NCBI GenBank assembly: GCA_963790915.1
Contig: CAWBQS010000003.1
Coordinates: 1,451,711 to 1,515,710, forward strand
Length of the DNA stretch: 64,000 bases
Source: an uncultured Chloroflexia bacterium
GTDB taxonomy: Bacteria > Chloroflexota > Limnocylindria > Limnocylindrales > CSP1-4
Direction of reading: 5' to 3'
The position numbers and the translations under genes were made by a program. Under the pieces are notes generated by a model that was not told the DNA's origin, searched no databases, and saw nothing but the letters and a program-made list of their open reading frames with translations. How positions within the stretch are numbered: the stretch's first letter is position 1; every line of letters begins with the position of its first letter. Positions 1 through 64,000 of the stretch are shown here, one piece after another.

Positions 1-14
1 TCCGCGACGAGCGG

Positions 15-845
15 GTGGAGGTCGTCGACATCTCTCTGCCGCCGCACCTTCACCGCGAGGTCGCCGAGGCCGCCTTCGCCGCCGGCAAGCACGTCCTGCT
101 GCAGAAGCCCATGGCCGCCACCCTGGAGGATGCGCGAGCCATCGTGGCCGCCGCCGACGTCGCCGGCGTCAAGCTGGCGGTCAACCAGAACGGGCGTTGG
201 GACCCGGCCATCCGGGCCTGCCGCACGCTGCTCGACCGCGGTGTCTTCGGCACCCTGGTGACGGCCTCGATCGAGATGCGCACGCGCCAGCCCTGGCAGG
301 GCTTCTGGACGGACGGCGACCACTACCCGCGCCTCATGCTGCTGGGCATGTCCATCCATCATCTCGACCAGTTCCGCTACCTCTTCGGCGAGCCCGAGGA
401 CATCACGGCGGTCACGGCGACCTACCCCGGGCAGCCCTGGGTCGGCGACAGCATCGCCCTCTACGTGCTCCGCTACCCGGGTGGCCTGCTGGCGACGGCC
501 TTCGACGACGGCTTCCCCTGGACGCGCGACTGGAGCGAGCACTACCGCATCGAGGGTCTCGACGCCATCGCGCGGGGCACCATCGGCTGGCCCACTGGTG
601 ACTATTCCACGCTGGAGTGGACGACGCGCGAGCGGCCCGATACCTGGATCAGCCCGGCCTTCACCCGGAAGTGGTTCCCCGACGCCTTCGCGGCCACCAT
701 GGGCGAGCTCTTCCGCGCCATCGAGACCGACACGCAGGCGAGCATCTCCGGCGCGGACAACCTGCGCACCCTGCGCCTGGTGGAGGCCGGCTACCGCTCG
801 GCAGCGGAGCGACGCAGCGTGCCGATGGCCGAGATCCCCATCTGA
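15..845 (+). CDS. Gfo/Idh/MocA family oxidoreductase (5' truncated by window edge)
   Basis: GKHVLLQKPMA motif, AVNQNGRWDP, HHLDQFRYLFG. The frame is open to the window start. Confidence 0.85.
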   Translation: MEVVDISLPPHLHREVAEAAFAAGKHVLLQKPMAATLEDARAIVAAADVAGVKLAVNQNGRWDPAIRACRTLLDRGVFGTLVTASIEMRTRQPWQGFWTDGDHYPRLMLLGMSIHHLDQFRYLFGEPEDITAVTATYPGQPWVGDSIALYVLRYPGGLLATAFDDGFPWTRDWSEHYRIEGLDAIARGTIGWPTGDYSTLEWTTRERPDTWISPAFTRKWFPDAFAATMGELFRAIETDTQASISGADNLRTLRLVEAGYRSAAERRSVPMAEIPI

Positions 846-970
846 GGAGTGGCGGCGAGAGGCTGTCGGAGTCGGTGCCGACGCCTGGAGGCGCCGCCCC
901 GCGCACTGCCCCGCTCACGCCCGCGGCAGGCACAGCCCCGTGCAGCCCGCGGGCAGGGCGCAACCCCTTG

Positions 971-1259
971 CGGCCAGATCGCACTCCCCGTGGCCTTATC
1001 AGCGTCCGACGCCAGGGTCACGGGCCGGCGCGAGCGTGGAGGGCGGCGCGTGAGCGGGTCGGGAACGGGGATCTCGGCCAGATCGCACTCCCGGTGGCGT
1101 TAGGCCGATGGGGGCCACCTGTCCGGGCCGAACGCCACCCCCGGTAGGATCTGGCCGTCTCGGGCGGCGGGCCGGCAAGTGACGCCACCACCAGTAGGGT
1201 CTGGCTGCCCAGGACGCCGCGGAGGGCCTGGTCATTGCGCCCCCAATAGGATCTGGCCG
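971..1259. repeat. Cluster of five related 24-bp repeats (2 forward, 3 inverted)
   Basis: cggccagatcgcactccc(c/g)gtggc at 971 and 1075 (23/24 identical). Inverted relatives ending in gatctggccg or gtctggctg start at 1134, 1184 and 1236. Confidence 0.75.
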
Positions 1260-1397
1260 CTTCGGGCGACGGGGAGGGAGGCGACGGGGGAGGGAGACCA
1301 CGGCGGGAGGCAGGTCGCGGGAGGCGACGCCGGCGCCGGGTCGGGTGATGGTGACCACCGGTGTCGGCCTGACCGTCGCCGGGTCGACGGCGGAGGG

Positions 1398-1411
1398 TAG
1401 ACTGTCTAGAC
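1398..1411 (+). promoter_or_regulatory. Putative -10 (TAGACT) overlapped by palindromic operator GTCTAGAC
   Basis: tagactgtctagac lies about 110 bp upstream of the binding-protein gene. GT-N-TA-N-AC resembles GntR/HutC-type operators. Confidence 0.4.
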
Positions 1412-1522
1412 GATCCGCCCCAGGGACCCGGCGGGTCGCCGCCATGAGCGTAGGAGGACGCCGCCACCGAAGAGCCGGAGCGGTGCCCAAGGAGAGGGGC
1501 CCGGAACGAACAGTCCGAGTCA

Positions 1523-2491
1523 ATGGAGGAGCTCAACTCGATGATCAACCGACGCTCTCTCGTGGCGTTTGGTGGGAGCCTGCTGCTGACGCTGACGCTC
1601 CCGCTCGCCGCCGCCGCCCAGGACGAGGCCAAGACGTTCTACTGGATCTCGCACGGCGATCCCGCCGACCCGGTGTGGACGTACTTCCTCGACGGCGCCA
1701 ACCAGTGGGCGGCGGACACCGGCAAACGTGGTCAGCACGTCGTTCCACAGCAACGACGTGGCGCTCCAGCAGGAAGCCATCCGCTCGGCCATCGCGGCCG
1801 GCGCGGCAGGCATCGTCACCAGCAGCCCCGACCCGGGCAGCCTGGTCGAGCTCGCGAATGAGGCGCATGCCGCTGGCATCCCCATCATCAACATCAACAC
1901 GCCCGACCCGACAGTCGAGTTTCGATGCCTACGTGGGCACTGACAACGTGGTCGTCGGCCAGCGCTGGGCGCAGTACCTGGTCGACGGCGGCTACGTCAA
2001 GGAAGGCGACTTCGTGTGGATGCCCGTCGAGGTTCCTGGCGCCACCTACGGCGTCCAGGAGGAAGAGGGCGTCGCCAGCGTCTTCGAGCCGCTCGGCATC
2101 ACGTGGGAAGTCACGGACGCGACGTATGAGCAGGCCGACCGTCATCGACGAGATGACCAACTACCTGACCGCCAACCGCGACAAGATCACGGCCATGATC
2201 GGCCTGGGCGACCTCGTCACCGGCAGCGTCCAGCGCGTCTGGGACCAGGTCGGCGTCGCCCCCGGTGAGATCCCGGTCGTGGGCTGGGGCAACTCGGTCG
2301 ACACCGCCCAGGAGATCATCGACGGCTACGTCCTCGCCGGCATGTGGCAGGACCCCCAGATGACCAGCTACCTGGGTCTCAGCCTTGCCGCTGCAGCCTC
2401 CGCTGGCATCCCGCCCGGGTTCGACATCCTCGTCGGCGCCCTGTATGACAAGGAGACCGCTCCCGTCTACCTGGACGTGATGAGCCAGTAG
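1523..2491 (+). CDS. Sugar ABC transporter substrate-binding protein (frameshifted)
   Basis: Signal peptide, then SHGDPADPVWTYF. Periplasmic binding protein type 1 pieces are spread over ORFs 1523, 1728 and 1925. Confidence 0.8.
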
Positions 2492-2498
2492 CAGCAGC

Positions 2499-2577
2499 GC
2501 GGCCGGGCTCGGTGTCGCCCACCGGCCCGGCCGCATCACTCGGTCCGGAGCGGCCGGCACGCTCGTGCCGGCCGCTC
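2499..2577 (+). terminator. Two tandem GC-rich hairpins after the binding-protein gene (terminator or mRNA stabiliser)
   Basis: gcggccgggc...gcccggccgc (2499-2534, with an inner cggtg/caccg stem) and a perfect 13-bp stem gagcggccggcac-gctc-gtgccggccgctc (2548-2577). No U tract. Confidence 0.55.
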
Positions 2578-2637
2578 GCGTGACAGCAGGCATGCAGGCG
2601 TGAGGATAGACATGGGCCAGGCACGAGCGCGGCTGCG

Positions 2638-3680
2638 ATGAGCGACGCCGTCATGACACCCAAGGCGCCAACGACCTCCGGAACGGTCGGCCGGCGCTTC
2701 CGCAAGGTCATCAACCAGCCGGAGGCGGGTCCCCTCGCCCTGCTCGTCGGCGCCATCATCACGTTCACGCTGCTCAACGCCACGTTCGCTTCCATGCTCA
2801 ACGTCGGCAATCTGCTGGCGTTCACCCCGGAGCTGGGCATGATCGCGCTGGCCATGACGCTGCTCATGACCGCCGGCGAGTTCGACCTCTCGGTCGGCTC
2901 CGTCTTCGGCTTCGCGCCCGTGGTCATGTGGTTCGTCTTCAACGAGGGCATCGCCTCCGCTCGAGGTGGGCTTCCTCATCGCCCTCGGCATGGCCGTGCT
3001 CATCGGCCTCGTCAACGGCCTCTTCACGACGCGCCTGCGCATCCCCTCGTTCCTCGTGACCCTGGGCATGCTGCTGGTCGTGCGTGGCGTTGCCCTGCTC
3101 ATCACGCAGGGCTTCCCGCAGCGCACCTGGAAGGCGGAGGGGGCCATCCTCTGCCGAGATCCTCGTCGGCGACTTCATCGTGCCGACGCCGTGGGGCGAC
3201 CTGAAGCTCTACATGTCGGTCCTCTGGTTCACCCTGTTCGCCGTCATCCTGGGCTACGTCCTCATGGCCTCCAAGTGGGGCAACTGGATCCAGGCCGCCG
3301 GCGGCAACCCCATGGCCGCCACGGCGCGTGGTGTCCGCGTCGCCCGCACCAAGGTCGTCCTCTTCGTCCTCACCGCGGTGCTGGCCGCCTACTCCGGCAT
3401 CACCAGCTCCATCCGCGTCAGTGCCGCCAACCCCAACAGCGGTGACGGCTACGAGCTCGAGGTCATCGCCATGACCGTCATCGGCGGCACGGTCCTCTCC
3501 GGCGGCAAGGGCACCATCATCGGCACGATCATCGGCGTGCTGCTCCTGCGCGTCATGCGCAACGGCATCGTCATGGCCGGCGTGGACGCCCTCGCCTACA
3601 AGGTCTTCATCGGCGGCATCATCCTGGGGATGATGGCCCTGCACTCGTTCATGGCCCAGCGCCAGCGGGCGGAGGCCTAG
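2638..3680 (+). CDS. Sugar ABC transporter permease (RbsC-like, frameshifted)
   Basis: GEFDLSVGS, RIPSFLVTLG, AAGGNPMAA and YELEVIAMTVIGG motifs across ORFs 2638, 2966 and 3084. Confidence 0.85.
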
Positions 3681-3682
3681 CC

Positions 3683-4597
3683 ATGCCTGAAGAGCTCATC
3701 CGGGTCGACCACGTCTCCAAGTACTACGGGCGGGTCCAGGCCCTCGACGACGTCTCGGTCACCATCTACCGCAACGAGATCGTGGGCCTCCTGGGCGACA
3801 ACGGGGCCGGCAAGTCCACGCTCATCAAGGTGCTCTCCGGGGCTGTGCCGTTGACGCGCGGCGCCGTCTACATCAACGGCCAGAAGGTGAGCATCCAGTC
3901 CACGAACGACGCCATCGCGCACGGCATCGAGACCATCTACCAGGATTCGGCGCTGGTGAACCAGCTCTCCATCGCGCGCAACCTCTTCCTGGGTCGCGAG
4001 CCGATCAAGGGGCCCCGCCTCCTGAACCGCATGGACAAGGGCTTCATGGACGACGCCGCCCGGCGGCTCATGCGCGAGGTGGGCATCACGAAGGACATCC
4101 CGCCCAGCACGGCAGTGTCAGCCCTCTCCGGCGGCGAGCGCCAGGCGGTGGCCATCGCGCGGGCCATGTACTTCGAGTCGGAGCTCATCATCCTCGACGA
4201 GCCGACCAACAACCTGGGCGTGGCGGAGACCCAGGGCGTGCTGCGGTTCGTGCGCAACGCGCGCGACTCGGGGCACTCCTGCATCTTCATCGCCCACAAC
4301 ATCCACCACGTCTTCCAGGTGGTGGACCGCATCATCGTGCTGCGCCGCGGCAAGGTCGTGGCCGACGACATCGACCCCAGGAAGACGACCATCGAGGCCG
4401 TCGAGCGGGTCATCACCGGCGAGATCCCGCCGGTCGACGGCGACCTCCCGGCACCCGCCGATGTCGCCCTCCGCCGCCGCGGTCGCTGCCGAGGCACAGC
4501 CGCTCCAGTAGGTCCCGGCCGCGCGGGCGCGCCTGCGACGCGGCCCTGCCCAGCGGCATCGTCACGGGCCGATACGCCTGGTGGCCTGCCGCGCTGA
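3683..4597 (+). CDS. Sugar ABC transporter ATP-binding protein (single domain; true 3' end probably earlier)
   Basis: Walker A GDNGAGKST, signature LSGGERQ, Walker B IILDEPT. Confidence 0.88.
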   Translation: MPEELIRVDHVSKYYGRVQALDDVSVTIYRNEIVGLLGDNGAGKSTLIKVLSGAVPLTRGAVYINGQKVSIQSTNDAIAHGIETIYQDSALVNQLSIARNLFLGREPIKGPRLLNRMDKGFMDDAARRLMREVGITKDIPPSTAVSALSGGERQAVAIARAMYFESELIILDEPTNNLGVAETQGVLRFVRNARDSGHSCIFIAHNIHHVFQVVDRIIVLRRGKVVADDIDPRKTTIEAVERVITGEIPPVDGDLPAPADVALRRRGRCRGTAAPVGPGRAGAPATRPCPAASSRADTPGGLPR

Positions 4598-4671
4598 TCC
4601 GGCAGGCCGGTTCCGCGCCCTTCCTCGCACCGCCAGAGCCGGATGTCCTGTCGCGCCCCTGCCAGACAGCC

Positions 4672-4735
4672 TTGACAGTCGGATGGTGGCGTGTAGGCTT
4701 GGGTTCACTAGCAAGAACATCGTTTTATCTAGTGA
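4672..4735 (+). promoter_or_regulatory. Sigma70-type promoter with downstream inverted-repeat operator
   Basis: TTGACA (4672-4677)-N16-TAGGCT (4694-4699), then TCACTAG-N17-CTAGTGA (4705-4735) in an AT-rich patch. Confidence 0.6.
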
Positions 4736-4911
4736 TACAGACTCCCCCGACGAACCCGCCGATCCATACCTGCCAGATCACCTGCTAGTGGGAGGTGTCG
4801 CCTGACGATAGGTCGAACGGATGGGAACCACGATGATCAGGGTCTCCAGCCAGGAGACTTCGCGCGTGGAAGATGCTCTCAGAGCATCAAGGTAGGAGGG
4901 AACACGAACCG

Positions 4912-5958
4912 ATGTTCAATCGCAAGCACACGGTCGCCCTGGCGGTCGCTGGCGCGCTGCTGATCGCGGCGCCCATCGGTGCGCTGGCCCAGGATGCGGC
5001 GTCCGACACCAAGGTCGCCAGCGTCGCCGGCGGCCCGCACCCGTTCTTCGATCCGTGGGGACCCGGGACCGAGGCAGCCGTGGCGGACTTCGGCTCTGGC
5101 CGGCGGCACCTACGAGTTCCCGCCGGCCTGGGAGCTGACGGCTCAGAACGACCTCGTCGAGACCCTTGTGGCCCAGGGCTACAACGCCTTCACCATCTTC
5201 CCCGGTGACGCCAACGCCACCAACACCCTCATGGACGAGCTGAAGGCAGCACGGCATCCCCAGCGTCTCCGCTGGTGGCTGCACCACGCGAGCCGTCCCC
5301 GGCAGCGTTCTGCCTCGCGACCGACGTGGGCAACTCGGCCTACATCGGCACCACAGACCTCATCGAGGCCATGGGCGACATCTGCACGGTCGAAGATCCC
5401 TGCCAGATCGTGCACATCGCCAGCCGACTCGTCGACCCCAACACCGAGGCCCGCATCGCTGCTGTCGACAAGCGCGTCGCGGAGTCCAACGGGACCGTCG
5501 AGGTCTTCCAGCACCTCACCGACTCCGATGACCAGGAAGCCGCGACCGAGAAGGTCGGTGGCATCCTGGCCGCCAACGGACCCGATATCGACGGCATGAT
5601 CAGCGTCGCCTACGTCGGCTCGTCCGTCGCCGCGACCCTGCTCAAGAACATCGGTGACGGCCGCATCAAGTTCGTCGGCATCGACGACGACCAGGCTGTC
5701 CTCGATGGCATCCGCGACGGCTACGTCGTGGGCACGATGTCCCAGAACCCCTACGGCCAGGCCTACATCGGCGCGTGGGTGCTGGACAAGATCCGCCACG
5801 GCTGCACGGTCAAGGAGGGCGCTCCCTGGTTCCTCGACACCGGGACCTTCCTCATCGACCAGTCGAACCTCGACACCTACCAGGACCAGCGCGTCCAGAT
5901 CACCAATGACATCCTCTCGACGTTCGAGGAGCAGTACCTCGACTGCCCCGCCGCCTAG
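4912..5958 (+). CDS. Sugar ABC transporter substrate-binding protein 2 (frameshifted)
   Basis: Signal peptide MFNRKHTVALAVAG..., GPHPFF, FVGIDDD and GTMSQNPYGQ across ORFs 4873, 4979 and 5275. SD ggagg upstream. Confidence 0.8.
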
Positions 5959-6013
5959 GGACACGGTCCTCCTCTGAAGCCAGGCGCGTCCTCGCCTGGC
6001 ACCCAGTCACCGA

Positions 6014-6056
6014 CCGGCGGCCGCCTCTCGACCTCGTTGGTCAAGGTGGTCGCCGG
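6014..6056 (+). terminator. GC-rich hairpin after the second binding-protein gene
   Basis: ccggcggccgc/gtggtcgccgg forms an 11-bp stem with G-U pairs, plus an inner stem. Confidence 0.4.
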
Positions 6057-6098
6057 CCGGGACCGGGATGAGCGAAGCCAGCAGCGGAGCCAACGAAC

Positions 6099-7089
6099 GT
6101 GACCATCGACCGTGCAGGACTGATCAACCTCTGGGATCGCTTCGGCCTCCTGGCCCTCGTCCTGGGCTCCTGGTTGTTCTTTGCCTCCACCGCAACGGGC
6201 TTCACCTCGGACTTCAACATCAACGCGTTCAGCCGAAGCGTCTCGATCTGGATCGTGGTCGGCCTGTCGCAGATGGTCGTCCTGGCCATCGGCCAGATGA
6301 ACATCTCCGTGGGCGCCATCGGCGGCGTCACAGCCATGATCCTGGGCTGGCTGCTGCAGGCCTGGGGCCTGCCCTGGCCCGTCGCGGTCCTGCTGGGCAT
6401 CCTTGCGGGCGGAGCCCTGGGCGCCATCAACGGCGTCATCATCGTCACGACCCGCATCAACGCCTTCGTGGTCACGCTGGGCACGGCGAGCGTCTTCACC
6501 GGCCTCATGTACATCGCCACCAAGGCTGACGCCTTCCGGGCGCTGCCCGCGGACTTCATCAGCCTGGGTCGGGCGCGCCCGCTGGGCGGTCTGCCCATCT
6601 CCTGGCTGGTCATCGCCATGCTCGCCGTCGTCGTCGTGCTGTGGCTGCTCTACCGCGGCACGACGCTGGGTCGGCAGATGCTCGCCACCGGCGCCAACCA
6701 GCGCGCCGCGCGGATGGCCGGCGTGCCCACCGACCGCATCATCGTCGTCACGCACGCCCTCTCGGGCGCGCTGGCCGGCACTCGCCGGCATCATGCTCGT
6801 GCTGCGCCTCGGATCGGCCATCCCGTCCATCGGGGAGGAGTTCCTGCTGCCCTCCTTCGCCGCCCCGGCCATCGGCGGCACGCTCCTCTCGGGTGGTGTC
6901 GTCTACGTCTTCGGCACGCTCCTCGGCGGCCTGCTCATCGGCACCATCGAGAACGGCCTGAACCTGCTCAACATCCCCAACTTCTGGGTGCAGCTGGCGA
7001 CCGGCCTGGTGCTCCTGCTGGCGGTGCTCATCGACCGGGCGCGCACCGTCGTGGTGGCACGCAGCCGCGTCGTGAGGGTCGCGGCATGA
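6099..7089 (+). CDS. Sugar ABC transporter permease (frameshifted)
   Basis: GQMNISVGA, RINAFVVTLG, ATGANQRAARMAG. The C-terminus is in ORF 6403. Confidence 0.85.
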
Positions 7090-8097
7090 CAGCTCTGACG
7101 GCGACGCTCCGCAAGACCGTCGCGCCGGTCAGCGGCCATCCTGGCTCGGCCTCCTGGGCGTCGTCGGCCTGGTGATCGTCCTCCTGAGCCTGCTGCAGCC
7201 GAACTTCCTCGTCGGAGTTCAACCTCTACACGGTCACCTACAACGTCGTCCCTGGCCGTCATCATCGCCTTCGCCCAGATGGTCGTCGTGGCCACGGGCG
7301 GCATGAACCTCTCGATCGGTGGCATCGGCGGGCTGTCGGCCATCATCGCGGCCGGGCTCATGCAGTCGTACGGCTGGCCCATGCCGCTGACCATCCTCGT
7401 CGGCCTTGCGGCCGGCATCGGCATGGGCGCCATCAACGGCTGGCTGACGGTCAAGACCGGCATCAACCCGTTCATCATCACCCTTGCCACCCTGGCTGCC
7501 TATACCGGCGCCATCTACGGCATCACCAGCGCCAACCCCTACTACTCGATCAACAAGGACTTCATCGACTTCGGCCAGGCGCGCGTGGGTGTGCTGCCCT
7601 ACAGCACGGTGTTCACGGTCATCGCGGTCGTCCTCGTGGCAGTCCTCTTCTACCGCGTCCTTGCCGGGCGCTGGATCCTCGCCGTGGGAGGCAACGCGCG
7701 CGCGGCGGAGGTCATCGGCGTGCCCGTGGGCCGGGCCATCCTGATCGCGCACGTCCTCTCCGGGTTCCTGGCCTCCGTGGCCGGGCTGCTGTGGATGTCA
7801 CGGCTGCAGATCGGGGTGCCCACCATCGGTGAGAAGGGCTGGCTCCTGCCGTCCTTCGCCATGGTCGTCATCGGCGGCTGTGTCCTGGAAGGGGGCGCCA
7901 TCTCCATCATCGGCGTCGTGCTGGCCGCGGTCCTGCTGGTGGTCATCGAGAACGGCATCCTCATCAACCGGGTCGATCCATTCTGGGTCGAGTTCCTCAT
8001 GGGGCTCCTGATCCTGATCTCGGTGCTCATCGGCCGCGTGAACCGCGAGTCATTCAGCCTGCATCGGTTGCGTCACGCCATCAGGGCGACACGCTGA
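7086..8097 (+). CDS. Sugar ABC transporter permease (frameshifted near 5' end)
   Basis: [36 protein letters not shown] overlap with the upstream permease. Confidence 0.85.
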
Positions 8098-9741
8098 TGG
8101 ACGAGGAGACAGTCGTGGATCGTGAGGAGGACTCCGCAGCCCCGGCGACCCAGGCAGTCGCCACGGCGGTCGCAGAGCGACCGCTCGGTCCGCCGGCCAG
8201 CCAGGACGGCGCGCACCCCCTGCTGGACGTCCGCGATCTGAGCAAGGCCTTCCCGGGGGTCCAGGCGCTCAGCGGCGTCTCGCTGTCGCTGGACGCGGGC
8301 GAGATCCTGGCGCTGGTCGGTGAGAACGGCGCCGGCAAGTCCACGCTCATCAAGATCCTGACCGGGCTGTACCAGGCCGATAGCGGCAGCATCCAGATCG
8401 CCGGTGAGCCGGCTGCGCCGCACTCGCCCCAGGACGCCATCGCGCGCGGCATCGCCGTGCGTGCCGCAGGAACGCAACCTCATCCCGCGCTTCAGCGTCG
8501 GCGAGAACATCTACCTCGACGCGCCGCCGAGGGTCCGCGGCATGATCGACTACGACAAGGTCCACGAGGATGCCCGGCGCTGGCTCGACCTGCTGGAGCT
8601 GGATGTCGACTCGCGCTCCCCGGTCTCCAAGCTGAGCGTGGCGCAGATGCAGCTCGTGGAGATCGCCCGGGCGCTGTCGCACGAAGGTCGCATCCTGCTG
8701 CTCGACGAGCCCACGGCGTCCATCACGCCCGCGGAGACCGCGACGCTCTTCCGGGTCCTGCGGCGGCTGCAGCGACCACGGCGTGGGCATGGTCTTCGTG
8801 AGCCACAAGCTCGAGGAGGTCTTCGGGCTCTGCGACCACATCAGCGTGCTGCGGGATGGCAGGAACGCCGGCCCTCAGCGGCCCGCAGGCGAGCTGACGC
8901 GAGAAGACGTCATCACGCTCATGGTCGGCCGTGAATCGATCGCCCGCGAGCTCCCCGAGCGCCATTCCCAGAAGACCGGCACCGCGCTCGAGCTGCGCGG
9001 CGTCTCCACCGCCTGGGGTGCGCACGACATCGACCTCAAGGTCGACTACGGCGAGATCGTGGGGCTCTACGGGCTGGTCGGGGCCGGCCGCACGGAGCTT
9101 GCCCGGGCCATCATCGGGGCCGACGAGATCGTGGCCGGTGAGGTCCTCGTGGCAGGGCAAGCCGGCTCACATCGGCAGCGTCTCCGAGGCGCTCGGTCAC
9201 TATCGCATCGGCTACGTGTCCGAGGACCGCAAGGAGGAGGGTCTCATCCTCATCCACTCGGTCCTGCGGAACATCACGGTCACCGTGTGGCACCGCCTGC
9301 AGAACGCCTTCGGCTGGATCAGCCACCGCCTCTGAGAAGGCCAAGGTCCAGCCCATGGTCGAGCGGCTGGACATCAAGGCGCCGTCCCTGAACACGGTCG
9401 TCAGCAGCCTGAGCGGCGGCAACCAGCAGAAGGTGAGCCTGGCCAAGTGGCTCACCGCTGGCGTGGACGTCCTCATCATCGACGAGCCCACCGTGGGCAT
9501 CGACGTCCGCACCAAGGGCAACCTGCATGAGCTCATCTGGGAGCTGGCGGGCCAGGGTCTGGCCGTGCTGCTCATCTCGAGCGACATGCCGGAGATGGTC
9601 AATCTCGCCGACCGCATCGTGGTCATGCGCGACGGTCGTTTCGTCGGCGAGCTCGACAACGACCGCGTCTACGACGACACCAGCCAGCGGATCATGAGCT
9701 TCATCCAGTCGGTCGACCGCCCGTCCAGCGACCCCAAGTAG
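8097..9741 (+). CDS. Sugar ABC transporter ATP-binding protein, two ABC domains (RbsA/MglA-like, frameshifted)
   Basis: [22 protein letters not shown], then [17 protein letters not shown] and [10 protein letters not shown]. Confidence 0.88.
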
Positions 9742-9757
9742 AGACAGGAGGTATCAC

Positions 9758-10850
9758 ATGCCCATCCAGCCGTTCGAGAAGGTCAAGCTTGGCCGCACTC
9801 CGCTCCGGGTGACACGGCTGGGCTTCGGCATGGTGTCGCTGGCCGGCATCTACGAGCCCGTTCCCGACGAGCAGGCGGCAGCCGTGCTGGACCACGCCTG
9901 GGACCTGGGCATCCGCTACTACGACACCGCCCCGCTGTACGGCTACACCCTCGGTGAGCGTCGCCTCGGCAAGATGCTCCAGGGCCGCGATCCGGCTGAC
10001 TACACGGTCACGACGAAGGTCGGGCGGCTGATGATGCCGCTCTCGCAGTTCGATGCGCATCCGGAGTGGGAGCGCGACTGGCAGGCGCTCGGCTCCGTGC
10101 GATGCGCGGGACGAGATCGGCGAGACCCGACGCCTACTACATCAGCCGTCCTCAACTTCCGGCCCGTCTACGACTACAGCTACGACGGCGTCATGCGCTC
10201 GGTCGAGCACAGCTTCCAGCGCCTGGGCATCGATCGCATCGATGGTCTCTGGATCCACGACCCGGACAACCACTGGGAGCAGGCCATCGGTGGCGCCTTC
10301 CCGGCCCTCGCCAAGCTGCGCGAGCAGGGTGTCGTGTCGTCCATCGGTGCCGGCATGAACCAGGCCGAGATGCTCGCCCGCTTCGCGCGGGAAGGTGACT
10401 TCGACGCCCTCATGTGCGCCGGTCGCTACACGCTGCTCGACCAGATCGCCATGGACGAGCTGCTTCCCGATCTGCCAGCAGAAGGGCATCGCCATCGTCA
10501 TCGGCGGCGCCATGAACAGCGGCCTGCTCTCCAACCCGACGGCCAACTTCCACTTCAACTACGGCCCCGCACCGCAGGAGTGGATCGACAAGGCGCTGGC
10601 CATCCAGGGCGTCTGCCAACGGCACGGCGTGCCCATGCGGGCGGCGGCGTTGCAGTTCCCGTATGCCCATCCGGTGGTGGGCTGCCTGGTCGCCGGTGTG
10701 CGCACCATCCCGCATCTCGACGACACCATCGCCAACCTGACCTTCCGCATCCCCAACGACCTGTGGGCGGAGCTCAAGGCCGAAGGGCTCCTGCGCGAGG
10801 AAGCGCCCACGCCGGACGTAGACGCCTCCGCGCCGGCCGCCGGCGCCTAG
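9758..10850 (+). CDS. Aldo/keto reductase, D-threo-aldose 1-dehydrogenase/L-fucose dehydrogenase-like (frameshifted)
   Basis: DTAPLYGY, TTKVGR, DYSYDGVMRS, WIHDPD, SIGAGMN and AGRYTLL. The C-terminus is in ORF 10395. Confidence 0.8.
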
Positions 10851-10868
10851 GGCACGGGAAACCGACCG

Positions 10869-11730
10869 ATGGCCATCACCGTCGACGCGCACCACCACTT
10901 CTGGGACACCACCAGTGGCCGCTTCGATTACTACTGGATGGGCGATGACCTGGCTGCCATCCGGGGCGTTCGCGGCCCGGACCAGCTGCGTCCGCTCATC
11001 GCCGAGCGTGGCATCGACCGGACCGTGGTCGTGCAGACGATCCCGAGCCTCGAAGAGACGGAGGGCTTCCTGGCCACGGCCGCCGCGACCGACTTCGTGG
11101 CCGGCGTGGTGGGCTGGGTCGACCTCACCGACCCCGCCGTGGCCGACAGCATCGCTCGAATGCAGGCGCGCCCTGACGGGCGATGGCTCGTCGGCATCCG
11201 CCACCAGGTCCACGATGAGGCGGACGCGGAGTGGCTCCTTCGACCGGAGGTGCAAGCGCGGCCTCAAGGCTGTCGGGCAGGCCGGCCTGGCGTATGACGT
11301 CCTGGTCCGTTCTCGGGAGCTGCCGGCAGCGCTGCAGATCGCCCGCGCATTCCCCACCAGTCGGTTCGTCGTCGACCACATCGCCAAGCCCGACATCAAG
11401 GCCGGCGAGATGGAGCCCTGGGCCTCGCGCATGGAGCCGCTGGCCGCCTGCCCCAACGTCTGGGTCAAGGTCTCCGGCATGATCACCGAGGCCGACTGGG
11501 AGCACTGGACACCGGATGACCTGGTGCCCTACGTGCAACGGCTGCTGTCATGGTTCGGCCCCCGGCGGCTGCTCTTCGGCTCGGACTGGCCGGTCTGCAC
11601 GATCGCCGGCAGCTATGCCCAGGTCGTGGATGCGGCGGTCTACGCGCTGGGCGACCTCACCGACGACGAACGCAGCTGGGTCTTCGGCCGCAGCGCCGTC
11701 GCAGCCTACCGGTTGGACGAGAGCGGCTGA
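10869..11730 (+). CDS. Amidohydrolase_2 family protein, L-fuconolactonase-like (frameshifted)
   Basis: VDAHHHFWD, VVGWVDL, GIRH, VVDHIAKP, VKVSG and FGSDWPV. Confidence 0.82.
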
Positions 11731-11777
11731 CGCATGCCCATGCCTCGTTCGCCCGGTCCGCTCGAAGGAGGGAGAGC

Positions 11778-12845
11778 ATGAACGGCCGCCACTTCGGCGC
11801 TCGGCTCCACGACTACACGCTGCAGGGCTACCGCACCATCGCCCTCGAGAACGAGGTCCTGCGGGTTGAGGTCCTGGTGGACAAGGGCAGCGACATCGTG
11901 GCCTTCCTGCACAAGCCGTCGGACACGGACTTCATGTGGCGACGCGAGATCGGTCTCCAGCCGGCAGGGCTGGGCGCTGAGCCGCGCGGTGCCGACGAGT
12001 TCGTGTTCGTGGACCAGTACGAGGGTGGCTGGCAGGAGTGTCTGCCAAACGGCGGTGCGAGCGTCCTCTACAAGGGGGCTCGGCTGCCCTTCCACGGTGA
12101 GCTGCTCACCAGGCCCTTCGCGGTCGCGGTCATCGAGGACCGACCGGAGGTGGTCTCCGTGCGGCTGAGCGTGCGCGCCCTCCGCATGCCGCTCCTGCTC
12201 GAGAAGACCCTCACCCTGCGCAGCGGTCGCGCCGTGCTGGAGATCGACGAGCGCCTGACCAATCTCGCCGACGAGGAGCTGGACATCATGTGGGGCCACC
12301 ACCCCGCCTTCGGTCCGCCGTTCCTCGACGACAGCTGCCGCATCGACGTCCCGGCCTGCTACGCCACCACCGAGCGGGCCGAGCGTTGGCCAGACAGCCG
12401 GATCGCCTGGGCGCAGCCCTTCGAATGGCCGGGGGCGCCACTGCTCGATGGCGGCACTCGGGACCTCAGCGTGGTTCCCGGCATGGAGACCCGGACGGCG
12501 GATTGGGTCCGCCTGTACGGCTTCGAGGAGGGCTGGTACGGCATCACCTCCGGCCGTCGCCGCGTGGGCTTCGGGTTGCGTTGGGACGCCGCGCACTTCA
12601 AGCACCTCTGGTACTGGCATGTCTTCGGCGGCATGTCGGGGTACCCCTGGTGGGGCCTGAACTACGATTGCGCCCTCGAGCCGTGGACGAGCTGGCCGGA
12701 CGGGGGCCTCGACGAGGCCATCCGGAACGGGTCCGCCCTGAAGGTCCAGCCTCGCGGGGTCATCGAGACGAGGCTGCTGGCCGTCGCCTACGCGGGCATG
12801 GACCGCATCAGCGGCATCACGCCCGAAGGAGACGTCCTGGCATGA
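11778..12845 (+). CDS. Aldose 1-epimerase/galactose mutarotase-like protein (DUF4432-like)
   Basis: KGSDI, YEGGWQECLPNGG, FHGE, MWGHHPAFG and LEPWTS motifs. SD ggagg upstream. Confidence 0.72.
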   Translation: MNGRHFGARLHDYTLQGYRTIALENEVLRVEVLVDKGSDIVAFLHKPSDTDFMWRREIGLQPAGLGAEPRGADEFVFVDQYEGGWQECLPNGGASVLYKGARLPFHGELLTRPFAVAVIEDRPEVVSVRLSVRALRMPLLLEKTLTLRSGRAVLEIDERLTNLADEELDIMWGHHPAFGPPFLDDSCRIDVPACYATTERAERWPDSRIAWAQPFEWPGAPLLDGGTRDLSVVPGMETRTADWVRLYGFEEGWYGITSGRRRVGFGLRWDAAHFKHLWYWHVFGGMSGYPWWGLNYDCALEPWTSWPDGGLDEAIRNGSALKVQPRGVIETRLLAVAYAGMDRISGITPEGDVLA

Positions 12846-13714
12846 CATCCGCCGCGCGCCGCCCGACTCCGCTGAGGCCGGCGGGCGCAGAGCAGTCGGC
12901 CATGGTGGACGGCCGCGGCGCGGCCACGACGACGCGGACGCTGTTGCGCGGCCTGGACGTCATCGAGGCCCTGGCGGACGCGGATGCCGCAGGCGTCGGA
13001 CCATCGGCCATCAGCGACGCCGTGGACCTGGACAAGGCGACCGTCTCGCGCCTGCTGCGCACGCTCGCCGAGGCCGGATGGGTCCGCCAGGACGGGGACA
13101 CGCGCCGCTATCGTCTCAGCGGCAAGATCCTGCGGCTGGCGGCGAACCTGCGCGTCCACCTCGATCTGCGGACCGTGGCGGCTCCCCACCTGCGGGCGCT
13201 GCGGGAGGAGCTCGGTGAGACCGTGCACCTCGGAGCGATGGAGGACCTCGGCGTCTTCTACCTGGACAAGCTCGAGTCGCCCAACAGCATCCAGCTGGTC
13301 TCGAGAGTGGGCCAGGTGATGCCGCTGCATTCGACCTCGCTGGGCAAGGCCATGCTGGCTGCGCTGCCGGACGACGAGCGGGAGGCCAGGATCGCGCGGA
13401 TGGACTTCGTGCCGCGCACGGACCGGACCATCACCACGGTCGCGGCGTTCCGCCGGGAGATCGTGCTGACGCAGCAGCGCGGCTACGCGACCGACGATCG
13501 GGAGAACGAGCCACTCGGCGCATGCGTCGCGGCGGCCATCATCGGACCCGAGGGCCGGCCGGTCGGGGCCGTCAGCGTGTCGGGCCCGCACTATCGCGTC
13601 CACAGCCATCTCGAGGACTTCGGCGAGCACGCCCGGGCGACCGCGGCTGCCATCGCCCTGGACCTGGGGGCCAACCTCGACGAGGCCCCCGGGGGTCCGG
13701 GTACCACTCGATGA
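12842..13714 (+). CDS. IclR family transcriptional regulator
   Basis: LLRGLDVIEAL, HTH LDKATVSRLLRTL, ETVHLG, PLHSTSLGKA and RGYATDDRE. Confidence 0.9.
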   Translation: MTSAARRPTPLRPAGAEQSAMVDGRGAATTTRTLLRGLDVIEALADADAAGVGPSAISDAVDLDKATVSRLLRTLAEAGWVRQDGDTRRYRLSGKILRLAANLRVHLDLRTVAAPHLRALREELGETVHLGAMEDLGVFYLDKLESPNSIQLVSRVGQVMPLHSTSLGKAMLAALPDDEREARIARMDFVPRTDRTITTVAAFRREIVLTQQRGYATDDRENEPLGACVAAAIIGPEGRPVGAVSVSGPHYRVHSHLEDFGEHARATAAAIALDLGANLDEAPGGPGTTR

Positions 13715-14601
13715 ACGAGCGATCCGCGCTCTCTGGCGTCTATGCCCCGATCTGTACGCCCTTCCGCGATAACGAGGACTTCGATGCGGGTGCGCTTCGG
13801 GAGAACCTGGCTCGCTATGCAGCGTCGGGCATCCACGGCTACCTGACGCTCGGCTCCAACGGGGAGAACCGCAGCCTCAGCGAGGAGGAGCGCCTGGAGG
13901 TCCTCGAGGTGGTGGTGCGCCATCGAGGCGCGAAGCAGGTCGTCATGGCCGGCGCCACCTACGACGCGCAGCGCCCGGCCGAGCGCTTCCTGCAGGCCGC
14001 CGCCGGCCTGGGGGCCGACTACGGCCTCGTCCTGGCGCCGGGCTACTTCCGCAAGCAGATGACCGTCGAGGTCCTCTATCGCTACTTCTCCACCCTCGCG
14101 GATGCGGCGCCCATGCCGCTCCTGCTCTACAACGCGCCCGGCTTCAACGGGCTGGCGCTCGAACCGGCGCTGGTGGCGCGGCTGGCAGGACACCCCAACA
14201 TCGTGGGCATGAAGGACAGCGCCTCGTCGGGCATCGAGGCGTTCCTGGAGCTGCAACGTCCGGACTTCGCGGTCCTGGCGGGCTCGGCCAACTTCCTCTT
14301 CTCGGCCATGATGGCGGGCTCCCCCGGTGGCACGGTCTCGCTGGCCAACACCTTCCCGGAGGTCGCGCTGCGCCTCTACGCCCACGGCGAGGCTCGCGAT
14401 GAGGTCCACGGCCCCGCCGTCCAGGCCGACGTGTCGCGGATCAATCACTCCATCTCCGGGCTGCACGGGGTGTCCGGCGTGAAGGCGGCCATGGACCTGG
14501 CGGGCTACATCGGCGGCATCCCCCGCCGACCCCTGCTGCCGCTCGACGCCGCGCAGCGGACGGCGCTGCGCGAGACGCTCGAGGCAGAGGGTCTCCTCTG
14601 A
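13711..14601 (+). CDS. DapA/NanA family class I aldolase (HOGA-aldolase-like)
   Basis: PICTPF, GSNGE, LLYNAP and the Schiff-base Lys in GMKDS. Confidence 0.85.
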   Translation: MNERSALSGVYAPICTPFRDNEDFDAGALRENLARYAASGIHGYLTLGSNGENRSLSEEERLEVLEVVVRHRGAKQVVMAGATYDAQRPAERFLQAAAGLGADYGLVLAPGYFRKQMTVEVLYRYFSTLADAAPMPLLLYNAPGFNGLALEPALVARLAGHPNIVGMKDSASSGIEAFLELQRPDFAVLAGSANFLFSAMMAGSPGGTVSLANTFPEVALRLYAHGEARDEVHGPAVQADVSRINHSISGLHGVSGVKAAMDLAGYIGGIPRRPLLPLDAAQRTALRETLEAEGLL

Positions 14602-16044
14602 TGCGCCGCGACATCCTCGCCATCGACGTCGGGACCAGCGGCCTGAAGCTCGGTGTCTACGGCCCGGACCTCGAGGAGCGAGTCGTCGCGCGGCGGGACT
14701 ACGCCATCAACCTCTACGACCGTGACAAGGCGGATGTGGCACCCACGACCTGGTGGACGGCCATCCGCGAGGCCTGCGCAGAGGTGGCCGATGACCTCGC
14801 CCACGTGGGGATCCTGTCGCTGTCCGTGACGACGCCGGGCCTGACGCCCATGGCGGCCGATGGCACCGCGCTGGGCCCGGCCATCCTCTTCCTCGACGGT
14901 CGCTCGCGCGCGCAGGCGGCGGCCATCCGCGAGGCCGTCGGCGAGGAGCGCTTCCTGGCCGAGGCCTGCAACCTGCCCGTCTCCGGGGGCTCGTCGCTGG
15001 CAAGCATCCTGTGGATCCGGGACAACGACCCACGCACGTGGGCAGCCACGGCCATGTTCGGTCACTGCAACACGTACCTCACCCGGCGCCTGACGGGCAG
15101 CTGGGCGATCGACCCTTCGACGACCTCGATCACCGGCCTGTACGCGACGGCCCGGCATGACCTGACCTGGAATGCGGACGTCCTTGCCGCCGCCGGCCTC
15201 AGCCCCGACCGGCTGCCGCCCCTGATGCAGTCCTACGACCCGGTCGGTCAGATCCTGCCGGCCGTGGCCCGGGAGCTGGGCCTGCCGGCCGACGTGGTCG
15301 TCCTGTGCGGCGGGAACGACGCGACGCTGGCGGCGTTCTCCGGCGGCCTGACCGATCCGGGCGACGTGAACATCATCAGCGGGACCTGCGACATCGCCAA
15401 TGTCTGCACCGATCGCCCCGTCTCGTCGCGCGACTTCAACGTGCGCGCCCACATCCTGCCCAGTCGCTGGTTGACGTTCTTCGTGCTCAACACCGGCGGC
15501 GCGGCGCTGGAGTGGTTCCGCGAGCAGTTCTGTCGCGAGCTCGACGAGGACGCCTTCTACGGCGCGTACATGTCCTCCGTGCTGCGTGGCTTCTTCTCCG
15601 CCGACCGACATCGACGAGCGCGAGGCGGCGTTGCCCTCGTATCGCCCGTACCTGAGCGGCAGCCGCTACTCGCTGGACTATCTCACGGGGGCCTTCGACG
15701 GCATGACCCTGCAGACCACGCGCGACGATCTCCTGCTCAGCCTGGTGCGCGGCAACCTGCGCTACCTGGGCGAGCACCTCGAGCAGGTCTCGAGGCTCGT
15801 GCACATGAACCGCTCGGTGGGCATCTCCGGCGGTGCGGCCCGCATCGACGGCATGCTCGACGCTCGACGCCGCTGGACGGGCGACTTCGACTACTCCTAC
15901 CAGGAGCAGTCCTCGATGCTCGGCGCGGCCATGCTCGGGCAGATCTACCAGGACGGCCTGGCCGCCATGGACCCACCCGGCGCACTGGCGCGGATCGCCG
16001 GCGTCGGAGGCAGCCGCCCGGAGATGACACCAGAAAGGACATGA
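14601..16044 (+). CDS. FGGY family carbohydrate kinase (frameshift near 15605)
   Basis: AIDVGTSGLK, DGRS, GGNDA, ISGT, GGAALEWF. The C-terminus (PYLSGSR, GISGGAA) is in ORF 15586. Confidence 0.82.
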
Positions 16045-17240
16045 CCCCCATGACAGCGCCGACCGCCACCCTCATGGAGCGCTTCGCAGCGACCAATCCT
16101 GGCCTGGAGGTGTGGTGGGACTCGTCGCCGCTGGTCTTCGAGACCTGGCGCGCGCAGATGATCGAGGCGGCCGCGCCGGAGGACCGGGAGCGGGTCACCG
16201 AGGAGCTGCGTCGCCTCTGGGACCCCGATGATCCGGCGCGCACGCTGTTCCGTGGCGGCACCACCAATCCGCCGCTCTCACTGGCCGCCATGCGCAACGA
16301 CCCTGAGCGCTGGACCGCGTGGATCGCCGACTACCGGGCGGGCCACCCCGGCGCGGACGTCGAGCAGGTCTTCTGGGCGCTCTACCTGCACCTGGTGAAG
16401 CTCGGCGCGGAGCGTCTGCGGCCGCTCTTCGATGCCACCGGCCAGCGCTTCGGCCACCTCTCCGGACAGGTCGACCCGCGGCGCGCCTTCGACGCGGACA
16501 CGATGCTCCGCCAGGGCCTCGAGATCGCCGCCCAGGGGCCGAACGTCATGGTCAAGATCCCCGGCACGACGGAGGGCCTGGGCGTCCTGCGCGAGCTGTC
16601 GGCCCGCGGCATCCCGACGAACTGCACGTCCGCCTACATCGTGCCCCAGTTCATCGCCGTGGCCGAGAACGTCCAGGCGGGCATCCTCGAGGCCCGCGCC
16701 AACGGCGTCGACCTGACACGCTGGAAGTCGGTGGTCACGGATATGAGCGTGCGATGGGAGGCCAACCCGGCCTTCCTCGAGGAGGCTCAGCAGGCCGGCG
16801 TCACGCTCAGCGACGAGGATCGCCGCTGGGCCGGCGTGGCCGTCTTCAAGGAGGCGCAGCGCATCTTCCGCGCACGGGCCTATCCCAGCAAGATGCTCAT
16901 CTGCTCCGTGAGGGTCGGCCCCCGGGTGGATGGCGTGCAGCGCTGCTGGCACCTGGAGCACACGGCCGGTGCCGACGCCGTCTTCACGCTGCCGCCGGCC
17001 TTCCTGGGGCCCTTCATGCGGGAATGCCAGCACCTGGAGTTCGCGCCCCGGATCTGGGAGGACATCCCGGCCGACGTCAAGGCCCGACTGCGGGCGGTGC
17101 CGTACTTCAACGCCGGCTACGACGAGGACGGGACGGCCGTGGAGGACTTCTCCACGATCCCCGCGCTCCAGGCGACGTTCGGGGAGTTCTCGAAGGCCAC
17201 GGAGGAGATGGTGACCTTCGTTCGCGATCGCATGTCGTAG
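16041..17240 (+). CDS. Transaldolase family protein (long, divergent)
   Basis: WWDSSP, GTTNPPL, SGQVDP, VMVKIPGT (catalytic Lys) and TNCT. SD aaagga upstream. Confidence 0.78.
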   Translation: MTPMTAPTATLMERFAATNPGLEVWWDSSPLVFETWRAQMIEAAAPEDRERVTEELRRLWDPDDPARTLFRGGTTNPPLSLAAMRNDPERWTAWIADYRAGHPGADVEQVFWALYLHLVKLGAERLRPLFDATGQRFGHLSGQVDPRRAFDADTMLRQGLEIAAQGPNVMVKIPGTTEGLGVLRELSARGIPTNCTSAYIVPQFIAVAENVQAGILEARANGVDLTRWKSVVTDMSVRWEANPAFLEEAQQAGVTLSDEDRRWAGVAVFKEAQRIFRARAYPSKMLICSVRVGPRVDGVQRCWHLEHTAGADAVFTLPPAFLGPFMRECQHLEFAPRIWEDIPADVKARLRAVPYFNAGYDEDGTAVEDFSTIPALQATFGEFSKATEEMVTFVRDRMS

Positions 17241-17288
17241 TCCGGGTCGCAGTCGCTGCCACGCCACCCGGCGGCGGCGGCTTCCTCT

Positions 17289-18254
17289 TCAGGGCAAGCC
17301 AGCAGCGCCCGCCTGCCGGTGCCTGGTGACAAGCTCCCGGATCCTGGCCTCCAGCCCGACGGCGTCGAGACCGTAGGCCTTGAGGAGCTCCGCGTATGGC
17401 CCGCTGGGCACGTAGACGTGCGGCACGGCCACCCGGTCGACGACGACGGGGAAGGTCCCGCTCAGGAGCTCGGCGACCGCCCCGCCGAGGCCGCCGCGGG
17501 GGTAGTGCTCCTCCACCGTGATGACGTGCGACGTGCGCCGAGCCGAGTCCAGGATCAGCTCGTCATCAAGTGGCGCGACCGTCCCAAGGCACAGGAGGTC
17601 GACGCTCAGACCTCCGGCGATCAGGGCGTCGACGGCCTCGATCACGGCCACGCTGGTGTACCCGGTCGAGATCACCGTGACGTCGGAACCCTCGCGCAGG
17701 TGCCTTCCCTTGCCGATCACGAAGTCGTCATCCGGGAAGAGCTGAGGGACGGGCCCGCTGCCGATCCGCATATAGACGGGACCCGTGAGCTGCAGCATCG
17801 CGTGGACCGCACCGCGGATCTCGCCGGCGTCCTGGGGCGCCAGCACCGTCACCCCGGGGATCATGCGCATCAAGGCGTAGTCCTCGAGCGAGTGGTGCGT
17901 CGACCCGAGGTCCGAGTACGTGAAGCCACCGTTCCTGCCGACCATCTTGACGTTCTGGCTCATGTAGCCGAGATCGTTGCGGAACTGCTCGAAGTTGCGG
18001 CAGGTCACGAACGGGGCGATGGCGCAGAAGACGGGGATCTTGCCCGTCGTGGCGAGGCCGGAGGCCACGCCGGTGACACCCTGCTCCTCGATCCCGAACT
18101 CCAGGTAGCGGACCGGGAACCTCTGCCGGAAGGCGCCCAGCCCCGACGACCCGCCGCTGTCCGCCGAGAGGACGACGATGCGCTCGTCGAGCTCGCCCTC
18201 CGCCGTGACGGCGGCGCCGAAGGTCTTGCGAGGGTCGTACGACTCGGCCTTCAT
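17289..18254 (-). CDS. Transketolase C-terminal subunit
   Basis: LSADSGGS, EFGIEEQG, GSTHHSLED, GPVYMRIG and TVEEH. Confidence 0.9.
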   Translation of the reverse strand: MKAESYDPRKTFGAAVTAEGELDERIVVLSADSGGSSGLGAFRQRFPVRYLEFGIEEQGVTGVASGLATTGKIPVFCAIAPFVTCRNFEQFRNDLGYMSQNVKMVGRNGGFTYSDLGSTHHSLEDYALMRMIPGVTVLAPQDAGEIRGAVHAMLQLTGPVYMRIGSGPVPQLFPDDDFVIGKGRHLREGSDVTVISTGYTSVAVIEAVDALIAGGLSVDLLCLGTVAPLDDELILDSARRTSHVITVEEHYPRGGLGGAVAELLSGTFPVVVDRVAVPHVYVPSGPYAELLKAYGLDAVGLEARIRELVTRHRQAGAAGLP

Positions 18255-19102
18255 CGGGTTGCCTCCACCTGCAGGCTCGCGACCTGCGCATCGATCTCCT
18301 CGATCGCGGCAGCCAGCTCGTCCTGCGTCGGCTTCCAGTAGTGTGATTCGGGCGTGCCCTCGAGCGACGCGATGCCTCTCGCCTTCACCGTATGCGCGAC
18401 GATCGCGCTGGGCTTGCCCGCGGAGAGCGGAAGGCGTCCGAGGACCTCGACGACCTGCGCCATGTCGTTGCCGTCGATCTCGTCCACCTCCCAGCCGAAG
18501 GCGCGGAACCGCTGGCCGATGGGCGACATGTCCATGACGTCGCGAGTCCGGCCGCTGATCTGCAGCCCGTTCGCATCGACGAACACCGCGACGTTGTCCA
18601 GCCCGTGGTGGGCGGCGATGGCGGCACCCTCCCAGTTCGAGCCTTCGGGGAGCTCGCCGTCTCCCATCACGACGAACACCCGGAAGGGGCACGGGCCCAG
18701 CCGTGCTCCGAGGGCCATGCCGCATGCGATCGCCAGCCCATGACCCAGGGCTCCCGTGTTCGCCTCGATGCCGGGGAGCTTGTGCATGTCGGGATGACCC
18801 GGGAGCGGGCTCTTGAATGAGCCGTACGTGTCCAGGACCTCCGCTGGCATGAAGCCGGCGAGTGCGAGGACGGCGTACTGGGCCATGGCCTTGTGGCCCG
18901 CGGAGAGCACGAACCGGTCGCGACAGGGCGCCGATGGGTCCGCCGGGTCGATGTCGAGCTCGTCGAGGTACAGCGCCGTGACGATGTCGATGGCCGACAG
19001 CGCGCCGCCGAGGTGGCCCGAGCCCCCCGCCTCCAGCATGCGGAGCACCAGGCGCCGCGCCCTTGCCGCAGCCAGGGCGAGCTCTGTCGTCGTCAGGCTC
19101 AT
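18251..19102 (-). CDS. Transketolase N-terminal (ThDP-binding) subunit
   Basis: SGHLGG, DRFVLSAGHKA, GHPD, GALGHG, and the ThDP motif GDGELPEGSNWE...N. Confidence 0.9.
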   Translation of the reverse strand: MSLTTTELALAAARARRLVLRMLEAGGSGHLGGALSAIDIVTALYLDELDIDPADPSAPCRDRFVLSAGHKAMAQYAVLALAGFMPAEVLDTYGSFKSPLPGHPDMHKLPGIEANTGALGHGLAIACGMALGARLGPCPFRVFVVMGDGELPEGSNWEGAAIAAHHGLDNVAVFVDANGLQISGRTRDVMDMSPIGQRFRAFGWEVDEIDGNDMAQVVEVLGRLPLSAGKPSAIVAHTVKARGIASLEGTPESHYWKPTQDELAAAIEEIDAQVASLQVEATR

Positions 19103-19542
19103 CGCGCCTGGGTCGCCTCGTACTCGCAGATCGCGGCGACCTTGGGTGCGCTCCGCGACTCAGGGTCGTAGCGATGGCTCAGGTACTCGGCGAGGAGGCA
19201 CTTGGCTACTTCGATGCCCACGACCTGGGCGCCCATCGCGATCATGTTCGCGTTGTTGCTCAGCTGGGCGCGCTGCGCCTGGTAGACATCGCTCAGCAGC
19301 GCGCAGTAGGCCCCGGGCACCTTGTTGGCGGCGATGGAGACGCCGATGCCCGTTCCGCACAGGACGACGCCGCGCTCGACCCGCCCCGCGACCACCTCCT
19401 TCGCGACATCGATGGCGGTGTGGGGGTAGATGGGATCGTCGGACCCGAGGTCAAGGACCTCATGCCCGAGTTCTCGGGCGTGGGCCATGAGCGCCGACTT
19501 CAAGTCCGCCGCGTTCGGGTCGCTCCCGAAGCCGATGATCAT
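19099..19542 (-). CDS. RpiB/LacA/LacB family sugar-phosphate isomerase
   Basis: GSDPNA, LCGTGIGVSIAANKVPG and NNANM. Confidence 0.88.
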   Translation of the reverse strand: MIIGFGSDPNAADLKSALMAHARELGHEVLDLGSDDPIYPHTAIDVAKEVVAGRVERGVVLCGTGIGVSIAANKVPGAYCALLSDVYQAQRAQLSNNANMIAMGAQVVGIEVAKCLLAEYLSHRYDPESRSAPKVAAICEYEATQAR

Positions 19543-19653
19543 CGTGATCTCCTCCTGGACATCGCAGTCTGCCTCGCCGCCACGTGCCACCCGAGGTCGG
19601 GCGCCGCGATCGGCCGGCGGACTCCGGACGAGTGTATCGGGCCTGGCCGCCTC

Positions 19654-20463
19654 CTACCCCGGCGCTCCTCCGGTCTCGGAGGTGCGCGCGTGGCCGACGT
19701 TGCCGTTGATGGAGAGTGCCCCGTCCACGAGTATCTCCTGGCCGGTGATGTAGCGCGACGCGTGCGAGGCCATGAAGGCCACGACGTCGGCGACCTCCTC
19801 CGGCACGCCGATGCGGCCAAGGCCGATGCGGCTGTTGTAGGTGGCCCGCACTGCCGGCGTGTAGGCCACCGAGTTGAGCGGCGTCTCGGTCGCACCCGGC
19901 GCCACCGCATTGACGGTGATGCCCTGCTCGGCCAGCTCCAGGGCCAGCACCTTGGTGAGCGCCACGATGGCGCCCTTGGCCGCGATGTAGGCGGACATGC
20001 CGCTGATGCCCTGCACGTCCGACTCGGACGTGATGTTGATGATGCGACCCCAGCCCGTGGTGGTCATGCGCTGCGCCGCCGCCTTGCAGCCGTAGTAGTA
20101 GCCGTGCATGTTCGCGGCCAGGACGGCGTGCCACGACTCCGTCGACATCTCCAAGAATGGCCGGACCATGATGCGCGCAGCGTTGTTGACCCAGATGTCC
20201 AGGTGACCCCAGCGCTCCACGACCGCGTCGGCCAGGACCTGGACGTGGTCCTCGTCAGCCGTGCTGCCCTGCAGGAAGAGCGCCTCCTTGCCGTGGGCGG
20301 CGACCAGTCGGGCGGTCTCGGCGGCGCCCTCCGTGCTGAGCTGGAAGTCGCCGGCGACCTCCGCCCCTTCGCGCGCCAGGGCGACGGCGATGGCCTTCCC
20401 GATGCCGCTCGAGACGCCAGTGACGACGGCGACCTTGCCGGCCAGGCTGTAGACGTCACTCAT
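19654..20463 (-). CDS. Short-chain dehydrogenase/reductase (SDR)
   Basis: [13 protein letters not shown], catalytic YIAAK and VAPGATET. Confidence 0.9.
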
Positions 20464-21527
20464 GATCCCCTCCTCTGGGCGGCTGTCGCGCCTGGGCGCG
20501 GGTCCAGCATGAGCTTGAGGCCGTCGGCGGCCCGGGTGCGTGCGAAGGCCGTCTGCCACTCCGAGAGGGGCAGGACGTCGGTGACGAGCGGGTCGAGCAC
20601 CACGTGGCCCTCGGCGATGAGCTTCTCCAGCCGGCGCCACGAGCGGGGCGTGCTGGCGAAGCCGGAGGTGACCACCAGCTCGTGCAGGCAGACCAGGTCG
20701 ATGTCCACGGCGATGGGCTTGCCGGTCAGGCCGACCTGGACGTAGCGCCCGCCGCGGCGAACCGCGCGCAATCCGGCATCGATGCCGCGTTCGTTGCCCG
20801 AGGCATCGGCCACCACGTCGAAACCGCCGTCCGGCGTGACGCTCCCCAGGTCGCCGGCCTCGACGACCGCCAGGCCCAGCGAGGCCGCGACGTCCAGCCG
20901 ACGGCGGTCCGCGGGGACGCCCGAGATGGTGACGTGGGCGCCCTGTGCGCGCAGCACCTGGGCGCAGAGGATGCCCATGGCACCGGGGCCCACGACGAGG
21001 GCGGTGTCACCAGGGGAGGCGACGGCCGGGTCGCAGAGGCACTGCGTGACGCAGGAGAGCGGCTCGTAGAGTGCGCCGGCATGCTCGCCGACCGACGGGT
21101 GGATCTCGTGGAGGTTGCGCGCCGGTACGAGCACGTGCGAGGCGAAGCCGCCGTTGACGTGTGACCCGATGGAGCGCCGCTTGAGGCACAGGTTGCGCCG
21201 GCCGGCGCGGCAGGCCGCACACGTGTCGCAGGTGTAGAAGTACGTCTCCGTGGCGACGCGCTTGCCGAGGTGCTCCTCCGCCCCCTCGCCCGCCTCGACC
21301 ACCCGACCGGTGATCTCGTGGCCCATGACGACCGGCGGGACGCTCACGAACTCATCCTGCTGGATGTGCAGGTCCGTGCCGCAGATGCCCGTGGCATAGA
21401 CCTCGATGACGACCTGGCCGGGCCCCGCGGCAGGCCGTGGGACGCTGCCCAGGCCGACGTTCTCGGCTCCCTTCGCCTGTTTCATGAGAGCGGTCATCTG
21501 GAGGCTGCTGGAGGCGCTGTCGGTCAT
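20460..21527 (-). CDS. Zn-dependent alcohol/polyol dehydrogenase (MDR family)
   Basis: CGTD, GHE, structural Zn CDTCAAC...C, GPGAMG. Confidence 0.9.
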
Positions 21528-21610
21528 GCCCCGATTGTAGGTCGCAGCGCGTGGCCCAAGGCGCCTGAGCAAGGCACCCGACCGGCTGCCATGGAGCGCG
21601 CCAGGCGCCC

Positions 21611-22355
21611 TCAGCGGGTCAGGCGGACGATGCGGTTGGCGGCCTTCATGATGCGGCGCGCCGTCGTCGGCGAGGTACCGGCCATCGTCTCGAGGGTCTG
21701 CGGCCAGCTCGTCCTCCGGCAGCGAGCCCACGAGCCGCAGGAGGCGGTCGAGCGACTCGTCGGAGATGCGCGAGAGCACCATGAAGCCGCGCGCGATCTC
21801 GCCCGTCTCGGCGCGGGAAAGCGTGCGCAGGGCGCGGTCGAAGAGCGTCGCGAAGCCCGAGATCTCGGCCAGCCAGCCGCGCAGGCGCTGCGCCTCCCCA
21901 TCGTCCGGCGAGGCCTCCACGACCTGGTCGGCCAGGTCCAGGCAGACTGCCAGCCGCGGCTGCAGCGGATCCGCCTCTCGCGAGCGACGCTCCTCGGCGA
22001 CACGCTGCAGCCAGCGCCAGCGGTCGCCCACGACACGCCACGCGTCGGCGGGCGGGCCGGGCCGCGCCTCGCGCTGCGCGTCCTCGACGCGCTCGACAAG
22101 CCCCCACTCGGTCAGCTCCGCGAGGGCCAGCGAGGCCGCCCGGTGACTGATGCCCAGGGCCTCGCGGATCTCGCGTTCCGTGAGGTCGCAGCCCCAGATG
22201 AGCAGGTAGCCGTGGACGCGCGCGACCGACGGCGTGATGTTCCAGGCCGGCCCCATGTCGCCCCAGGTGTCAGCGAAGGCCACGCGCACGTCCTCCGGCG
22301 TGGGGGCATCGGCGTTCGTGGGGGAGCGGGCCGGTGGGCGATCGAGAGTGACCAC
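21611..22355 (-). CDS. GbsR/MarR family transcriptional regulator (frameshift near 21700)
   Basis: FADTWGDMGPAWNITPSVARVHGYLL and wHTH ISHRAASLALAELTEWGLV. The C-terminus is in ORF 21611. Confidence 0.72.
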
Positions 22356-22390
22356 GCCCCGACGATAGCAGGCCGACCGGCGTCGCCGGT

Positions 22391-22430
22391 CACCCCTGCG
22401 CTGGCACGGCCACCCCTGCGCTGGCACGGC
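22391..22430. repeat. Perfect tandem 20-bp direct repeat
   Basis: cacccctgcgctggcacggc twice, between the divergent regulator and trpD. Confidence 0.85.
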
Positions 22431-22483
22431 CGGCGCTCGACCGGTAGCATGAAACCATCCCACGCGACAGGAGGTCAGCCCCC

Positions 22484-23530
22484 GTGACCGAGGCACCCAT
22501 CGAGGCCATCCGCGAGGCGCTGCGGACGGTCTCGACCGGCGAGACGCTGAGCCCCGGGTCGGCCGAGCAATTCATGGCCGCGGTCCTCGACGGCCACGTC
22601 ACGCCCGCGCAGCTGGGAGGCATGCTCATCGGCATGCACGCGCGCGGCGAGTCCGCTGCAGAGCTGGCGGGCTTCGTGCGCGCCATGCGCTCGCGGGCCA
22701 GCACGGTGACGGCACCGCCCGGGGCCATCGACACCTGCGGCACCGGGGGCGACGTGCGTGGCACGTTCAACATCTCGACGGCGGTGGCCATCGTCGTGTC
22801 CGCGGCCGGCGTGCCCGTGGCCAAGGCCGGCAATCGCGCCGTGTCCTCGGAGGCCGGCAGCTCGGACGTCATGGCCTCCCTGGGGCTGCGCGTCGAGCAG
22901 ACCGCGGAGGAAGCCACGGCTTCGCTGCTCGAGAACGGCTTCGCCTATCTGCACGCGCCCACCTTCCACCCTGGCATGCGGCACGCCGGCCCCGTGCGCC
23001 AGGAGCTGGGCGTGCGCACGGCCTTCAACATGATCGGCCCGCTGGCCAACCCCGCACGACCGCGCCGCCAGCTGGTGGGTGTGCCGGACGCGGAGGCAGC
23101 GCCGCGTGTCGCGGCGGCCCTCCAGGAGCTGGGCACGGAGCGAGCCTTCGTGGTCCACGGCGACCGCCTCGACGAGCTGCCCCTGGACGGCAGCGGCTAC
23201 ATCTACGACGTCTCCCCGGCCGGCATCGCCTGGCGGCAGGTGGGCCACGATGACCACGGCCTGCCGGAGGCCCCCACCGATGCCCTGCGGGGCGGGGACC
23301 CGGCCACCAACGCGCGCCTGATCCTGGCCATCCTCGAGGGCCGTGAGCACGGCGCCACGCACGACGTGGTGGCGCTCAATGCGGGCGCCTCCTTCGTGGT
23401 GGCCGGCCGGGCCGGCGACCTGCGCGAGGGTGTGGCCCTGGCCGCCCGCACCATCGCCTCCGGGGAGGCACTGGGCCAGCTGGAACGCCTGCGACGCAGC
23501 GCTGCCGAGCTCGACGGACGCGCCTCCTGA
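22484..23530 (+). CDS. trpD: Anthranilate phosphoribosyltransferase
   Basis: DTCGTGGD, FNIST, KAGNRAVSSEAGSSD, RTAFNMIGPLANP. SD aggagg upstream. Confidence 0.95.
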   Translation: MTEAPIEAIREALRTVSTGETLSPGSAEQFMAAVLDGHVTPAQLGGMLIGMHARGESAAELAGFVRAMRSRASTVTAPPGAIDTCGTGGDVRGTFNISTAVAIVVSAAGVPVAKAGNRAVSSEAGSSDVMASLGLRVEQTAEEATASLLENGFAYLHAPTFHPGMRHAGPVRQELGVRTAFNMIGPLANPARPRRQLVGVPDAEAAPRVAAALQELGTERAFVVHGDRLDELPLDGSGYIYDVSPAGIAWRQVGHDDHGLPEAPTDALRGGDPATNARLILAILEGREHGATHDVVALNAGASFVVAGRAGDLREGVALAARTIASGEALGQLERLRRSAAELDGRAS

Positions 23531-25239
23531 TGGCCAGCGGCGCCACGCGATCCACGCGATCCACGCTGCGCACGACGGCCTCCGTGCTGGACGAGATCGT
23601 CGCCCGGCGCGCCCGGGACATCGAGGTGGAGCTGGCCGGTCGGGACCTGCGTTCCCTGCGCGGCGAGGCGGCCGCGGGCCCGGCTCGCCGCGACGTCGTG
23701 GGCCGGCTGGCGCGTCCCGGCCTGCACCTGATCGCGGAGATCAAGCGCCGCTCGCCGTCCGCGGGGGAGCTGACTGGGGCCAGGCTGGACGTGGCGGCGC
23801 AGGCGCGTGCCTACCAGGGTGGCGGCGCGGCGATGATCTCCGTGCTCGTGGAGCCGCGCTGGTTCGGCGGCTCGCTCGACGATCTGCGCACCGCCCGTGC
23901 CGCCACCTCCCTGCCCGTGCTGGCCAAGGAGTTCGTCGTCGACGCCCGCCAGCTGCCCCTGCTGCGTGCGGCCGGGGCAGACGCCGTGCTGCTGCTCGCG
24001 GCCCTGCACGCACCCCGCCAGCTGGCCCGGCTGGTGGACCTCGCCCTCGACGTGGGCCTGGAGCCGCTCGTGGAGGCACATGACGCGCGCGAGCTGCGCG
24101 CTGCGCTCGGCACGAGCGCCCGGCTCGTGGGCATCAACAACCGTGACCTGCGCACCCTGCGCGTGGACACCGGGCTCGCGGAGCGCCTGCGGCCGCTCGT
24201 CCCGGACGACCGACTCGTGGTCGCGGAATCCGGCCTGCGGGAGCCGTCCCTGGCGCGCCGCTGGCGGGCCGCCGGCTTCGACGCGGCGCTCGTCGGCGAG
24301 GACCTCATGCGCAGCGGCGCCGATCCCGCGGCGGTGGAGGCGCGCGTGGCCGCCTACGTCTCCGCTGGCGCGGTGGCCGCGCCCGGCGTGGACCCGGCCG
24401 CGGACGGCCGAGCGCCCTTCGTCAAGATCTGCGGCATCACCGAGGTCGCCGGCCTGGCCGCGGCGATGAACGCGGGCGCGGACGCCATCGGCCTCAACTT
24501 CGTGCCGGGCACGCCGCGCGCGCTGACCGAGGACGAGGCCGCGGGTCTCGTCGCCACGGCGCGCGCGGCGGAGGCTGCCGGCAACGGCCCCCTCCTGGTC
24601 GGCGTCGTCGCCGATCGCCCGGCGCGCGAGGTGGCGGCGCTGGCGGCGCGCCTGGGTCTGGACGCCGTGCAGCTCCACGGCCACGAGAAGCCCGCCGACC
24701 TCGATCGCATCCCGTTGCCGGTGCTCAAGGTCCTGCACCTGCCGGCCGCGGTGGCGGAGACCGACGCGGCGGGGGATGTCGCAGGGGGAGCCGCAGGGGT
24801 CGCCGCAGGGGACGCCGCCTCGGCTGCCGCCCCGGCTGCTGCCGTCGCTGCCGCCGCCGCGGCTGCCGTCCTCGCCGAGGCCGTGGAGGCCGTCGTCGCC
24901 GAGGCCGAGCGCTTCATGGCCAGGGACAACCTCCAGGCCATCATCCTCGACGCCAGCGTGCCCGGCGCCCTCGGCGGCACCGGCCGACGCGTGGCCACCC
25001 GGTCGCCCGCGCCGTGGCTTCGCGCATCCCGGTCATCCTGGCCGGCGGCCTGGACGCCTCGAACGTGGCCGCGGCGCTGCGCGACATCCCGGCCATCGGG
25101 GTCGATGTCTCCAGCGGCGTGGAGCCACGGCGCGTCCCCCGCGACGCCGCCTCCCCCGCGACTGTGGTCACGGCGACAGGGTCGCAGGGAGGAGTGGGTC
25201 GGCCGTCCAAGGACCCCCTGGCCGTGGCCCTCTTCGTGA
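23530..25239 (+). CDS. trpC: Indole-3-glycerol phosphate synthase fused to phosphoribosylanthranilate isomerase (TrpC-TrpF; continues into TrpB after an indel near 25010)
   Basis: [22 protein letters not shown] and VAESG, followed in frame by VKICGIT, VQLHG and ILDA...GGTG. Confidence 0.9.
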
Positions 25240-26558
25240 AGCGCGCCGGAGCCGCCCGGCTGGATCTGCCCACCGTGCCCTTCGGTCCGCGCCCCGTGGA
25301 CCCGGGCCTGCTCGAGGCCGACGAGCGCGGCCACTGGGGGGTGCAGCGCACGTTCGGCGGGCGCTTCGTGCCGGAGACGTTGATGGCTGCCCTCGAGGAG
25401 CTAGAGGCCGCCTACGACGCCCTTCGCCGCGAGCCGGCCTTCTGGGCCGAGTACCGCGACCTGCTGGTGCACTACGTCGGGCGGCCCACGCCCGTCTACC
25501 GCGCCGACCGGCTGGCCGCGGAGCTGGAGCGCCGCAGCGGCCGCCAGCCCGGTCGCCTGCGCCTCTACCTCAAGCGTGAGGACCTCGACCACACGGGCGC
25601 CCACAAGATCAACAACGCCCTGGGCCAGGCGCTGCTCACCAAACGTCTCGGCAAGCCGCGCGTCATCGCCGAGACGGGCGCCGGGCAGCACGGCGTGGCC
25701 ACGGCGACGGCGTGTGCCCTGCTCGGCCTGGACTGCGTCGTCTACATGGGCGCCGAGGATATCCGCCGCCAGGCGCCCAACGTCCTGCGCATGCGCGCCC
25801 TGGGCGCCGAGGTGCGCGAGGTGACCTCCGGCACGGCCACCCTCAAGGACGCCGTCAACGAGACGATGCGCGACTGGGTGACCAACGTCGCCACGACCCA
25901 CTACGTGCTGGGCTCCGCGGTCGGGCCACATCCCTTCCCGACCATCGTGCGCGACCTGCAGCGCATCATCGGCGACGAGGCCGCGGAGCAGGTCCGCGCG
26001 CTCGAGGGGCGCCTGCCCGACGTGGCCATCGCCTGCGTCGGCGGGGGCTCGAACGCCATCGGCCTGCTGACCCGCTTCATCGGCGAGCCGGGCACGCGCC
26101 TGGTCGGCGTGGAGGCCGCGGGGGAGGGGCTGGCGGGTCGCCACGCGGCCGCGCTGGCCGGCGGCTCACCCGGGATCCTGCACGGCTCGCGCTCCTACCT
26201 GCTCCAGGACGAGGATGGCCAGGTGACCGAGGCACACTCGATCTCCGCGGGGCTCGACTATCCGGGCATCGGTCCGCAGCTCTCCGCGCTCTACGAGGCC
26301 GGTCGCCTGGAGATCCTGAGCGCCACCGACGATGAGGCGCTCGAGGGCGTCCGACTGCTCACGCGCACGGAGGGCATCCTGCCGGCGCTCGAGCCGGCTC
26401 ACGCCATCCACGCCCTGTTGGACCTGCTGGCGGGGCGCGGGGTCGAGGCGGCGGGGGAGGACGACGTCATCCTGCTGGGCCTGTCGGGGCGCGGGGACAA
26501 GGACCTGGCGGCCATCGAGGCCCGACTCATGGCCGGCGCCCCGGGCGGTGTCGCGTGA
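25014..26558 (+). CDS. trpB: Tryptophan synthase beta chain, in frame with the TrpF C-terminal segment
   Basis: [40 protein letters not shown] and [10 protein letters not shown]. The N-terminal part ([14 protein letters not shown]) is TrpF. Confidence 0.95.
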
Positions 26559-27386
26559 CGGCGCCCGCCGCCGGCGCGGTGCCGGGTCCTGCGCGGATCA
26601 GGGAGGCCTTCCAGGCGGCCGCCGCGGCCGGTCGGGCGGCGCTCATCCCGTACACCGTGGCCGGCTACCCGGATGCCGAAACGTCGCTGGCCATCGCGCT
26701 GGCCCAGGTGGATGCCGGGGCCGACCTGCTGGAGATCGGCCTGCCCTACTCGGACCCGCTGGCCGACGGCGCCACGCTGCAGCGCGCCAGCACCGTGGCA
26801 CTCCGCAACGGCGCGCGACTGGACGACTCGATCGAGCTCGTGGGTCGCATCCACGCGGCTCGGCCTGACACGCCGCTGGTGGCCATGGGCTACGTCAACC
26901 AGGTGCTCGGCGGCCGCGATGGCGCCACGGTCCTGCGGCGGCTGGGCGAGGCGGGCGTCTCCGGCTTCATCCTGGCCGACCTCACGCCGGACGAGGGCGC
27001 GGACCTGGAGGCCGAGGCCGCGCGCCACGGCATCGGCATCGTCTACCTCGTGGCGCCCACGACGCCGGTCGCCCGCCGACCCTTCGTGGCGGCGCGCAGC
27101 CAGGGCTTCCTCTACGCGGTCTCGCTGGCCGGCGTGACCGGGGCGCGGCGGCGCCTGCCGCCCGGCGTGCGCAGCTTCCTGCGCGACGTGCGCAGCATCA
27201 GCCCGGTGCCGGTCGCGGTGGGCTTCGGCGTCTCCCGGCCGGCGCATGCCCGCGACCTCGCCGCCGTCGCCGACGGCATCATCGTCGCCTCCGCGCTCGT
27301 CGATGCCCTTGGGCCCGGACGGCCGGGACGTGGAGCGCATGGCCGACCTGGTGCGCTCGCTGCGCGAGGCCACGTCCCGGGCGTAG
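26555..27386 (+). CDS. trpA: Tryptophan synthase alpha chain (frameshift near 27330)
   Basis: [31 protein letters not shown] and DGIIVAS. The corrected frame stops at TAG 27384-27386. Confidence 0.93.
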
Positions 27387-27439
27387 CCGCTGGGGCAGCG
27401 CGCGGAGGCGGGCCGCTCGCCCAGGCAGACCGACCCGGA

Positions 27440-28570
27440 CTACCCCTCGAGCGCGGCCCTCACGGCCGCAACGACCTCGTCGTGGATCGAGGCCGCCGTG
27501 GCCACGATGCCGCTGTTGGCGGTCATGCGCGTGCCCGTCGTGAAGTCGAGCGGCCGGCCCCGAACGTCCGACACGCGTCCACCTGCCTCGCTCACGATGA
27601 GCGAGCCGGCGGCGTGGTCCCACACGTTCTCTACGTAGCCGCCGCGCGGCAGCCGCAGGTAGACCGAGGCGTCGCCGCGCGCCACCACGGCGTACTTGGC
27701 CTGGCTGTCGAGGCGGAGCGGCTCCGACGTGATGCCCAGCGCGGCAGCGATGCGCACCGCGGCCGGCTGATCGGAGTGGGCAGCCTCGAACGACTCTGCG
27801 TAGCGGCCCTCCGCGGCGGAGGTCGGCGAGGCTGGTCCGCACGCTGACCCCGGTACTTGCCAGCCACCGTCCCAGAGGGGCAGCACGAGCGTGCCGCGGC
27901 CGCGCTCGGCCACGAAGAGGCAGCCCACGGCCGCGGGGTCGGTGGCCCCATCGGCAGCGCCCAGCTCATCGCCGTCGCCTCCGTCGTTGCCGCCGGCCCG
28001 CTCGCCGGCCAGCGGCAGGTTCGGGCAGCCCATGGCGGCCAGGACGACCTGGCCGTCCTCGATGAGCGCCAGCGCCACGGCGTACTGCTCGTTGCGCAGG
28101 AAGCCCTTCGTGCCATCGACCGGGTCCAGGGTCCACCAGCGCCGGTTCGGACCACCCGGGTCGGCGCAGCGGTCCAGGATCTCGCGCACTCCGTCGAGCG
28201 TCATGTCCGGGCGCTGCGCGCAGACGCGTTCGACGACCGCGGCCGCCAGCCCAGGGGACTCGACCAGGGGGCGCGAATCCTCCTCGCCCATCAGGCCGTC
28301 GTCCGGAAGTGCCTCCGCGAGGGCCAGGCGGACCAGCGCCTGCGCGCCCAGGTCCGCCACCGTGACTGGCGAGGCATCCGCCTTGGCCGTGGCCTGCGAG
28401 GGGTCGAAGTCGGTACGCACGGCGCGCGTGAGCCGGCTGGCCGCCATGACCGCCGCCACGGCGAAGCGCCGCTCCCGTTCGAGGCGGCTCGCCAGCGTCG
28501 TGCTGGCTCCAGGGTCGGGCGTCTGGCTCCCCGTGGTCGTCTCCGTGGAGCGGCCCCCCGCTGGCCTCAC
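27440..28570 (-). CDS. 3'(2'),5'-bisphosphate nucleotidase, HAL2/SAL1 type (inositol monophosphatase superfamily)
   Basis: SPVTVAD, GEED, LDPVDGTKGF, GCPNL, DSQAKY and WDHAAG. Confidence 0.85.
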   Translation of the reverse strand: MRPAGGRSTETTTGSQTPDPGASTTLASRLERERRFAVAAVMAASRLTRAVRTDFDPSQATAKADASPVTVADLGAQALVRLALAEALPDDGLMGEEDSRPLVESPGLAAAVVERVCAQRPDMTLDGVREILDRCADPGGPNRRWWTLDPVDGTKGFLRNEQYAVALALIEDGQVVLAAMGCPNLPLAGERAGGNDGGDGDELGAADGATDPAAVGCLFVAERGRGTLVLPLWDGGWQVPGSACGPASPTSAAEGRYAESFEAAHSDQPAAVRIAAALGITSEPLRLDSQAKYAVVARGDASVYLRLPRGGYVENVWDHAAGSLIVSEAGGRVSDVRGRPLDFTTGTRMTANSGIVATAASIHDEVVAAVRAALEG

Positions 28571-29454
28571 GCCTCCTCGCCCGCCTCGCCTCCCGTGCCC
28601 TGCAGCGCGGGATCGTCGCGCGACGCGTCGAGCTGTGCCCGCAGGACGTCCCGAGGGGCCTCCAGCCCGGTCCACAGCGTGAAGGCCGCGGCCGACTGGG
28701 CGATGAGCATGACGTCCCCGTTCTGGGCACGCGTGGCGCCGGCGGCCATGGCGTCCGCGAGGAGTCGCGGCTGCAGGGGCACGACATGGAGGTCCATGAC
28801 GAGGATGTTCGGGGGCAGCAGCTCCGCCGCCAGCGGCGATTCGCCCGGATCCTGGCCCACGGCGCTGGCATTCACCAGGATGTCCGTCTTGGAGAGCTCC
28901 GCCTCGATGACCGACTCGTGCCAGGGCTTGGCCTTGAGGTCCATGTGCGACGAGATCCGCGCGAAGTGCTTGACGAGGCGCTCCGCGCGGTGCAGGTGCC
29001 GATTGAAGACGATGACGTTGAGGAAGCCCGCCGCGATGAGCGAGCAGACCACGGCGCGGGCGGCGCCGCCGGCGCCCAGCACCACGGCCGCCTTGGGCAT
29101 CTTCTGGTTGCCGACCAGCTGATCGAGCGCGGGGCGGAAGCCCAGCACCTCCGTGTTGTGACCGACCAGATGGGTGCCCTCGCGCGTGATGGTGTCCACG
29201 GCGCCGGTCTTCTGGGCCTCGTCCGTGAGGTGGTCCAGCATGGGCACGACGCGCTCCTTGTGGGGCACGCCGATGGCGGCGCCCAGGAACTCGTCGCGGT
29301 GCAGCGCATCGATCGCGGCCTGCAGGTCCACGGTGGGCGTGTCCAGCGGCTCGTACGTGGCGTCCACGCTGGCGGCGCCGAAGGCGGCCGTGAGCAGGGC
29401 GCCCGACAGCGACCGCGAGACGGGGTGGCCGAGAAGAACGACGCGTTGGGCCAT
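28567..29454 (-). CDS. Shikimate dehydrogenase (AroE) family protein with atypical active site
   Basis: GHPVSRSLS, VPHK, GAVDT, HNTE, NADP-binding GAGGAA and VNAS. Several canonical residues are changed. Confidence 0.8.
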   Translation of the reverse strand: MAQRVVLLGHPVSRSLSGALLTAAFGAASVDATYEPLDTPTVDLQAAIDALHRDEFLGAAIGVPHKERVVPMLDHLTDEAQKTGAVDTITREGTHLVGHNTEVLGFRPALDQLVGNQKMPKAAVVLGAGGAARAVVCSLIAAGFLNVIVFNRHLHRAERLVKHFARISSHMDLKAKPWHESVIEAELSKTDILVNASAVGQDPGESPLAAELLPPNILVMDLHVVPLQPRLLADAMAAGATRAQNGDVMLIAQSAAAFTLWTGLEAPRDVLRAQLDASRDDPALQGTGGEAGEEA

Positions 29455-29634
29455 GGTGGGCATCTCCAGGGCCGCAGGCACGCTGGCCCACGGTGGTGAA
29501 CGAGTGACGAGTTCTCCCGCATGCCACCGCCGGCAAGGGCCGTGCGCAGCAACGCCCACACTCTCCTACCAGGGTGGGGGCCTCGATGATACCCGGCCCT
29601 GATCGCCTGCGTGCTACCATCGCCCGGCCGCAGC

Positions 29635-29726
<92 letters not shown>

Positions 29727-29732
29727 GCATTG

Positions 29733-29808
29733 GCGCCCGTAGCTCAGTGGATAGAGCGTCAGGTTGCGGACCTGAAGGTCGTGGGTTCGAGTCCCGCCGG
29801 GCGCGCCA
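29733..29808 (+). tRNA. tRNA-Arg(GCG)
   Basis: gcgcccg/cgggcgc acceptor, TAGCTCAGTGGATAGAG D arm, tcagg-ttGCGga-cctga, GGTTCGAGTCC, CCA end. Confidence 0.95.
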
Positions 29809-29955
29809 CCTCCCGAGTCCTCGTGGCGAGCCGCGCCGACGGTGGCGCTCTTCTCCAGTTACCGCACGCCCCTCGACACGCCGATCCTGGCGGCCGCGGT
29901 GCTGGCTCGGGCCTCCCTTCTTCAGGCCCCGGGTCGTTGTGCTACATTGTGCGTC

Positions 29956-30260
29956 ATGAGCGATCGTGGTGCCCCCTTGTCGCGGGTCGGGGTGCGGGAG
30001 CTGCGCCAGAACCTGTCCGTCTACCTCGATCGGGTGAAGGCCGGTGAGACGCTGGAGGTGACCGAGCATGGACACCCGGTCGGCTCGCTCGGCCCCCAAC
30101 CGTGGAGCCCCTGACGCCGATCGAGCGGCCCATCGCGGAGGGTCGGGCGACCCCGGCGACTGGGGACCTGTCTGGGCTCGGCCCGCCCCCGAAGCTCCCT
30201 GAAGGAACCCCGAGCCTGACCGAGATCCTCCTCCGGATGCGCGAAGAGGAGCGTTGGTGA
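29956..30260 (+). CDS. Phd/YefM-type antitoxin (copy 1, frameshifted)
   Basis: VGVRELRQNLSVYLDRVKAGETLEVTEHGHPV, with indels relative to copy 2. Confidence 0.75.
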
Positions 30261-30706
30261 CCGAGCGGTCCGCGATCTACCTGGACGCGTCCGCCATCGT
30301 GAAGCTCATCGTCGACGAGCCGGGCTCCGCGGACCTCGCGGAGTACCTCGCGACCAGACCGCTGCGCGTCACGAGCCGCATCGCCGACGTGGAGGTACGC
30401 CGGGCGGTCGGACGACTCGGCGCAGGTCATCGACCATGACCGTCTTGCCCGAGTGCTCGCGGCACTGACGATGGCGGAGCTGGACGATTCGCTCGCCCTC
30501 GCCGCCGGGCGTCTCTCGCCCCCGGTCCTCCGGACGCTCGATGCCATCCACTGGCGACGGCGCTGGCGCTCATCTCCGACCTGGAGGCCTTCGTGACGTA
30601 CGACCGACGCCTGGCCGAGGCGGCCATCGAGGCCGGGATCGCGGTCGTCTCGCCAGGATCCCGCACCACGAGCGGAGTCGATAGCGAGCCAACGCCGGCC
30701 GTGTAG
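30257..30706 (+). CDS. vapC: VapC PIN-domain toxin (copy 1, frameshifted)
   Basis: IYLDASAIVKL, RTLDAIH and FVTYDRRL, with indels relative to copy 2. Confidence 0.75.
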
Positions 30707-30789
30707 GTCCTCCGCCGTGCCGGCGTCATCAAGGGGTGGCTTCGGAGGATGGCGTGGCACGGACCGACCGAGGGGCTGCTGGACGCTGT

Positions 30790-31380
30790 GATCGAGCGGT
30801 GACCGAGACTCGATCCACGTCGCCAGCAGGTCCGACACGAGGCTCATGGCCTGCTCGCTGGTGCGGCCTGCCTCCCGAAGCGAGCCGATGACCCACCGAG
30901 CGAACACGGTGATCACCACCGCCACCGCATCCTCGTCCGAGGACAGCGGTCCGAGCGCTGCGCGGACAAGGGCATCAAGCTGCAGGTAGTAGCGGGCCTC
31001 GGCATCGGACCAGCACGAGACGCCAGGGCCTTCGTGCCGCGACGCGCGGTACCACGGCTCGCCCCGATCGGAGATGCGGACACTCCCGAACGAGAAGATC
31101 GACCCGATCGGCGTAGCCCGACGACTCCCTCGAAGAGGTCAGGCGTCGGCGTTCGCAGTACCCCAGGATCTCCCCGGTGGCCTCGACCCGAGCGCGGTGG
31201 CGGACCCGAAGTGGTTGGCGACCGTCCCGGGAGCGACATCGGCTCGCCGGCGATGTCGAGCATCGTCGTCGCCGAGACACCCCGCTCCTGGTACAGCTCC
31301 AGGGTCGCGGCGATGATCCGGCGGCGCGTTTCGGCCTGCTGCACAGCTCGTTTCCCGAGCTCGTCCGGCTCAGGACCGGC
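30790..31380 (-). CDS. TetR/AcrR family regulator (heavily frameshifted; ends approximate)
   Basis: KRAVQQAETRRRIIAATLELYQERGVSATTMLDIA N-terminal HTH. Remaining fragments are in other frames. Confidence 0.6.
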
Positions 31381-31384
31381 GGGA

Positions 31385-31410
31385 CCGGTGCACCGAGATA
31401 CCGTGGTATC
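31385..31410. promoter_or_regulatory. Palindromes cggtgcaccg and GATACC-gt-GGTATC between the divergent TetR gene and the antitoxin
   Basis: Inverted repeats at 31385-31394 and 31397-31410. Confidence 0.5.
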
Positions 31411-31443
31411 GTGGGGCCACCGCTCCACGAACGGAGGCCGCCA

Positions 31444-31656
31444 ATGACGATCAAGTCCCGCACCCTGCGCCTGCCTGCCGATCAGGCCGAAGCCCTCGAG
31501 GCGATCGCGGGCGTCGACGAGGTCTCGGTCAACGAGGAGATCCAGCGGGCGATCGCCGCCCACATCGAGGCCCGTCGGTCCGACCCCGACTTCCGACAGC
31601 GCCTGAAGGCCAGCATCGAGCGCAACCGCGAGATCCTCGAACGCCTGGCTCGGTGA
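31444..31656 (+). CDS. Ribbon-helix-helix-type antitoxin
   Basis: 70 aa, TLRLPADQAEALEAIA...SVNEEIQRAI. SD ggagg upstream, GTGA overlap with the toxin. Confidence 0.72.
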   Translation: MTIKSRTLRLPADQAEALEAIAGVDEVSVNEEIQRAIAAHIEARRSDPDFRQRLKASIERNREILERLAR

Positions 31657-32043
31657 CCGCTACCTCGAGCTGGCCGACTACCTGCTCATCGCCGAGGCGG
31701 TCCTCGGGTGCCGGCCGAGCTCATCGCCGACTTCAACCGGATCGGGCTGGCGGATTCCGCGCTGGCCGCTCCGCAGGCGGGCTTCGGCGGTGTCGAGGCC
31801 TACCCGGACTTCGCGACCAAGGCGGCCGTGCTCTGCTGGCACCTGGTCAAGAACCACCCGCTGCCCGATGGCAACAAGCGCTGCGCCTTCCTGGCCACGG
31901 TCGAGTTCGTCGAGCGCAACGGCCGGACCTGGATCCCCGCGCCCGGTGATCCGGATGAGACCGACCACGTGATCCGAGGTATCGCCAGCGGCGAGGTCAG
32001 CGAGGCGGCCTTCCGCGACTGGATCGCCCAGCGCTGCGGGTGA
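31653..32043 (+). CDS. Doc/Fic family toxin (frameshift near 31705)
   Basis: AAVLCWHLVKNHPLPDGNKR matches the Doc HPFxDGNKR motif. Confidence 0.85.
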
Positions 32044-32292
32044 GACCCCGGACACCGCCGGAGGGGCCTGCCTCCCGCCGGGCGCGCAAGGGCACGCACG
32101 CGCGCTGGCAGAAGTGGCGTCGCCGGCCACCGCGGGGCAGGCCACTCGGCCCGTGACGCGGCGCATGGAGTGTCCGAAGATCGACCACGCCGACGGGGAC
32201 GCGCCGTGGCTCCCCACCCACACGAGACGCTCCCTGGCTTGACCGTGCCGGGCGTCCGCGTTCCCGCGCCCCGGCCACCTGGGAGGTACGGG

Positions 32293-33468
32293 ATGCACGC
32301 CCTACGGGATCTGGGCCGGCGGAAGGTGCGCACGACGCTCACCATCCTCGGCATCACCATCGGCATCTGGGCCCTCGTGGTCTTCGGCTCGATGGCCAAC
32401 AAGATCGGCGCCCTCGTCGAGGGCGGCAGCACGTACTACGCCGACAAGATCATCCTGAGTGACGCCTCGGGCTCGCTGGGCGGCTTCGCCAGCGCCCCGA
32501 TGTCGCTCGAGACCGCCGACCTCGTGCGGGCCATCGACGGCGTCGACGCCGTGGCACCCGGGGTCATGCTCCTCATGGACGACCAGGCGGGCGGGATGAC
32601 CATGGGCGTGCCGCCCATGATCAACGGCAGCGTGGTTGGCGCCGACGAGGGGCGCGACGACTTCCCTTACGGCTACACGCAGGGCCGCGGCCTGACCGCA
32701 GCGGACGAGGGCACGGAGGTGACGGTCCTCGGCTCGGACATCGCGCGCAAGTACGACATGGCGGTCGGCGACACGATGACGCTCAAGGACGAGCCGTTCA
32801 CGGTCGTGGGGATCCTGGAGCCCACGCTCACGGCCCCCGACCAGGCCGCCATGATCCCCATGGCCGCCGCCCAGCGGCTCCTCATCGACACCCTGCCCCC
32901 GATGTTCCGGTCGAGGCTCGATCCGTCCGAGGCTGCCACGACCATGACCGTCTACCCCACCGTCGGAGTCGACATCGAGGCCCTGGCCGACCGCATCGAG
33001 GCCGGGGTGCCAGACGTGGCCACCATGACGGGCGCCGACTTCGACCGCCAGATCGGCTCCGCCACCTCGATCCTCAACTCGATCCTCATCGGGGTCGCCC
33101 TCATCAGCCTCCTCGTCGGCGGCCTCTCGGTCATCAACACGATGGCCATGTCGATCGCCGAACGGACCAGGGAGATCGGCGTCAAACGAGCCATCGGCGG
33201 CGGTCGGGCCCGCATCGTGCGCGAGCTCGTCTTCGAGTCGGCGCTCATCGGCTTCATCGGCGGCGTCGTGGGGCTGGTCCTGGGCGCCCTCGTCGTCACG
33301 ATCGCGAACGAGGCCGGCCGCTCGTCAGGCACCGTCCTGTTCGAGCTCACGACCGGCACCGCCATCACGGCGATCGCCTTCGGCACCATCCTCGGTGCCC
33401 TGGCTGGCTTCGTGCCCGCGCTGCACGCCGCCCGGCTCGACCCCGTCACCGCCCTGCGCTACGAATGA
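32293..33468 (+). CDS. ABC transporter permease, MacB/FtsX-like
   Basis: RRKVRTTLTILGITIG, VINTMAMSIAERTREIGVKRAIG and PALHAARLDPVTALRYE. SD ggagg upstream. Confidence 0.88.
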   Translation: MHALRDLGRRKVRTTLTILGITIGIWALVVFGSMANKIGALVEGGSTYYADKIILSDASGSLGGFASAPMSLETADLVRAIDGVDAVAPGVMLLMDDQAGGMTMGVPPMINGSVVGADEGRDDFPYGYTQGRGLTAADEGTEVTVLGSDIARKYDMAVGDTMTLKDEPFTVVGILEPTLTAPDQAAMIPMAAAQRLLIDTLPPMFRSRLDPSEAATTMTVYPTVGVDIEALADRIEAGVPDVATMTGADFDRQIGSATSILNSILIGVALISLLVGGLSVINTMAMSIAERTREIGVKRAIGGGRARIVRELVFESALIGFIGGVVGLVLGALVVTIANEAGRSSGTVLFELTTGTAITAIAFGTILGALAGFVPALHAARLDPVTALRYE

Positions 33469-34202
33469 GCGCCACACGAGCAGGAGCCCCAGCCATGCCA
33501 CTCCTCGAAGGCCACGACCTTCGCAAGACCTATCGGCTCAGCAAGCGCAACCACGTCGCCGCGCTCCGCGGCGTGGACGTCTCCATCGAGGCGGGCGAGA
33601 TGGTCGCCATCATGGGCCCGTCCGGCTCCGGCAAGTCCACGCTCATGCATCTCCTCGGCCTGCTGCACGCTCCTGATGCCAACGACGGGCCGCCCCCGCG
33701 GCTCTCGTTCGGGGGCCGGGACGTGATCGCGCTCGGCGAGTCCGAGCGAACGAAGATCCGGGCACGCGAGATGGGCTTCGTCTTCCAGGAGTTCAACCTC
33801 GTGCCGACCCTGACGGCGCTCGAGAACATCATGCTCGCCGGTGACTACGCGGGCGTGGGTCGCCGCCAGGCTCGCCAGGCTTCGCTGGAGGCCCTGGAGC
33901 TCGTCGGCCTGAGTGACCGCGTCGATCACCGACCCGCGGAGCTCTCCGGCGGTGAGCAGCAACGCGTCGCCCTCGCGCGTGCCCTCGTGAACCGGCCGGC
34001 GCTCGTCCTCGCCGACGAGCCGACCGGCAACCTCGACTCGGAGCGCTCAGACGAGGTGCTCGGCCTCCTGCGCCGCTCCAACCAGGAGCTGGGGCAGACC
34101 TTCGTGCTGGTGACCCACGACGCCGACGTGGGCGCGGCCTGTGACCGGGTCGTACGCATGCGCGATGGCAAGATCCGGGAGGATACGCCCGTCACGGCGT
34201 AG
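33465..34202 (+). CDS. ABC transporter ATP-binding protein, LolD/MacB-like
   Basis: GPSGSGKST, GFVFQEFNL, LSGGEQQR and LADEPTGNLD. Confidence 0.92.
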   Translation: MSATRAGAPAMPLLEGHDLRKTYRLSKRNHVAALRGVDVSIEAGEMVAIMGPSGSGKSTLMHLLGLLHAPDANDGPPPRLSFGGRDVIALGESERTKIRAREMGFVFQEFNLVPTLTALENIMLAGDYAGVGRRQARQASLEALELVGLSDRVDHRPAELSGGEQQRVALARALVNRPALVLADEPTGNLDSERSDEVLGLLRRSNQELGQTFVLVTHDADVGAACDRVVRMRDGKIREDTPVTA

Positions 34203-34340
34203 CGCCGCTCGGAAGGCCGGTCCATCACGACGCACGGTCACCCCGCCGCGGCGTCCGTGGCGCTGCGCGCGATGGCGATCCGCCCGGTAGGCTGCGACGT
34301 CTGACCAGCCATGCGCGCAGCATCGAGAGAGAGGCGGGAG

Positions 34341-35282
34341 ATGCCGAAGATCGGACTCGGGATCCAACTGTGGGCCCAGAACACGGACTGGCCGTCGTAC
34401 CTGGCCGCCGCGCGCCGCGTGGACGAGCTCGGCTACGACCACCTCTGGACGTGGGACCACCTCGTCTCGGCCGTGGGCGACCCGGATCGTCCGGTCTTCG
34501 AGGGCTATGCCACCCTGGCGGCCTGGGCCGCGGTGACGACGCATGCCAGGCTCGGGCTCCTCGTCGGCGCCAACACCTTCCGCAACCCTGCCGTCGTGGC
34601 CAAGACCGTCTCGACCATCGACCACATCAGTGGCGGTCGCGCCATCCTCGGGCTGGGCGGTGGCTGGCACGAGCGTGAGCACGCCGCCTTCGGGCTCGAG
34701 TTCGGCCGCGGCTTCGGCGACCGCCTCGACTGGCTCGAGGAAGCCCTCCAGGTCGTGCGTCCGCTGATGGCCGGCGAGGAGGTGACGCACGAGGGGCCGC
34801 GCTACCGGACCGACCATCTGCGCCTCGCTCCGCCCCCGCTCCAGGCGCGCGTGCCCATCATGGTCGGCGGCGTCGGCGAGAAGAAGACGCTGCGCAGCGT
34901 CGCCCGCCATGCCGATATGTGGAACGCCCAGCTCGAGATCGCGGAGGCGCCCCACAAGATCGAGGTGCTGCGCGCGCACTGCGCGGACGTGGGGCGCGAC
35001 CCCGCCGAGATCGAGCTGACCTACAACTGCAAGATCGTCATCCGCGATCGCGAGGCCGACGCTCGCGCCGTGCTCGACCGCCAGCGCCTGGCCAACAGCC
35101 TCGATCCGGACAGCGCCGACGCCAGCTTCTGGGCCGGGACGGTCGAGACGATCGCGGAGCGCATGGCTGCCTTCGCCGACGCCGGCTTCGCCGGCTTCAC
35201 GATCGAGGAGATGGCGCCCTTCGACGACGAGACGCTCGAGCGCCTCATCGGCGAGGTGAAACCCCTCGTCGAGCGAGGCTGA
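34341..35282 (+). CDS. LLM class (F420-dependent-type) oxidoreductase
   Basis: WTWDH, NTFRNPAVVAK, DHISGGRAILGLG and PIMVGGVGEK. Confidence 0.85.
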   Translation: MPKIGLGIQLWAQNTDWPSYLAAARRVDELGYDHLWTWDHLVSAVGDPDRPVFEGYATLAAWAAVTTHARLGLLVGANTFRNPAVVAKTVSTIDHISGGRAILGLGGGWHEREHAAFGLEFGRGFGDRLDWLEEALQVVRPLMAGEEVTHEGPRYRTDHLRLAPPPLQARVPIMVGGVGEKKTLRSVARHADMWNAQLEIAEAPHKIEVLRAHCADVGRDPAEIELTYNCKIVIRDREADARAVLDRQRLANSLDPDSADASFWAGTVETIAERMAAFADAGFAGFTIEEMAPFDDETLERLIGEVKPLVERG

Positions 35283-35292
35283 GGGGGCCCGA

Positions 35293-36141
35293 TCAGGCAG
35301 CAGCGGCGTCGGCGTCCGGGCAGTCCTGGCGGTACTCGCACCAGTGGCAGCGCCACGGCTCCGGCCGGGGCTCGAAGCGGCGCTCACGCGCCTGGGCCGC
35401 CATCGCCACGAGGTCCTGCTCGAAGCGCGCGAGGTCCGCGTCTGTCCGCGTGGTCGTGACCTCCAGCCCCTCGTCCGCGAAGTACAGGCTGAGGCGCGAT
35501 GCCGGCGGCAGGGCGGCACCAGAGTCCGGATCGCGCAGAGCGCCACGGGCCGCAGCGTAGGCATAGGCCGTCAGCTGCCGGTCTGCGTCCACCTCGGACT
35601 GCGAGCGGGTCCGCCCGGTCTTGTAGTCGCAGATGACCGTGGAGCCATCCGGCGCCCGGTCCACGCGATCGACGTAGCCGACGAAGCGGATCGTGCCGCG
35701 CCCGTCCGGGAGCGGTACGTCCACGCCGAAGCCGAGCTCCGCCGCGACGGGCGTCGTCTCCCGCTGCGCCTCCCGATCGAGGAAGCGCTGCAGGACCGGG
35801 CCGGCGGCGACCCGCAGGCGGGCGTGCTCGTCGGCGTCCAGCCCGGCGCCCGAGAGGACCTCCTCGCAGGCGGCCAGGAGCGTCCCCAGGGTGGGTCCCT
35901 CCGTGCCACCGGCGCCAACGCGCAGCCGCTCGCGGAGATACGTCTCCAGCGCGCGGTGGATGGCTGAGCCGAAGGCGAAGCGACCGGGCGGCACGTGCCC
36001 CGGCAGGTGCTCCACGTAGCGGTAGGCGTAGCTCCGCGGGCAGCGTTCGTACATCGTGAGTGACGAGTAGCTCTCCGAGTCACGGAGCGGAGCGCGGCCC
36101 GCCTGTTCCGTGTCCGGGCGATCCAGGACTGTCTGGGGCAT
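35293..36141 (-). CDS. PD-(D/E)XK nuclease, RecB/AddB/Cas4-like, with Fe-S cysteines
   Basis: SYSSLTMYERCP, GSAIH, E-LGF, GYVDRVD, CDYKTG, QLTAY and CHWCEYRQDC. Confidence 0.85.
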   Translation of the reverse strand: MPQTVLDRPDTEQAGRAPLRDSESYSSLTMYERCPRSYAYRYVEHLPGHVPPGRFAFGSAIHRALETYLRERLRVGAGGTEGPTLGTLLAACEEVLSGAGLDADEHARLRVAAGPVLQRFLDREAQRETTPVAAELGFGVDVPLPDGRGTIRFVGYVDRVDRAPDGSTVICDYKTGRTRSQSEVDADRQLTAYAYAAARGALRDPDSGAALPPASRLSLYFADEGLEVTTTRTDADLARFEQDLVAMAAQARERRFEPRPEPWRCHWCEYRQDCPDADAAAA

Positions 36142-36176
36142 CGATGACCTCCTGCACCGGAAGCATCGCGACGCCC

Positions 36177-36196
36177 TGTGCCAGCTTGGTTGGCAC
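36177..36196. promoter_or_regulatory. Palindrome TGTGCCA-gcttggt-TGGCAC (site 1 of 3)
   Basis: Intergenic, 36 bp from the nuclease start codon. The same motif occurs at 42529 and 51639. Confidence 0.6.
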
Positions 36197-36244
36197 GGCC
36201 CGGGATCGACGGATCACGGCCGTCGTTGTGCTACATTGTGCGTC

Positions 36245-36550
36245 ATGAGTCAGCGCGGTGCCCCCTTGTCGCGGGTCGGGGTGCGGGAGCTGCGCCAGAA
36301 CCTGTCCGTCTACCTCGATCGGGTGAAGGCTGGTGAGACGCTGGAGGTGACCGAGCATGGACACCCGGTGGCCCGACTCGGCCCCCGACCCGCGGAGCCC
36401 ATGACGCCGATCGAGCGGCTCATCGCGGAGGGTCGGGCGACCCCGGCGACTGGAGACCTGTCTGAGCTCGGGCCGCCGCCGAAGCTCCCTGAAGGCACCC
36501 CGAGCCTGACCGAGATCCTCCTCCGGATGCGCGAAGAGGAGCGTTGGTGA
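36245..36550 (+). CDS. Phd/YefM-type antitoxin (copy 2)
   Basis: VGVRELRQNLS...LEVTEHGHPVARL. An extended -10 TGCTACATT lies 7 nt before the ATG. Confidence 0.88.
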   Translation: MSQRGAPLSRVGVRELRQNLSVYLDRVKAGETLEVTEHGHPVARLGPRPAEPMTPIERLIAEGRATPATGDLSELGPPPKLPEGTPSLTEILLRMREEERW

Positions 36551-36996
36551 CCGAGCGGTCCGCGATCTACTTGGACGCGTCCGCCATCGTGAAGCTCATC
36601 GTCGACGAGCCGGGCTCCGCGGACCTCATCGAGTACCTCGCGACCAGGCCGGTGCGCGTCACGAGCCGCATCGCCGACGTGGAGGTGCGCCGGGCGGTCG
36701 GACGACTCGGCGAGGTCATCGACCATGACCGTCTCGCCCGAGTGCTTGCGGCACTGACGATGGCGGAGCTGGACGATCCGCTGGCCCTCGCCGCCGGGCG
36801 CCTCACGCCTCCGGTCCTCCGGACGCTCGACGCCATCCACCTGGCGACGGCGCTGGAGCTCATCTCCGACCTGGAGGCCTTCGTGACGTACGACCGACGC
36901 CTGGCCGAGGCGGCCACCGAGGCCGGGATCGTGGTCGTCTCGCCAGGATCCCGCACCACGAGCGGAGTCGATAGCGAGCCAACGCCGGCCGTGTAG
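36547..36996 (+). CDS. vapC: VapC PIN-domain toxin (copy 2)
   Basis: YLDASA, DVEV, TLDAIHLATA and VTYDRRL. Confidence 0.9.
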   Translation: MTERSAIYLDASAIVKLIVDEPGSADLIEYLATRPVRVTSRIADVEVRRAVGRLGEVIDHDRLARVLAALTMAELDDPLALAAGRLTPPVLRTLDAIHLATALELISDLEAFVTYDRRLAEAATEAGIVVVSPGSRTTSGVDSEPTPAV

Positions 36997-37052
36997 GTCC
37001 TCCGCCGGGCCGTTGAGCCGGCAGATGGCGCCGATGCGTCCGCCGCCTGTGC

Positions 37053-37496
37053 TCAGGTGGTCCCTGGCCGCTTGAGCGGATCGACCCAGCGCAAGCCGGG
37101 GAAGCGGCCGAAGTCCGTGTCGTTGGAGTACAGGTCGGCGCCCTGCTCGATGGCGTACGCCGCCAGCTGGATGTCCGTGGTCAGGTTCGCCCCGGTCCCC
37201 ATCGTCTCGAGGAGGCCGAAGGCGATCTCGAGGTACCGCGGCCCGGGGACGATGAACCTGGTGTTGGGCTGGGCCAGCCACTCCCGTACGCGGCCGACGG
37301 CATCGCCCACCGACATCGCCGACTCCAGCACGCGGCCGCTGGTGGCGATACGGAGGTATCCGAACAGGGCTGGAGAGGTCAGGCCCACGAGGTCCGACCC
37401 GTTGAGGAGGTCCTCCAGCCAGGCACGCGACCGTTCGTGCTGCGGGAACCCGCTGATGGTGGCGTAGAGCAGCAGGTTGACGTCCGGGATGATCAC
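37053..37496 (-). CDS. vapC: VapC PIN-domain toxin (mycobacterial-like subfamily)
   Basis: IPDVNLLLYA, FLRIAT-like GYLRIATS, DIQLAAYA and YSNDTDFGRFPGL. Confidence 0.9.
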   Translation of the reverse strand: MIIPDVNLLLYATISGFPQHERSRAWLEDLLNGSDLVGLTSPALFGYLRIATSGRVLESAMSVGDAVGRVREWLAQPNTRFIVPGPRYLEIAFGLLETMGTGANLTTDIQLAAYAIEQGADLYSNDTDFGRFPGLRWVDPLKRPGTT

Positions 37497-37750
37497 CCGG
37501 AGCGACGCGCGTCCGCCAGCAGGGCGTCGTCCTCGAGCTCGTCGGCAAGCTGGTTGAGCCTGGCGAGGTCGATCCCCGGGCGGACGGCCGATCGGTGGGC
37601 CACCAGTCGCACGCGTTCGCGCCTGGACGGCGGAGCGAGCGCTTGCCGGAGCGCCTCGTTCACCACCTGCTTCATGGGCCGCCGCTCCCGATGGACCGCT
37701 TCATCGATCAGGCGTGCGACATCGGCGTCGAGCGTCAGGGTGGTGCGCAT
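37493..37750 (-). CDS. VapB-like RHH/CopG antitoxin
   Basis: MRTTLTLDADV...MKQVVNEALRQAL. GTGA overlap with the toxin. Confidence 0.85.
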   Translation of the reverse strand: MRTTLTLDADVARLIDEAVHRERRPMKQVVNEALRQALAPPSRRERVRLVAHRSAVRPGIDLARLNQLADELEDDALLADARRSG

Positions 37751-37754
37751 GGCA

Positions 37755-37766
37755 GCATCATGATGC
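37755..37766. promoter_or_regulatory. Perfect 12-bp palindrome GCATCATGATGC, putative antitoxin operator
   Basis: 4 bp upstream of the antitoxin ATG. No SD is present. Confidence 0.6.
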
Positions 37767-37873
37767 GCGTTACTGGTGACGTCAAGATGTCATGCGAGTG
37801 AATGACATCGGCCGGATCGCCTGGGCCGGCTCACGTCGCGGAACCGCGGGGCCCCCCGACGCGTCGACGACGC

Positions 37874-39150
37874 ATGAACGCGAAGCTCGCCGCCCTGGTC
37901 CCGCTCGTCCTCCTGCTGGCCACCAGCGCATCACCGGCCCTCGCCCAGGGCGACGTGGGGGTGGCGCAGGCGGATGTCCCTCGGGCCTCGACGTCCCCTG
38001 CGGACGCCACGGAGGCCGGAGCAGCCCTCGATGCCTTCGGCCTCGACCTCTATCGAGCGCTCTCGCCGGGCCAGACGAACATGGTCTTCTCGCCGACGAG
38101 CATCAGCCTCGCCCTGGCCATGGCGAGGGCCGGCGCCCGGGGTCAGACCGCCGCCGAGATGGACGCCGTCATGCACGCGCTCGCCTCGGACGAGCACGCG
38201 GGCTGGCTGAACGCGCTCGACCAGGCACTCGCATCGCGAAGCGGCACGTCCACCGACGACAGTGGCCAGGCGCTGCCTGTGACGCTGCGGATCGCCAACG
38301 CCCCGTTCGCCCAGCAGGGGATGCCCCTGGAGGCCGCCTACCTCGAGACCCTCGCTGCGCGCTACGGCGCCGGGCTCCGCCTGGTGGACTACATGCTCGG
38401 CGACCGAGGCGGCGCGCCAGACCATCAACGCCTGGGTGGACGAGCGCACCGAGCAGCGCATCCCGGAGCTGCTCGTCGAGGGCGTGCTCACGCCGGCGAC
38501 CCGGCTCGCCCTCGTCAACGCCATCTACCTCAAGGCTCCATGGCAGACGCCATTCGAGCCCGAGGCGACGCAGGAAGGGGTCTTCACGCGGGCCGACGGC
38601 TCGACGGTGGAGGTGCCGTTCATGACCACGACGGCGTCGCTGCCGTATGCCTCGGGAGACGGCTGGCAGGCGCTCGAGATCCCCTACGTGGGCGGCTCGC
38701 TCGCGCTGACCCTCATCCTCCCGGACGACCTGGCCGACTTCGAGCGGGCGCTCACCCCGGACGGACTCGCGGCCATCACCTCGTCGCTGAGCGACACGCA
38801 GGTGGCGCTGGAGATGCCCAGGTTCGGGATCGAGTCGAAGACGGAGCTGGCGACCATCCTCGCCGCGCTCGGCATGCCCACGGCCTTCGGCGATGGGGCC
38901 GACTTCAGCGGCATCACCACGGCCGAGCAGCTGGCCATCTCCAACGTCATCCACCAGGCCAACATCGATGTCGACGAGAAGGGCACGGAGGCGGCGGCTG
39001 CGACCGTGGTCGTGATGGAGCGAGTCCGCGATGCCCAGCGAGCCGCTGTCCGTCCGGGTGGACCGACCCTTCCTGTTCGCGCTCCGGGATGTCCCGACGG
39101 GCGCCATGCTCTTCCTCGGTCGCGTCGGCGACCCGTCGATCGAGCGCTGA
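37874..39150 (+). CDS. Secreted serpin (frameshifts near 38400 and 39030)
   Basis: Signal peptide, NMVFSPTSI, NAIYLKAPW, hinge EKGTEAAAAT, and VDRPFLF...LFLGRV. Confidence 0.88.
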
Positions 39151-39178
39151 TCGGGAGAACAGAACGGGGGAGAAGACG

Positions 39179-39880
39179 ATGACGACCGAACGACCCGACC
39201 TCGCCGCAGCCAGCGCGCTCCCCGCCGCGAGGTCACAGCCACGCGTCCAGGTGGCGATGGACGTGACTTCGCTCGACGAGGCGACCCGTCTGGCCACCGC
39301 GGCGCTGGACGCTGGGGCCGATCAGCTCGAGATCGGCAAGCCGCTCATCGAGTTCCTGGGCCTGCAGGGCGCCGCCTCGATCATCGCTCGCTTCCCGGGC
39401 GTCCGCTTCGAGCTCGACCTGATGATCATGGCGGCCGCGGCCGGCTTCGTCGAAGCAGCGGCCGACATGGGAGCGCACGGCGTGACCGTCACGGCACTCG
39501 TCCCCTGGGTCACCATCGAGGACGCGGTCAGACGCGGCCAGGAGCTCGGCGTCCGGGTCTGCGTCGACCTCTTCAACGTCAGCGATCCCGTCGCCACGGC
39601 ACACAGGGCGGAGCGCACGGGGGCCGGGGCCGTGATGGTGCATGTCGGCGTCGACCAACGTCGCCATGATCCGCACTACTCCCAGCTGAACGAGCTGCGA
39701 CAGGTCGCCGGCTCCCTCTCGATCCCGGTGGCCTACGCGACATACGACGTGGACGAGGCCGTGGCGGCTGTCGCTGCGGGCGCCTCGGAGATCGTCCAGG
39801 GCACGCCACTGATCGAAGCCGACGATCCACGAGCTGCCCTGGCGGCGTTCATCGCCCGGGTCAAGGGTCGGGACGCCTGA
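39179..39880 (+). CDS. OMP decarboxylase/HUMPS (hexulose-6-phosphate synthase-like) family protein with degenerate motif
   Basis: VQVAMD, LEIGKPL, DLMIMA in place of DxKxxD, and VHVGVDQ. Confidence 0.7.
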   Translation: MTTERPDLAAASALPAARSQPRVQVAMDVTSLDEATRLATAALDAGADQLEIGKPLIEFLGLQGAASIIARFPGVRFELDLMIMAAAAGFVEAAADMGAHGVTVTALVPWVTIEDAVRRGQELGVRVCVDLFNVSDPVATAHRAERTGAGAVMVHVGVDQRRHDPHYSQLNELRQVAGSLSIPVAYATYDVDEAVAAVAAGASEIVQGTPLIEADDPRAALAAFIARVKGRDA

Positions 39881-39968
39881 CCGCTGACCCTGCAGCCGCA
39901 GCCATCCGACCCGCGGCAGGCGAGAACGACGCCTGCTGGCCGCCCGGCCCGCTATCCTGCGCGCCACC

Positions 39969-40517
39969 ATGGACTCGACCTACGTGGCCCTGCTGCGCGG
40001 CATCAATGTCGGCGGCAAGAACCGCATCCTGATGGCTGACCTGGTGGCCTGTTTCGAGTCCGCCGGGTATGAGGACGTGCGGACCTTCATCCAGAGCGGC
40101 AACGTCGTGTTCCGGGCGGACCAGGGTGAGCGCGCCCAGCTCACTGACGCGATCGAGCGGGTGCTCGCCGATGCGTTCGACTACCGCGCGACCATCGCGC
40201 TCAGGGACCACGAGGAGATGCGCGCGGTCGTCGACGCGGCGCCGCCCGGGTTCGGCGCGGAACCGGACCACTACCGCTATGACGTGCTCTTCCTGATACC
40301 CCCACTGACGCCCGACGAGGTGCTCGGCGCACTGACGATGAAGGACGGTGTCGACGCGGCCTGGGCTGGACCGGGCGTGGTCTATCACTCGCGACTGATG
40401 GCGCGTGCCTCCGAGAGCCGGATGTCACGGCTCGTGTCGCACCCCGCGTACCAGCGCATCACCATCCGGAACTGGAATACGACGACGAGGCTGTACTCGA
40501 TGATGGCCCGCGAGTAA
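39969..40517 (+). CDS. DUF1697 family protein
   Basis: YVALLRGINVGGKN, TFIQSGNV and TIRNWNT. Confidence 0.88.
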   Translation: MDSTYVALLRGINVGGKNRILMADLVACFESAGYEDVRTFIQSGNVVFRADQGERAQLTDAIERVLADAFDYRATIALRDHEEMRAVVDAAPPGFGAEPDHYRYDVLFLIPPLTPDEVLGALTMKDGVDAAWAGPGVVYHSRLMARASESRMSRLVSHPAYQRITIRNWNTTTRLYSMMARE

Positions 40518-40678
40518 CCGGACCGCGCGCTTTCCGAGCTCGGACGGGCGGGGCTGGGCCCGTGCCACGAGCGGCACCATGCCGGGCAACGCCTGGCGGA
40601 ACGTCAGTTGGCGGATGCCTCCGCGATCCGTCGATGCGGCCTACCGCCAACAACGCGGAGTGGCTCGACGGCGTGGTA

Positions 40679-41152
40679 TCAACGGTGAGGGAGGCGCCAG
40701 TGCGAAAGCAGCGGCGGGAGGTCTGACAGCCCGGGATCTCGAGGTGGTGGCGAACCGCCATCGTCGCCGTCCCAGCTGCGAAGGTATTGGTCGGGGATGT
40801 CGCCCCAGCCGAAGAACGGCATCGGCCTGTGCGGAACGATGCCGAAGGCCTCGATCGGGTCCACGCGCTTCGGGCCCACCGTGCACAGGTGAGCCCAGTA
40901 GTCGCCGAGGTCGAACACGTACGCGAACTGCTCATCGAGCTGGAGCCGGCTCAGCCGCTCGCGCTGATCGTCGATGGCGGGACCGAGCTCCTCCCAGTCC
41001 ATGTACGGTGTCGTCAGTCGCGACCCGTCGGCGAGGGTGAACTCATGGCGATGTGCCCGGTCCCAGCGCGCGAAGGCGTCGTCGATGGCGTCCGCCAGCT
41101 GCGCGAAGGTGTGGTTCCGAGCTGCCGCGAACAGGCGTCCTGGGCGCGGCAA
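40679..41152 (-). CDS. pRiA4b ORF3-like protein (N-terminus probably extends to ~41200 and is frameshifted)
   Basis: PRPGRLFAA, FAQLADAIDDAF, HRHEF, FAYVFDLGDYW-H and WGDIPDQY. Confidence 0.6.
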   Translation of the reverse strand: MPRPGRLFAAARNHTFAQLADAIDDAFARWDRAHRHEFTLADGSRLTTPYMDWEELGPAIDDQRERLSRLQLDEQFAYVFDLGDYWAHLCTVGPKRVDPIEAFGIVPHRPMPFFGWGDIPDQYLRSWDGDDGGSPPPRDPGLSDLPPLLSHWRLPHR

Positions 41153-41201
41153 CAGGCTCCCCAGCGACTAGGGCTCCACCCGGATGCGACAGCGAGTCAC
41201 G

Positions 41202-42492
<1,291 letters not shown>

Positions 42493-42528
42493 GTTGGGTC
42501 TGCGGCGGGCAGCGGATCCAGGCGCCCT

Positions 42529-42548
42529 TGTGCCAGACAGGTGGCACA
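42529..42548. promoter_or_regulatory. Palindrome TGTGCCA-gacagg-TGGCACA (site 2 of 3)
   Basis: Intergenic, about 160 bp upstream of the SNF2 start and about 37 bp after the end of the degraded copy. Confidence 0.55.
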
Positions 42549-42710
42549 CCGCCGGCGGAAGATATCCGCGCGCGAGAGGGACGTCGCCAGCAGTCGAGCA
42601 GCGGCCCGAACGTCTATCGAGAGCGCCTGAGAGACCCGGCTCCCTGACGGCGCGGCAACCGGCCCCGAGCGGGCACGGTGCCCCAGCCGGGTGCGATAGC
42701 GAGGTTCACG

Positions 42711-44417
<1,707 letters not shown>

Positions 44418-44608
44418 CGGGGACATCGTCGGGTCGCTCAGCACCCTCTGCGACATGCGCAACCAGTGGTCGCTGGCGCCTACCATCGGATCGACACTCA
44501 GAACGGGGGAAGTCCTATGAACGCGTCTTCTACGTGGTACGACCCGGCGATCGGTGAGATGCCCGGGCGCCGCGAGGCGGCCGAGGCGGCAGCGTGAGCT
44601 GGTATGGC

Positions 44609-44622
44609 ACTATGGCCATAGT
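44609..44622. promoter_or_regulatory. Perfect 14-bp palindrome ACTATGGCCATAGT abutting the antitoxin ATG
   Basis: Directly precedes the ATG at 44623. gtatggca repeats occur at 44602 and 44621. Confidence 0.6.
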
Positions 44623-44910
44623 ATGGCAACCATCAAGATGACGTTCAGCCTGGACGAGGCGACGGCGGCTCGGCTGGAGGAGTCGGCCGCGTCCCTGCGC
44701 AAGCCCAAGAGCGAGGTCGTGCGGGAGGCCATCCGCGACTACGCCGAACGTGTCGGCCGCTTGACGGAGGCGGAGCGACGCCGGCTCCTCGGCGTCTTCG
44801 ATGAGCTCGTGCCGGCCATCCCGGCGCGGCCCGTGGACGAGGTCGATGCGGAGCTCTCCGAGCTCCGGCAGGCGCGCCGCCAGGGCGGAAGAGGGCGGGC
44901 ACCGGCGTGA
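44623..44910 (+). CDS. CopG/RHH antitoxin (VapB-like)
   Basis: MATIKMTFSLDE...KPKSEVVREAIRDY. Overlaps the toxin start. Confidence 0.82.
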   Translation: MATIKMTFSLDEATAARLEESAASLRKPKSEVVREAIRDYAERVGRLTEAERRRLLGVFDELVPAIPARPVDEVDAELSELRQARRQGGRGRAPA

Positions 44911-45287
44911 TCGTCGTCGATACGTCGGCGCTCATCGACAGTCTCGCCGGCCCGAGGCGTTCGGCGCCCCGGATGCGCGCCCTCATCGAGGCTGGCGAGC
45001 GTCTCGCGCTCCCGACCCTCGTCCTCTACGAGTGGTGGCGCGGGCCGCGGCGTCACGAGGAGCTCGCGGCCCAGGAAGCCCTCTTCCCGGCGGAGGCGGC
45101 GCTGCCCTTCGGCGTGGAGCAGGCAGACATCGCGGCGCGCCTCTACGGGTCGGTGAGTCGGCCCCGGGGTCGAGAGGTGGACCTGGCCATCGCCGCCCAC
45201 GCCATCAGCAGGGACGCCCGCCTCTGGACCCTGAACCCTGGCGACTTCGAGGACATCCCAGGCCTCGTCACCGTCGTGCTCGCCTGA
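44907..45287 (+). CDS. vapC: VapC PIN-domain toxin
   Basis: VVDTSALID, VLYEW, DLAIAAHA and LWTLNPGDF. Confidence 0.9.
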   Translation: MIVVDTSALIDSLAGPRRSAPRMRALIEAGERLALPTLVLYEWWRGPRRHEELAAQEALFPAEAALPFGVEQADIAARLYGSVSRPRGREVDLAIAAHAISRDARLWTLNPGDFEDIPGLVTVVLA

Positions 45288-45335
45288 TCGCGGTGGCGAT
45301 CCAACCTCGGGCGCTGCCTGGCCGCGCCGATCGCC

Positions 45336-45351
45336 GTGCGATCGATCGCAC
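45336..45351. repeat. Perfect 16-bp palindrome GTGCGATCGATCGCAC between convergent genes
   Basis: Self-reverse-complementary. Lies between the 3' ends of vapC and the HNH gene. Confidence 0.7.
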
Positions 45352-45424
45352 CGGTCACGCTGCCGACGGACCGGTCACGGTCCATGGCGTCTCGGGCGAC
45401 GTCGTGCCCCGGCCGTCACGACCT

Positions 45425-46348
45425 TCATCCCCGGAACAGAGCGTCGCCGTGCCACTCGAGGAACTCGCGGGCTGGGGGCGGGTCGGGTGACCTCGGCAGT
45501 CGGATGCGAGACCGGTCCAGGGCGTAGTAGTCGTGGCCGTTCTCGATCTCGTCGCGGATGCTTCGGCTGACGCGCAGCTCGTAGTCTGGCGTCACCGTGA
45601 CATAGCCTCGGTCGAAGAGCGTGTGCAGGTCCTCGCGCAGCAACAGACCGTTCTCCAGCGCGTGTGGGCCGGACTCGCTGTACGGCCTGATGTGCGCGGC
45701 TTGGAGCACGGGCAGCGTGCGTTCGTTCGTGACGGCGCAGCGCCGCTGGTAGGCATCGAGGACTCGCGCGCGGAAGGCACCCTGGCCAAGACGCGGCGCG
45801 ACGAGGGTCGGGTTGCCGTATCGGTCGGCCTCGGGGACTTCATCGTGGAGTGACGCGAAGGGCTGGGCGGCCCGGCGTGCCAGCTCGACGCGCTCCCAAA
45901 GGCTGGCGCCCACGAGCGTGCTCGTGTCGTAGGTCTTGCCCACCTGGACAGACCGGTGCCAGTCGAGGGGTGGAGCGACCCACAGGTCCGGCGGCAGGAA
46001 GAAGGGGGCAGCGAGCGCCACGCAGCCGATGGAGTCGGCGTGGACGTCGAAGGCGGGTCGGTACCGCCGATTCGCTGCGCCATGTCCTTGAACGTTGCGG
46101 AGCCGTTCGTGGTCCCGAAGACGTCCCAGGCGAGCCGTGCCGGCAGTAGCGTGAAGTAGGACCATGATTCGCCGCCCACCGATCCAGCCACCGTCCCGAG
46201 CGTGGAGCTTGAAGAGGAATGGGGCTCCTAGCGTGAGATTGACCGGCTTGCGTGCTCCCGGCTGCCAGAAGTCGACCTCGTCTAGCGGCCCCTGCGCGGA
46301 CAGAAAGCCGTACCAGTCGCGGTCCGTGAGGCCGACCCAGAACCTCAT
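45425..46348 (-). CDS. HNH endonuclease with N-terminal TDxxW...FWQP domain (internal frameshifts)
   Basis: GLTDRDW, EVDFWQP, RLGQGAFR, CAVT, AAHIRP and NGLLLREDLHTLFDRG. Confidence 0.85.
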   Translation of the reverse strand: MRFWVGLTDRDWYGFLSAQGPLDEVDFWQPGARKPVNLTLGAPFLFKLHARDGGWIGGRRIMVLLHATAGTARLGRLRDHERLRNVQGHGAANRRYRPAFDVHADSIGCVALAAPFFLPPDLWVAPPLDWHRSVQVGKTYDTSTLVGASLWERVELARRAAQPFASLHDEVPEADRYGNPTLVAPRLGQGAFRARVLDAYQRRCAVTNERTLPVLQAAHIRPYSESGPHALENGLLLREDLHTLFDRGYVTVTPDYELRVSRSIRDEIENGHDYYALDRSRIRLPRSPDPPPAREFLEWHGDALFRG

Positions 46349-46377
46349 GTCGGACAGTGTATGGGGAGCGACGGCCT

Positions 46378-46704
46378 TCAGCGGCTGATTCGCATCCTGA
46401 TGAACTGGGAGAGCTCGTCGCCACGGCTCCCGGGATCGTCGAGAGGACGGCACCGATGAAGGCGCTGCGATAGCCGACACTTGGGACCGATATCTCGAGC
46501 TCACCGTCACGCCAAAGGCGGTCGAGCGCCTCCTGCACCCACGCGACGGGCACGCGCTGCCCGCTCGGCGACTTCGTCGTGCCCACCACGACGTCTTCGC
46601 CTGCCATGCTCAACACCCAATTGGGCCGGCCGGTGATCGTGTTGGATCTCCTGGCCGATGAGGCCTTGAAGGATCGACCGGGCATCACGGTAGTCCACGT
46701 CCAT
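46378..46704 (-). CDS. Small hypothetical protein (~105 aa, frameshifted)
   Basis: MDVDYRDARSILQGLIGQEIQ joins TITGRPNWVL...GYRSAFIGAVLSTIPGA across ORFs 46507 and 45840. Confidence 0.5.
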
Positions 46705-46814
46705 CACTGGCCGCTCGATGACCCATTCGACGGCGGCGTTCTCCACGGGCCGACGAGCTTCGCAGCCGCCGGTGCGGGCACCGGCTCTTCGGGCTGCGGG
46801 CCGGGTTTCGTCGT

Positions 46815-49800
46815 TCACGCCACCACCTCCAGCACCCGGATCGTCTCCTCCTTGTCCGCCTGGAGCGGCGTCGTCGGGTGGCAGGTGAAGTAGATGACCT
46901 GGCAGGTCTGGGCGAGCGCCTCGATGGAGCGGCAGCCCGGGCGGCGCGGTCGTCGTCGAAGTTGACGAGGATGTCGTCCATGACGATGGGCAGCGGCTCC
47001 CCGGACGTCTCCACGAAGTGCTCGACGAGCCCGAAGCGCAGCGCCAGGTAGAGCTGCTCGGACGTGCCGCGTGACAGGGCCGGGATCCCGACCTGCCTGC
47101 CGTCGGCGCGCTCCGCACCCTCGATGGGCTTGCCGAGCGGCGCGATGATCCGCGGGTAGCGGCCACCGGTCCACTCGGTGAAGTGGCGCTCCGCCGCGGT
47201 CACGACGGCCGGTCGGTGCGCCTCCTCGTAGACGTGTCGGGAGCGCCACAGAAGATGGCGCGCGAGCGCCAGGACGGTCCAGCGCTCGGCGGCGGCCTCG
47301 ACCTGGGCCTGCGTGTCCGCCCGGCGCTGGCGCAGCTCGGTGGCCGCGGCATCCGCCTCCATCTCCTCGCGGCTCTTGCGCAGCGCGCCGGCCTCCTGGT
47401 TCAGGGCGTCCCGCGTCGACGCCAGGTCGGCGAGCTGCTGGTCCAGGGTCTCCACCTCACCCTGCACGTCGGCGATGTCGGCCACCGCGTCCAGGTCCGC
47501 CTGGAATGCCGTGAGCGCCTCGTCCGGCCCGGAGAGCGCCGCCAGGGTCGTCGTCAGGGCCGTCGCCTGCCCTTCCAGCGCGAGCGCCCTGGTGCTCCGG
47601 TCCACCTCGGCACGGAGCCCCTCCGGGTCGCCCACCCCCAGCTCCACCAGGAACGCGTCCAGGCCGCCCGTCGCTGCCGCACGTGCCTCCTCCGCCAGCG
47701 TGAGCACCTCCGCCCGCTCGGCCTGCGTGCGCACGAGCGCGTCCCTGGCGCGATCGCCCTCGACCGCGCTGGCGAGGCGTTCGGCCAGGAGGACCGCCGC
47801 CCCATCCGGATCCGCTTCGGCGGCGACGCCCGCGGGCAGGAGGTCGGCGAGGTCGGCCACCCTGGCCTCGAAGGACTCACGCTCCACGCGCTGTGCGTCG
47901 TGGCGGGTCTCCAGCGTGCGCATGGCCATGACCGTCGCCTTGGCAGCCGTCACGGCATCGACGACCCGGGCGGCGGTCTCGCGATCGTCCGAGGTGTCCA
48001 GGTCGTGAGCGCCGAGCCACTCCTGCCAGGTGGTGCGGGCAGCAGCGGCCTCCGCCTCGCGCTCGCCGACGGCCGTCACCAGCTGCCCCTGCGGGTCTCG
48101 ACCGTCGCCAGCGTGGCCCGCAGTCCCGACGCCTGCTCCTGCAGACCCGTCAGCCGGTTGGCCCTCGCACGGTCGGCCTCGATGGCCTCGCCGAAGGCCT
48201 CCAGGTCGCTCGAGCTCGGTGCGGCCGGCAGGCCCACGCCCTGCGCGACGGTCGCGACCTCGGCGGTCAGTCGCTCGACCTCCTGCGTGGCCGCGATCGC
48301 CCGGTCACGTCGGGCCTCCTCGCCCTCCAGGACGCGCCGCTCGTCGTCCAGCGTGGCGAGCAGGCGGTCGACGTCCGTCCGCCGTGGGCTCACTGCCGAG
48401 GTCGAGGGCCGGCCCGAGGCGGGCGATGCTCGCGTCGGCCGCCGCCAGCTGCTCCTCGAGCTGGCCGCGGACGCGCTCGACGTCCGCGACGCCGGTGGGA
48501 CGCCGCAGGTAGGCCAGTACCCCGGCGAGGGCGAGAGCACCGACCGCGATGACGATGACCGCGACCGGGGACGCGTTCGCCAGGAGCAGGGCCACGGCGA
48601 CGACGAGCCCGCCGATGGCGATGGCGGCCGGGAGCAGGTATGGCTCCCACGGTCGCGCGGCGGTCGCCTCGACCGTGGCCGAGGCACTGGTGAGGAGCCC
48701 GGAGGTGGTGCTCCGCGTCTCGAGGGCAGCCGCCAGGTCGCGCGCGTCGCGGGTGCGCTGCTCGAGCCTGGTGCGCTCGGCGGCCAGGTCTGCCTCGGGT
48801 GTGTCGGCGGCGATGCGTCGCTGCTCGTCGAGCCGGTCCGCGAGACCCCGGACCTGCTGGAGGGCGCGCTCGCGGGTGGGGTAGGGGAGGCGGGCGGCGA
48901 GCTCCGTCTCCAGCGTCGACATGCGGGCAGCCGCGTCGTCGACCTGCCCGGTCAGCTCGGTGATGCGGTCCTCGGCGGCCTTGAGCTCCCGGCGGGCGGT
49001 CAATTCGGCTTCCGCGGCGCGGTCCAGCATCGTGCGCAGGCGGCCTGCCATGTCCGAGTGGACGCTGACCAAATCGTCGAAGGCCTCGACGCGCTCGACG
49101 GTCCAACCGGACCCCAGCCTGGCCATCGCCGTGTCCACCTGGGTCCGGGCCTGCGCCAGCTCCAGCTCCGTGCGGGTCCGCTCGTCCTGGCGCGCGGTCT
49201 CCGCCCCGGCGGCCTCCACGAGATCCTGCAGCTCCTGCCGGCGAGCGAGGGCCGCCTCGTCCAGGACGGCGGCATCGACCTTCAGCGCGGCCTGGTCCCG
49301 GGCGGCTTCCGCGTTGCGCGCGGTCTCGTCGGCCGCGGTCAGCGCCGTCTCGAGTCGTGAGAGGCGCTCCAGCGTGTCCGCCGGGAAGGCCCTGGTCTCG
49401 CCGATGGCCTCCCGGTCGGCGCGGGCGGCGCGAAGCTCCAGCCAGGCCGGCCAGCCATCGATGACGCGCTGGCGGGCGCGTCGGTGGGCGGAGGCGTCCG
49501 CGTAGGTCGCGCCCAGCTCCTCGAGCCGTCGCTCGACCTCGGCGAGCCGTGCGCCAGCCGCGGCATACTCGGCTGGCAGGTCGCGGTCCTTCAGCTGCGC
49601 GTCGAGCTCCTCCAGCTCGCGAAGCAGCGTGTTGATGCGCGGGAGCTGACCGCCCGGCTTGAAGAGGGCCTCCATCTCGCCCGCGAGGCCGCCCTCCACG
49701 TCCAACCCGGAGACGCTGCCGGTGCCCAGGCCGGCGCCGTAGATGCGGGCCGCCACCTCCGCGTCCGTGAGGCTCCGGAACTGGGTCAGCTCCTCCAGGC

Positions 49801-50174
49801 CGAAGGCGAAGATGTTGCGGTAGACGCCGCTCTCCACGCCCTGCAGCAGGGTGGCGAGGGCTCCCTCGCCGAGCTCCTGGTGGTGCTCATCCTGGATGGA
49901 CAGCTTGCCGCCGCCGCCCTTGTCGCCGTAGCGCTCGATGCGGAAGGGGCGACCGTCCGCCATCTCCACGTTCAGCCAGCCACCGCGCCGGCCGCCGTTG
50001 AGGGCCGGGTAGCGGTCGCGCTCGAAGCCGAAGAGCATGGCGCGGATGAAGGCCAGGAAGGTGGTCTTGCCGGCCTCGTTGGGCCCTTTGATTATGGTCA
50101 GGCCCGGGCGCCGGCGCCAGGTGCGCCCCGTGGAACTGGCCGAAGCCATCGACGTTGATGTCGACGAGGCGCAT
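46815..50174 (-). CDS. YhaN-like AAA ATPase with long coiled coil (SMC/SbcC-like; several frameshifts)
   Basis: N-terminal GPNEAGKTT and YRNIFAFGLEEL, coiled coil, C-terminal LSRGTSEQLYLALR and PIVMDDILVNFD. Confidence 0.85.
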
Positions 50175-50177
50175 CGC

Positions 50178-51499
50178 TCAGCCCTCGTCCCCGAGGCGGT
50201 CCACGAGGATCGCCTCCGCCTCGTCCAGGAAGCGCCGCGATCCGTGCGGCGTCCGGTCGGGTGGCCGCGAGCACGCGGCGGGCTCGCTGGTTGCCGAAGA
50301 GGTCGTCGATGGCCTTCTCCAGGTCGGACAGGGCCGGGACGCCCTCGACCGTGGCGGCGGGCGCCTCCGTGCCCTCGGCGGTCTGTCGGAGCTGACCCCG
50401 CGCGGCGTCGAGTCGGCGGAGCAGGTCGCCCACGAAGTCCTCGGCCTGCCGACGTGCCTCGACGTCCACGGCCGGGCGGGTCCGGTCCCGCAGGCCCTCG
50501 ATCCAGGCGAACGGCTCGGCCGTGCCCAGGCGCTCCTGGGCTGCCGTGGCGACATCCGCGCGCAGGCCGGGCCTGGCGAGCGACGTGTGCATCGGTCCCC
50601 GGCCGGTGAGCGTGACCCGGCCGACGATGGAGCGCTCGGCGGCGCTGCGGGCCCCGTCCACGGCGGCGGTCACCGCGTCCACGAGCGCCTCTTCCGTCTC
50701 GAGCTCCTCGATGGGCACGTCGATGAGCTGCCAGCGCACGACGTCCACCGGGCGGAACTCCGGGTGGGCGTGGCCGCCGTCATCGACGCGCACGAGGTAG
50801 CAGCCGCGCGGGTCGGTCTCCTCCGGGTCCCGGCCCTGCGGGTTGCCGCAGTAGACGGCCGTGGGCTGCTTCTTCGAGAGGACCGCGTGCTTGTGGATGT
50901 GGCCGAGGGCCCAGTAGTCCATGCCGGAGGCCTTCAGGTCGGAGACGCTGCAGGGGGCGTAGTTGGCGGCGCCTTCCAGCCCGCCGACGTTGGCGTGCAG
51001 CAGGCCGATGGCGTATGGCGCGTCCGCCTCACGCCGGAAGCCGCTTGGCGAGGTTGGTGGTGATGTCCCGCTGGTGGTAGCTCACGCCGTAGACGCGGGC
51101 GATCTCCGTGCCATCGCGCACGACCGGCCGGGCGGTCACCTCGTGGGCCGGGAAGCGGTGCGCCAGCGCCGGCCAGGCGACCGATGGCTCCCAGCCGTCC
51201 AGGGGATCGTGGTTGCCGGTCACGACGAAGGAGGCGATGCCGGCCTCCGCCAGGCGGGCCAGGCCATCCCGGAAGACGAGCTGGCCGCGGAGCGTCCGGT
51301 TGGCGCGCTCGAAGGCGTCCCCGGCCACGAGCAGGAAGTCCACCTGCTCCCGCGAGGGCCAGGTCCACGATGTTGCGCCAGGCCAGGATCGTGGACTCGC
51401 GCAGGAGCGCGGCCACGTTGGGCGGCGCCTCGGCCGGTCAGGCCGACGAAGGGGCTGTCGAGGTGCAGGTCGCCGGTGTGGACGAAGGAGAAGGCCATG
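50178..51499 (-). CDS. YhaO-like Mre11/SbcD metallophosphoesterase DNA nuclease (frameshifted)
   Basis: FVHTGDLHLDSPF, AGDAF, TGNHD, DYWALGHIH and GNPQGR...E...RG. Confidence 0.87.
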
Positions 51500-51638
51500 T
51501 CGTCAGCGGGACCGCGCGACGAGCTTGCGGCGGGCGCGGGCAGCCGGGCGCCCACGTGGCGCGGCTGTCCCCCCGTGTCCGACTGTCATGGCCCCCTCGA
51601 TGGGCGTGCAGGCCGTTTCCGGGACCATACGCGTTTCC

Positions 51639-51659
51639 TGTGCCAGCTCACGTGGCACA
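51639..51659. promoter_or_regulatory. Palindrome TGTGCCA-gctcacg-TGGCACA (site 3 of 3)
   Basis: Intergenic, 140 bp upstream of the YhaO-like start and divergent from hipBA. Confidence 0.6.
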
Positions 51660-51825
51660 CGGCCCCACCCTTCGGGCCGGATGGCGCGTCGTGGTCCAGG
51701 CAGTCGCACCGGCGGTTGGCAAGTCCGCCACGACGGTGGGACTCCCTGGCGGACAGGCGAGGCGGCTCCTGCGACCGGGCGGGCGCGCGGAAGTACACCG
51801 GCACGGCCCGCAGACCGAAGGCGTC

Positions 51826-51877
51826 ATGTCTCATAACATTGACACAACGTCGGCGTTGCGTCTAACCTATGAGACAT
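51826..51877 (+). promoter_or_regulatory. hipBA promoter with a 10-bp inverted-repeat operator pair
   Basis: ATGTCTCATA (51826-51835) and TATGAGACAT (51868-51877) bracket TTGACA-N18-TAACCT. The ATG lies 7 nt after the -10. Confidence 0.7.
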
Positions 51878-52181
51878 GAAGAAGTCGAAGCCGCTCTACC
51901 CACGGCAGCAGCGCGCGGCTTCAGAACTGGGCGCGCGGGTTCGACTTGCCCGAGAGCGCCGACGTATGCCCGCAGCGGAGATGGCGGAGCGCGCCGACAC
52001 CTCTCGGATGACGATCTACCGCCTGGAGCACGGCGACACGAGCGTCAGCCTCGGCGTGCTCGTGCGGGTGCTTGGCGTTCTCGGGCTGGTCGACGACCTC
52101 GGTGCAGTCGCCCGGGACGACGTCCTCGGCCGCCAGCTTCAGGACGCCGCCCTGCCGCGTCCCTCGCGGTCGTTGCGCTGA
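51876..52181 (+). CDS. hipB: HipB-like XRE helix-turn-helix antitoxin
   Basis: LGARVRLARERR...MAERADTSRMTIYRLEHG...VSLG. TGATG overlap with hipA. Confidence 0.75.
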   Translation: MKKSKPLYPRQQRAASELGARVRLARERRRMPAAEMAERADTSRMTIYRLEHGDTSVSLGVLVRVLGVLGLVDDLGAVARDDVLGRQLQDAALPRPSRSLR

Positions 52182-53438
52182 TGCCGAGGCTGGACGCTGC
52201 CGCCGTCTTCCTCGACGCACGCGACCTCGGTCCGTGCCGCGCAGTCGGCACACTCCGGCCCGCCGGTCGTGCGCCCGACAGCCCGATCGGCTTCGTCTAC
52301 GCCGCGGAATGGTGGTCCGAGCCCGCCGCCTTCCGGCTCGACCCGAGCCACTACGAACAGACCGTTCAGCCGCAGTATCCGGAGCCGGGTCACCAACTCG
52401 CGCCCGTGTTCACCGACGCCTCGCCTGACCGATGGGGGCGGATCCTGCTCGACTACCGGGAGCAGGACCGGGCAAGGGCAGAGGGCCGACGGCCCCGGCC
52501 GCTCGGCGAGTGGGACTATCTGCTCGGCGTCAACGATGAGCTTCGCATGGGCGCGCTGCGCTTTGCCGCGCCCGCGGCAGGTTCTCCGTTCCTCGACGAC
52601 GGTCCGGGTTCCGTCCCGCCGCTCGCGGACCTTCGGGAGCTGGAGCACGCAGCTCGGATCGTCGACGACCCACGTCATGATGATCCGTCCGCCATCCGGG
52701 ACGCACTGCGGCAGCTTCTCGCCCCCGGCAGCCCGATGGGTGGCGCCCGTCCCAAGTCGAACTTCCTTGATGCGGCAGGCGCGCTGTGGTTTGCGAAGTT
52801 CCCGTCGCACAACGACCGCAGAGACATGGGTGGCTGGGAGTACGTTCTGAATCGCCTCGCTGCACACGCGGGGATCGACGTCCCGGAGGCCGACCTTCGG
52901 ATGTTGTCCGGCCCGTACAACACGTTCCTCGCGCGTCGCTTTGACCGAGAGGGGAACGGCCGACGCCTGTTCGCGTCGGCCATGACGATGCTCGGCAAGC
53001 GGGACCGTGAGCCATCTTCCGTACGCCGAGATCGCCGAGGCCATCGACCTGAACGGGGCACCCGGTCACATCGAAGAGGATCTCGCCCAGCTGTTCCGCC
53101 GGCTCGTGTTCAACATCGTGACCGGTCATCGCGATGACCATCTGCGCAATCACGGGTTCCTGCGGGCCCCTGCCGGATGGCGTCTCGCTCCCGCCTATGA
53201 CCTCAACCCGATGCCTGAGATGTCGCAACACGAGGTTGCTGTCGGGCTTGCGGCCAGGGATCCCGATGTCGAGGTTGCCGTCAGTGAGACCGCGCCGTTC
53301 TGCCGGCTGACCCCGGCCGCGGCGCGCGACATCGTGAACGAGGTCCGTTCCGCGGTTGCAGAGTGGCGATCGGTCGCGCGCGAGGTGGGCCTGTCACGCA
53401 CGGAGATCGAGGCGGTGTCGCCGGCATTCGACGAGTGA
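52181..53438 (+). CDS. hipA: HipA-like Ser/Thr kinase toxin (frameshift near 53020)
   Basis: DASPDRWGR, GGARPK, AKFP, RRFDR, DDHLRNHGFL and LAPAYDLNP. Confidence 0.88.
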
Positions 53439-53644
53439 GGGGGCCAAGGCGTCGTGCCGCAACCGCGCGTTCACCAACCGTTCTTGACGCACACGTGGGA
53501 GAGTGGCCCTTCACACTCGGTCCTGAACCTGGAGAGTGCGGGTAGCACCTGTTGGTGAAGGACACAAGCAGTGCAACACGCCACGCGTGTGGATGGCCCG
53601 ACGGGTGCTGGGGCTGGAAGGGGTTCGTGAACGAGGAGCATGCC

Positions 53645-54495
53645 ATGACCGCCATCCCGACCATCACGCTCAACGACGGGCACGCCATCCCGCAGCTCGG
53701 GTACGGGACGTACCAGGTCCCGCCGGAGTCCACGGCACAGGCCGTGCGCGCTGCCCTGGACGCCGGCTACCGCCACATCGACACGGCGCAGATGTACCGG
53801 AACGAGCGCGGCGTGGGCGAGGGCATCCGGGCTGCCGGCCTCGACCGCGGCGAGGTCTTCGTCACGAGCAAGCTGAGCAACGCGGCCCATCGGCCCGACG
53901 ATGCCCGCCGCAGCCTTCGACGCCACGCTGGCGGCGCTGGGCTCCGACTACGTGGACCTCTTCCTCATCCACTGGCCGCTGCCGACGCTCTACGACGGCG
54001 ACTTCGTGAGCACCTGGCGGCTGCTGGAGGGCTTCGCGGAGGAAGGTCGGGCGCGCTCGATCGGCGTCTCGAACTTCGCCATCGCGCACCTCGAGCGGCT
54101 GGCCGCGGAGACCGCGACGCTGCCAGCCGTCAACCAGGTCGAGGTGCATCCCTACTTCCCCAACGATGCCCTGCGCCGCTACGGGCAGGAGCACGGCATC
54201 GTGACCGAGGCCTGGGCACCGCTCGTGCAGGGTCGGGCCCTCACGGACCCCGTCGTCAGCGACATCGCCGCACGCCTCGGCCGCAGCGCCTCGCAGGTCG
54301 TGCTGCGCTGGCACATCCAGCGGGGCGACGTCGTCTTCCCCAAGACGATGTCGGCGGCCCGCATGCGCGAGAACCTGGCCATCTTCGACCTGGAGCTCGA
54401 CGACCGCGGACATGGCCGCCATCGCCGGGCTCGACCAGGGTGACGCGGGTCGCACGGGTCCTCACCCGGACACGTTCGATTGGGTGCCCGCCTGA
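53645..54495 (+). CDS. Aldo/keto reductase, 2,5-diketo-D-gluconate reductase-like (frameshifted)
   Basis: IPQLGYG, HIDTAQMY, VTSKL, LIHWP, IGVSNF and NQVEVHP. Confidence 0.88.
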
Positions 54496-54550
54496 TCGTC
54501 GTCATCGCCCCGCCGCCTGCGCGGCCCGGGCCATCGGTATCCTCTCAGCC

Positions 54551-54910
54551 ATGACGTGGTCCGACCTGCCCCCGGGAGCGAGGGCGTTCCGCATCGCCCA
54601 CATCGTCTGGGGCGTGGCCGGCATGGCCAGCCTCGGGTACATCTGGTGGTCCGCGTTTCGCCGCCGTCGCGACCGACTCCTCGCTGCCAGCGTGGTCTTC
54701 CTCTCCATCGAGGGTCTGGCGCTGCTCGTGGGTCGCGGGGACTGCCCCTTCGGACCAGTCCAGTCGCGCCTGGGCGACCCGGTGCCGATGTTCGAGCTCG
54801 TCCTGCCGCCCCGGGCGGCGAAGGCAGCCGTTCCCATCCTCACCGGCATCTCGCTGGCCGGCTTCATCGCCGTGGCGCTGCGTGGCCCACGCTCGAAGCA
54901 GGCGCGCTAG
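54551..54910 (+). CDS. Small membrane protein (hypothetical)
   Basis: Three hydrophobic segments and a GDCP motif. Confidence 0.6.
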   Translation: MTWSDLPPGARAFRIAHIVWGVAGMASLGYIWWSAFRRRRDRLLAASVVFLSIEGLALLVGRGDCPFGPVQSRLGDPVPMFELVLPPRAAKAAVPILTGISLAGFIAVALRGPRSKQAR

Positions 54911-54992
54911 CCGGCCCGGGGCCAGGGCTATCGGGAATAGGCCATCTGTTCTATCCTGTGCCGTCCATCCGGAGCAGCAGGAGGCAGGTGCG

Positions 54993-55346
54993 ATGGGCGA
55001 GCGACCGATGTATCGGCAGGGTGACGTGCTCCTTGATGGGGTGGGCCGGTTGCCGCCCGGGGCCGCCGTCCGCCCGCTGCCGGCTGAGCGCGGCCGGTTG
55101 GTGCTGGCCTACGGGGAGGCGACAGGCCACCTCCACTCGGTGCCGGCCTCGGCCGGTGAGCTGCTGGAGGTCACGCAGGAGGGTGGTCGGACGCGGCGCT
55201 TCCTGCGCATCGTGGCCCCCACGAGCCTGACCCACCAGGAGCACGCAGCCATCGATCTTGCACCCGGCCTCTACCGGGTCGGGCTCCAGAGCGAGTACGT
55301 GCCCGCTCCCGGGTGGCACCCGCGGCGCCGCACGGTCCGGGACTGA
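54993..55346 (+). CDS. Conserved His-motif hypothetical protein (RQGDV...GHLH...HQEH...QSEY)
   Basis: SD aggagg upstream. The motif pattern matches small proteins I recall being encoded beside DUF6745 genes. Confidence 0.7.
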   Translation: MGERPMYRQGDVLLDGVGRLPPGAAVRPLPAERGRLVLAYGEATGHLHSVPASAGELLEVTQEGGRTRRFLRIVAPTSLTHQEHAAIDLAPGLYRVGLQSEYVPAPGWHPRRRTVRD

Positions 55347-55408
55347 ACGCGGTCCCGCGGTCCGGGACTGGACGAAGCCAGGTGGCCGGCTCCCCGACCG
55401 CCCACCGG

Positions 55409-56524
55409 ATGCCCCGGGGCCACCGCGCGCGCATCGCCAGCGCTCGCGAGGCCTGGCTCGCCCGTGCCCTGGCCACCGGTCCGGCCGACCGTCCCGCCGT
55501 GGAGGCGGCGCTGGCGACGCTGTACATCCGCGCCGGCCTGCCGGCGCCGGTCGTCCTGTGGCGGCGATCACCCATCGCGGGCGCCCAGGCCGTGTCGCAG
55601 CTCCAGGGCACGGCGGCCGCCGACGCGCGTGTGCGGCACGGCGTCGGGTCGTTCGTGCTCGGTCGCGTCCAGGCTGGCGCATACGCGCAGCTCGACATGG
55701 CCCTGCATGGCGCCAGCACCGAGCGCCTTCGGGTGATGCTGGAGCAGGAGGTCGGCGCGTGGCTCGCAGGGCGCCTGGCGTCCCTGCGCACGACCATCGA
55801 AGATGGCGCGACGCGCCGCCTCGACCGACCGCCGGGCGTGCCCATCCGCGGCCAGCTGCCGGCATGGCCGGCGCCCTGGCAGCACGTCATGTCGGCGGGC
55901 CTTGGCCACCTCGACGCCGACCGGATCGCTCTCCACGACGTGGCCCGGCAGCTGGGCCTCCACCGTGACGTCGAGCACGCCGCCTTGCTCGACGCGCTCG
56001 TGGTCCTGGCCGGTTCCGGCTGGTGCTGGCCGTTCGAGGGGATCGTCGTGGTCTGCGAGCGCCCCACGGTCATCCATCTCGATGAGGCCCTGCGCCCACA
56101 CGCGTCCGACGGCCCCGCGGTCGTCTACGACGACGGGCTGGAACTCTTCGCCTGGCACGGCACGCTCGTGCCGCGCCGGGTCATCGAGCTCGAGACGCTC
56201 ACCGTGCGGGCCATCGTGAACGAGCCCAACATCGAGGTGCGGCGGCTCATGATCGAGCGCTATGGCGTGGGTCGCTTCCGCCGCCACGCCGGCGCGGAGC
56301 TGGTCCACCGCGACCGCTGGGGCACGTTGTGGCGCCTCCGACTTCCCGGTGACGAGCCGCTCACGACGGTCGAGGTCGTCAACAGCACCCCGGAGCCGGA
56401 CGGCCGCCGCCGCCGCTACGAGCTGCGGGTGCCACCGACCATGCGCACGGCCCTGGGTGCCGTGGCCTGGACGTTCGGTCTGTCGCCGGCCGCGTATGCC
56501 CGCCGCATGCGCCGCGAGACGTGA
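55409..56524 (+). CDS. DUF6745-like domain protein
   Basis: N-terminal PADRPAVEAAL...LY...GL..P, C-terminal WPFEG...ERP, HASDGPAV.YDDG..LFAWHG, NIEVRR.MIERYG, VVNSTPEPDG and LRVPP. Confidence 0.72.
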   Translation: MPRGHRARIASAREAWLARALATGPADRPAVEAALATLYIRAGLPAPVVLWRRSPIAGAQAVSQLQGTAAADARVRHGVGSFVLGRVQAGAYAQLDMALHGASTERLRVMLEQEVGAWLAGRLASLRTTIEDGATRRLDRPPGVPIRGQLPAWPAPWQHVMSAGLGHLDADRIALHDVARQLGLHRDVEHAALLDALVVLAGSGWCWPFEGIVVVCERPTVIHLDEALRPHASDGPAVVYDDGLELFAWHGTLVPRRVIELETLTVRAIVNEPNIEVRRLMIERYGVGRFRRHAGAELVHRDRWGTLWRLRLPGDEPLTTVEVVNSTPEPDGRRRRYELRVPPTMRTALGAVAWTFGLSPAAYARRMRRET

Positions 56525-56592
56525 GCTTCGTGCGGGCCCCGGCCCATGCCGAGTGGCCGATGCGCCACGTGCCGGTAGCCCGTGGCCCCCGG

Positions 56593-57047
56593 TCAGCCAG
56601 GCTGGCGCAGGCGATCGAGCGCTGCGTCGACCCGCTTCGCCCGCGTCTCTGGGCGCTTGGCCTCCGCGACGGGGTCTGCGAGCTCGCGCCGCCGAGTGAA
56701 CGAGAGCGCCTCGAAGCGGGCGCGCAGGTCAGGTTCGGCGGCCAGGGCCGCCTGCATCTCCGGCGGGACCTCCAGGACACGCGGGATTCGTCGCGGGAGA
56801 CGACGACGCTGACCTCGTCCCCGACGCTGACACCGGCGGCCTCGCGTGTCGCCCTGTGCACGCCCAGGTAGAGCGCGCCGCGGTAGGGCATCGTGCTGCT
56901 GCGATGCTCGACGCCGTTGACGGTGCCGATGACGCGCATCTGCTTGATGCCACCCAGCGCCGTGGCGGTCTCCGGCGGCACGAGGATGACGGCGCCGCCA
57001 CCGCGCGCCGACTCGATGACACCCGTGAACCGGTACCGCTCGCTCAT
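56593..57047 (-). CDS. DUF1905 plus YdeI/OmpD-associated domain protein (frameshifted)
   Basis: RVIGTVNG and REAAGVSVGDEV, then VPPEMQAAL...FEALSFTRRRE...AKRPETR. Confidence 0.78.
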
Positions 57048-57208
57048 CGATGGCCTTCCTCCGCGTGACTCGATCGGGTGCCATGGTGCCAGCCCATGCC
57101 ACGCCCGTCGACGTCGGGAGACTTGACGGGACGCGTACCCTCTGGCGACAGAACGGTCGGCGCACGCGGCTCAGGCCGCCGGGGGCGTGCCCATCATCGG
57201 AGGTCACG

Positions 57209-58306
57209 ATGGCTGCATCACTCCCGCCCACGCATGACGACGCCCGTCGGGATGCGCTGGCCGGCCGACTCTTCCAAGCCACCCTGGGTGCCTTCGACCT
57301 GCTTGCGATCCACCTCGGCCTGGACCTCGGCCTGTACGCTGCGCTCCGGACCGGCGGCCCGGCCACGGCGGCCGAGCTGGCCGAGCGGGCTGGCATCCAC
57401 GCCCGCTATGCCCGCGAGTGGCTGGAGCATCAGGCCGTCGCCGGGATCCTGGATGTCATGGTCCCGACGGCCGACCCCGACGAGCGCCGCTATGCGCTGC
57501 CAGCCGCGCACACCGACGTCCTGCTCGACCCCGACCACCTCGCCACCATGGCCCCCATGCCCCTGTTCGTGACGGCCGCCGCCCGGACATGGCCGACCCT
57601 CCTGGAGGCGTATCGGACCGGCGATGGCGTGGACTGGAACGACTACCCCCGCCTGTCGGAGGCCCAGGAGCTGGCCAACCGGCCGCTGTTCCAGCGTCTC
57701 CTCACCCAGGAGTGGCTGCCCGCCATCCCGGATGTCCACGAGCGCCTCCGGGCCGGCGGCGCACGGGTCGTCGACGTCGCAGCCGGCAGCGGTTGGTCGT
57801 CCATCGCCATGGGCCGTGCCTATCCCGGCATCACGGTGGACGGGCTCGACCTCGACGCGCCCGCGATCGCCCGTGCTGCGGAGAACGCGGCAGCGGCCGG
57901 GCTCGCCGACCGGGTGCGTTTCCGGGTCGTCGATGCCGGCCAGCACGACCTGGATGGCCAGTTCGACCTGGCCACGATCTTCGAGGCCGTGCACGACCTG
58001 GCACGGCCGGTGGAGGTGCTGGCGGCCGTGCGCGCGCTCCTCAAGCCGAGTGGTGTGGCGATCGTCATGGACGAGAAGGTGGCCGAGACGTTCACGGCCC
58101 CGGGTGACGAGCTCGAGCGCCTCATGTATTCCTACAGCCTCTTCTTCTGCCTCGCCAACGGCCTGGCGGAGCGCCCGAGCGTGGGCACCGGCACCGTCAT
58201 GCGCCCCGAGACGTTCCGTGGCTACGCGGAGGCGGCCGGCTTCCGCCGCGTCACCATCCTGCCCATCGAGCACGAGGTCTTCCGCTTCTATCGCCTCGAG
58301 CCCTGA
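57209..58306 (+). CDS. Class I SAM-dependent methyltransferase with N-terminal winged helix
   Basis: GLDLGLY, YAREWL, VDVAAGSG, GLDLD and FEAVHD. SD ggagg upstream. Confidence 0.85.
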   Translation: MAASLPPTHDDARRDALAGRLFQATLGAFDLLAIHLGLDLGLYAALRTGGPATAAELAERAGIHARYAREWLEHQAVAGILDVMVPTADPDERRYALPAAHTDVLLDPDHLATMAPMPLFVTAAARTWPTLLEAYRTGDGVDWNDYPRLSEAQELANRPLFQRLLTQEWLPAIPDVHERLRAGGARVVDVAAGSGWSSIAMGRAYPGITVDGLDLDAPAIARAAENAAAAGLADRVRFRVVDAGQHDLDGQFDLATIFEAVHDLARPVEVLAAVRALLKPSGVAIVMDEKVAETFTAPGDELERLMYSYSLFFCLANGLAERPSVGTGTVMRPETFRGYAEAAGFRRVTILPIEHEVFRFYRLEP

Positions 58307-58353
58307 CGCCTCCGTGAGTGGGCGACGATGCCGGAGATCCGCGGACGAATGCC

Positions 58354-59166
58354 CTAACCCACGAGCCGAGGCAGCGCACCGCGGATCCGTCCCCGGTGGA
58401 AGGTCACCTGGCCATCCTGGAGCGACGCTGCCAGACCTGATGGCTGTGCCTGGAGGAGCGCGCCACGGCCGTCAAGCACACAGCTGCCGGCATCCTCCGG
58501 CGGCAGAAGGGTGATCGTCTCCCGTGCCGCGTCGAGGATCCGATGCCAGCTCTGTGAGAGCGCCGCGGCGTCCGGCGGAGCGCCGGCGAAGGCAAGCTGA
58601 GCGACCTCATCGGCCGAGTAGCGCCCGGAACGCGCAGCTGCTTCCAGGATGGCGCCCGGGCCAAAGCCCGGATCCTTTCCGGAGGCCGCCCAGGCCAGGT
58701 AGCCGAGGGGCTGCACTCGCTCGTCGCAGGCGATGACATCCACCCAGTCGCGGACCTCCAGGCGACCCACCAGGGCGAGGACCTTGTTGGTGGCGAGGTC
58801 GAACGGATGCAGCGTAAGCCCCAGCTCTGCGTGCTGCTGCAACGGGAAGAACCGGAAGGCGCTGTCACGCGCCCACTCCAGGCGTGCCTGGTCCGCTCCG
58901 TCATCGACTTCGGCTTCCACGATGCCCGGACGCTCCCGCAGCACGCGCACGCCCAAGCCCTCAGCCTCCAGGAGCGCTCGGTCCTTCTGCCAGCTGGCTT
59001 CGAGGGCCTCCTCCGTGTCGTGGAAGAGATCCACGTCGCGCGAGATGCGTGACGTCTCGAGGAGCTCGTTGAGCGCGGCGCCACCCGCGACGTAGCTCTC
59101 GCCCGAGGCGACGCGGTTGGCGGCTAGGAGTCGGCAGATGCGGCGCTGGAGGTCTGTAAGAGCCAT
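58354..59166 (-). CDS. AbiEii/DUF1814-like nucleotidyltransferase (putative toxin)
   Basis: YVAGGAAL, RISRDVDLF and ATNKVLALVGRLEVRDWVD. Confidence 0.75.
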   Translation of the reverse strand: MALTDLQRRICRLLAANRVASGESYVAGGAALNELLETSRISRDVDLFHDTEEALEASWQKDRALLEAEGLGVRVLRERPGIVEAEVDDGADQARLEWARDSAFRFFPLQQHAELGLTLHPFDLATNKVLALVGRLEVRDWVDVIACDERVQPLGYLAWAASGKDPGFGPGAILEAAARSGRYSADEVAQLAFAGAPPDAAALSQSWHRILDAARETITLLPPEDAGSCVLDGRGALLQAQPSGLAASLQDGQVTFHRGRIRGALPRLVG

Positions 59167-59360
59167 CGTCTCAGTGTGGCAGCCCGGCGGAACGACTCAA
59201 GGTCACCGTGTCGCTCGATCTGCTCCAGCACGCGGATGCGCTCCTCCGTGGTCGCGGGCCGGTAGTCCGGACGCAGGAACCAGAGACTCCTGATGCGCTG
59301 CTCGTCCACGAGCTGGTCGATGTCGGCGACCGTGAAACCCGCTGGCTCGGTGGTGCTCAT
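59124..59360 (-). CDS. Small hypothetical protein upstream of the nucleotidyltransferase (putative antitoxin)
   Basis: 78 aa, LWFLRPDY...IERHGD. Overlaps the NTase start by 43 bp. Confidence 0.6.
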   Translation of the reverse strand: MSTTEPAGFTVADIDQLVDEQRIRSLWFLRPDYRPATTEERIRVLEQIERHGDLESFRRAATLRRWLLQTSSAASADS

Positions 59361-59417
59361 CTCACGGGCGATGATAGGGGCGGCACACGGTCCCGAGGGC
59401 GGCTGGCGTGCCGCTGT

Positions 59418-61759
59418 CTACGCTGGCGCCCAGGCCGGCATGGAGGCATCGCCGCTCGTCGTGAGCTGCCGGTAGCCGCCCTGGCGCGAGGCGAGGTAGA
59501 TGTCAGTCACGCCATCGGCCGACGTCGCGCCGAAGGCCAGCCATTCGCCGTCTGGCGAGACGGCCAGCCCATCCGACCCGATGCCCAGCCCGGAGGTCAG
59601 CGAACGCACGGTACCGTCCTGGAGGTCGACGGCATAGAGATCGCCGTAGAGCCCTCCGCCGTGCACGAACGCGATCGTGTCGTCCGCCAGCCAGCGCAGG
59701 CCGGTGAGGCTGGCGTCCATCGTGAACAGCGTCTCCGTCTCGCCGCTCGCGACGTCCATGGCGCTCACGACCGTGCCCTCATCCCCGGTCCAGGCCGAGG
59801 CGATCCGCTGCCCATCCGGCGACCAGGTGGCGTTCCAGCCGGGTCCCAGGACGCGCTGGTCCGAGCCGTCGGGACGGACGACGGTGACGTAGGGTACGCC
59901 GCTACCGGTCGTGACCATGACCCACGACCCGTCCGGAGACCACTGCGGGTCGGCGCCCGCCAGCGGCACGGTGTCCCCGCTCGCCAGGTCGCGGATCCAG
60001 GCGTCACCCATGTCGATGCGCGACCGGCTGAAGGCGATCGAGCCGCCGGTCGGCGACCATCGCGGACCCCAGCCGCGCCCGATGATGCGCTCGCTGGCCT
60101 CGGTGGCCATGTCCATCGTGCAGATCGACGACGTCGTGACGTCGTCGGCGGTGCCACACGTGTAGGCGAGGCCCGCACCATCGGGCGACCAGCTCGGCGC
60201 TGTCCCCGTGGCGAGTGGCGAGTCCGTGCCGGTGTCCGTCTGCAGGAGTCGGATCGTTCCGCCGCCGTCCGCTGAGCCGCGCCACGTAGGCGATCCGACC
60301 AGCCGGGGTCGCGACCGTGTCAGGCAGGGGAGCAGCGTCGGCAGGCGGCAGGCTGACGACCATAGCCGCGGCTGTCTCGGCAGGTGCCGCATCGGTCAGC
60401 GGCGGGCTGAGCAGCGCCATCGAGGCGAGGTCGCCGCGCCGCGCGGACCAGTATCCGGATGTCGCCACCACGCGATCTCCGAAGGCGGCCATGTCCACGT
60501 CGATGAAGTCCTCGACGCCCTCCGGCATCTCCGGCTGGACGGAAGCCCTGCCCCAGGTCAGCCCGTCGGGCGATGACCAGAGGGACAGACCACGACGCCG
60601 GCACTCTGATGTCTCGCAGGTCGGCACGAGCGCCTCGAAGCCGTCGGCCGTGGCGGTCAGGGCCTCGTGGCGACCAAGCGGGCCGCCCACCGGGCGGCCG
60701 AACGGGCGGACCGCTGCCTCTTCCCAGGCGATGGCGTCCGCCGAGAAGAGGATGCCCTCGCTGCCCCGGTTGCCCGCCTTGATGCCCGTGATCCAGCCGA
60801 GGGCGTTCCCGGCTGCGGACATCGGATAGCCCGACTTCCGGCCAAGGTCGCCCTTCTCCCAGGTCAGTCCGTCGCTCGATCGCCAGAGCTGCGGTCGGCA
60901 GCGGCCGGTCGTCCAGTCATACATCCGAGACCACTTGCCCTCCGGACCGGCCGCCGCCTTGGCGGCCGGGCAGACCGTGCCGACCGCGATGGCCGCGGTG
61001 CCCGTCGTCGGCGCCCGATGGCGCGATGGCGATGCTGTCGATGCCGCCGGCCATGGGCGTCTCCATGGTGTCGATATAGGCGCCCACGTCGAAGACCTCG
61101 TCACCGTCCGCGAGCGTCCAGGTCAGCCCGTCGGGGCTCGACCAGATGGCCGCCCGGGGTGCCGGCTTGACGTAGAGGACGCCACCCAGCAGGTAGCCGT
61201 CCTCCGAGCCGGCGATGGCGTGCAGCCACGGGCCGGGGACCATGAGCTGCATGAGCCCCTCGGTCTGGAAGCCCTGCGGTGCGGGCACCCGCTCCCAGGA
61301 GCGCCCGTCGGCCGAGCGCCAGAGCGCGGGCGCGAGTGACCCGGGTCTGCCGCCACCAGCGGCCCAGCCGTAGGCCACGAAGCCGCCGGGTCCGTAGGCG
61401 ACCCCCTCGACGCCGATCTCGGGGCCGCTCGTGGCCATCGTGAAGCGGCCCAGGTCGAGTCCGCTCGTGCGGGCCTCGACGGCTTCCCAGGAGACGCCGT
61501 CGGTGCTGATCCAGGGCTGTCCCCAGCAGCGCCCGAGGTCCCCGTTCTTCACGCGCTCGCAGGCGCGCCCGCCGACCGCGACCACGAGGTCGGACCCCAC
61601 GGCCACGCCCGTGGCCAGGGCACTGGTGTCCTCGGTCTGGGGCAGCACCGTGGCGCTCCAGGCGTCCGTGTCGATCCCTGGCGCATCCTGCGCCATGGCG
61701 GTCGGAGTCAGCGCCAGGATCAGCGCCGCTCCGGCCAGTGTCGTCATCGCCCGGTCCAT
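59418..61759 (-). CDS. Secreted Asp-box/BNR-repeat protein fused to a TolB/PD40-like propeller (frameshifted)
   Basis: Signal peptide ending AMAQD, repeated W-x-S-x-DG-x-(S/T)W, then WSPDG/WSPTG repeats. Stitched from ORFs 60917, 60004 and 59418. Confidence 0.7.
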
Positions 61760-61853
61760 CCCGGACCCCCTTTCGGTGTCGACGTCCCGTGGATCGATGG
61801 ATGTCGGCGGTGCCACCGCCGGGTTCGACGTCGGTGAGGTGCGCCGCTCCTTC

Positions 61854-63161
61854 CTAGGGCAGGGGTGGGCTGAGGAGCGCGATCGAGCCACCGGGAACGT
61901 CCACCCCCTCCGTGGCCGACGCGGTCACCAGGAGCCGGTCACCAAGGACCGCGGTGTCCACGTTCTGGAGCCACATCGGGCCGAGGGGCATCGGCGGCTG
62001 TGCCTGCTCCATCGCCCAGTTCGTGCCGTCGCCCGACGACCAGAAGGCCAGGCTGGCCGGTCCCTGCGGGAGCGTCTCCGGGACGGCGACCAGGGCGTAG
62101 TCGTGGCCACCCGCGGCGGTCAGGGTCTTCACCTCGCCGCCCACGGGGCCACCGTAGGCGATGTCCCATGGCGCGCCCCCATCGGCGCGGAGCAGGACGG
62201 ACGAGCAGTCGTCCCAGCAGGCCGGGGCCGCCACGACCAGTCGATCGCCGACCGTCGCCACGCCGGAGGCAGCGCCTCGGCTGCGGGCCATGTCTCCGAC
62301 CTCCCAGGCCGATCCATCCGATGTCGTCCACTGCTGGCCCCAACAGGTCCCATTCCAGGCCCAGGGCTTCTTGTCGATGGCCGGCGCGCAGGCCTGGCCG
62401 ACGGCCACGACGCCGTCCGCAAGGGAGCCGGTCGTGCCGTCCGCCGGAGCGGGAAGGAACGCGAAGGCGTTGACCCCACCCGAGAGTGGGTCCTCCAGGG
62501 TGTCGATGTAGCCGCCGATATCGAAGGCACGGGCGCCGCCCTTGGCGCCCCCGGCCAGCGTCCACGTTCGCCCGTCCGGGCTGGACCAGATCGCCGCCCG
62601 CGGTGAACGCTTCGCGTAGATCACGCCACCCAGCAGGTAGCCGTCAGCAGCGCCGAGGATGGTGCGCATGCGGGCACCCTTGGCGAAGCTGTCCGGGCCC
62701 GTGAGCCGCTCCCAGGTCGTGCCGTCATCGGAACGCCACACCGCCGGCACCTGGCCGTCCTTCCCTGTCTGGACACGCCCGTAGGCCAGGAAGCCGGCGG
62801 GCCCGTAGGCGACGCCGTCCAGTCCGACCTCGGGGCCACTGAGGACGGGCCGGCTGATGCCCAGGGCGAGACCTGCCGTGGCGCCATCGACCGCCTCCCA
62901 GGTGCTGCCGTCCGGGCTCGTCCATGCCGCGCCCCAGCACCGCCCGGGCTCGCGTTCGCTGTTCCACACGCAGGTGCCCTTGCCCACCGCCACGACCGAG
63001 GTGGGGCCTGCGGCCACGCCGCTGACCAGCGCCTCGCCGCCGGGCAGCACCGTGGCGGACCAGCCACCTGCATCGGTGGCTGGCGCATCCTGCGCCGTTG
63101 CCCCCGGAGCCAGTGCCAGCACGAGGGTCGCCCCAACCATCATCGCCATCTTCCGGTCCAC
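61854..63161 (-). CDS. Secreted Asp-box/BNR-repeat protein (paralogue of the downstream gene)
   Basis: Signal peptide ending ATAQD, with WTSPDGSTW, WRSDDGTTW, WSSPDGRTW, WTTSDGSAW and WSSGDGTNW. Confidence 0.78.
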   Translation of the reverse strand: MDRKMAMMVGATLVLALAPGATAQDAPATDAGGWSATVLPGGEALVSGVAAGPTSVVAVGKGTCVWNSEREPGRCWGAAWTSPDGSTWEAVDGATAGLALGISRPVLSGPEVGLDGVAYGPAGFLAYGRVQTGKDGQVPAVWRSDDGTTWERLTGPDSFAKGARMRTILGAADGYLLGGVIYAKRSPRAAIWSSPDGRTWTLAGGAKGGARAFDIGGYIDTLEDPLSGGVNAFAFLPAPADGTTGSLADGVVAVGQACAPAIDKKPWAWNGTCWGQQWTTSDGSAWEVGDMARSRGAASGVATVGDRLVVAAPACWDDCSSVLLRADGGAPWDIAYGGPVGGEVKTLTAAGGHDYALVAVPETLPQGPASLAFWSSGDGTNWAMEQAQPPMPLGPMWLQNVDTAVLGDRLLVTASATEGVDVPGGSIALLSPPLP

Positions 63162-63409
63162 ACCGATCCCCCTTTCCGGTCTTCGACCTGGCGAGAATGT
63201 GAGCCGCAGGGGTTCTCGGCGCAAGAGACGGATTCCCCAGTAACCCGATATGGTCCATGGCTGAACGTTTCTTAGTGTCGCCGCAATCGGACCGAACCCG
63301 AGTGAGCCCTGAACGCTCGGCACCGACTGCGCGATGATTGCGGCGGATGCGCCACGCGCCATCTGCCCGTCCGACGGGTGCGCGCCCGAGAGCCGTGGAA
63401 AGGAGACCC

Positions 63410-64000
63410 ATGACGCCCACCTTCCGCCAGGCGATGGAAGACGGCTACGCCCTCGATGAGCCGGCCATCCACCTCGGCGCCCCGATGGCGGCTGGCGAGG
63501 CACTGACCGGCGTCCGGGTCCAGGTGGGCCTCTCCATGCTCAACCGCCACGGGCTCGTGGCCGGCGCGACCGGCACCGGGAAGACCAAGACGCTGCAGCT
63601 CATGGCCGGCCAGCTGTCGCGGGCAGGCGTGCCGGTCTTCGTCGCGGATGTCAAGGGCGACCTGACCGGGATGACCCTACCCGCCGATCCTGCCGACCCC
63701 CGGATCGCCGAACGCGCCGCCCAGGTCGGCATCACCTTCGAGCCCGATGCCCATCCCGTGGACCTTCTGTCGCTCTCCGGGGACCTTGGCGCGCCCGTGC
63801 GGGCCACGGTCTCATCGTTCGGGCCGATGCTGCTGGCCAGGGTCCTCGACCTCAACGCGACCCAGACGAGCGTCCTTGCCCTCGTCTTCAAGTACTGCGA
63901 CGACCAGCATCTGCCACTCCTCGACCTCGCGGACCTGCGCACCACGCTGAAGTACCTGGGTACCGACGAGGGCAAGGCGGTCCTGGAGGAATACGGCGGC
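63410..64000 (+). CDS. DUF853/HerA-like P-loop ATPase (YjgR-like; 3' truncated by window edge)
   Basis: NRHGLVAGATGTGKTKTLQ, FVADVKGDLTG and VSSFGPMLL. SD aggag upstream. Confidence 0.85.
   Translation, partial: MTPTFRQAMEDGYALDEPAIHLGAPMAAGEALTGVRVQVGLSMLNRHGLVAGATGTGKTKTLQLMAGQLSRAGVPVFVADVKGDLTGMTLPADPADPRIAERAAQVGITFEPDAHPVDLLSLSGDLGAPVRATVSSFGPMLLARVLDLNATQTSVLALVFKYCDDQHLPLLDLADLRTTLKYLGTDEGKAVLEEYGG

Follow-up and report, generated by a model that had tools for sequence, protein, structure and literature searches.

A predicted TrpC-TrpF-TrpB fusion in the trp operon of Limnocylindria (Chloroflexota), with a probable assembly indel in one copy

The window, a 64,000 nt stretch of DNA from an uncultured Limnocylindria (Chloroflexota) bacterium, carries a run of overlapping tryptophan biosynthesis genes on its forward strand. 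The first, trpD (22484..23530), appears in the ORF list and encodes anthranilate phosphoribosyltransferase (PF02885 and PF00591, 262 bits in Pfam). Its TGA stop codon (23528-23530) shares one base with the ATG of the next gene (TGATG). This gene, termed trpCFB (23530-26558), holds TrpC, TrpF and TrpB in one reading frame with a single interruption. It is followed by trpA (26555..27386; PF00290, 234 bits), whose GTG start overlaps the stop codon of the trpB portion (GTGA, 26555-26558). TrpA is encoded by a gene of its own, as the initial annotation held. The arrangement is probably a translationally coupled operon, trpD-trpCFB-trpA.

In the window copy, Pfam matches to the trpCFB product are distributed over two ORFs. 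The first (23530-25239) contains indole-3-glycerol-phosphate synthase (IGPS; amino acids 20-264) and the N-terminal half of phosphoribosylanthranilate isomerase (PRAI; amino acids 298-414), and the second (25014-26558) contains the C-terminal part of PRAI (amino acids 5-37) and the TrpB/PALP domain (amino acids 156-487). The IGPS (TrpC) domain occupies 23530..24321, with its ATG at 23530, and scores 219.6 bits with PF00218 against a cut-off of 27. Its catalytic motifs, including AESG, are present, and we take these to supply the catalytic Glu, Lys, Asn and Ser residues of the (beta-alpha)8 barrel. A conserved, in-frame connector (24322..24420) leads from TrpC to the PRAI (TrpF) domain at 24421..25251. 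The barrel of this domain is split in the window by a 1-nt deletion near 24995; both halves match PF00697 (55.4 and 32.2 bits, cut-off 22.7), and the motifs KICG (with the catalytic Cys), ILDAS, GGTG and LAGGL are present. In aligned relatives the barrel is unbroken. The domain carries variable inserts at two places, ~24730-24900 (Ala-rich) and ~25131-25212.

The last TrpF helix continues in frame through a Pro-rich connector (25252..25325) into TrpB, just as TrpC continues into TrpF. The TrpB domain (25326..26558, ending in TGA at 26556-26558) is of the TrpB1 type, scoring 555.4 bits with TIGR00263 against a cut-off of 392.45, and TrpB2-type models score far under their cut-offs on it. It has the PLP-binding lysine motif HTGAHKIN as well as SGRGDKD, and PDB TrpB chains match the protein of an 88%-identical relative with E ~1e-149. 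Catalytic motifs are intact in trpCFB.

The initial annotation had argued for the fusion in part from the lack of stop triplets in any frame at the domain junctions. None is indeed present in any forward frame across 24360-24420 or 25240-25380. However, this DNA is 76% GC and stop triplets number just 18 in the 3029-nt region (0.006 per nt), and because stops are so sparse, a stop-free stretch of 61 nt or 141 nt is unremarkable and carries no information on the fusion.

Comparison with relatives is informative. TrpC, TrpF and TrpB form one uninterrupted frame in 36 related loci from ~30 Limnocylindria species, which include MAGs judged from contig names to be short-read assemblies. Across a sample of the whole class, each genus of the window's family yields a single full-length match, and in genera g25 and g27 of a sister family the C-F-B frame is likewise single and free of stops. 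The fusion is fixed throughout the window's family, as well as in these two sister-family genera. One intact relative, on CAWDUR010000015.1, has a C-F-B ORF of 977 amino acids, whose product would be ~100 kDa. Family f3 has the gene order trpD-trpC-trpB-trpA, which may reflect a secondary loss of the PRAI module. A search of the kind the initial annotation had proposed, for proteins carrying all three domains, recovers more than 120 public protein clusters (90% identity, 940-1000 amino acids) with PF00218, PF00697 and PF00291, all annotated merely as ‘tryptophan synthase subunit beta’. We defined an uncurated Limnocylindria TrpC-TrpF-TrpB family by three features: a stop-free frame in which PF00218 is followed by PF00697 and then PF00291, connectors that are conserved, and a separate downstream trpA. 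The window copy belongs to this family, with the 1-nt deletion as its sole difference; it is 79-91% identical per domain to intact relatives and shares their connectors and their trpD and trpA neighbours. We rejected the idea that the long frame merely reflects high GC content, because it is conserved in frame across ~30 species, its substitutions follow a codon-position pattern and gene callers predict it in short-read assemblies. As judged by this comparative sequence evidence, trpCFB is likely to be a genuine trifunctional gene specifying one chain of ~1009 residues. The single frame of about 1000 codons in the initial annotation is upheld, as is its view that no indel created the fusions.

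The frame of trpCFB is broken once in the window. Nucleotide alignment of the segment 24990..25002 reveals a 1-nt deletion at ~24994-24999 relative to seven of seven relatives (GTGGCCA-CCCGG), adjoining a CCC run. The tblastn matches around the break cover F:1-172 and F:175-255 in different frames, and a home-made GC3 frame-HMM, calibrated on ~68 kb of control sequence, puts the frame switch at 24995. A single indel in TrpF had been noted earlier near 25010; the number is correct for trpCFB, and the site lies ~15 nt farther upstream. A second 1-nt indel, absent from the initial annotation, is an insertion in the adjacent trpA at ~27314-27320 (GGGCCCGGACGG), located in a CCC/GG run as aligned against seven relatives. 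Beyond it, the conserved C-terminus of TrpA lies in the following frame, up to a TAG at 27384-27386; the insertion alters only the last ~24 residues. Programmed frameshifting at 24995 was considered and rejected, since all relatives, having the extra base, keep a single frame through the site.

Because both indels lie in C/G runs and the genome switches frame at about four times the rate of short-read relatives, the break at ~24994-24999 is likely to be an assembly indel. Over the whole genome the frame-HMM counts 291 same-strand frame switches that involve no stop, or 0.107 per kb of coding sequence, and it counts 17 in the window. The rate is 0.029 per kb in the loci of short-read relatives and 0.223 per kb in those of long-read MFD MAGs, where the short-read and long-read labels are taken from record and contig names. 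Related long-read MAGs carry scattered frameshifts in trpCFB at differing places. The assembly consists of five contigs and is only 85% complete. For both breaks, a 1-nt homopolymer error in a long-read assembly is the most likely origin, not biology.

The same lesions might instead be genuine. By this account the fusion is real in the lineage, and the window copy is a true pseudogene: the PRAI deletion and the trpA insertion would have inactivated the operon in an organism becoming a tryptophan auxotroph. Two independent indels within ~4 kb of trp operon, with none in the ~5 kb of flanking genes compared with relatives, fit early pathway decay, and the operon has been lost elsewhere in the class: in family f2 (1.1 Mb) and several f4 genera, a TrpB2-like paralogue is all that remains. 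Nevertheless, past the deletion the frame stays open for 520 codons, its GC3 is a normal 0.94, it is 87-91% identical to relatives, and there are no further lesions. The trpA insertion touches just the end of its protein, and the C/G-run context, the elevated genome-wide rate of stop-less switches and the scattered frameshifts in long-read relatives likewise speak against decay. We consider a pseudogene unlikely. Also in favour of an assembly error, trpD is open, and so is a TrpE-like gene at another place in the genome.

The connectors provide further evidence that the three domains are made as one protein. Each is ~25-30 residues long and, in an alignment of 27 sequences, is conserved as protein and varies in length only by in-frame indels. 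Substitutions at codon positions 1, 2 and 3 are 0.22/0.24/0.59 in the C-F connector and 0.23/0.17/0.56 in the F-B connector, with position 3 carrying most of the changes, as in the catalytic cores. The C-F connector has a GC3 of 0.93, and GC1/2/3 in the F-B connector are 0.92/0.52/0.92. An AlphaFold2 model of the 88%-identical relative (mean pLDDT 86, pTM 0.89) is confident in both connectors. Consistent with the initial annotation, the window's F-B connector contains neither an ATG nor an SD-like motif; in-frame GTG (Val) codons alone occur there. In the 105 nt preceding the TrpB core, seven of 26 relatives have no in-frame ATG, GTG or TTG, and SD-like motifs are essentially absent from this interval across the 26. 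A start codon of TrpB's own was rejected, as relatives share neither a conserved start nor an SD.

In the C-F connector, a GGAGG (24336-24340) precedes an in-frame GTG (24346-24348), and this GGAGG-N5-GTG recurs within a VEARV motif at the TrpC C-terminus of many relatives. Such sites, together with the in-frame GTGs in the F-B connectors of the window and some relatives, could be read as internal starts that, like proteolysis of the connectors, would yield separate proteins and no stable trifunctional enzyme; we judge this highly improbable, given that the GGAGG is a by-product of conserved Val-Glu-Ala codons, that the seven relatives noted above have no possible F-B start and SD motifs are lacking there, and that the connectors are under protein-level constraint and confidently modelled. 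Moreover, no in-frame stop separates the domains in any intact relative, so translation begun at trpC has to run to the end of the chain.

Each pair of the activities in trpCFB has a precedent. The E. coli-type bifunctional TrpC-TrpF (NF006945/PRK09427; PDB 1PII and 7ETX) has IGPS followed by PRAI in one chain, the same order as in the Limnocylindria protein, and the relative's protein is matched over residues ~10-385 by chains 1pii_A and 7etx_A. However, the connector differs and the Limnocylindria chain continues into TrpB; with NF006945 the window piece scores 225.7 bits and the intact relative 267.5 bits, below the cut-off of 380. The bifunctional PRAI/tryptophan synthase beta (NF010376/PRK13803) likewise has PRAI at the TrpB N-terminus, and this is the best-scoring NCBIfam model (residues 289-966, 594 bits). 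The scores of 581-594 bits fall short of its cut-off of 819, and the Limnocylindria protein differs by its N-terminal IGPS and the two inserts in the PRAI barrel. There are further F-B proteins, P0146 (607 amino acids) among them. Finally, the bifunctional IGPS/tryptophan synthase beta proteins (NF010375/PRK13802; P0133, P0136 and P0138) also join IGPS and TrpB in one chain but have no PRAI between them, and NF010375 matches at 587 bits in two stretches, with PRAI intervening, far short of its cut-off of 1386. Curated NCBIfam models thus cover all three pairwise fusions.

Larger fusions that include TrpB are exemplified by a marine-metagenome TrpD-C-F-B protein (P0143, 1220 amino acids) and by an A-F-B-D-C protein of Paulinella chromatophora (P0145, 1502 amino acids). 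Their domain sets and orders differ from those of trpCFB, and the window keeps trpD and trpA as separate genes. The TrpA-TrpB chain 7a20_A, engineered or natural, matches the TrpB part. Eukaryotic examples are the fungal TrpA-TrpB fusion and the pentafunctional enzyme of Euglena. The Euglena enzyme is mentioned in PMC2395257. The papers returned by a literature search deal with pairwise or eukaryotic fusions only, and none describes a TrpC-TrpF-TrpB protein. The triple fusion extends the known trp gene fusions modestly, and it is what this soil Chloroflexota group normally has. An earlier description of the C-F-B arrangement as at least rare was overstated, as it is the rule in this Limnocylindria family, is found in more than 120 clusters, and recurs in other clusters and in larger fusions.

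Fusion of trp pathway genes is a textbook case of operon neighbours turning into multidomain enzymes, and a clade-wide C-F-B protein would offer an example spanning three steps, the tryptophan synthase beta subunit included. There is also a practical consequence: current annotation pipelines give these ~950-amino-acid proteins no name other than ‘tryptophan synthase subunit beta’, pathway reconstructions of Limnocylindria then seem to lack TrpC and TrpF, and false calls of auxotrophy could follow. The main lesson of the window itself is technical, in that it contains a probable assembly indel and that, at 76% GC, the absence of stops is not evidence.

The proposed product is a polypeptide in which IGPS, PRAI and tryptophan synthase beta would be joined by the two conserved connectors. 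The chain may dimerise via its TrpB domain and take up two separate TrpA subunits to form an alpha2(C-F-beta)2 particle. In such a particle the three activities would be fixed at 1:1:1, and IGPS would be held near TrpA, the consumer of its product. The way the chains would assemble is inferred, as is any advantage the fusion may bring; of an alpha2-beta2 complex, the sequence shows a TrpB1-type domain and a coupled trpA (TIGR00262, 216.8 bits against a cut-off of 102). With this protein one could ask whether channelling results when IGPS is tethered to tryptophan synthase. A more ambitious and unlikely proposal is that the three domains are rigidly docked, and that with TrpA they form a ‘tryptophan metabolon’, alpha2(C-F-beta)2, which holds the IGPS site beside TrpA so that IGP, and perhaps CdRP, is passed on without equilibrating with the cytosol. 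If this were true, the classical indole tunnel would be lengthened by one or two steps. The docking idea takes as its basis the fixed length of the conserved connectors and the whole-chain pTM of 0.89.

The gene trpCFB (23530-26558) joins IGPS (TrpC), PRAI (TrpF) and TrpB in one chain, and this C-F-B fusion is real and a fixed trait of the window's clade. It lies in a region of 74-79% GC, where the ORF list and Pfam matches place trpD at 22484-23530, an ORF with IGPS (PF00218, 219.6 bits) and then the N-terminal half of PRAI (PF00697) at 23530-25239, an overlapping ORF in a different frame, carrying the rest of PRAI at its C-terminal side and then a TrpB-type PALP domain, at 25014-26558, and trpA from 26555. 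The trpC ATG is overlapped by the trpD stop (TGATG, 23528-23532) and the trpA GTG start by the trpB stop (GTGA, 26555-26558), and therefore the operon trpD-trpCFB-trpA is translationally coupled. The host genome comprises 3.3 Mb in 5 contigs. A gene on the same contig, ~50 kb upstream of the window, carries a LESVEGG..GRYS motif that suggests a TrpE-like identity; together with the intact trpD, it places the fusion in a Trp pathway context.

The initial annotation had described TrpC running in frame into TrpF, and the final TrpF helix into TrpB, and both continuities are seen in the ORFs and in the alignment. It had also pointed to the lack of stops across 24360-24420 and 25240-25380, where there are indeed 0 stop triplets in any forward frame. 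Such stretches of 60-140 nt are expected, and thus uninformative, because only 18 stop triplets occur across all 3029 nt of the region. The connectors themselves have the coding signature typical of this genome, with GC3 of 0.92-0.93 in both and GC2 the lowest of the codon positions (0.52 in F-B, 0.70 in C-F). Furthermore, both are conserved as protein in a 27-sequence alignment, varying by in-frame indels only. Pairwise differences at the three codon positions are 0.22/0.24/0.59 in the C-F connector and 0.23/0.17/0.56 in the F-B connector, compared with 0.20/0.16/0.48 in the IGPS core and 0.15/0.12/0.43 in the TrpB core. This pattern indicates that the connectors are translated in the trpCFB frame and are under purifying selection.

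A separate start for TrpB, which the first reading had likewise failed to find, is not apparent among relatives: in 7 of 26, no ATG, GTG or TTG precedes the TrpB core within 105 nt, and this stretch is essentially devoid of SD-like motifs. A GGAGG-N5-GTG sequence with the GTG in frame does occur at 24336-24348, inside the VEARV motif conserved at the C-terminus of TrpC, and many relatives share it. It could serve as an internal start for an additional TrpF-TrpB product, and is equally well explained as a by-product of the Val-Glu-Ala codons. It cannot block synthesis of the full chain, since no stop follows TrpC.

The catalytic motifs of IGPS, PRAI and TrpB are all present in the window copy, those of PRAI being KICG, ILDAS, GGTG and LAGGL. 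AlphaFold2, supplied with an intact relative of 88% identity and a 63-sequence alignment, predicted two (beta-alpha)8-type domains and one TrpB domain (mean pLDDT 86.3, pTM 0.89), with high confidence through the C-F connector and fair confidence through the F-B connector. Confidence was low in both variable PRAI inserts and in residues 837-881 of the relative's TrpB domain. These inserts, an Ala/Gly-rich low-complexity segment (24730-24900) and a Pro/Arg/Gly-rich one (25131-25212), vary in length, and those of the window exceed those of most relatives.

We ran tblastn with C, F, B and A as individual queries against 14 same-genus loci and 80 drawn from a species-level genome collection; these relatives belong to uncultured Chloroflexota (Candidatus Limnocylindrales) and include many 'MFD' soil MAGs. 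In 36 loci, representing ~30 distinct species once duplicates are removed, each of C, F and B gives a single match, all three share a frame, and one stop-to-stop frame spans them. These 36 include all MAGs whose contig names (megahit k141_, SPAdes NODE_), our criterion for short-read status, denote short-read assemblers. In a class-wide sample of 150 genomes, one full-length C-F-B match is found in all genera of the window's family (f1), and two genera (g25 and g27) of the sister family f4 have a C-F-B frame without a stop, though the C-F part is only ~40% identical. In family f3 the genes are not fused: most clusters read trpD-trpC-trpB-trpA and lack trpF (it is missing between C and B at L107, L108 and L111, in genomes G096, G080 and G054), and one reads D-C-F-B-A. 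In several f3 genomes the TrpB match begins ~60-70 residues early, within the part that aligns with the F-B connector, possibly as what is left of an excised PRAI module. The trp operon is absent from the 1.1-Mb family f2 and from several f4 genera. A TrpB2-type paralogue lies outside the window in its own genome (G000:C2:304239-305300; NF009057, 710 bits versus a cut-off of 366) and, at ~36-40% identity, recurs in almost every member of the class, the ones without trpCFB included; these last may depend on salvaged indole or be auxotrophic for Trp.

Multi-enzyme trp fusions are a well-known kind, and the proposal that this one is at least rare is an overstatement. More than 120 clusters (90% identity) of 940-1000 aa carrying PF00218, PF00697 and PF00291 together are already in public gene calls, though unnamed as such: in NCBI and JGI their names are just 'tryptophan synthase subunit beta' or 'beta chain', because only the plain trpB model passes its cut-off. 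Each of the three pairwise fusions has a curated NCBIfam equivalog model whose cut-off the C-F-B protein does not reach: TrpC-TrpF (NF006945, 268 bits versus 380), TrpF-TrpB (NF010376, 594 versus 819) and TrpC-TrpB (NF010375, 587 versus 1386). Solved structures match the parts separately, as TrpB chains (E ~1e-149) and IGPS, and include E. coli-type TrpCF (1PII, 7ETX) and a TrpA-TrpB fusion (7A20). A HMMER search of all 1.84 billion representatives added the C-F-B clusters P0144 (948 aa, 41% identical), P0126 (818 aa) and P0127 (893 aa, from a different Chloroflexota MAG), as well as a D-C-F-B protein of marine origin (P0143, 1220 aa) and a Paulinella A-F-B-D-C protein (P0145). Literature searches found no description of a C-F-B enzyme; the trp fusions given in PMC2395257 and PMC3942023 are all others.

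As judged from its sequence, the single chain carries the catalysts for steps 4 (PRAI), 5 (IGPS) and 7 (the beta reaction), with TrpA encoded separately by the coupled gene. Its TrpB domain is of the TrpB1 type (TIGR00263, 555 bits versus a cut-off of 392) and, by analogy with established tryptophan synthase, would dimerise and bind TrpA to give alpha2(C-F-beta)2. Such a fusion would guarantee equimolar C, F and beta, and would put IGPS, which makes IGP, on one particle with TrpA, which consumes it.

The window copy has exactly one frame break, within TrpF as first noted, and here placed at ~24994-24999, where one base is missing relative to 7 relatives (GTGGCCA-CCCGG; tblastn frames and nucleotide alignment). 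A second lesion lies in trpA, where the window has a 1-nt insertion compared with 7 relatives (GGGCCCGGACGG, ~27314-27320); past it the conserved C-terminus continues in the next frame to a stop at 27384-27386, and the ~276-aa trpA therefore appears as a spurious 430-aa ORF (26555-27847). Both were recovered by a 7-state GC3-based frame-HMM that counts same-strand frame switches without a nearby old-frame stop, and which, independently of the alignment, put the trpCFB switch at 24995. The trpCFB break is probably an assembly indel. The deletion adjoins a CCC run, and the genome has 291 such switches, or 0.107 per kb of coding sequence, ~4 times the rate at loci of short-read relatives (0.029 per kb over 68 kb); loci of MFD MAGs, treated as long-read assemblies, reach 0.223 per kb and have frameshifts at differing places in trpCFB itself. 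Beyond the break the frame is open, with GC3 of 0.94 and 91% identity to the relative's TrpB. Estimated completeness is only 85% despite the 5-contig assembly, which also favours assembly error and fits indel-broken marker genes. The alternative, a real and very recent pseudogene, is unlikely against this evidence, even though two lesions fall within ~4 kb of trp operon and none in ~5 kb of flanking genes, and the operon has been lost elsewhere in the class.

Other apparent fusions or truncations in the window should be weighed against its 17 frame-HMM switches (2140, 2959, 3155, 6781, 8460, 8773, 9152, 10465, 15606, 24995, 38405, 41433, 43838, 44192, 48377, 53917 and 56778). A 678-aa ORF on the minus strand (20460-22496) holds two genes in one read-through frame. 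The first part (~22355-21702) encodes a regulator-like protein with no NCBIfam match, and the second a Zn-dependent dehydrogenase under all cut-offs (best, L-threonine 3-dehydrogenase, 197 bits versus 380). The same two genes are separate stop-to-stop ORFs in a related locus (L028), and those in the window were probably joined by a lost stop or an indel rather than by genuine fusion.

Follow-up and report, generated by a model that had tools for sequence, protein, structure and literature searches.

Promoter activation by WYL-domain transcription factors is a mechanism known from mycobacteria and from Caulobacter, and no report of it for Chloroflexota was found in the literature. PafBC promoters conform to tGTCgg(N10)tA(N3)T, with the hexamer at -28 to -23 and no -35 box, and PafB reads two guanines of the GTC through R46 and R50 (PMC8635444). 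DriD promoters, represented by TGTCGC-N10-CAATCT and TGGCGC-N10-CAAGGT, have a binding site overlapping the place of the -35 box, always equally far from the -10 box, and the DriD targets named in the same paper are didA, bapE, dnaG, recJ and CCNA_03891/CCNA_01149, recA not being among them (PMC13004042). Two modes of activation may be distinguished: the DriD type, in which a palindrome is occupied by both HTH domains, and the PafBC type, or 'sigma adaptation', with one hexamer at -26.

In the window, by which is meant the whole 64-kb stretch of DNA analysed, exact matches to GTGCCA-N5..8-TGGCAC were found at 36178-36196, 42530-42547 and 51640-51658, against an expectation of 0 and with 0 matches in 100 dinucleotide shuffles of the same stretch. 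The rest of the window held 0 further exact copies, and a relaxed scan with TGCCA-N4..9-TGGCA returned the same three sites and nothing more, so that both the three copies reported in the original prediction and the absence of a full copy from the sugar and trp regions were borne out. Throughout the genome (3.32 Mb) there were 11 exact copies of GTGCCA-N6/7-TGGCAC, eight with N7 and three with N6, compared with a chance expectation, calculated from the two half-site frequencies, of ~0.34 per spacing and ~0.7 for the genome; everted and direct arrangements of the half-sites gave no peak anywhere in the genome. All 11 copies are intergenic, ten having been called as such and the eleventh lying between two divergent leaderless genes, as shown by orthologues, and copies are conserved ahead of orthologous genes. 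A literature search on the letters of the motif yielded unrelated papers only.

Scans for the bare palindrome with one or two mismatches gave no enrichment above controls, whereas a scan with the AG[CG], N10 and -10 parts added gave 16 matches against 2 in the control, indicating that extra true sites are recovered only once those parts are included. The N6 form, GTGCCA[CT]ACAG[GC]TGGCAC, was seen again in at least seven related genomes, and the earlier suggestion that the difference between spacers of 6 and 7 arose from a sequencing indel was thereby refuted.

The palindrome is part of an oriented composite promoter, GTGCCA-N3/4-AG[CG]-TGGCAC-N10-NANNNT, rather than a bare palindrome. Among 85 unique sites collected from the source genome and 30 relatives, NANNNT was located at exactly N10 in 56 of the 61 orientations with AG before [CG]TGGCAC, and in merely 10 of the 109 opposite orientations. 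The spacer where a -35 box would be positioned had an information content of 0-0.5 bit, the AG[CG] triplet alone being conserved there, and the predicted promoters have a -10 box of the housekeeping type but are without a -35 box. Many start codons were found 22-23 nt after TGGCAC, implying that many of the downstream genes are leaderless. Counting from the predicted transcription start, and with -10 assignments inferred from sequence, the gene-proximal TGGCAC would occupy approximately -28 to -23, with its distal counterpart at approximately -41 to -36. The two half-sites may mismatch each other, as in GTGCCA...TGACAC, GTGACA...TGGCAC and GTGCCA with TGTCAC. This promoter architecture argues for an activator site which replaces the -35 box, and not for a classical repressor operator.

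Pfam and tblastn searches upheld the placement of the three window sites upstream of a Cas4/AddB-like nuclease, an SNF2-SWIM helicase and a YhaO/YhaN operon. Putative activator site 1 (36178..36196, minus strand) is an exact match, GTGCCA-ACCA-AGC-TGGCAC, oriented by its AGC and by the -10 rule, with the proximal half on the side of the nuclease gene; exactly 10 nt past its TGGCAC there is a predicted -10 box, GATGCT (36162..36167, minus strand), after which come the ribosome-binding site, AGGAGG, and the start codon (ATG at 36141). The gene itself (35293..36141, minus strand) is intact and encodes a PD-(D/E)XK nuclease of 282 aa (Pfam PF12705, E 2.2e-41), and in the relative L030 the orthologous nuclease gene, 74% identical, is preceded by GTGCCA-CGCG-ACC-TGTCAC-N10-GATGCT. 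On the other side of the site, copy 2 of a vapBC cassette (36222..37012, plus strand; Pfam PhdYeFM and PIN) starts 26 bp away, in agreement with the earlier note and as established by a repeat search; the palindrome is not part of the duplication, and copy 1 of the cassette has none.

Putative site 2 (42530..42547, plus strand) belongs to the N6 class, is again an exact match (GTGCCA-GAC-AGG-TGGCAC), and is conserved in relatives, three of which (L067, L068 and L070) have similar downstream sequence. The predicted -10-like box, GAAGAT (42558..42563, plus strand), is 10 nt past TGGCAC. Between this promoter and the SNF2 gene the leader contains a SAM-I riboswitch aptamer (42611..42702, plus strand; Rfam RF00162, E 5e-10; 47.3 bits, the gathering score being 44.4), the 3' P1 strand of which adjoins the translation start (GAGG as ribosome-binding site, ATG at 42711); the same pairing of promoter and SAM riboswitch was recorded in L068 and L077. 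The product of the gene (42711..44417, plus strand) is a helicase of the SNF2 family carrying a SWIM zinc finger at its C-terminus (Pfam matches to SNF2-rel_dom, E 9e-29, and to SWIM); in this assembly the reading frame is lost in the region of the helicase C-domain, where the translation is garbled. Upstream of the site there is a diverged, frame-broken SNF2 paralogue fragment (41202..42280, plus strand; tblastn, 46-54% aa).

Putative site 3 (51640..51658, minus strand; GTGCCA-CGTG-AGC-TGGCAC, exact match) was oriented by the -10 rule, the predicted -10 box TATGGT (51624..51629, minus strand) being situated exactly 10 nt past TGGCAC. The YhaO/SbcD-like metallophosphoesterase gene (50193..51498, minus strand) was located by tblastn with the intact L078 orthologue, and in this assembly is split over at least four frames; the Pfam Metallophos match was weak (E 0.0011; 19.9 bits, under the 21.5-bit cutoff). 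The L078 orthologue has an N6 site of its own 68 nt upstream. Downstream in the same operon is a YhaN/SbcC-like AAA_27 ATPase gene (48305..50149, minus strand; Pfam AAA_27, E 1e-17, and AAA_23), and the neighbour of the site on the plus strand is hipA (51869..53137).

The source genome contains about 14 promoters of the composite type, and across some 30 genomes the promoter is conserved ahead of orthologous genes. It precedes recA in the source genome (GTGCCAGTCAAGCTGACAC-N10-GAGACT), and the recA gene is likewise preceded by the palindrome promoter in seven same-genus and at least four sister-family genomes; other genes with the promoter across the order encode a UvrD-type helicase, RNase_H_2/RecB-like nucleases, YhaO, SNF2 proteins and DNA methyltransferases. 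In respect of the proposed check for enrichment before recA, uvr, ssb, dnaE2 and defence genes, the analysis found recA itself together with UvrD-like, RecB-like, YhaO/YhaN and SNF2 genes, and on gene content the set is a predicted DNA-damage-response regulon that includes recA. In a phylum-wide scan of 150 genomes the exact motif was confined to its own order. Many copies of the motif in one other family (G131, G054) formed the tips of hairpins that are long and variable and have no -10 box, and were set aside as an unrelated repeat.

Sister lineages carry a variant, G[CT]GACA-N6/7-TGTC[AG]C, with the register unchanged and ahead of the same 430-aa gene, with 2-13 copies of the variant half-site motif compared with 0-1 in controls, and 10 of 15 variant sites fitted TG[GT]C[AG]C-N10-NANNNT. 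The recA promoters of sister genera and of family f3 are without the site, the variant motif being found there at other genes. Throughout, the G and C of the half-site TG-N-C never vary, which matches the reading of the GTC guanines by PafB via R46 and R50.

A LexA-based system is also present. LexA has its own canonical CGAAC-N4-GTTCG box, CGAACAAGTGTTCG, within an upstream region reading TTGACA-a-TCGAACAAGTGTTCGG-TACCCT, and the LexA box was also detected before other genes; the GTGCCA motif is absent from the lexA promoter. Like the LexA SOS box of the Gram-positive/Chloroflexi type, the element described here is a palindromic site before DNA-repair genes, but the sequence is different, and the LexA box is a repressor operator without fixed register to a -10 box. 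The original prediction had distinguished the palindrome from both the LexA box and a sigma-54 promoter, and on both counts this was confirmed.

By way of a candidate regulator, the source genome has one WYL-domain gene only, on another contig (C4:49674-50671, with the WYL match at C4:50117-50332), which accords with the earlier supposition of a regulator encoded elsewhere. The intact orthologue in relatives (for example L091:1171-2160) consists of HTH_11, WYL and WCX domains, and the best relatives of the protein among solved structures (PDB) are DriD, with a full-length alignment at E 4e-8, and PafBC. The regulator was found in 30 of 31 relatives, inclusive of all twelve 1.1-Mb genomes, which also keep the recA site, and in 18 of 18 genomes tested in a separate search (16 class members and two from another family, f13), so that its conservation extends across the class. 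The recognition-helix pattern R-T-x-Y-R is invariant; lineages with TGGCAC have K/R in the helix and most of those with TGTC have T/P/V, genus g6 being an exception, which suggests an imperfect covariation with the half-site variant. The wHTH-WYL-WCX protein is the likely binder of the palindrome. The gene is flanked by a membrane protein gene and pntAB, and no pup-proteasome genes were seen in ~12 kb around it.

Several observations stand against a WYL activator, among them the imperfect match of recognition-helix differences to the half-site lineages and the existence of WYL regulators that repress (BrxR, CapW). The WYL gene is frameshifted in this assembly, one extra base putting the HTH part in another frame (a 1-nt frameshift), and has no upstream site of its own: no palindrome, and hence no autoregulation link, was found upstream of either this gene or its upstream co-oriented membrane gene. 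The AG[CG] triplet is without counterpart in PafBC and DriD sites, and the half-site spacing is unlike that of DriD.

Taken together, the data support and refine the earlier proposal of an operator for a DNA-damage regulator, in that the sites are promoters before recA, repair and nuclease genes across the order. The element is probably a hybrid promoter, switched on by a WYL homodimer which senses damage-derived ssDNA and recruits polymerase. ssDNA resulting from DNA damage would activate the homodimer of a single wHTH-WYL-WCX factor of the PafBC/DriD/SiwR type, the two winged-helix domains of which would bind the two half-sites, and the WYL dimer would then draw in RNA polymerase, bearing the housekeeping sigma factor, at promoters that polymerase cannot use unaided. 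The outcome would be a LexA-independent damage regulon, with the PD-(D/E)XK nuclease, the SNF2-SWIM helicase (under further control by the SAM riboswitch) and the YhaO/YhaN operon as its members in the window, and recA, the UvrD-like helicase, the RecB-like nucleases and others as members elsewhere.

Several other explanations deserve consideration. Were the site a repressor operator, a dimer of a WYL protein or of another HTH protein would lie over the -35 region and keep RNA polymerase out until damage or an attacking phage lifts the block; the 19-bp inverted repeat does overlap the promoter, defence systems under WYL repressors are known (PMC13004042), the WYL protein here might act in the manner of BrxR or CapW, and some regulon members (DNA methyltransferases, SNF2) look defence-like. 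Operators, however, seldom keep a single-nucleotide register of the kind evident in the oriented sites, there is no -35 box for an unaided polymerase to use, and PafBC and DriD, both of them activators, have the same hexamer at the same place and with the same spacing, all of which makes repression unlikely. Somewhat less likely again is control by another factor, such as the MerR-family regulator encoded directly downstream of copy C3:1015282 and likewise in L064, which would then be autoregulated: a gene of this kind follows a motif copy in two genomes, autoregulation is common, and the WYL gene lacks an upstream site. Nevertheless, MerR operators lie between -35 and -10 boxes with 19-20-bp spacers, whereas here the palindrome is centred near -32; the MerR gene is next to the site in only two of ~30 genomes, the WYL protein is retained even in 1.1-Mb genomes with a recA site, and both geometry and hexamer fit WYL activators.

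The remaining two explanations are far less probable. That the element might work as a hairpin in the nucleic acid, be it an RNA element or a terminator, or as a sigma-54 -24 element is suggested by a possible 6-bp stem with a 6-7-nt loop, and by the identity of TGGCAC with the sigma-54 -24 consensus, and yet either is very improbable: the half-sites are invariant rather than covarying, natural variants combining GTGCCA with TGACAC or TGTCAC break the pairing, and the element is upstream of the predicted transcription start, while a Sigma54_DBD (PF04552) profile search found no match, and hence no rpoN, in the 85% complete genome, there is no -12 element, and no conserved TTGC was found 5 nt downstream of TGGCAC across the collected sites. 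The original prediction had also raised tyrosine-recombinase core sites at the edges of mobile modules, in keeping with inverted arms of 6-7 bp around a 6-7-bp spacer and with the proximity of the duplicated vapBC cassette, the SNF2 paralogue fragment and hipBA. This was rejected, its likelihood being close to negligible, on account of the exclusion of the motif from the cassette, the fixed gene orientation and 10-nt register to the -10 box, the mismatches tolerated between half-sites, and conservation before orthologues in ~30 genomes, including the core genes for RecA, the 430-aa protein and the UvrD-like helicase across the order. For annotation, nuclease, helicase and toxin-adjacent loci with this common motif would accordingly be read as co-regulated repair genes, and not as mobile-module edges.

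The preferred reading, activation by a WYL homodimer, offers a testable map of a second, LexA-independent damage regulon in a Chloroflexota lineage that is uncultured and abundant in soil and fresh water, comprising the site, its orientation, the -10 register, ~14 promoters and a named candidate regulator. It bears on the evolution of WYL activators and on the spread of promoters resembling those of 'sigma adaptation'. It is conceivable, if rather doubtful, that the Chloroflexota system is intermediate or ancestral between DriD-type and PafBC-type activation, and that it also integrates a SAM signal via the riboswitch. In that case a response to damage that depends on WYL and not on LexA, with a common promoter geometry, would be ancient, spanning at least three phyla, and the SNF2-SWIM helicase, along with small unknown genes in relatives, would be expressed only when DNA damage coincides with low SAM.

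Of the described systems, SiwR of Mycobacterium smegmatis is likewise a homodimeric WYL activator responsive to genotoxic stress and binds an imperfect palindrome of 19 bp directly before the -10 box, but controls adjacent dinB-like genes only, whereas the candidate regulator here is unlinked to its predicted targets and would serve at least 14 promoters. DriD of Caulobacter crescentus (didA, bapE and CCNA_03891 promoters) is also a homodimeric WYL activator with a pseudo-palindromic site over the missing -35 box at a fixed distance from the -10 box, and the proximal half in its published promoters is TG[GT]CGC-N10-(-10). The half-sites, however, are ACGAC/GTCGT as opposed to GTGCCA/TGGCAC, the hexamers are 5 bp apart in the same register as opposed to 7 or 6, and protein identity is low; the palindrome does not correspond to the DriD site in the strict sense, ATACGAC-N7-GTCGTAT, and only the geometry from proximal hexamer to -10 box is common to both.

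The likeness to the PafBC-dependent promoters (RecA-NDp) of mycobacteria and other Actinobacteria extends to the hexamer (TG[GT]C[AG]C here, tGTCgg there), the same -28 to -23 position, N10, tANNNT and lack of a -35 box, the presence of recA in the regulon, coexistence with a canonical LexA system, and the wHTH-WYL-WCX architecture with an R-x3-R recognition-helix pattern. In mycobacteria, genes for Rv1277/1278-like YhaO/YhaN, for the SNF2/SWIM pair helZ and for nucleases likewise belong to the PafBC regulon, so that regulon content is similar. PafBC in the strict sense is nonetheless a different arrangement, an adjacent pafB-pafC heterodimer with a non-palindromic site, in contrast to the one WYL gene and two-armed palindrome found here, where the host belongs to the phylum Chloroflexota, AG[CG] is conserved before the proximal hexamer, and a second, inverted half-site 6-7 bp upstream implies that both HTH domains would bind DNA. 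The hexamer-N10-(-10) geometry of PafBC and DriD is thereby extended to a third phylum, in promoters which appear to combine the two known modes, a two-armed palindrome and a proximal half-site at the PafBC -26 position.

The three copies of the palindrome GTGCCA-N6/7-TGGCAC claimed in the original prediction were confirmed at positions 36178-36196, 42530-42547 and 51640-51658 of the window (sites 1, 2 and 3), as were their neighbours, respectively a PD-(D/E)XK nuclease gene, an SNF2-SWIM helicase gene and a YhaO/YhaN-like metallophosphoesterase-ATPase operon, with HipA encoded on the opposite side of site 3 from the latter. A scan across the window, which corresponds to C3:1451711-1515710, established these copies as the sole matches, none being recovered from 100 dinucleotide-preserving shuffles. 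Throughout the genome (3.32 Mb in five contigs, 71% G+C), the two half-sites were found paired eight times at a spacing of seven and three times at a spacing of six, against ~0.34 per spacing predicted from the half-site frequencies, and everted and direct arrangements yielded no comparable genome-wide peak. Codon-bias gene calls placed ten of these 11 copies in intergenic positions, and the eleventh (C2:73455-73473, on contig C2) lies in a ~60-bp gap between divergent leaderless genes coding for a 430-aa D..ECK protein and an alpha/beta hydrolase, as is evident from the orthologous loci L007 and L008. Because this palindrome has a -10 box on both sides, at N10 on one and at N7-N9 on the other, the single site may serve both promoters. 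The suggestion that the six-nucleotide spacer reflected a sequencing error was rejected, the corresponding class, GTGCCA[CT]ACAG[GC]TGGCAC, being recurrent in many genomes.

The palindrome proved to be asymmetric and oriented, with AG[CG] invariably preceding the gene-proximal half-site and a -10-like NANNNT hexamer (TATGGT, TACCAT, TATGCT, GATGCT and CAGCCT among them) located exactly 10 nt after it. In a set of 85 unique exact sites, to which this genome, 18 others of its genus and 12 sister-family genomes of 1.1 Mb contributed, NANNNT occurred at N10 in 56 of the 61 orientations with AG before [CG]TGGCAC, compared with 10 of the 109 other orientations. The position-frequency table took the form cGTGCCA-YNNR-AGS-TGGCAC-R-N9-[CGT]ANNNT, with no conservation at the expected -35 position. 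The start codons of many downstream genes fell 22-23 nt past TGGCAC, and hence 6-7 nt past the predicted -10, which is indicative of leaderless mRNAs; every transcription start considered here is a predicted one. The orientation, the N10 register of the -10, the missing -35 and the leaderless starts together suggest that the element is a complete, unusual promoter rather than an isolated operator.

Two features weaken the interpretation of the palindrome as the operator of a repressor: its register to the -10 is exact to a single nucleotide, and a -35 is lacking. The tyrosine-recombinase core site entertained in the original prediction fails in that the motif is not part of the duplicated vapBC cassette (copy 2 of which occupies 36222-37012), is oriented toward genes, and has been conserved order-wide ahead of core genes. 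Formation of a hairpin likewise fails as an explanation, since natural variants combining GTGCCA with TGACAC or TGTCAC break the pairing while the sequence itself is conserved. A MerR regulator could be proposed as the binder, a MerR gene being present after one site, but that gene is more simply regarded as a regulon member.

LexA was detected in 27 of 31 genomes, comprising this one and 26 of its 30 relatives, and in the lexA promoter (C3:653901) TTGACA and TACCCT flank a canonical TCGAACAAGTGTTCGG box. With LexA accounted for by a box of its own, the GTGCCA motif is not a LexA site, in agreement with what had been claimed. Similar boxes were also recorded at other intergenic places; the genome's separate set of LexA-type boxes includes two at C3:651377 and 651415, and the window itself contains an intergenic canonical box, CGAACCGATGTTCA, at ~4906-4917 (C3:1456616). 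No sigma-54 gene was found in the genome.

Roughly 14 promoters are predicted for the regulon in this genome. An oriented site precedes recA in seven same-genus genomes, and also in at least four sister-family genomes, where an N6 site is combined with a TACACT -10; the present genome's own recA (C2, minus strand) follows GTGCCAGTCAAGCTGACAC-N10-GAGACT, which departs from the exact motif at a single position. The other groups of genes found downstream of oriented sites code for a UvrD-type helicase, two families of RecB-like/RNase_H_2 nucleases, the conserved D..ECK protein (six genomes), YhaO, SNF2, a MerR regulator, a NosD-like beta-helix protein, an ARPP-1 protein, DNA methyltransferases and small zinc-ribbon proteins. 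A composite-motif scan of the genome returned 16 matches, as against two in a shifted -10 control, and added both a UvrD-like gene (GTGACA-GGCT-AGC-TGTCAC-N10-CAGCAT-N7-ATG) and an RNase-H-like exonuclease gene. In one relative, the counterpart of site 1 reads GTGCCA-CGCG-ACC-TGTCAC-N10-GATGCT before a 74%-identical nuclease gene.

Between the promoter and recA lies a conserved, very basic ORF of 52-53 aa (MAGKVPSRRE.KKP.KSKK...; C2 ~347,560-347,900; L126-L135 in relatives). The order tgt-small ORF-recA was maintained throughout family f1 and sister family f3, the small ORF not being evident in G019, the sole genome of sister family f2 inspected. In the leader 5' of this ORF, a hexamer is directly repeated at a period of 11 nt; its three copies read GTGAAG/GTGCAG/GTGAAG in this family, and all three read GGTAAG in the sister family.

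Among the genomes scanned, the exact motif was absent from the other genera of the family and from one sister family of the same class, lineages that instead carry G[CT]GACA-N6/7-TGTC[AG]C in 2-13 copies, compared with 0-1 for a control pattern. Ten of the 15 variant sites examined retained the inner AG[CG] and the N10 register of the -10, and the variant occurs before the same 430-aa gene as GCGACA-CCGA-AGG-TGTCAC-N10-CAAGGT-N6-ATG. A further repeat, GTGCCAGC-GAA/TTC-GCTGGCAC, present in 22 and 7 copies in G131 and G054, genomes from another family of the phylum (L106-L118, L123-L125), sits unchanged at the apex of long, perfectly paired hairpins with copy-specific outer stems of 12-18 bp; having no -10 box at N10, it was rejected as a promoter motif and considered unrelated.

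The only WYL-domain gene in the genome is located on contig C4, at 49674-50671. Compared with intact orthologues, the gene has an additional G in this assembly (GAGATC-G-ATCGGC), which puts its N-terminal HTH part (frame 2, starting at the ATG at 49674) out of frame with the WYL-WCX part. Relatives have, in the same gene neighbourhood, an intact 330-aa protein with HTH_11, WYL and WCX domains, L091:1171-2160 being one example. Its best matches among solved structures were DriD (full length, E 4e-8) and PafBC. Of 31 relatives, 30 have the gene, among them every one of the 12 streamlined genomes of 1.1 Mb, as do all 18 genomes of a further test (16 class members plus two from another family), with R-T-x-Y-R kept throughout in the recognition helix, the R-x3-R pattern of which recurs in aligned DriD. 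No motif was found upstream of the WYL gene itself. Its status as the sole WYL gene, its likeness to DriD and PafBC, its wide retention and the separate accounting for LexA lead us to infer that this protein binds the palindrome.

Like the regulator, several predicted regulon genes are frame-broken: yhaO (window 50193-51498) is spread across at least four frames, part of SNF2 (window ~43,900-44,250) is out of frame, and the RecB-like (C4:69363) and UvrD-like (C2:266290) genes are also interrupted. The assembly contains many frame breaks, and those noted here are due either to indels in the assembly or to a regulon decaying once its regulator was lost.

Directly between promoter 2 (site 2 with its -10) and the SNF2-SWIM gene lies a SAM-I riboswitch (RF00162, above the gathering score; window 42611-42702, plus strand), the aptamer 3' end of which abuts the GAGG ribosome-binding site and ATG of that gene. 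Damage-type promoters coupled to SAM-I riboswitches also occur at two loci from relatives (L068 2073-2162; L077 1861-1958, 1444-1535 and 512-613, minus strand), ahead of small unknown ORFs that show GHAHxxH...HEEH motifs and lack Pfam matches, three tandem copies being present in one relative. Such cargo is unusual for a SAM riboswitch. A diverged (46-54% aa identity), frame-broken second SNF2 paralogue fragment (41202-42280, plus strand) is situated immediately upstream of promoter 2, and a single long ORF at 37802-39880 (plus strand), with Pfam matches to the N-terminal part of Serpin and to OMP decarboxylase, is probably either two genes fused by frame errors or spurious read-through.

Mycobacterial PafBC promoters have the consensus tGTCgg(N10)tA(N3)T, with the hexamer at -28 to -23 and no -35, and PafB uses R46 and R50 to read both guanines in the triplet GTC (PMC8635444), a read-out fitted by the TG-N-C element found here, in which G and C are invariant across all variants and the middle base is G, T or A. 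At DriD promoters (TGTCGC-N10-CAATCT, TGGCGC-N10-CAAGGT), the pseudo-palindromic site overlaps the vacant -35 position and keeps a constant distance to the -10 (PMC13004042), and SiwR targets a 19-bp imperfect palindrome directly upstream of the -10 (PMC10693628). A literature search on PafBC in Chloroflexota returned no description of such a promoter system. Judged from sequence, the motif set appears to represent a WYL-activator-type DNA-damage promoter family, a finding considered real and biologically coherent: its geometry, namely a proximal hexamer of the class TG-N-C-R-S, an N10 gap, no -35 and a 19-bp size, is that of the three WYL activators PafBC, DriD and SiwR.
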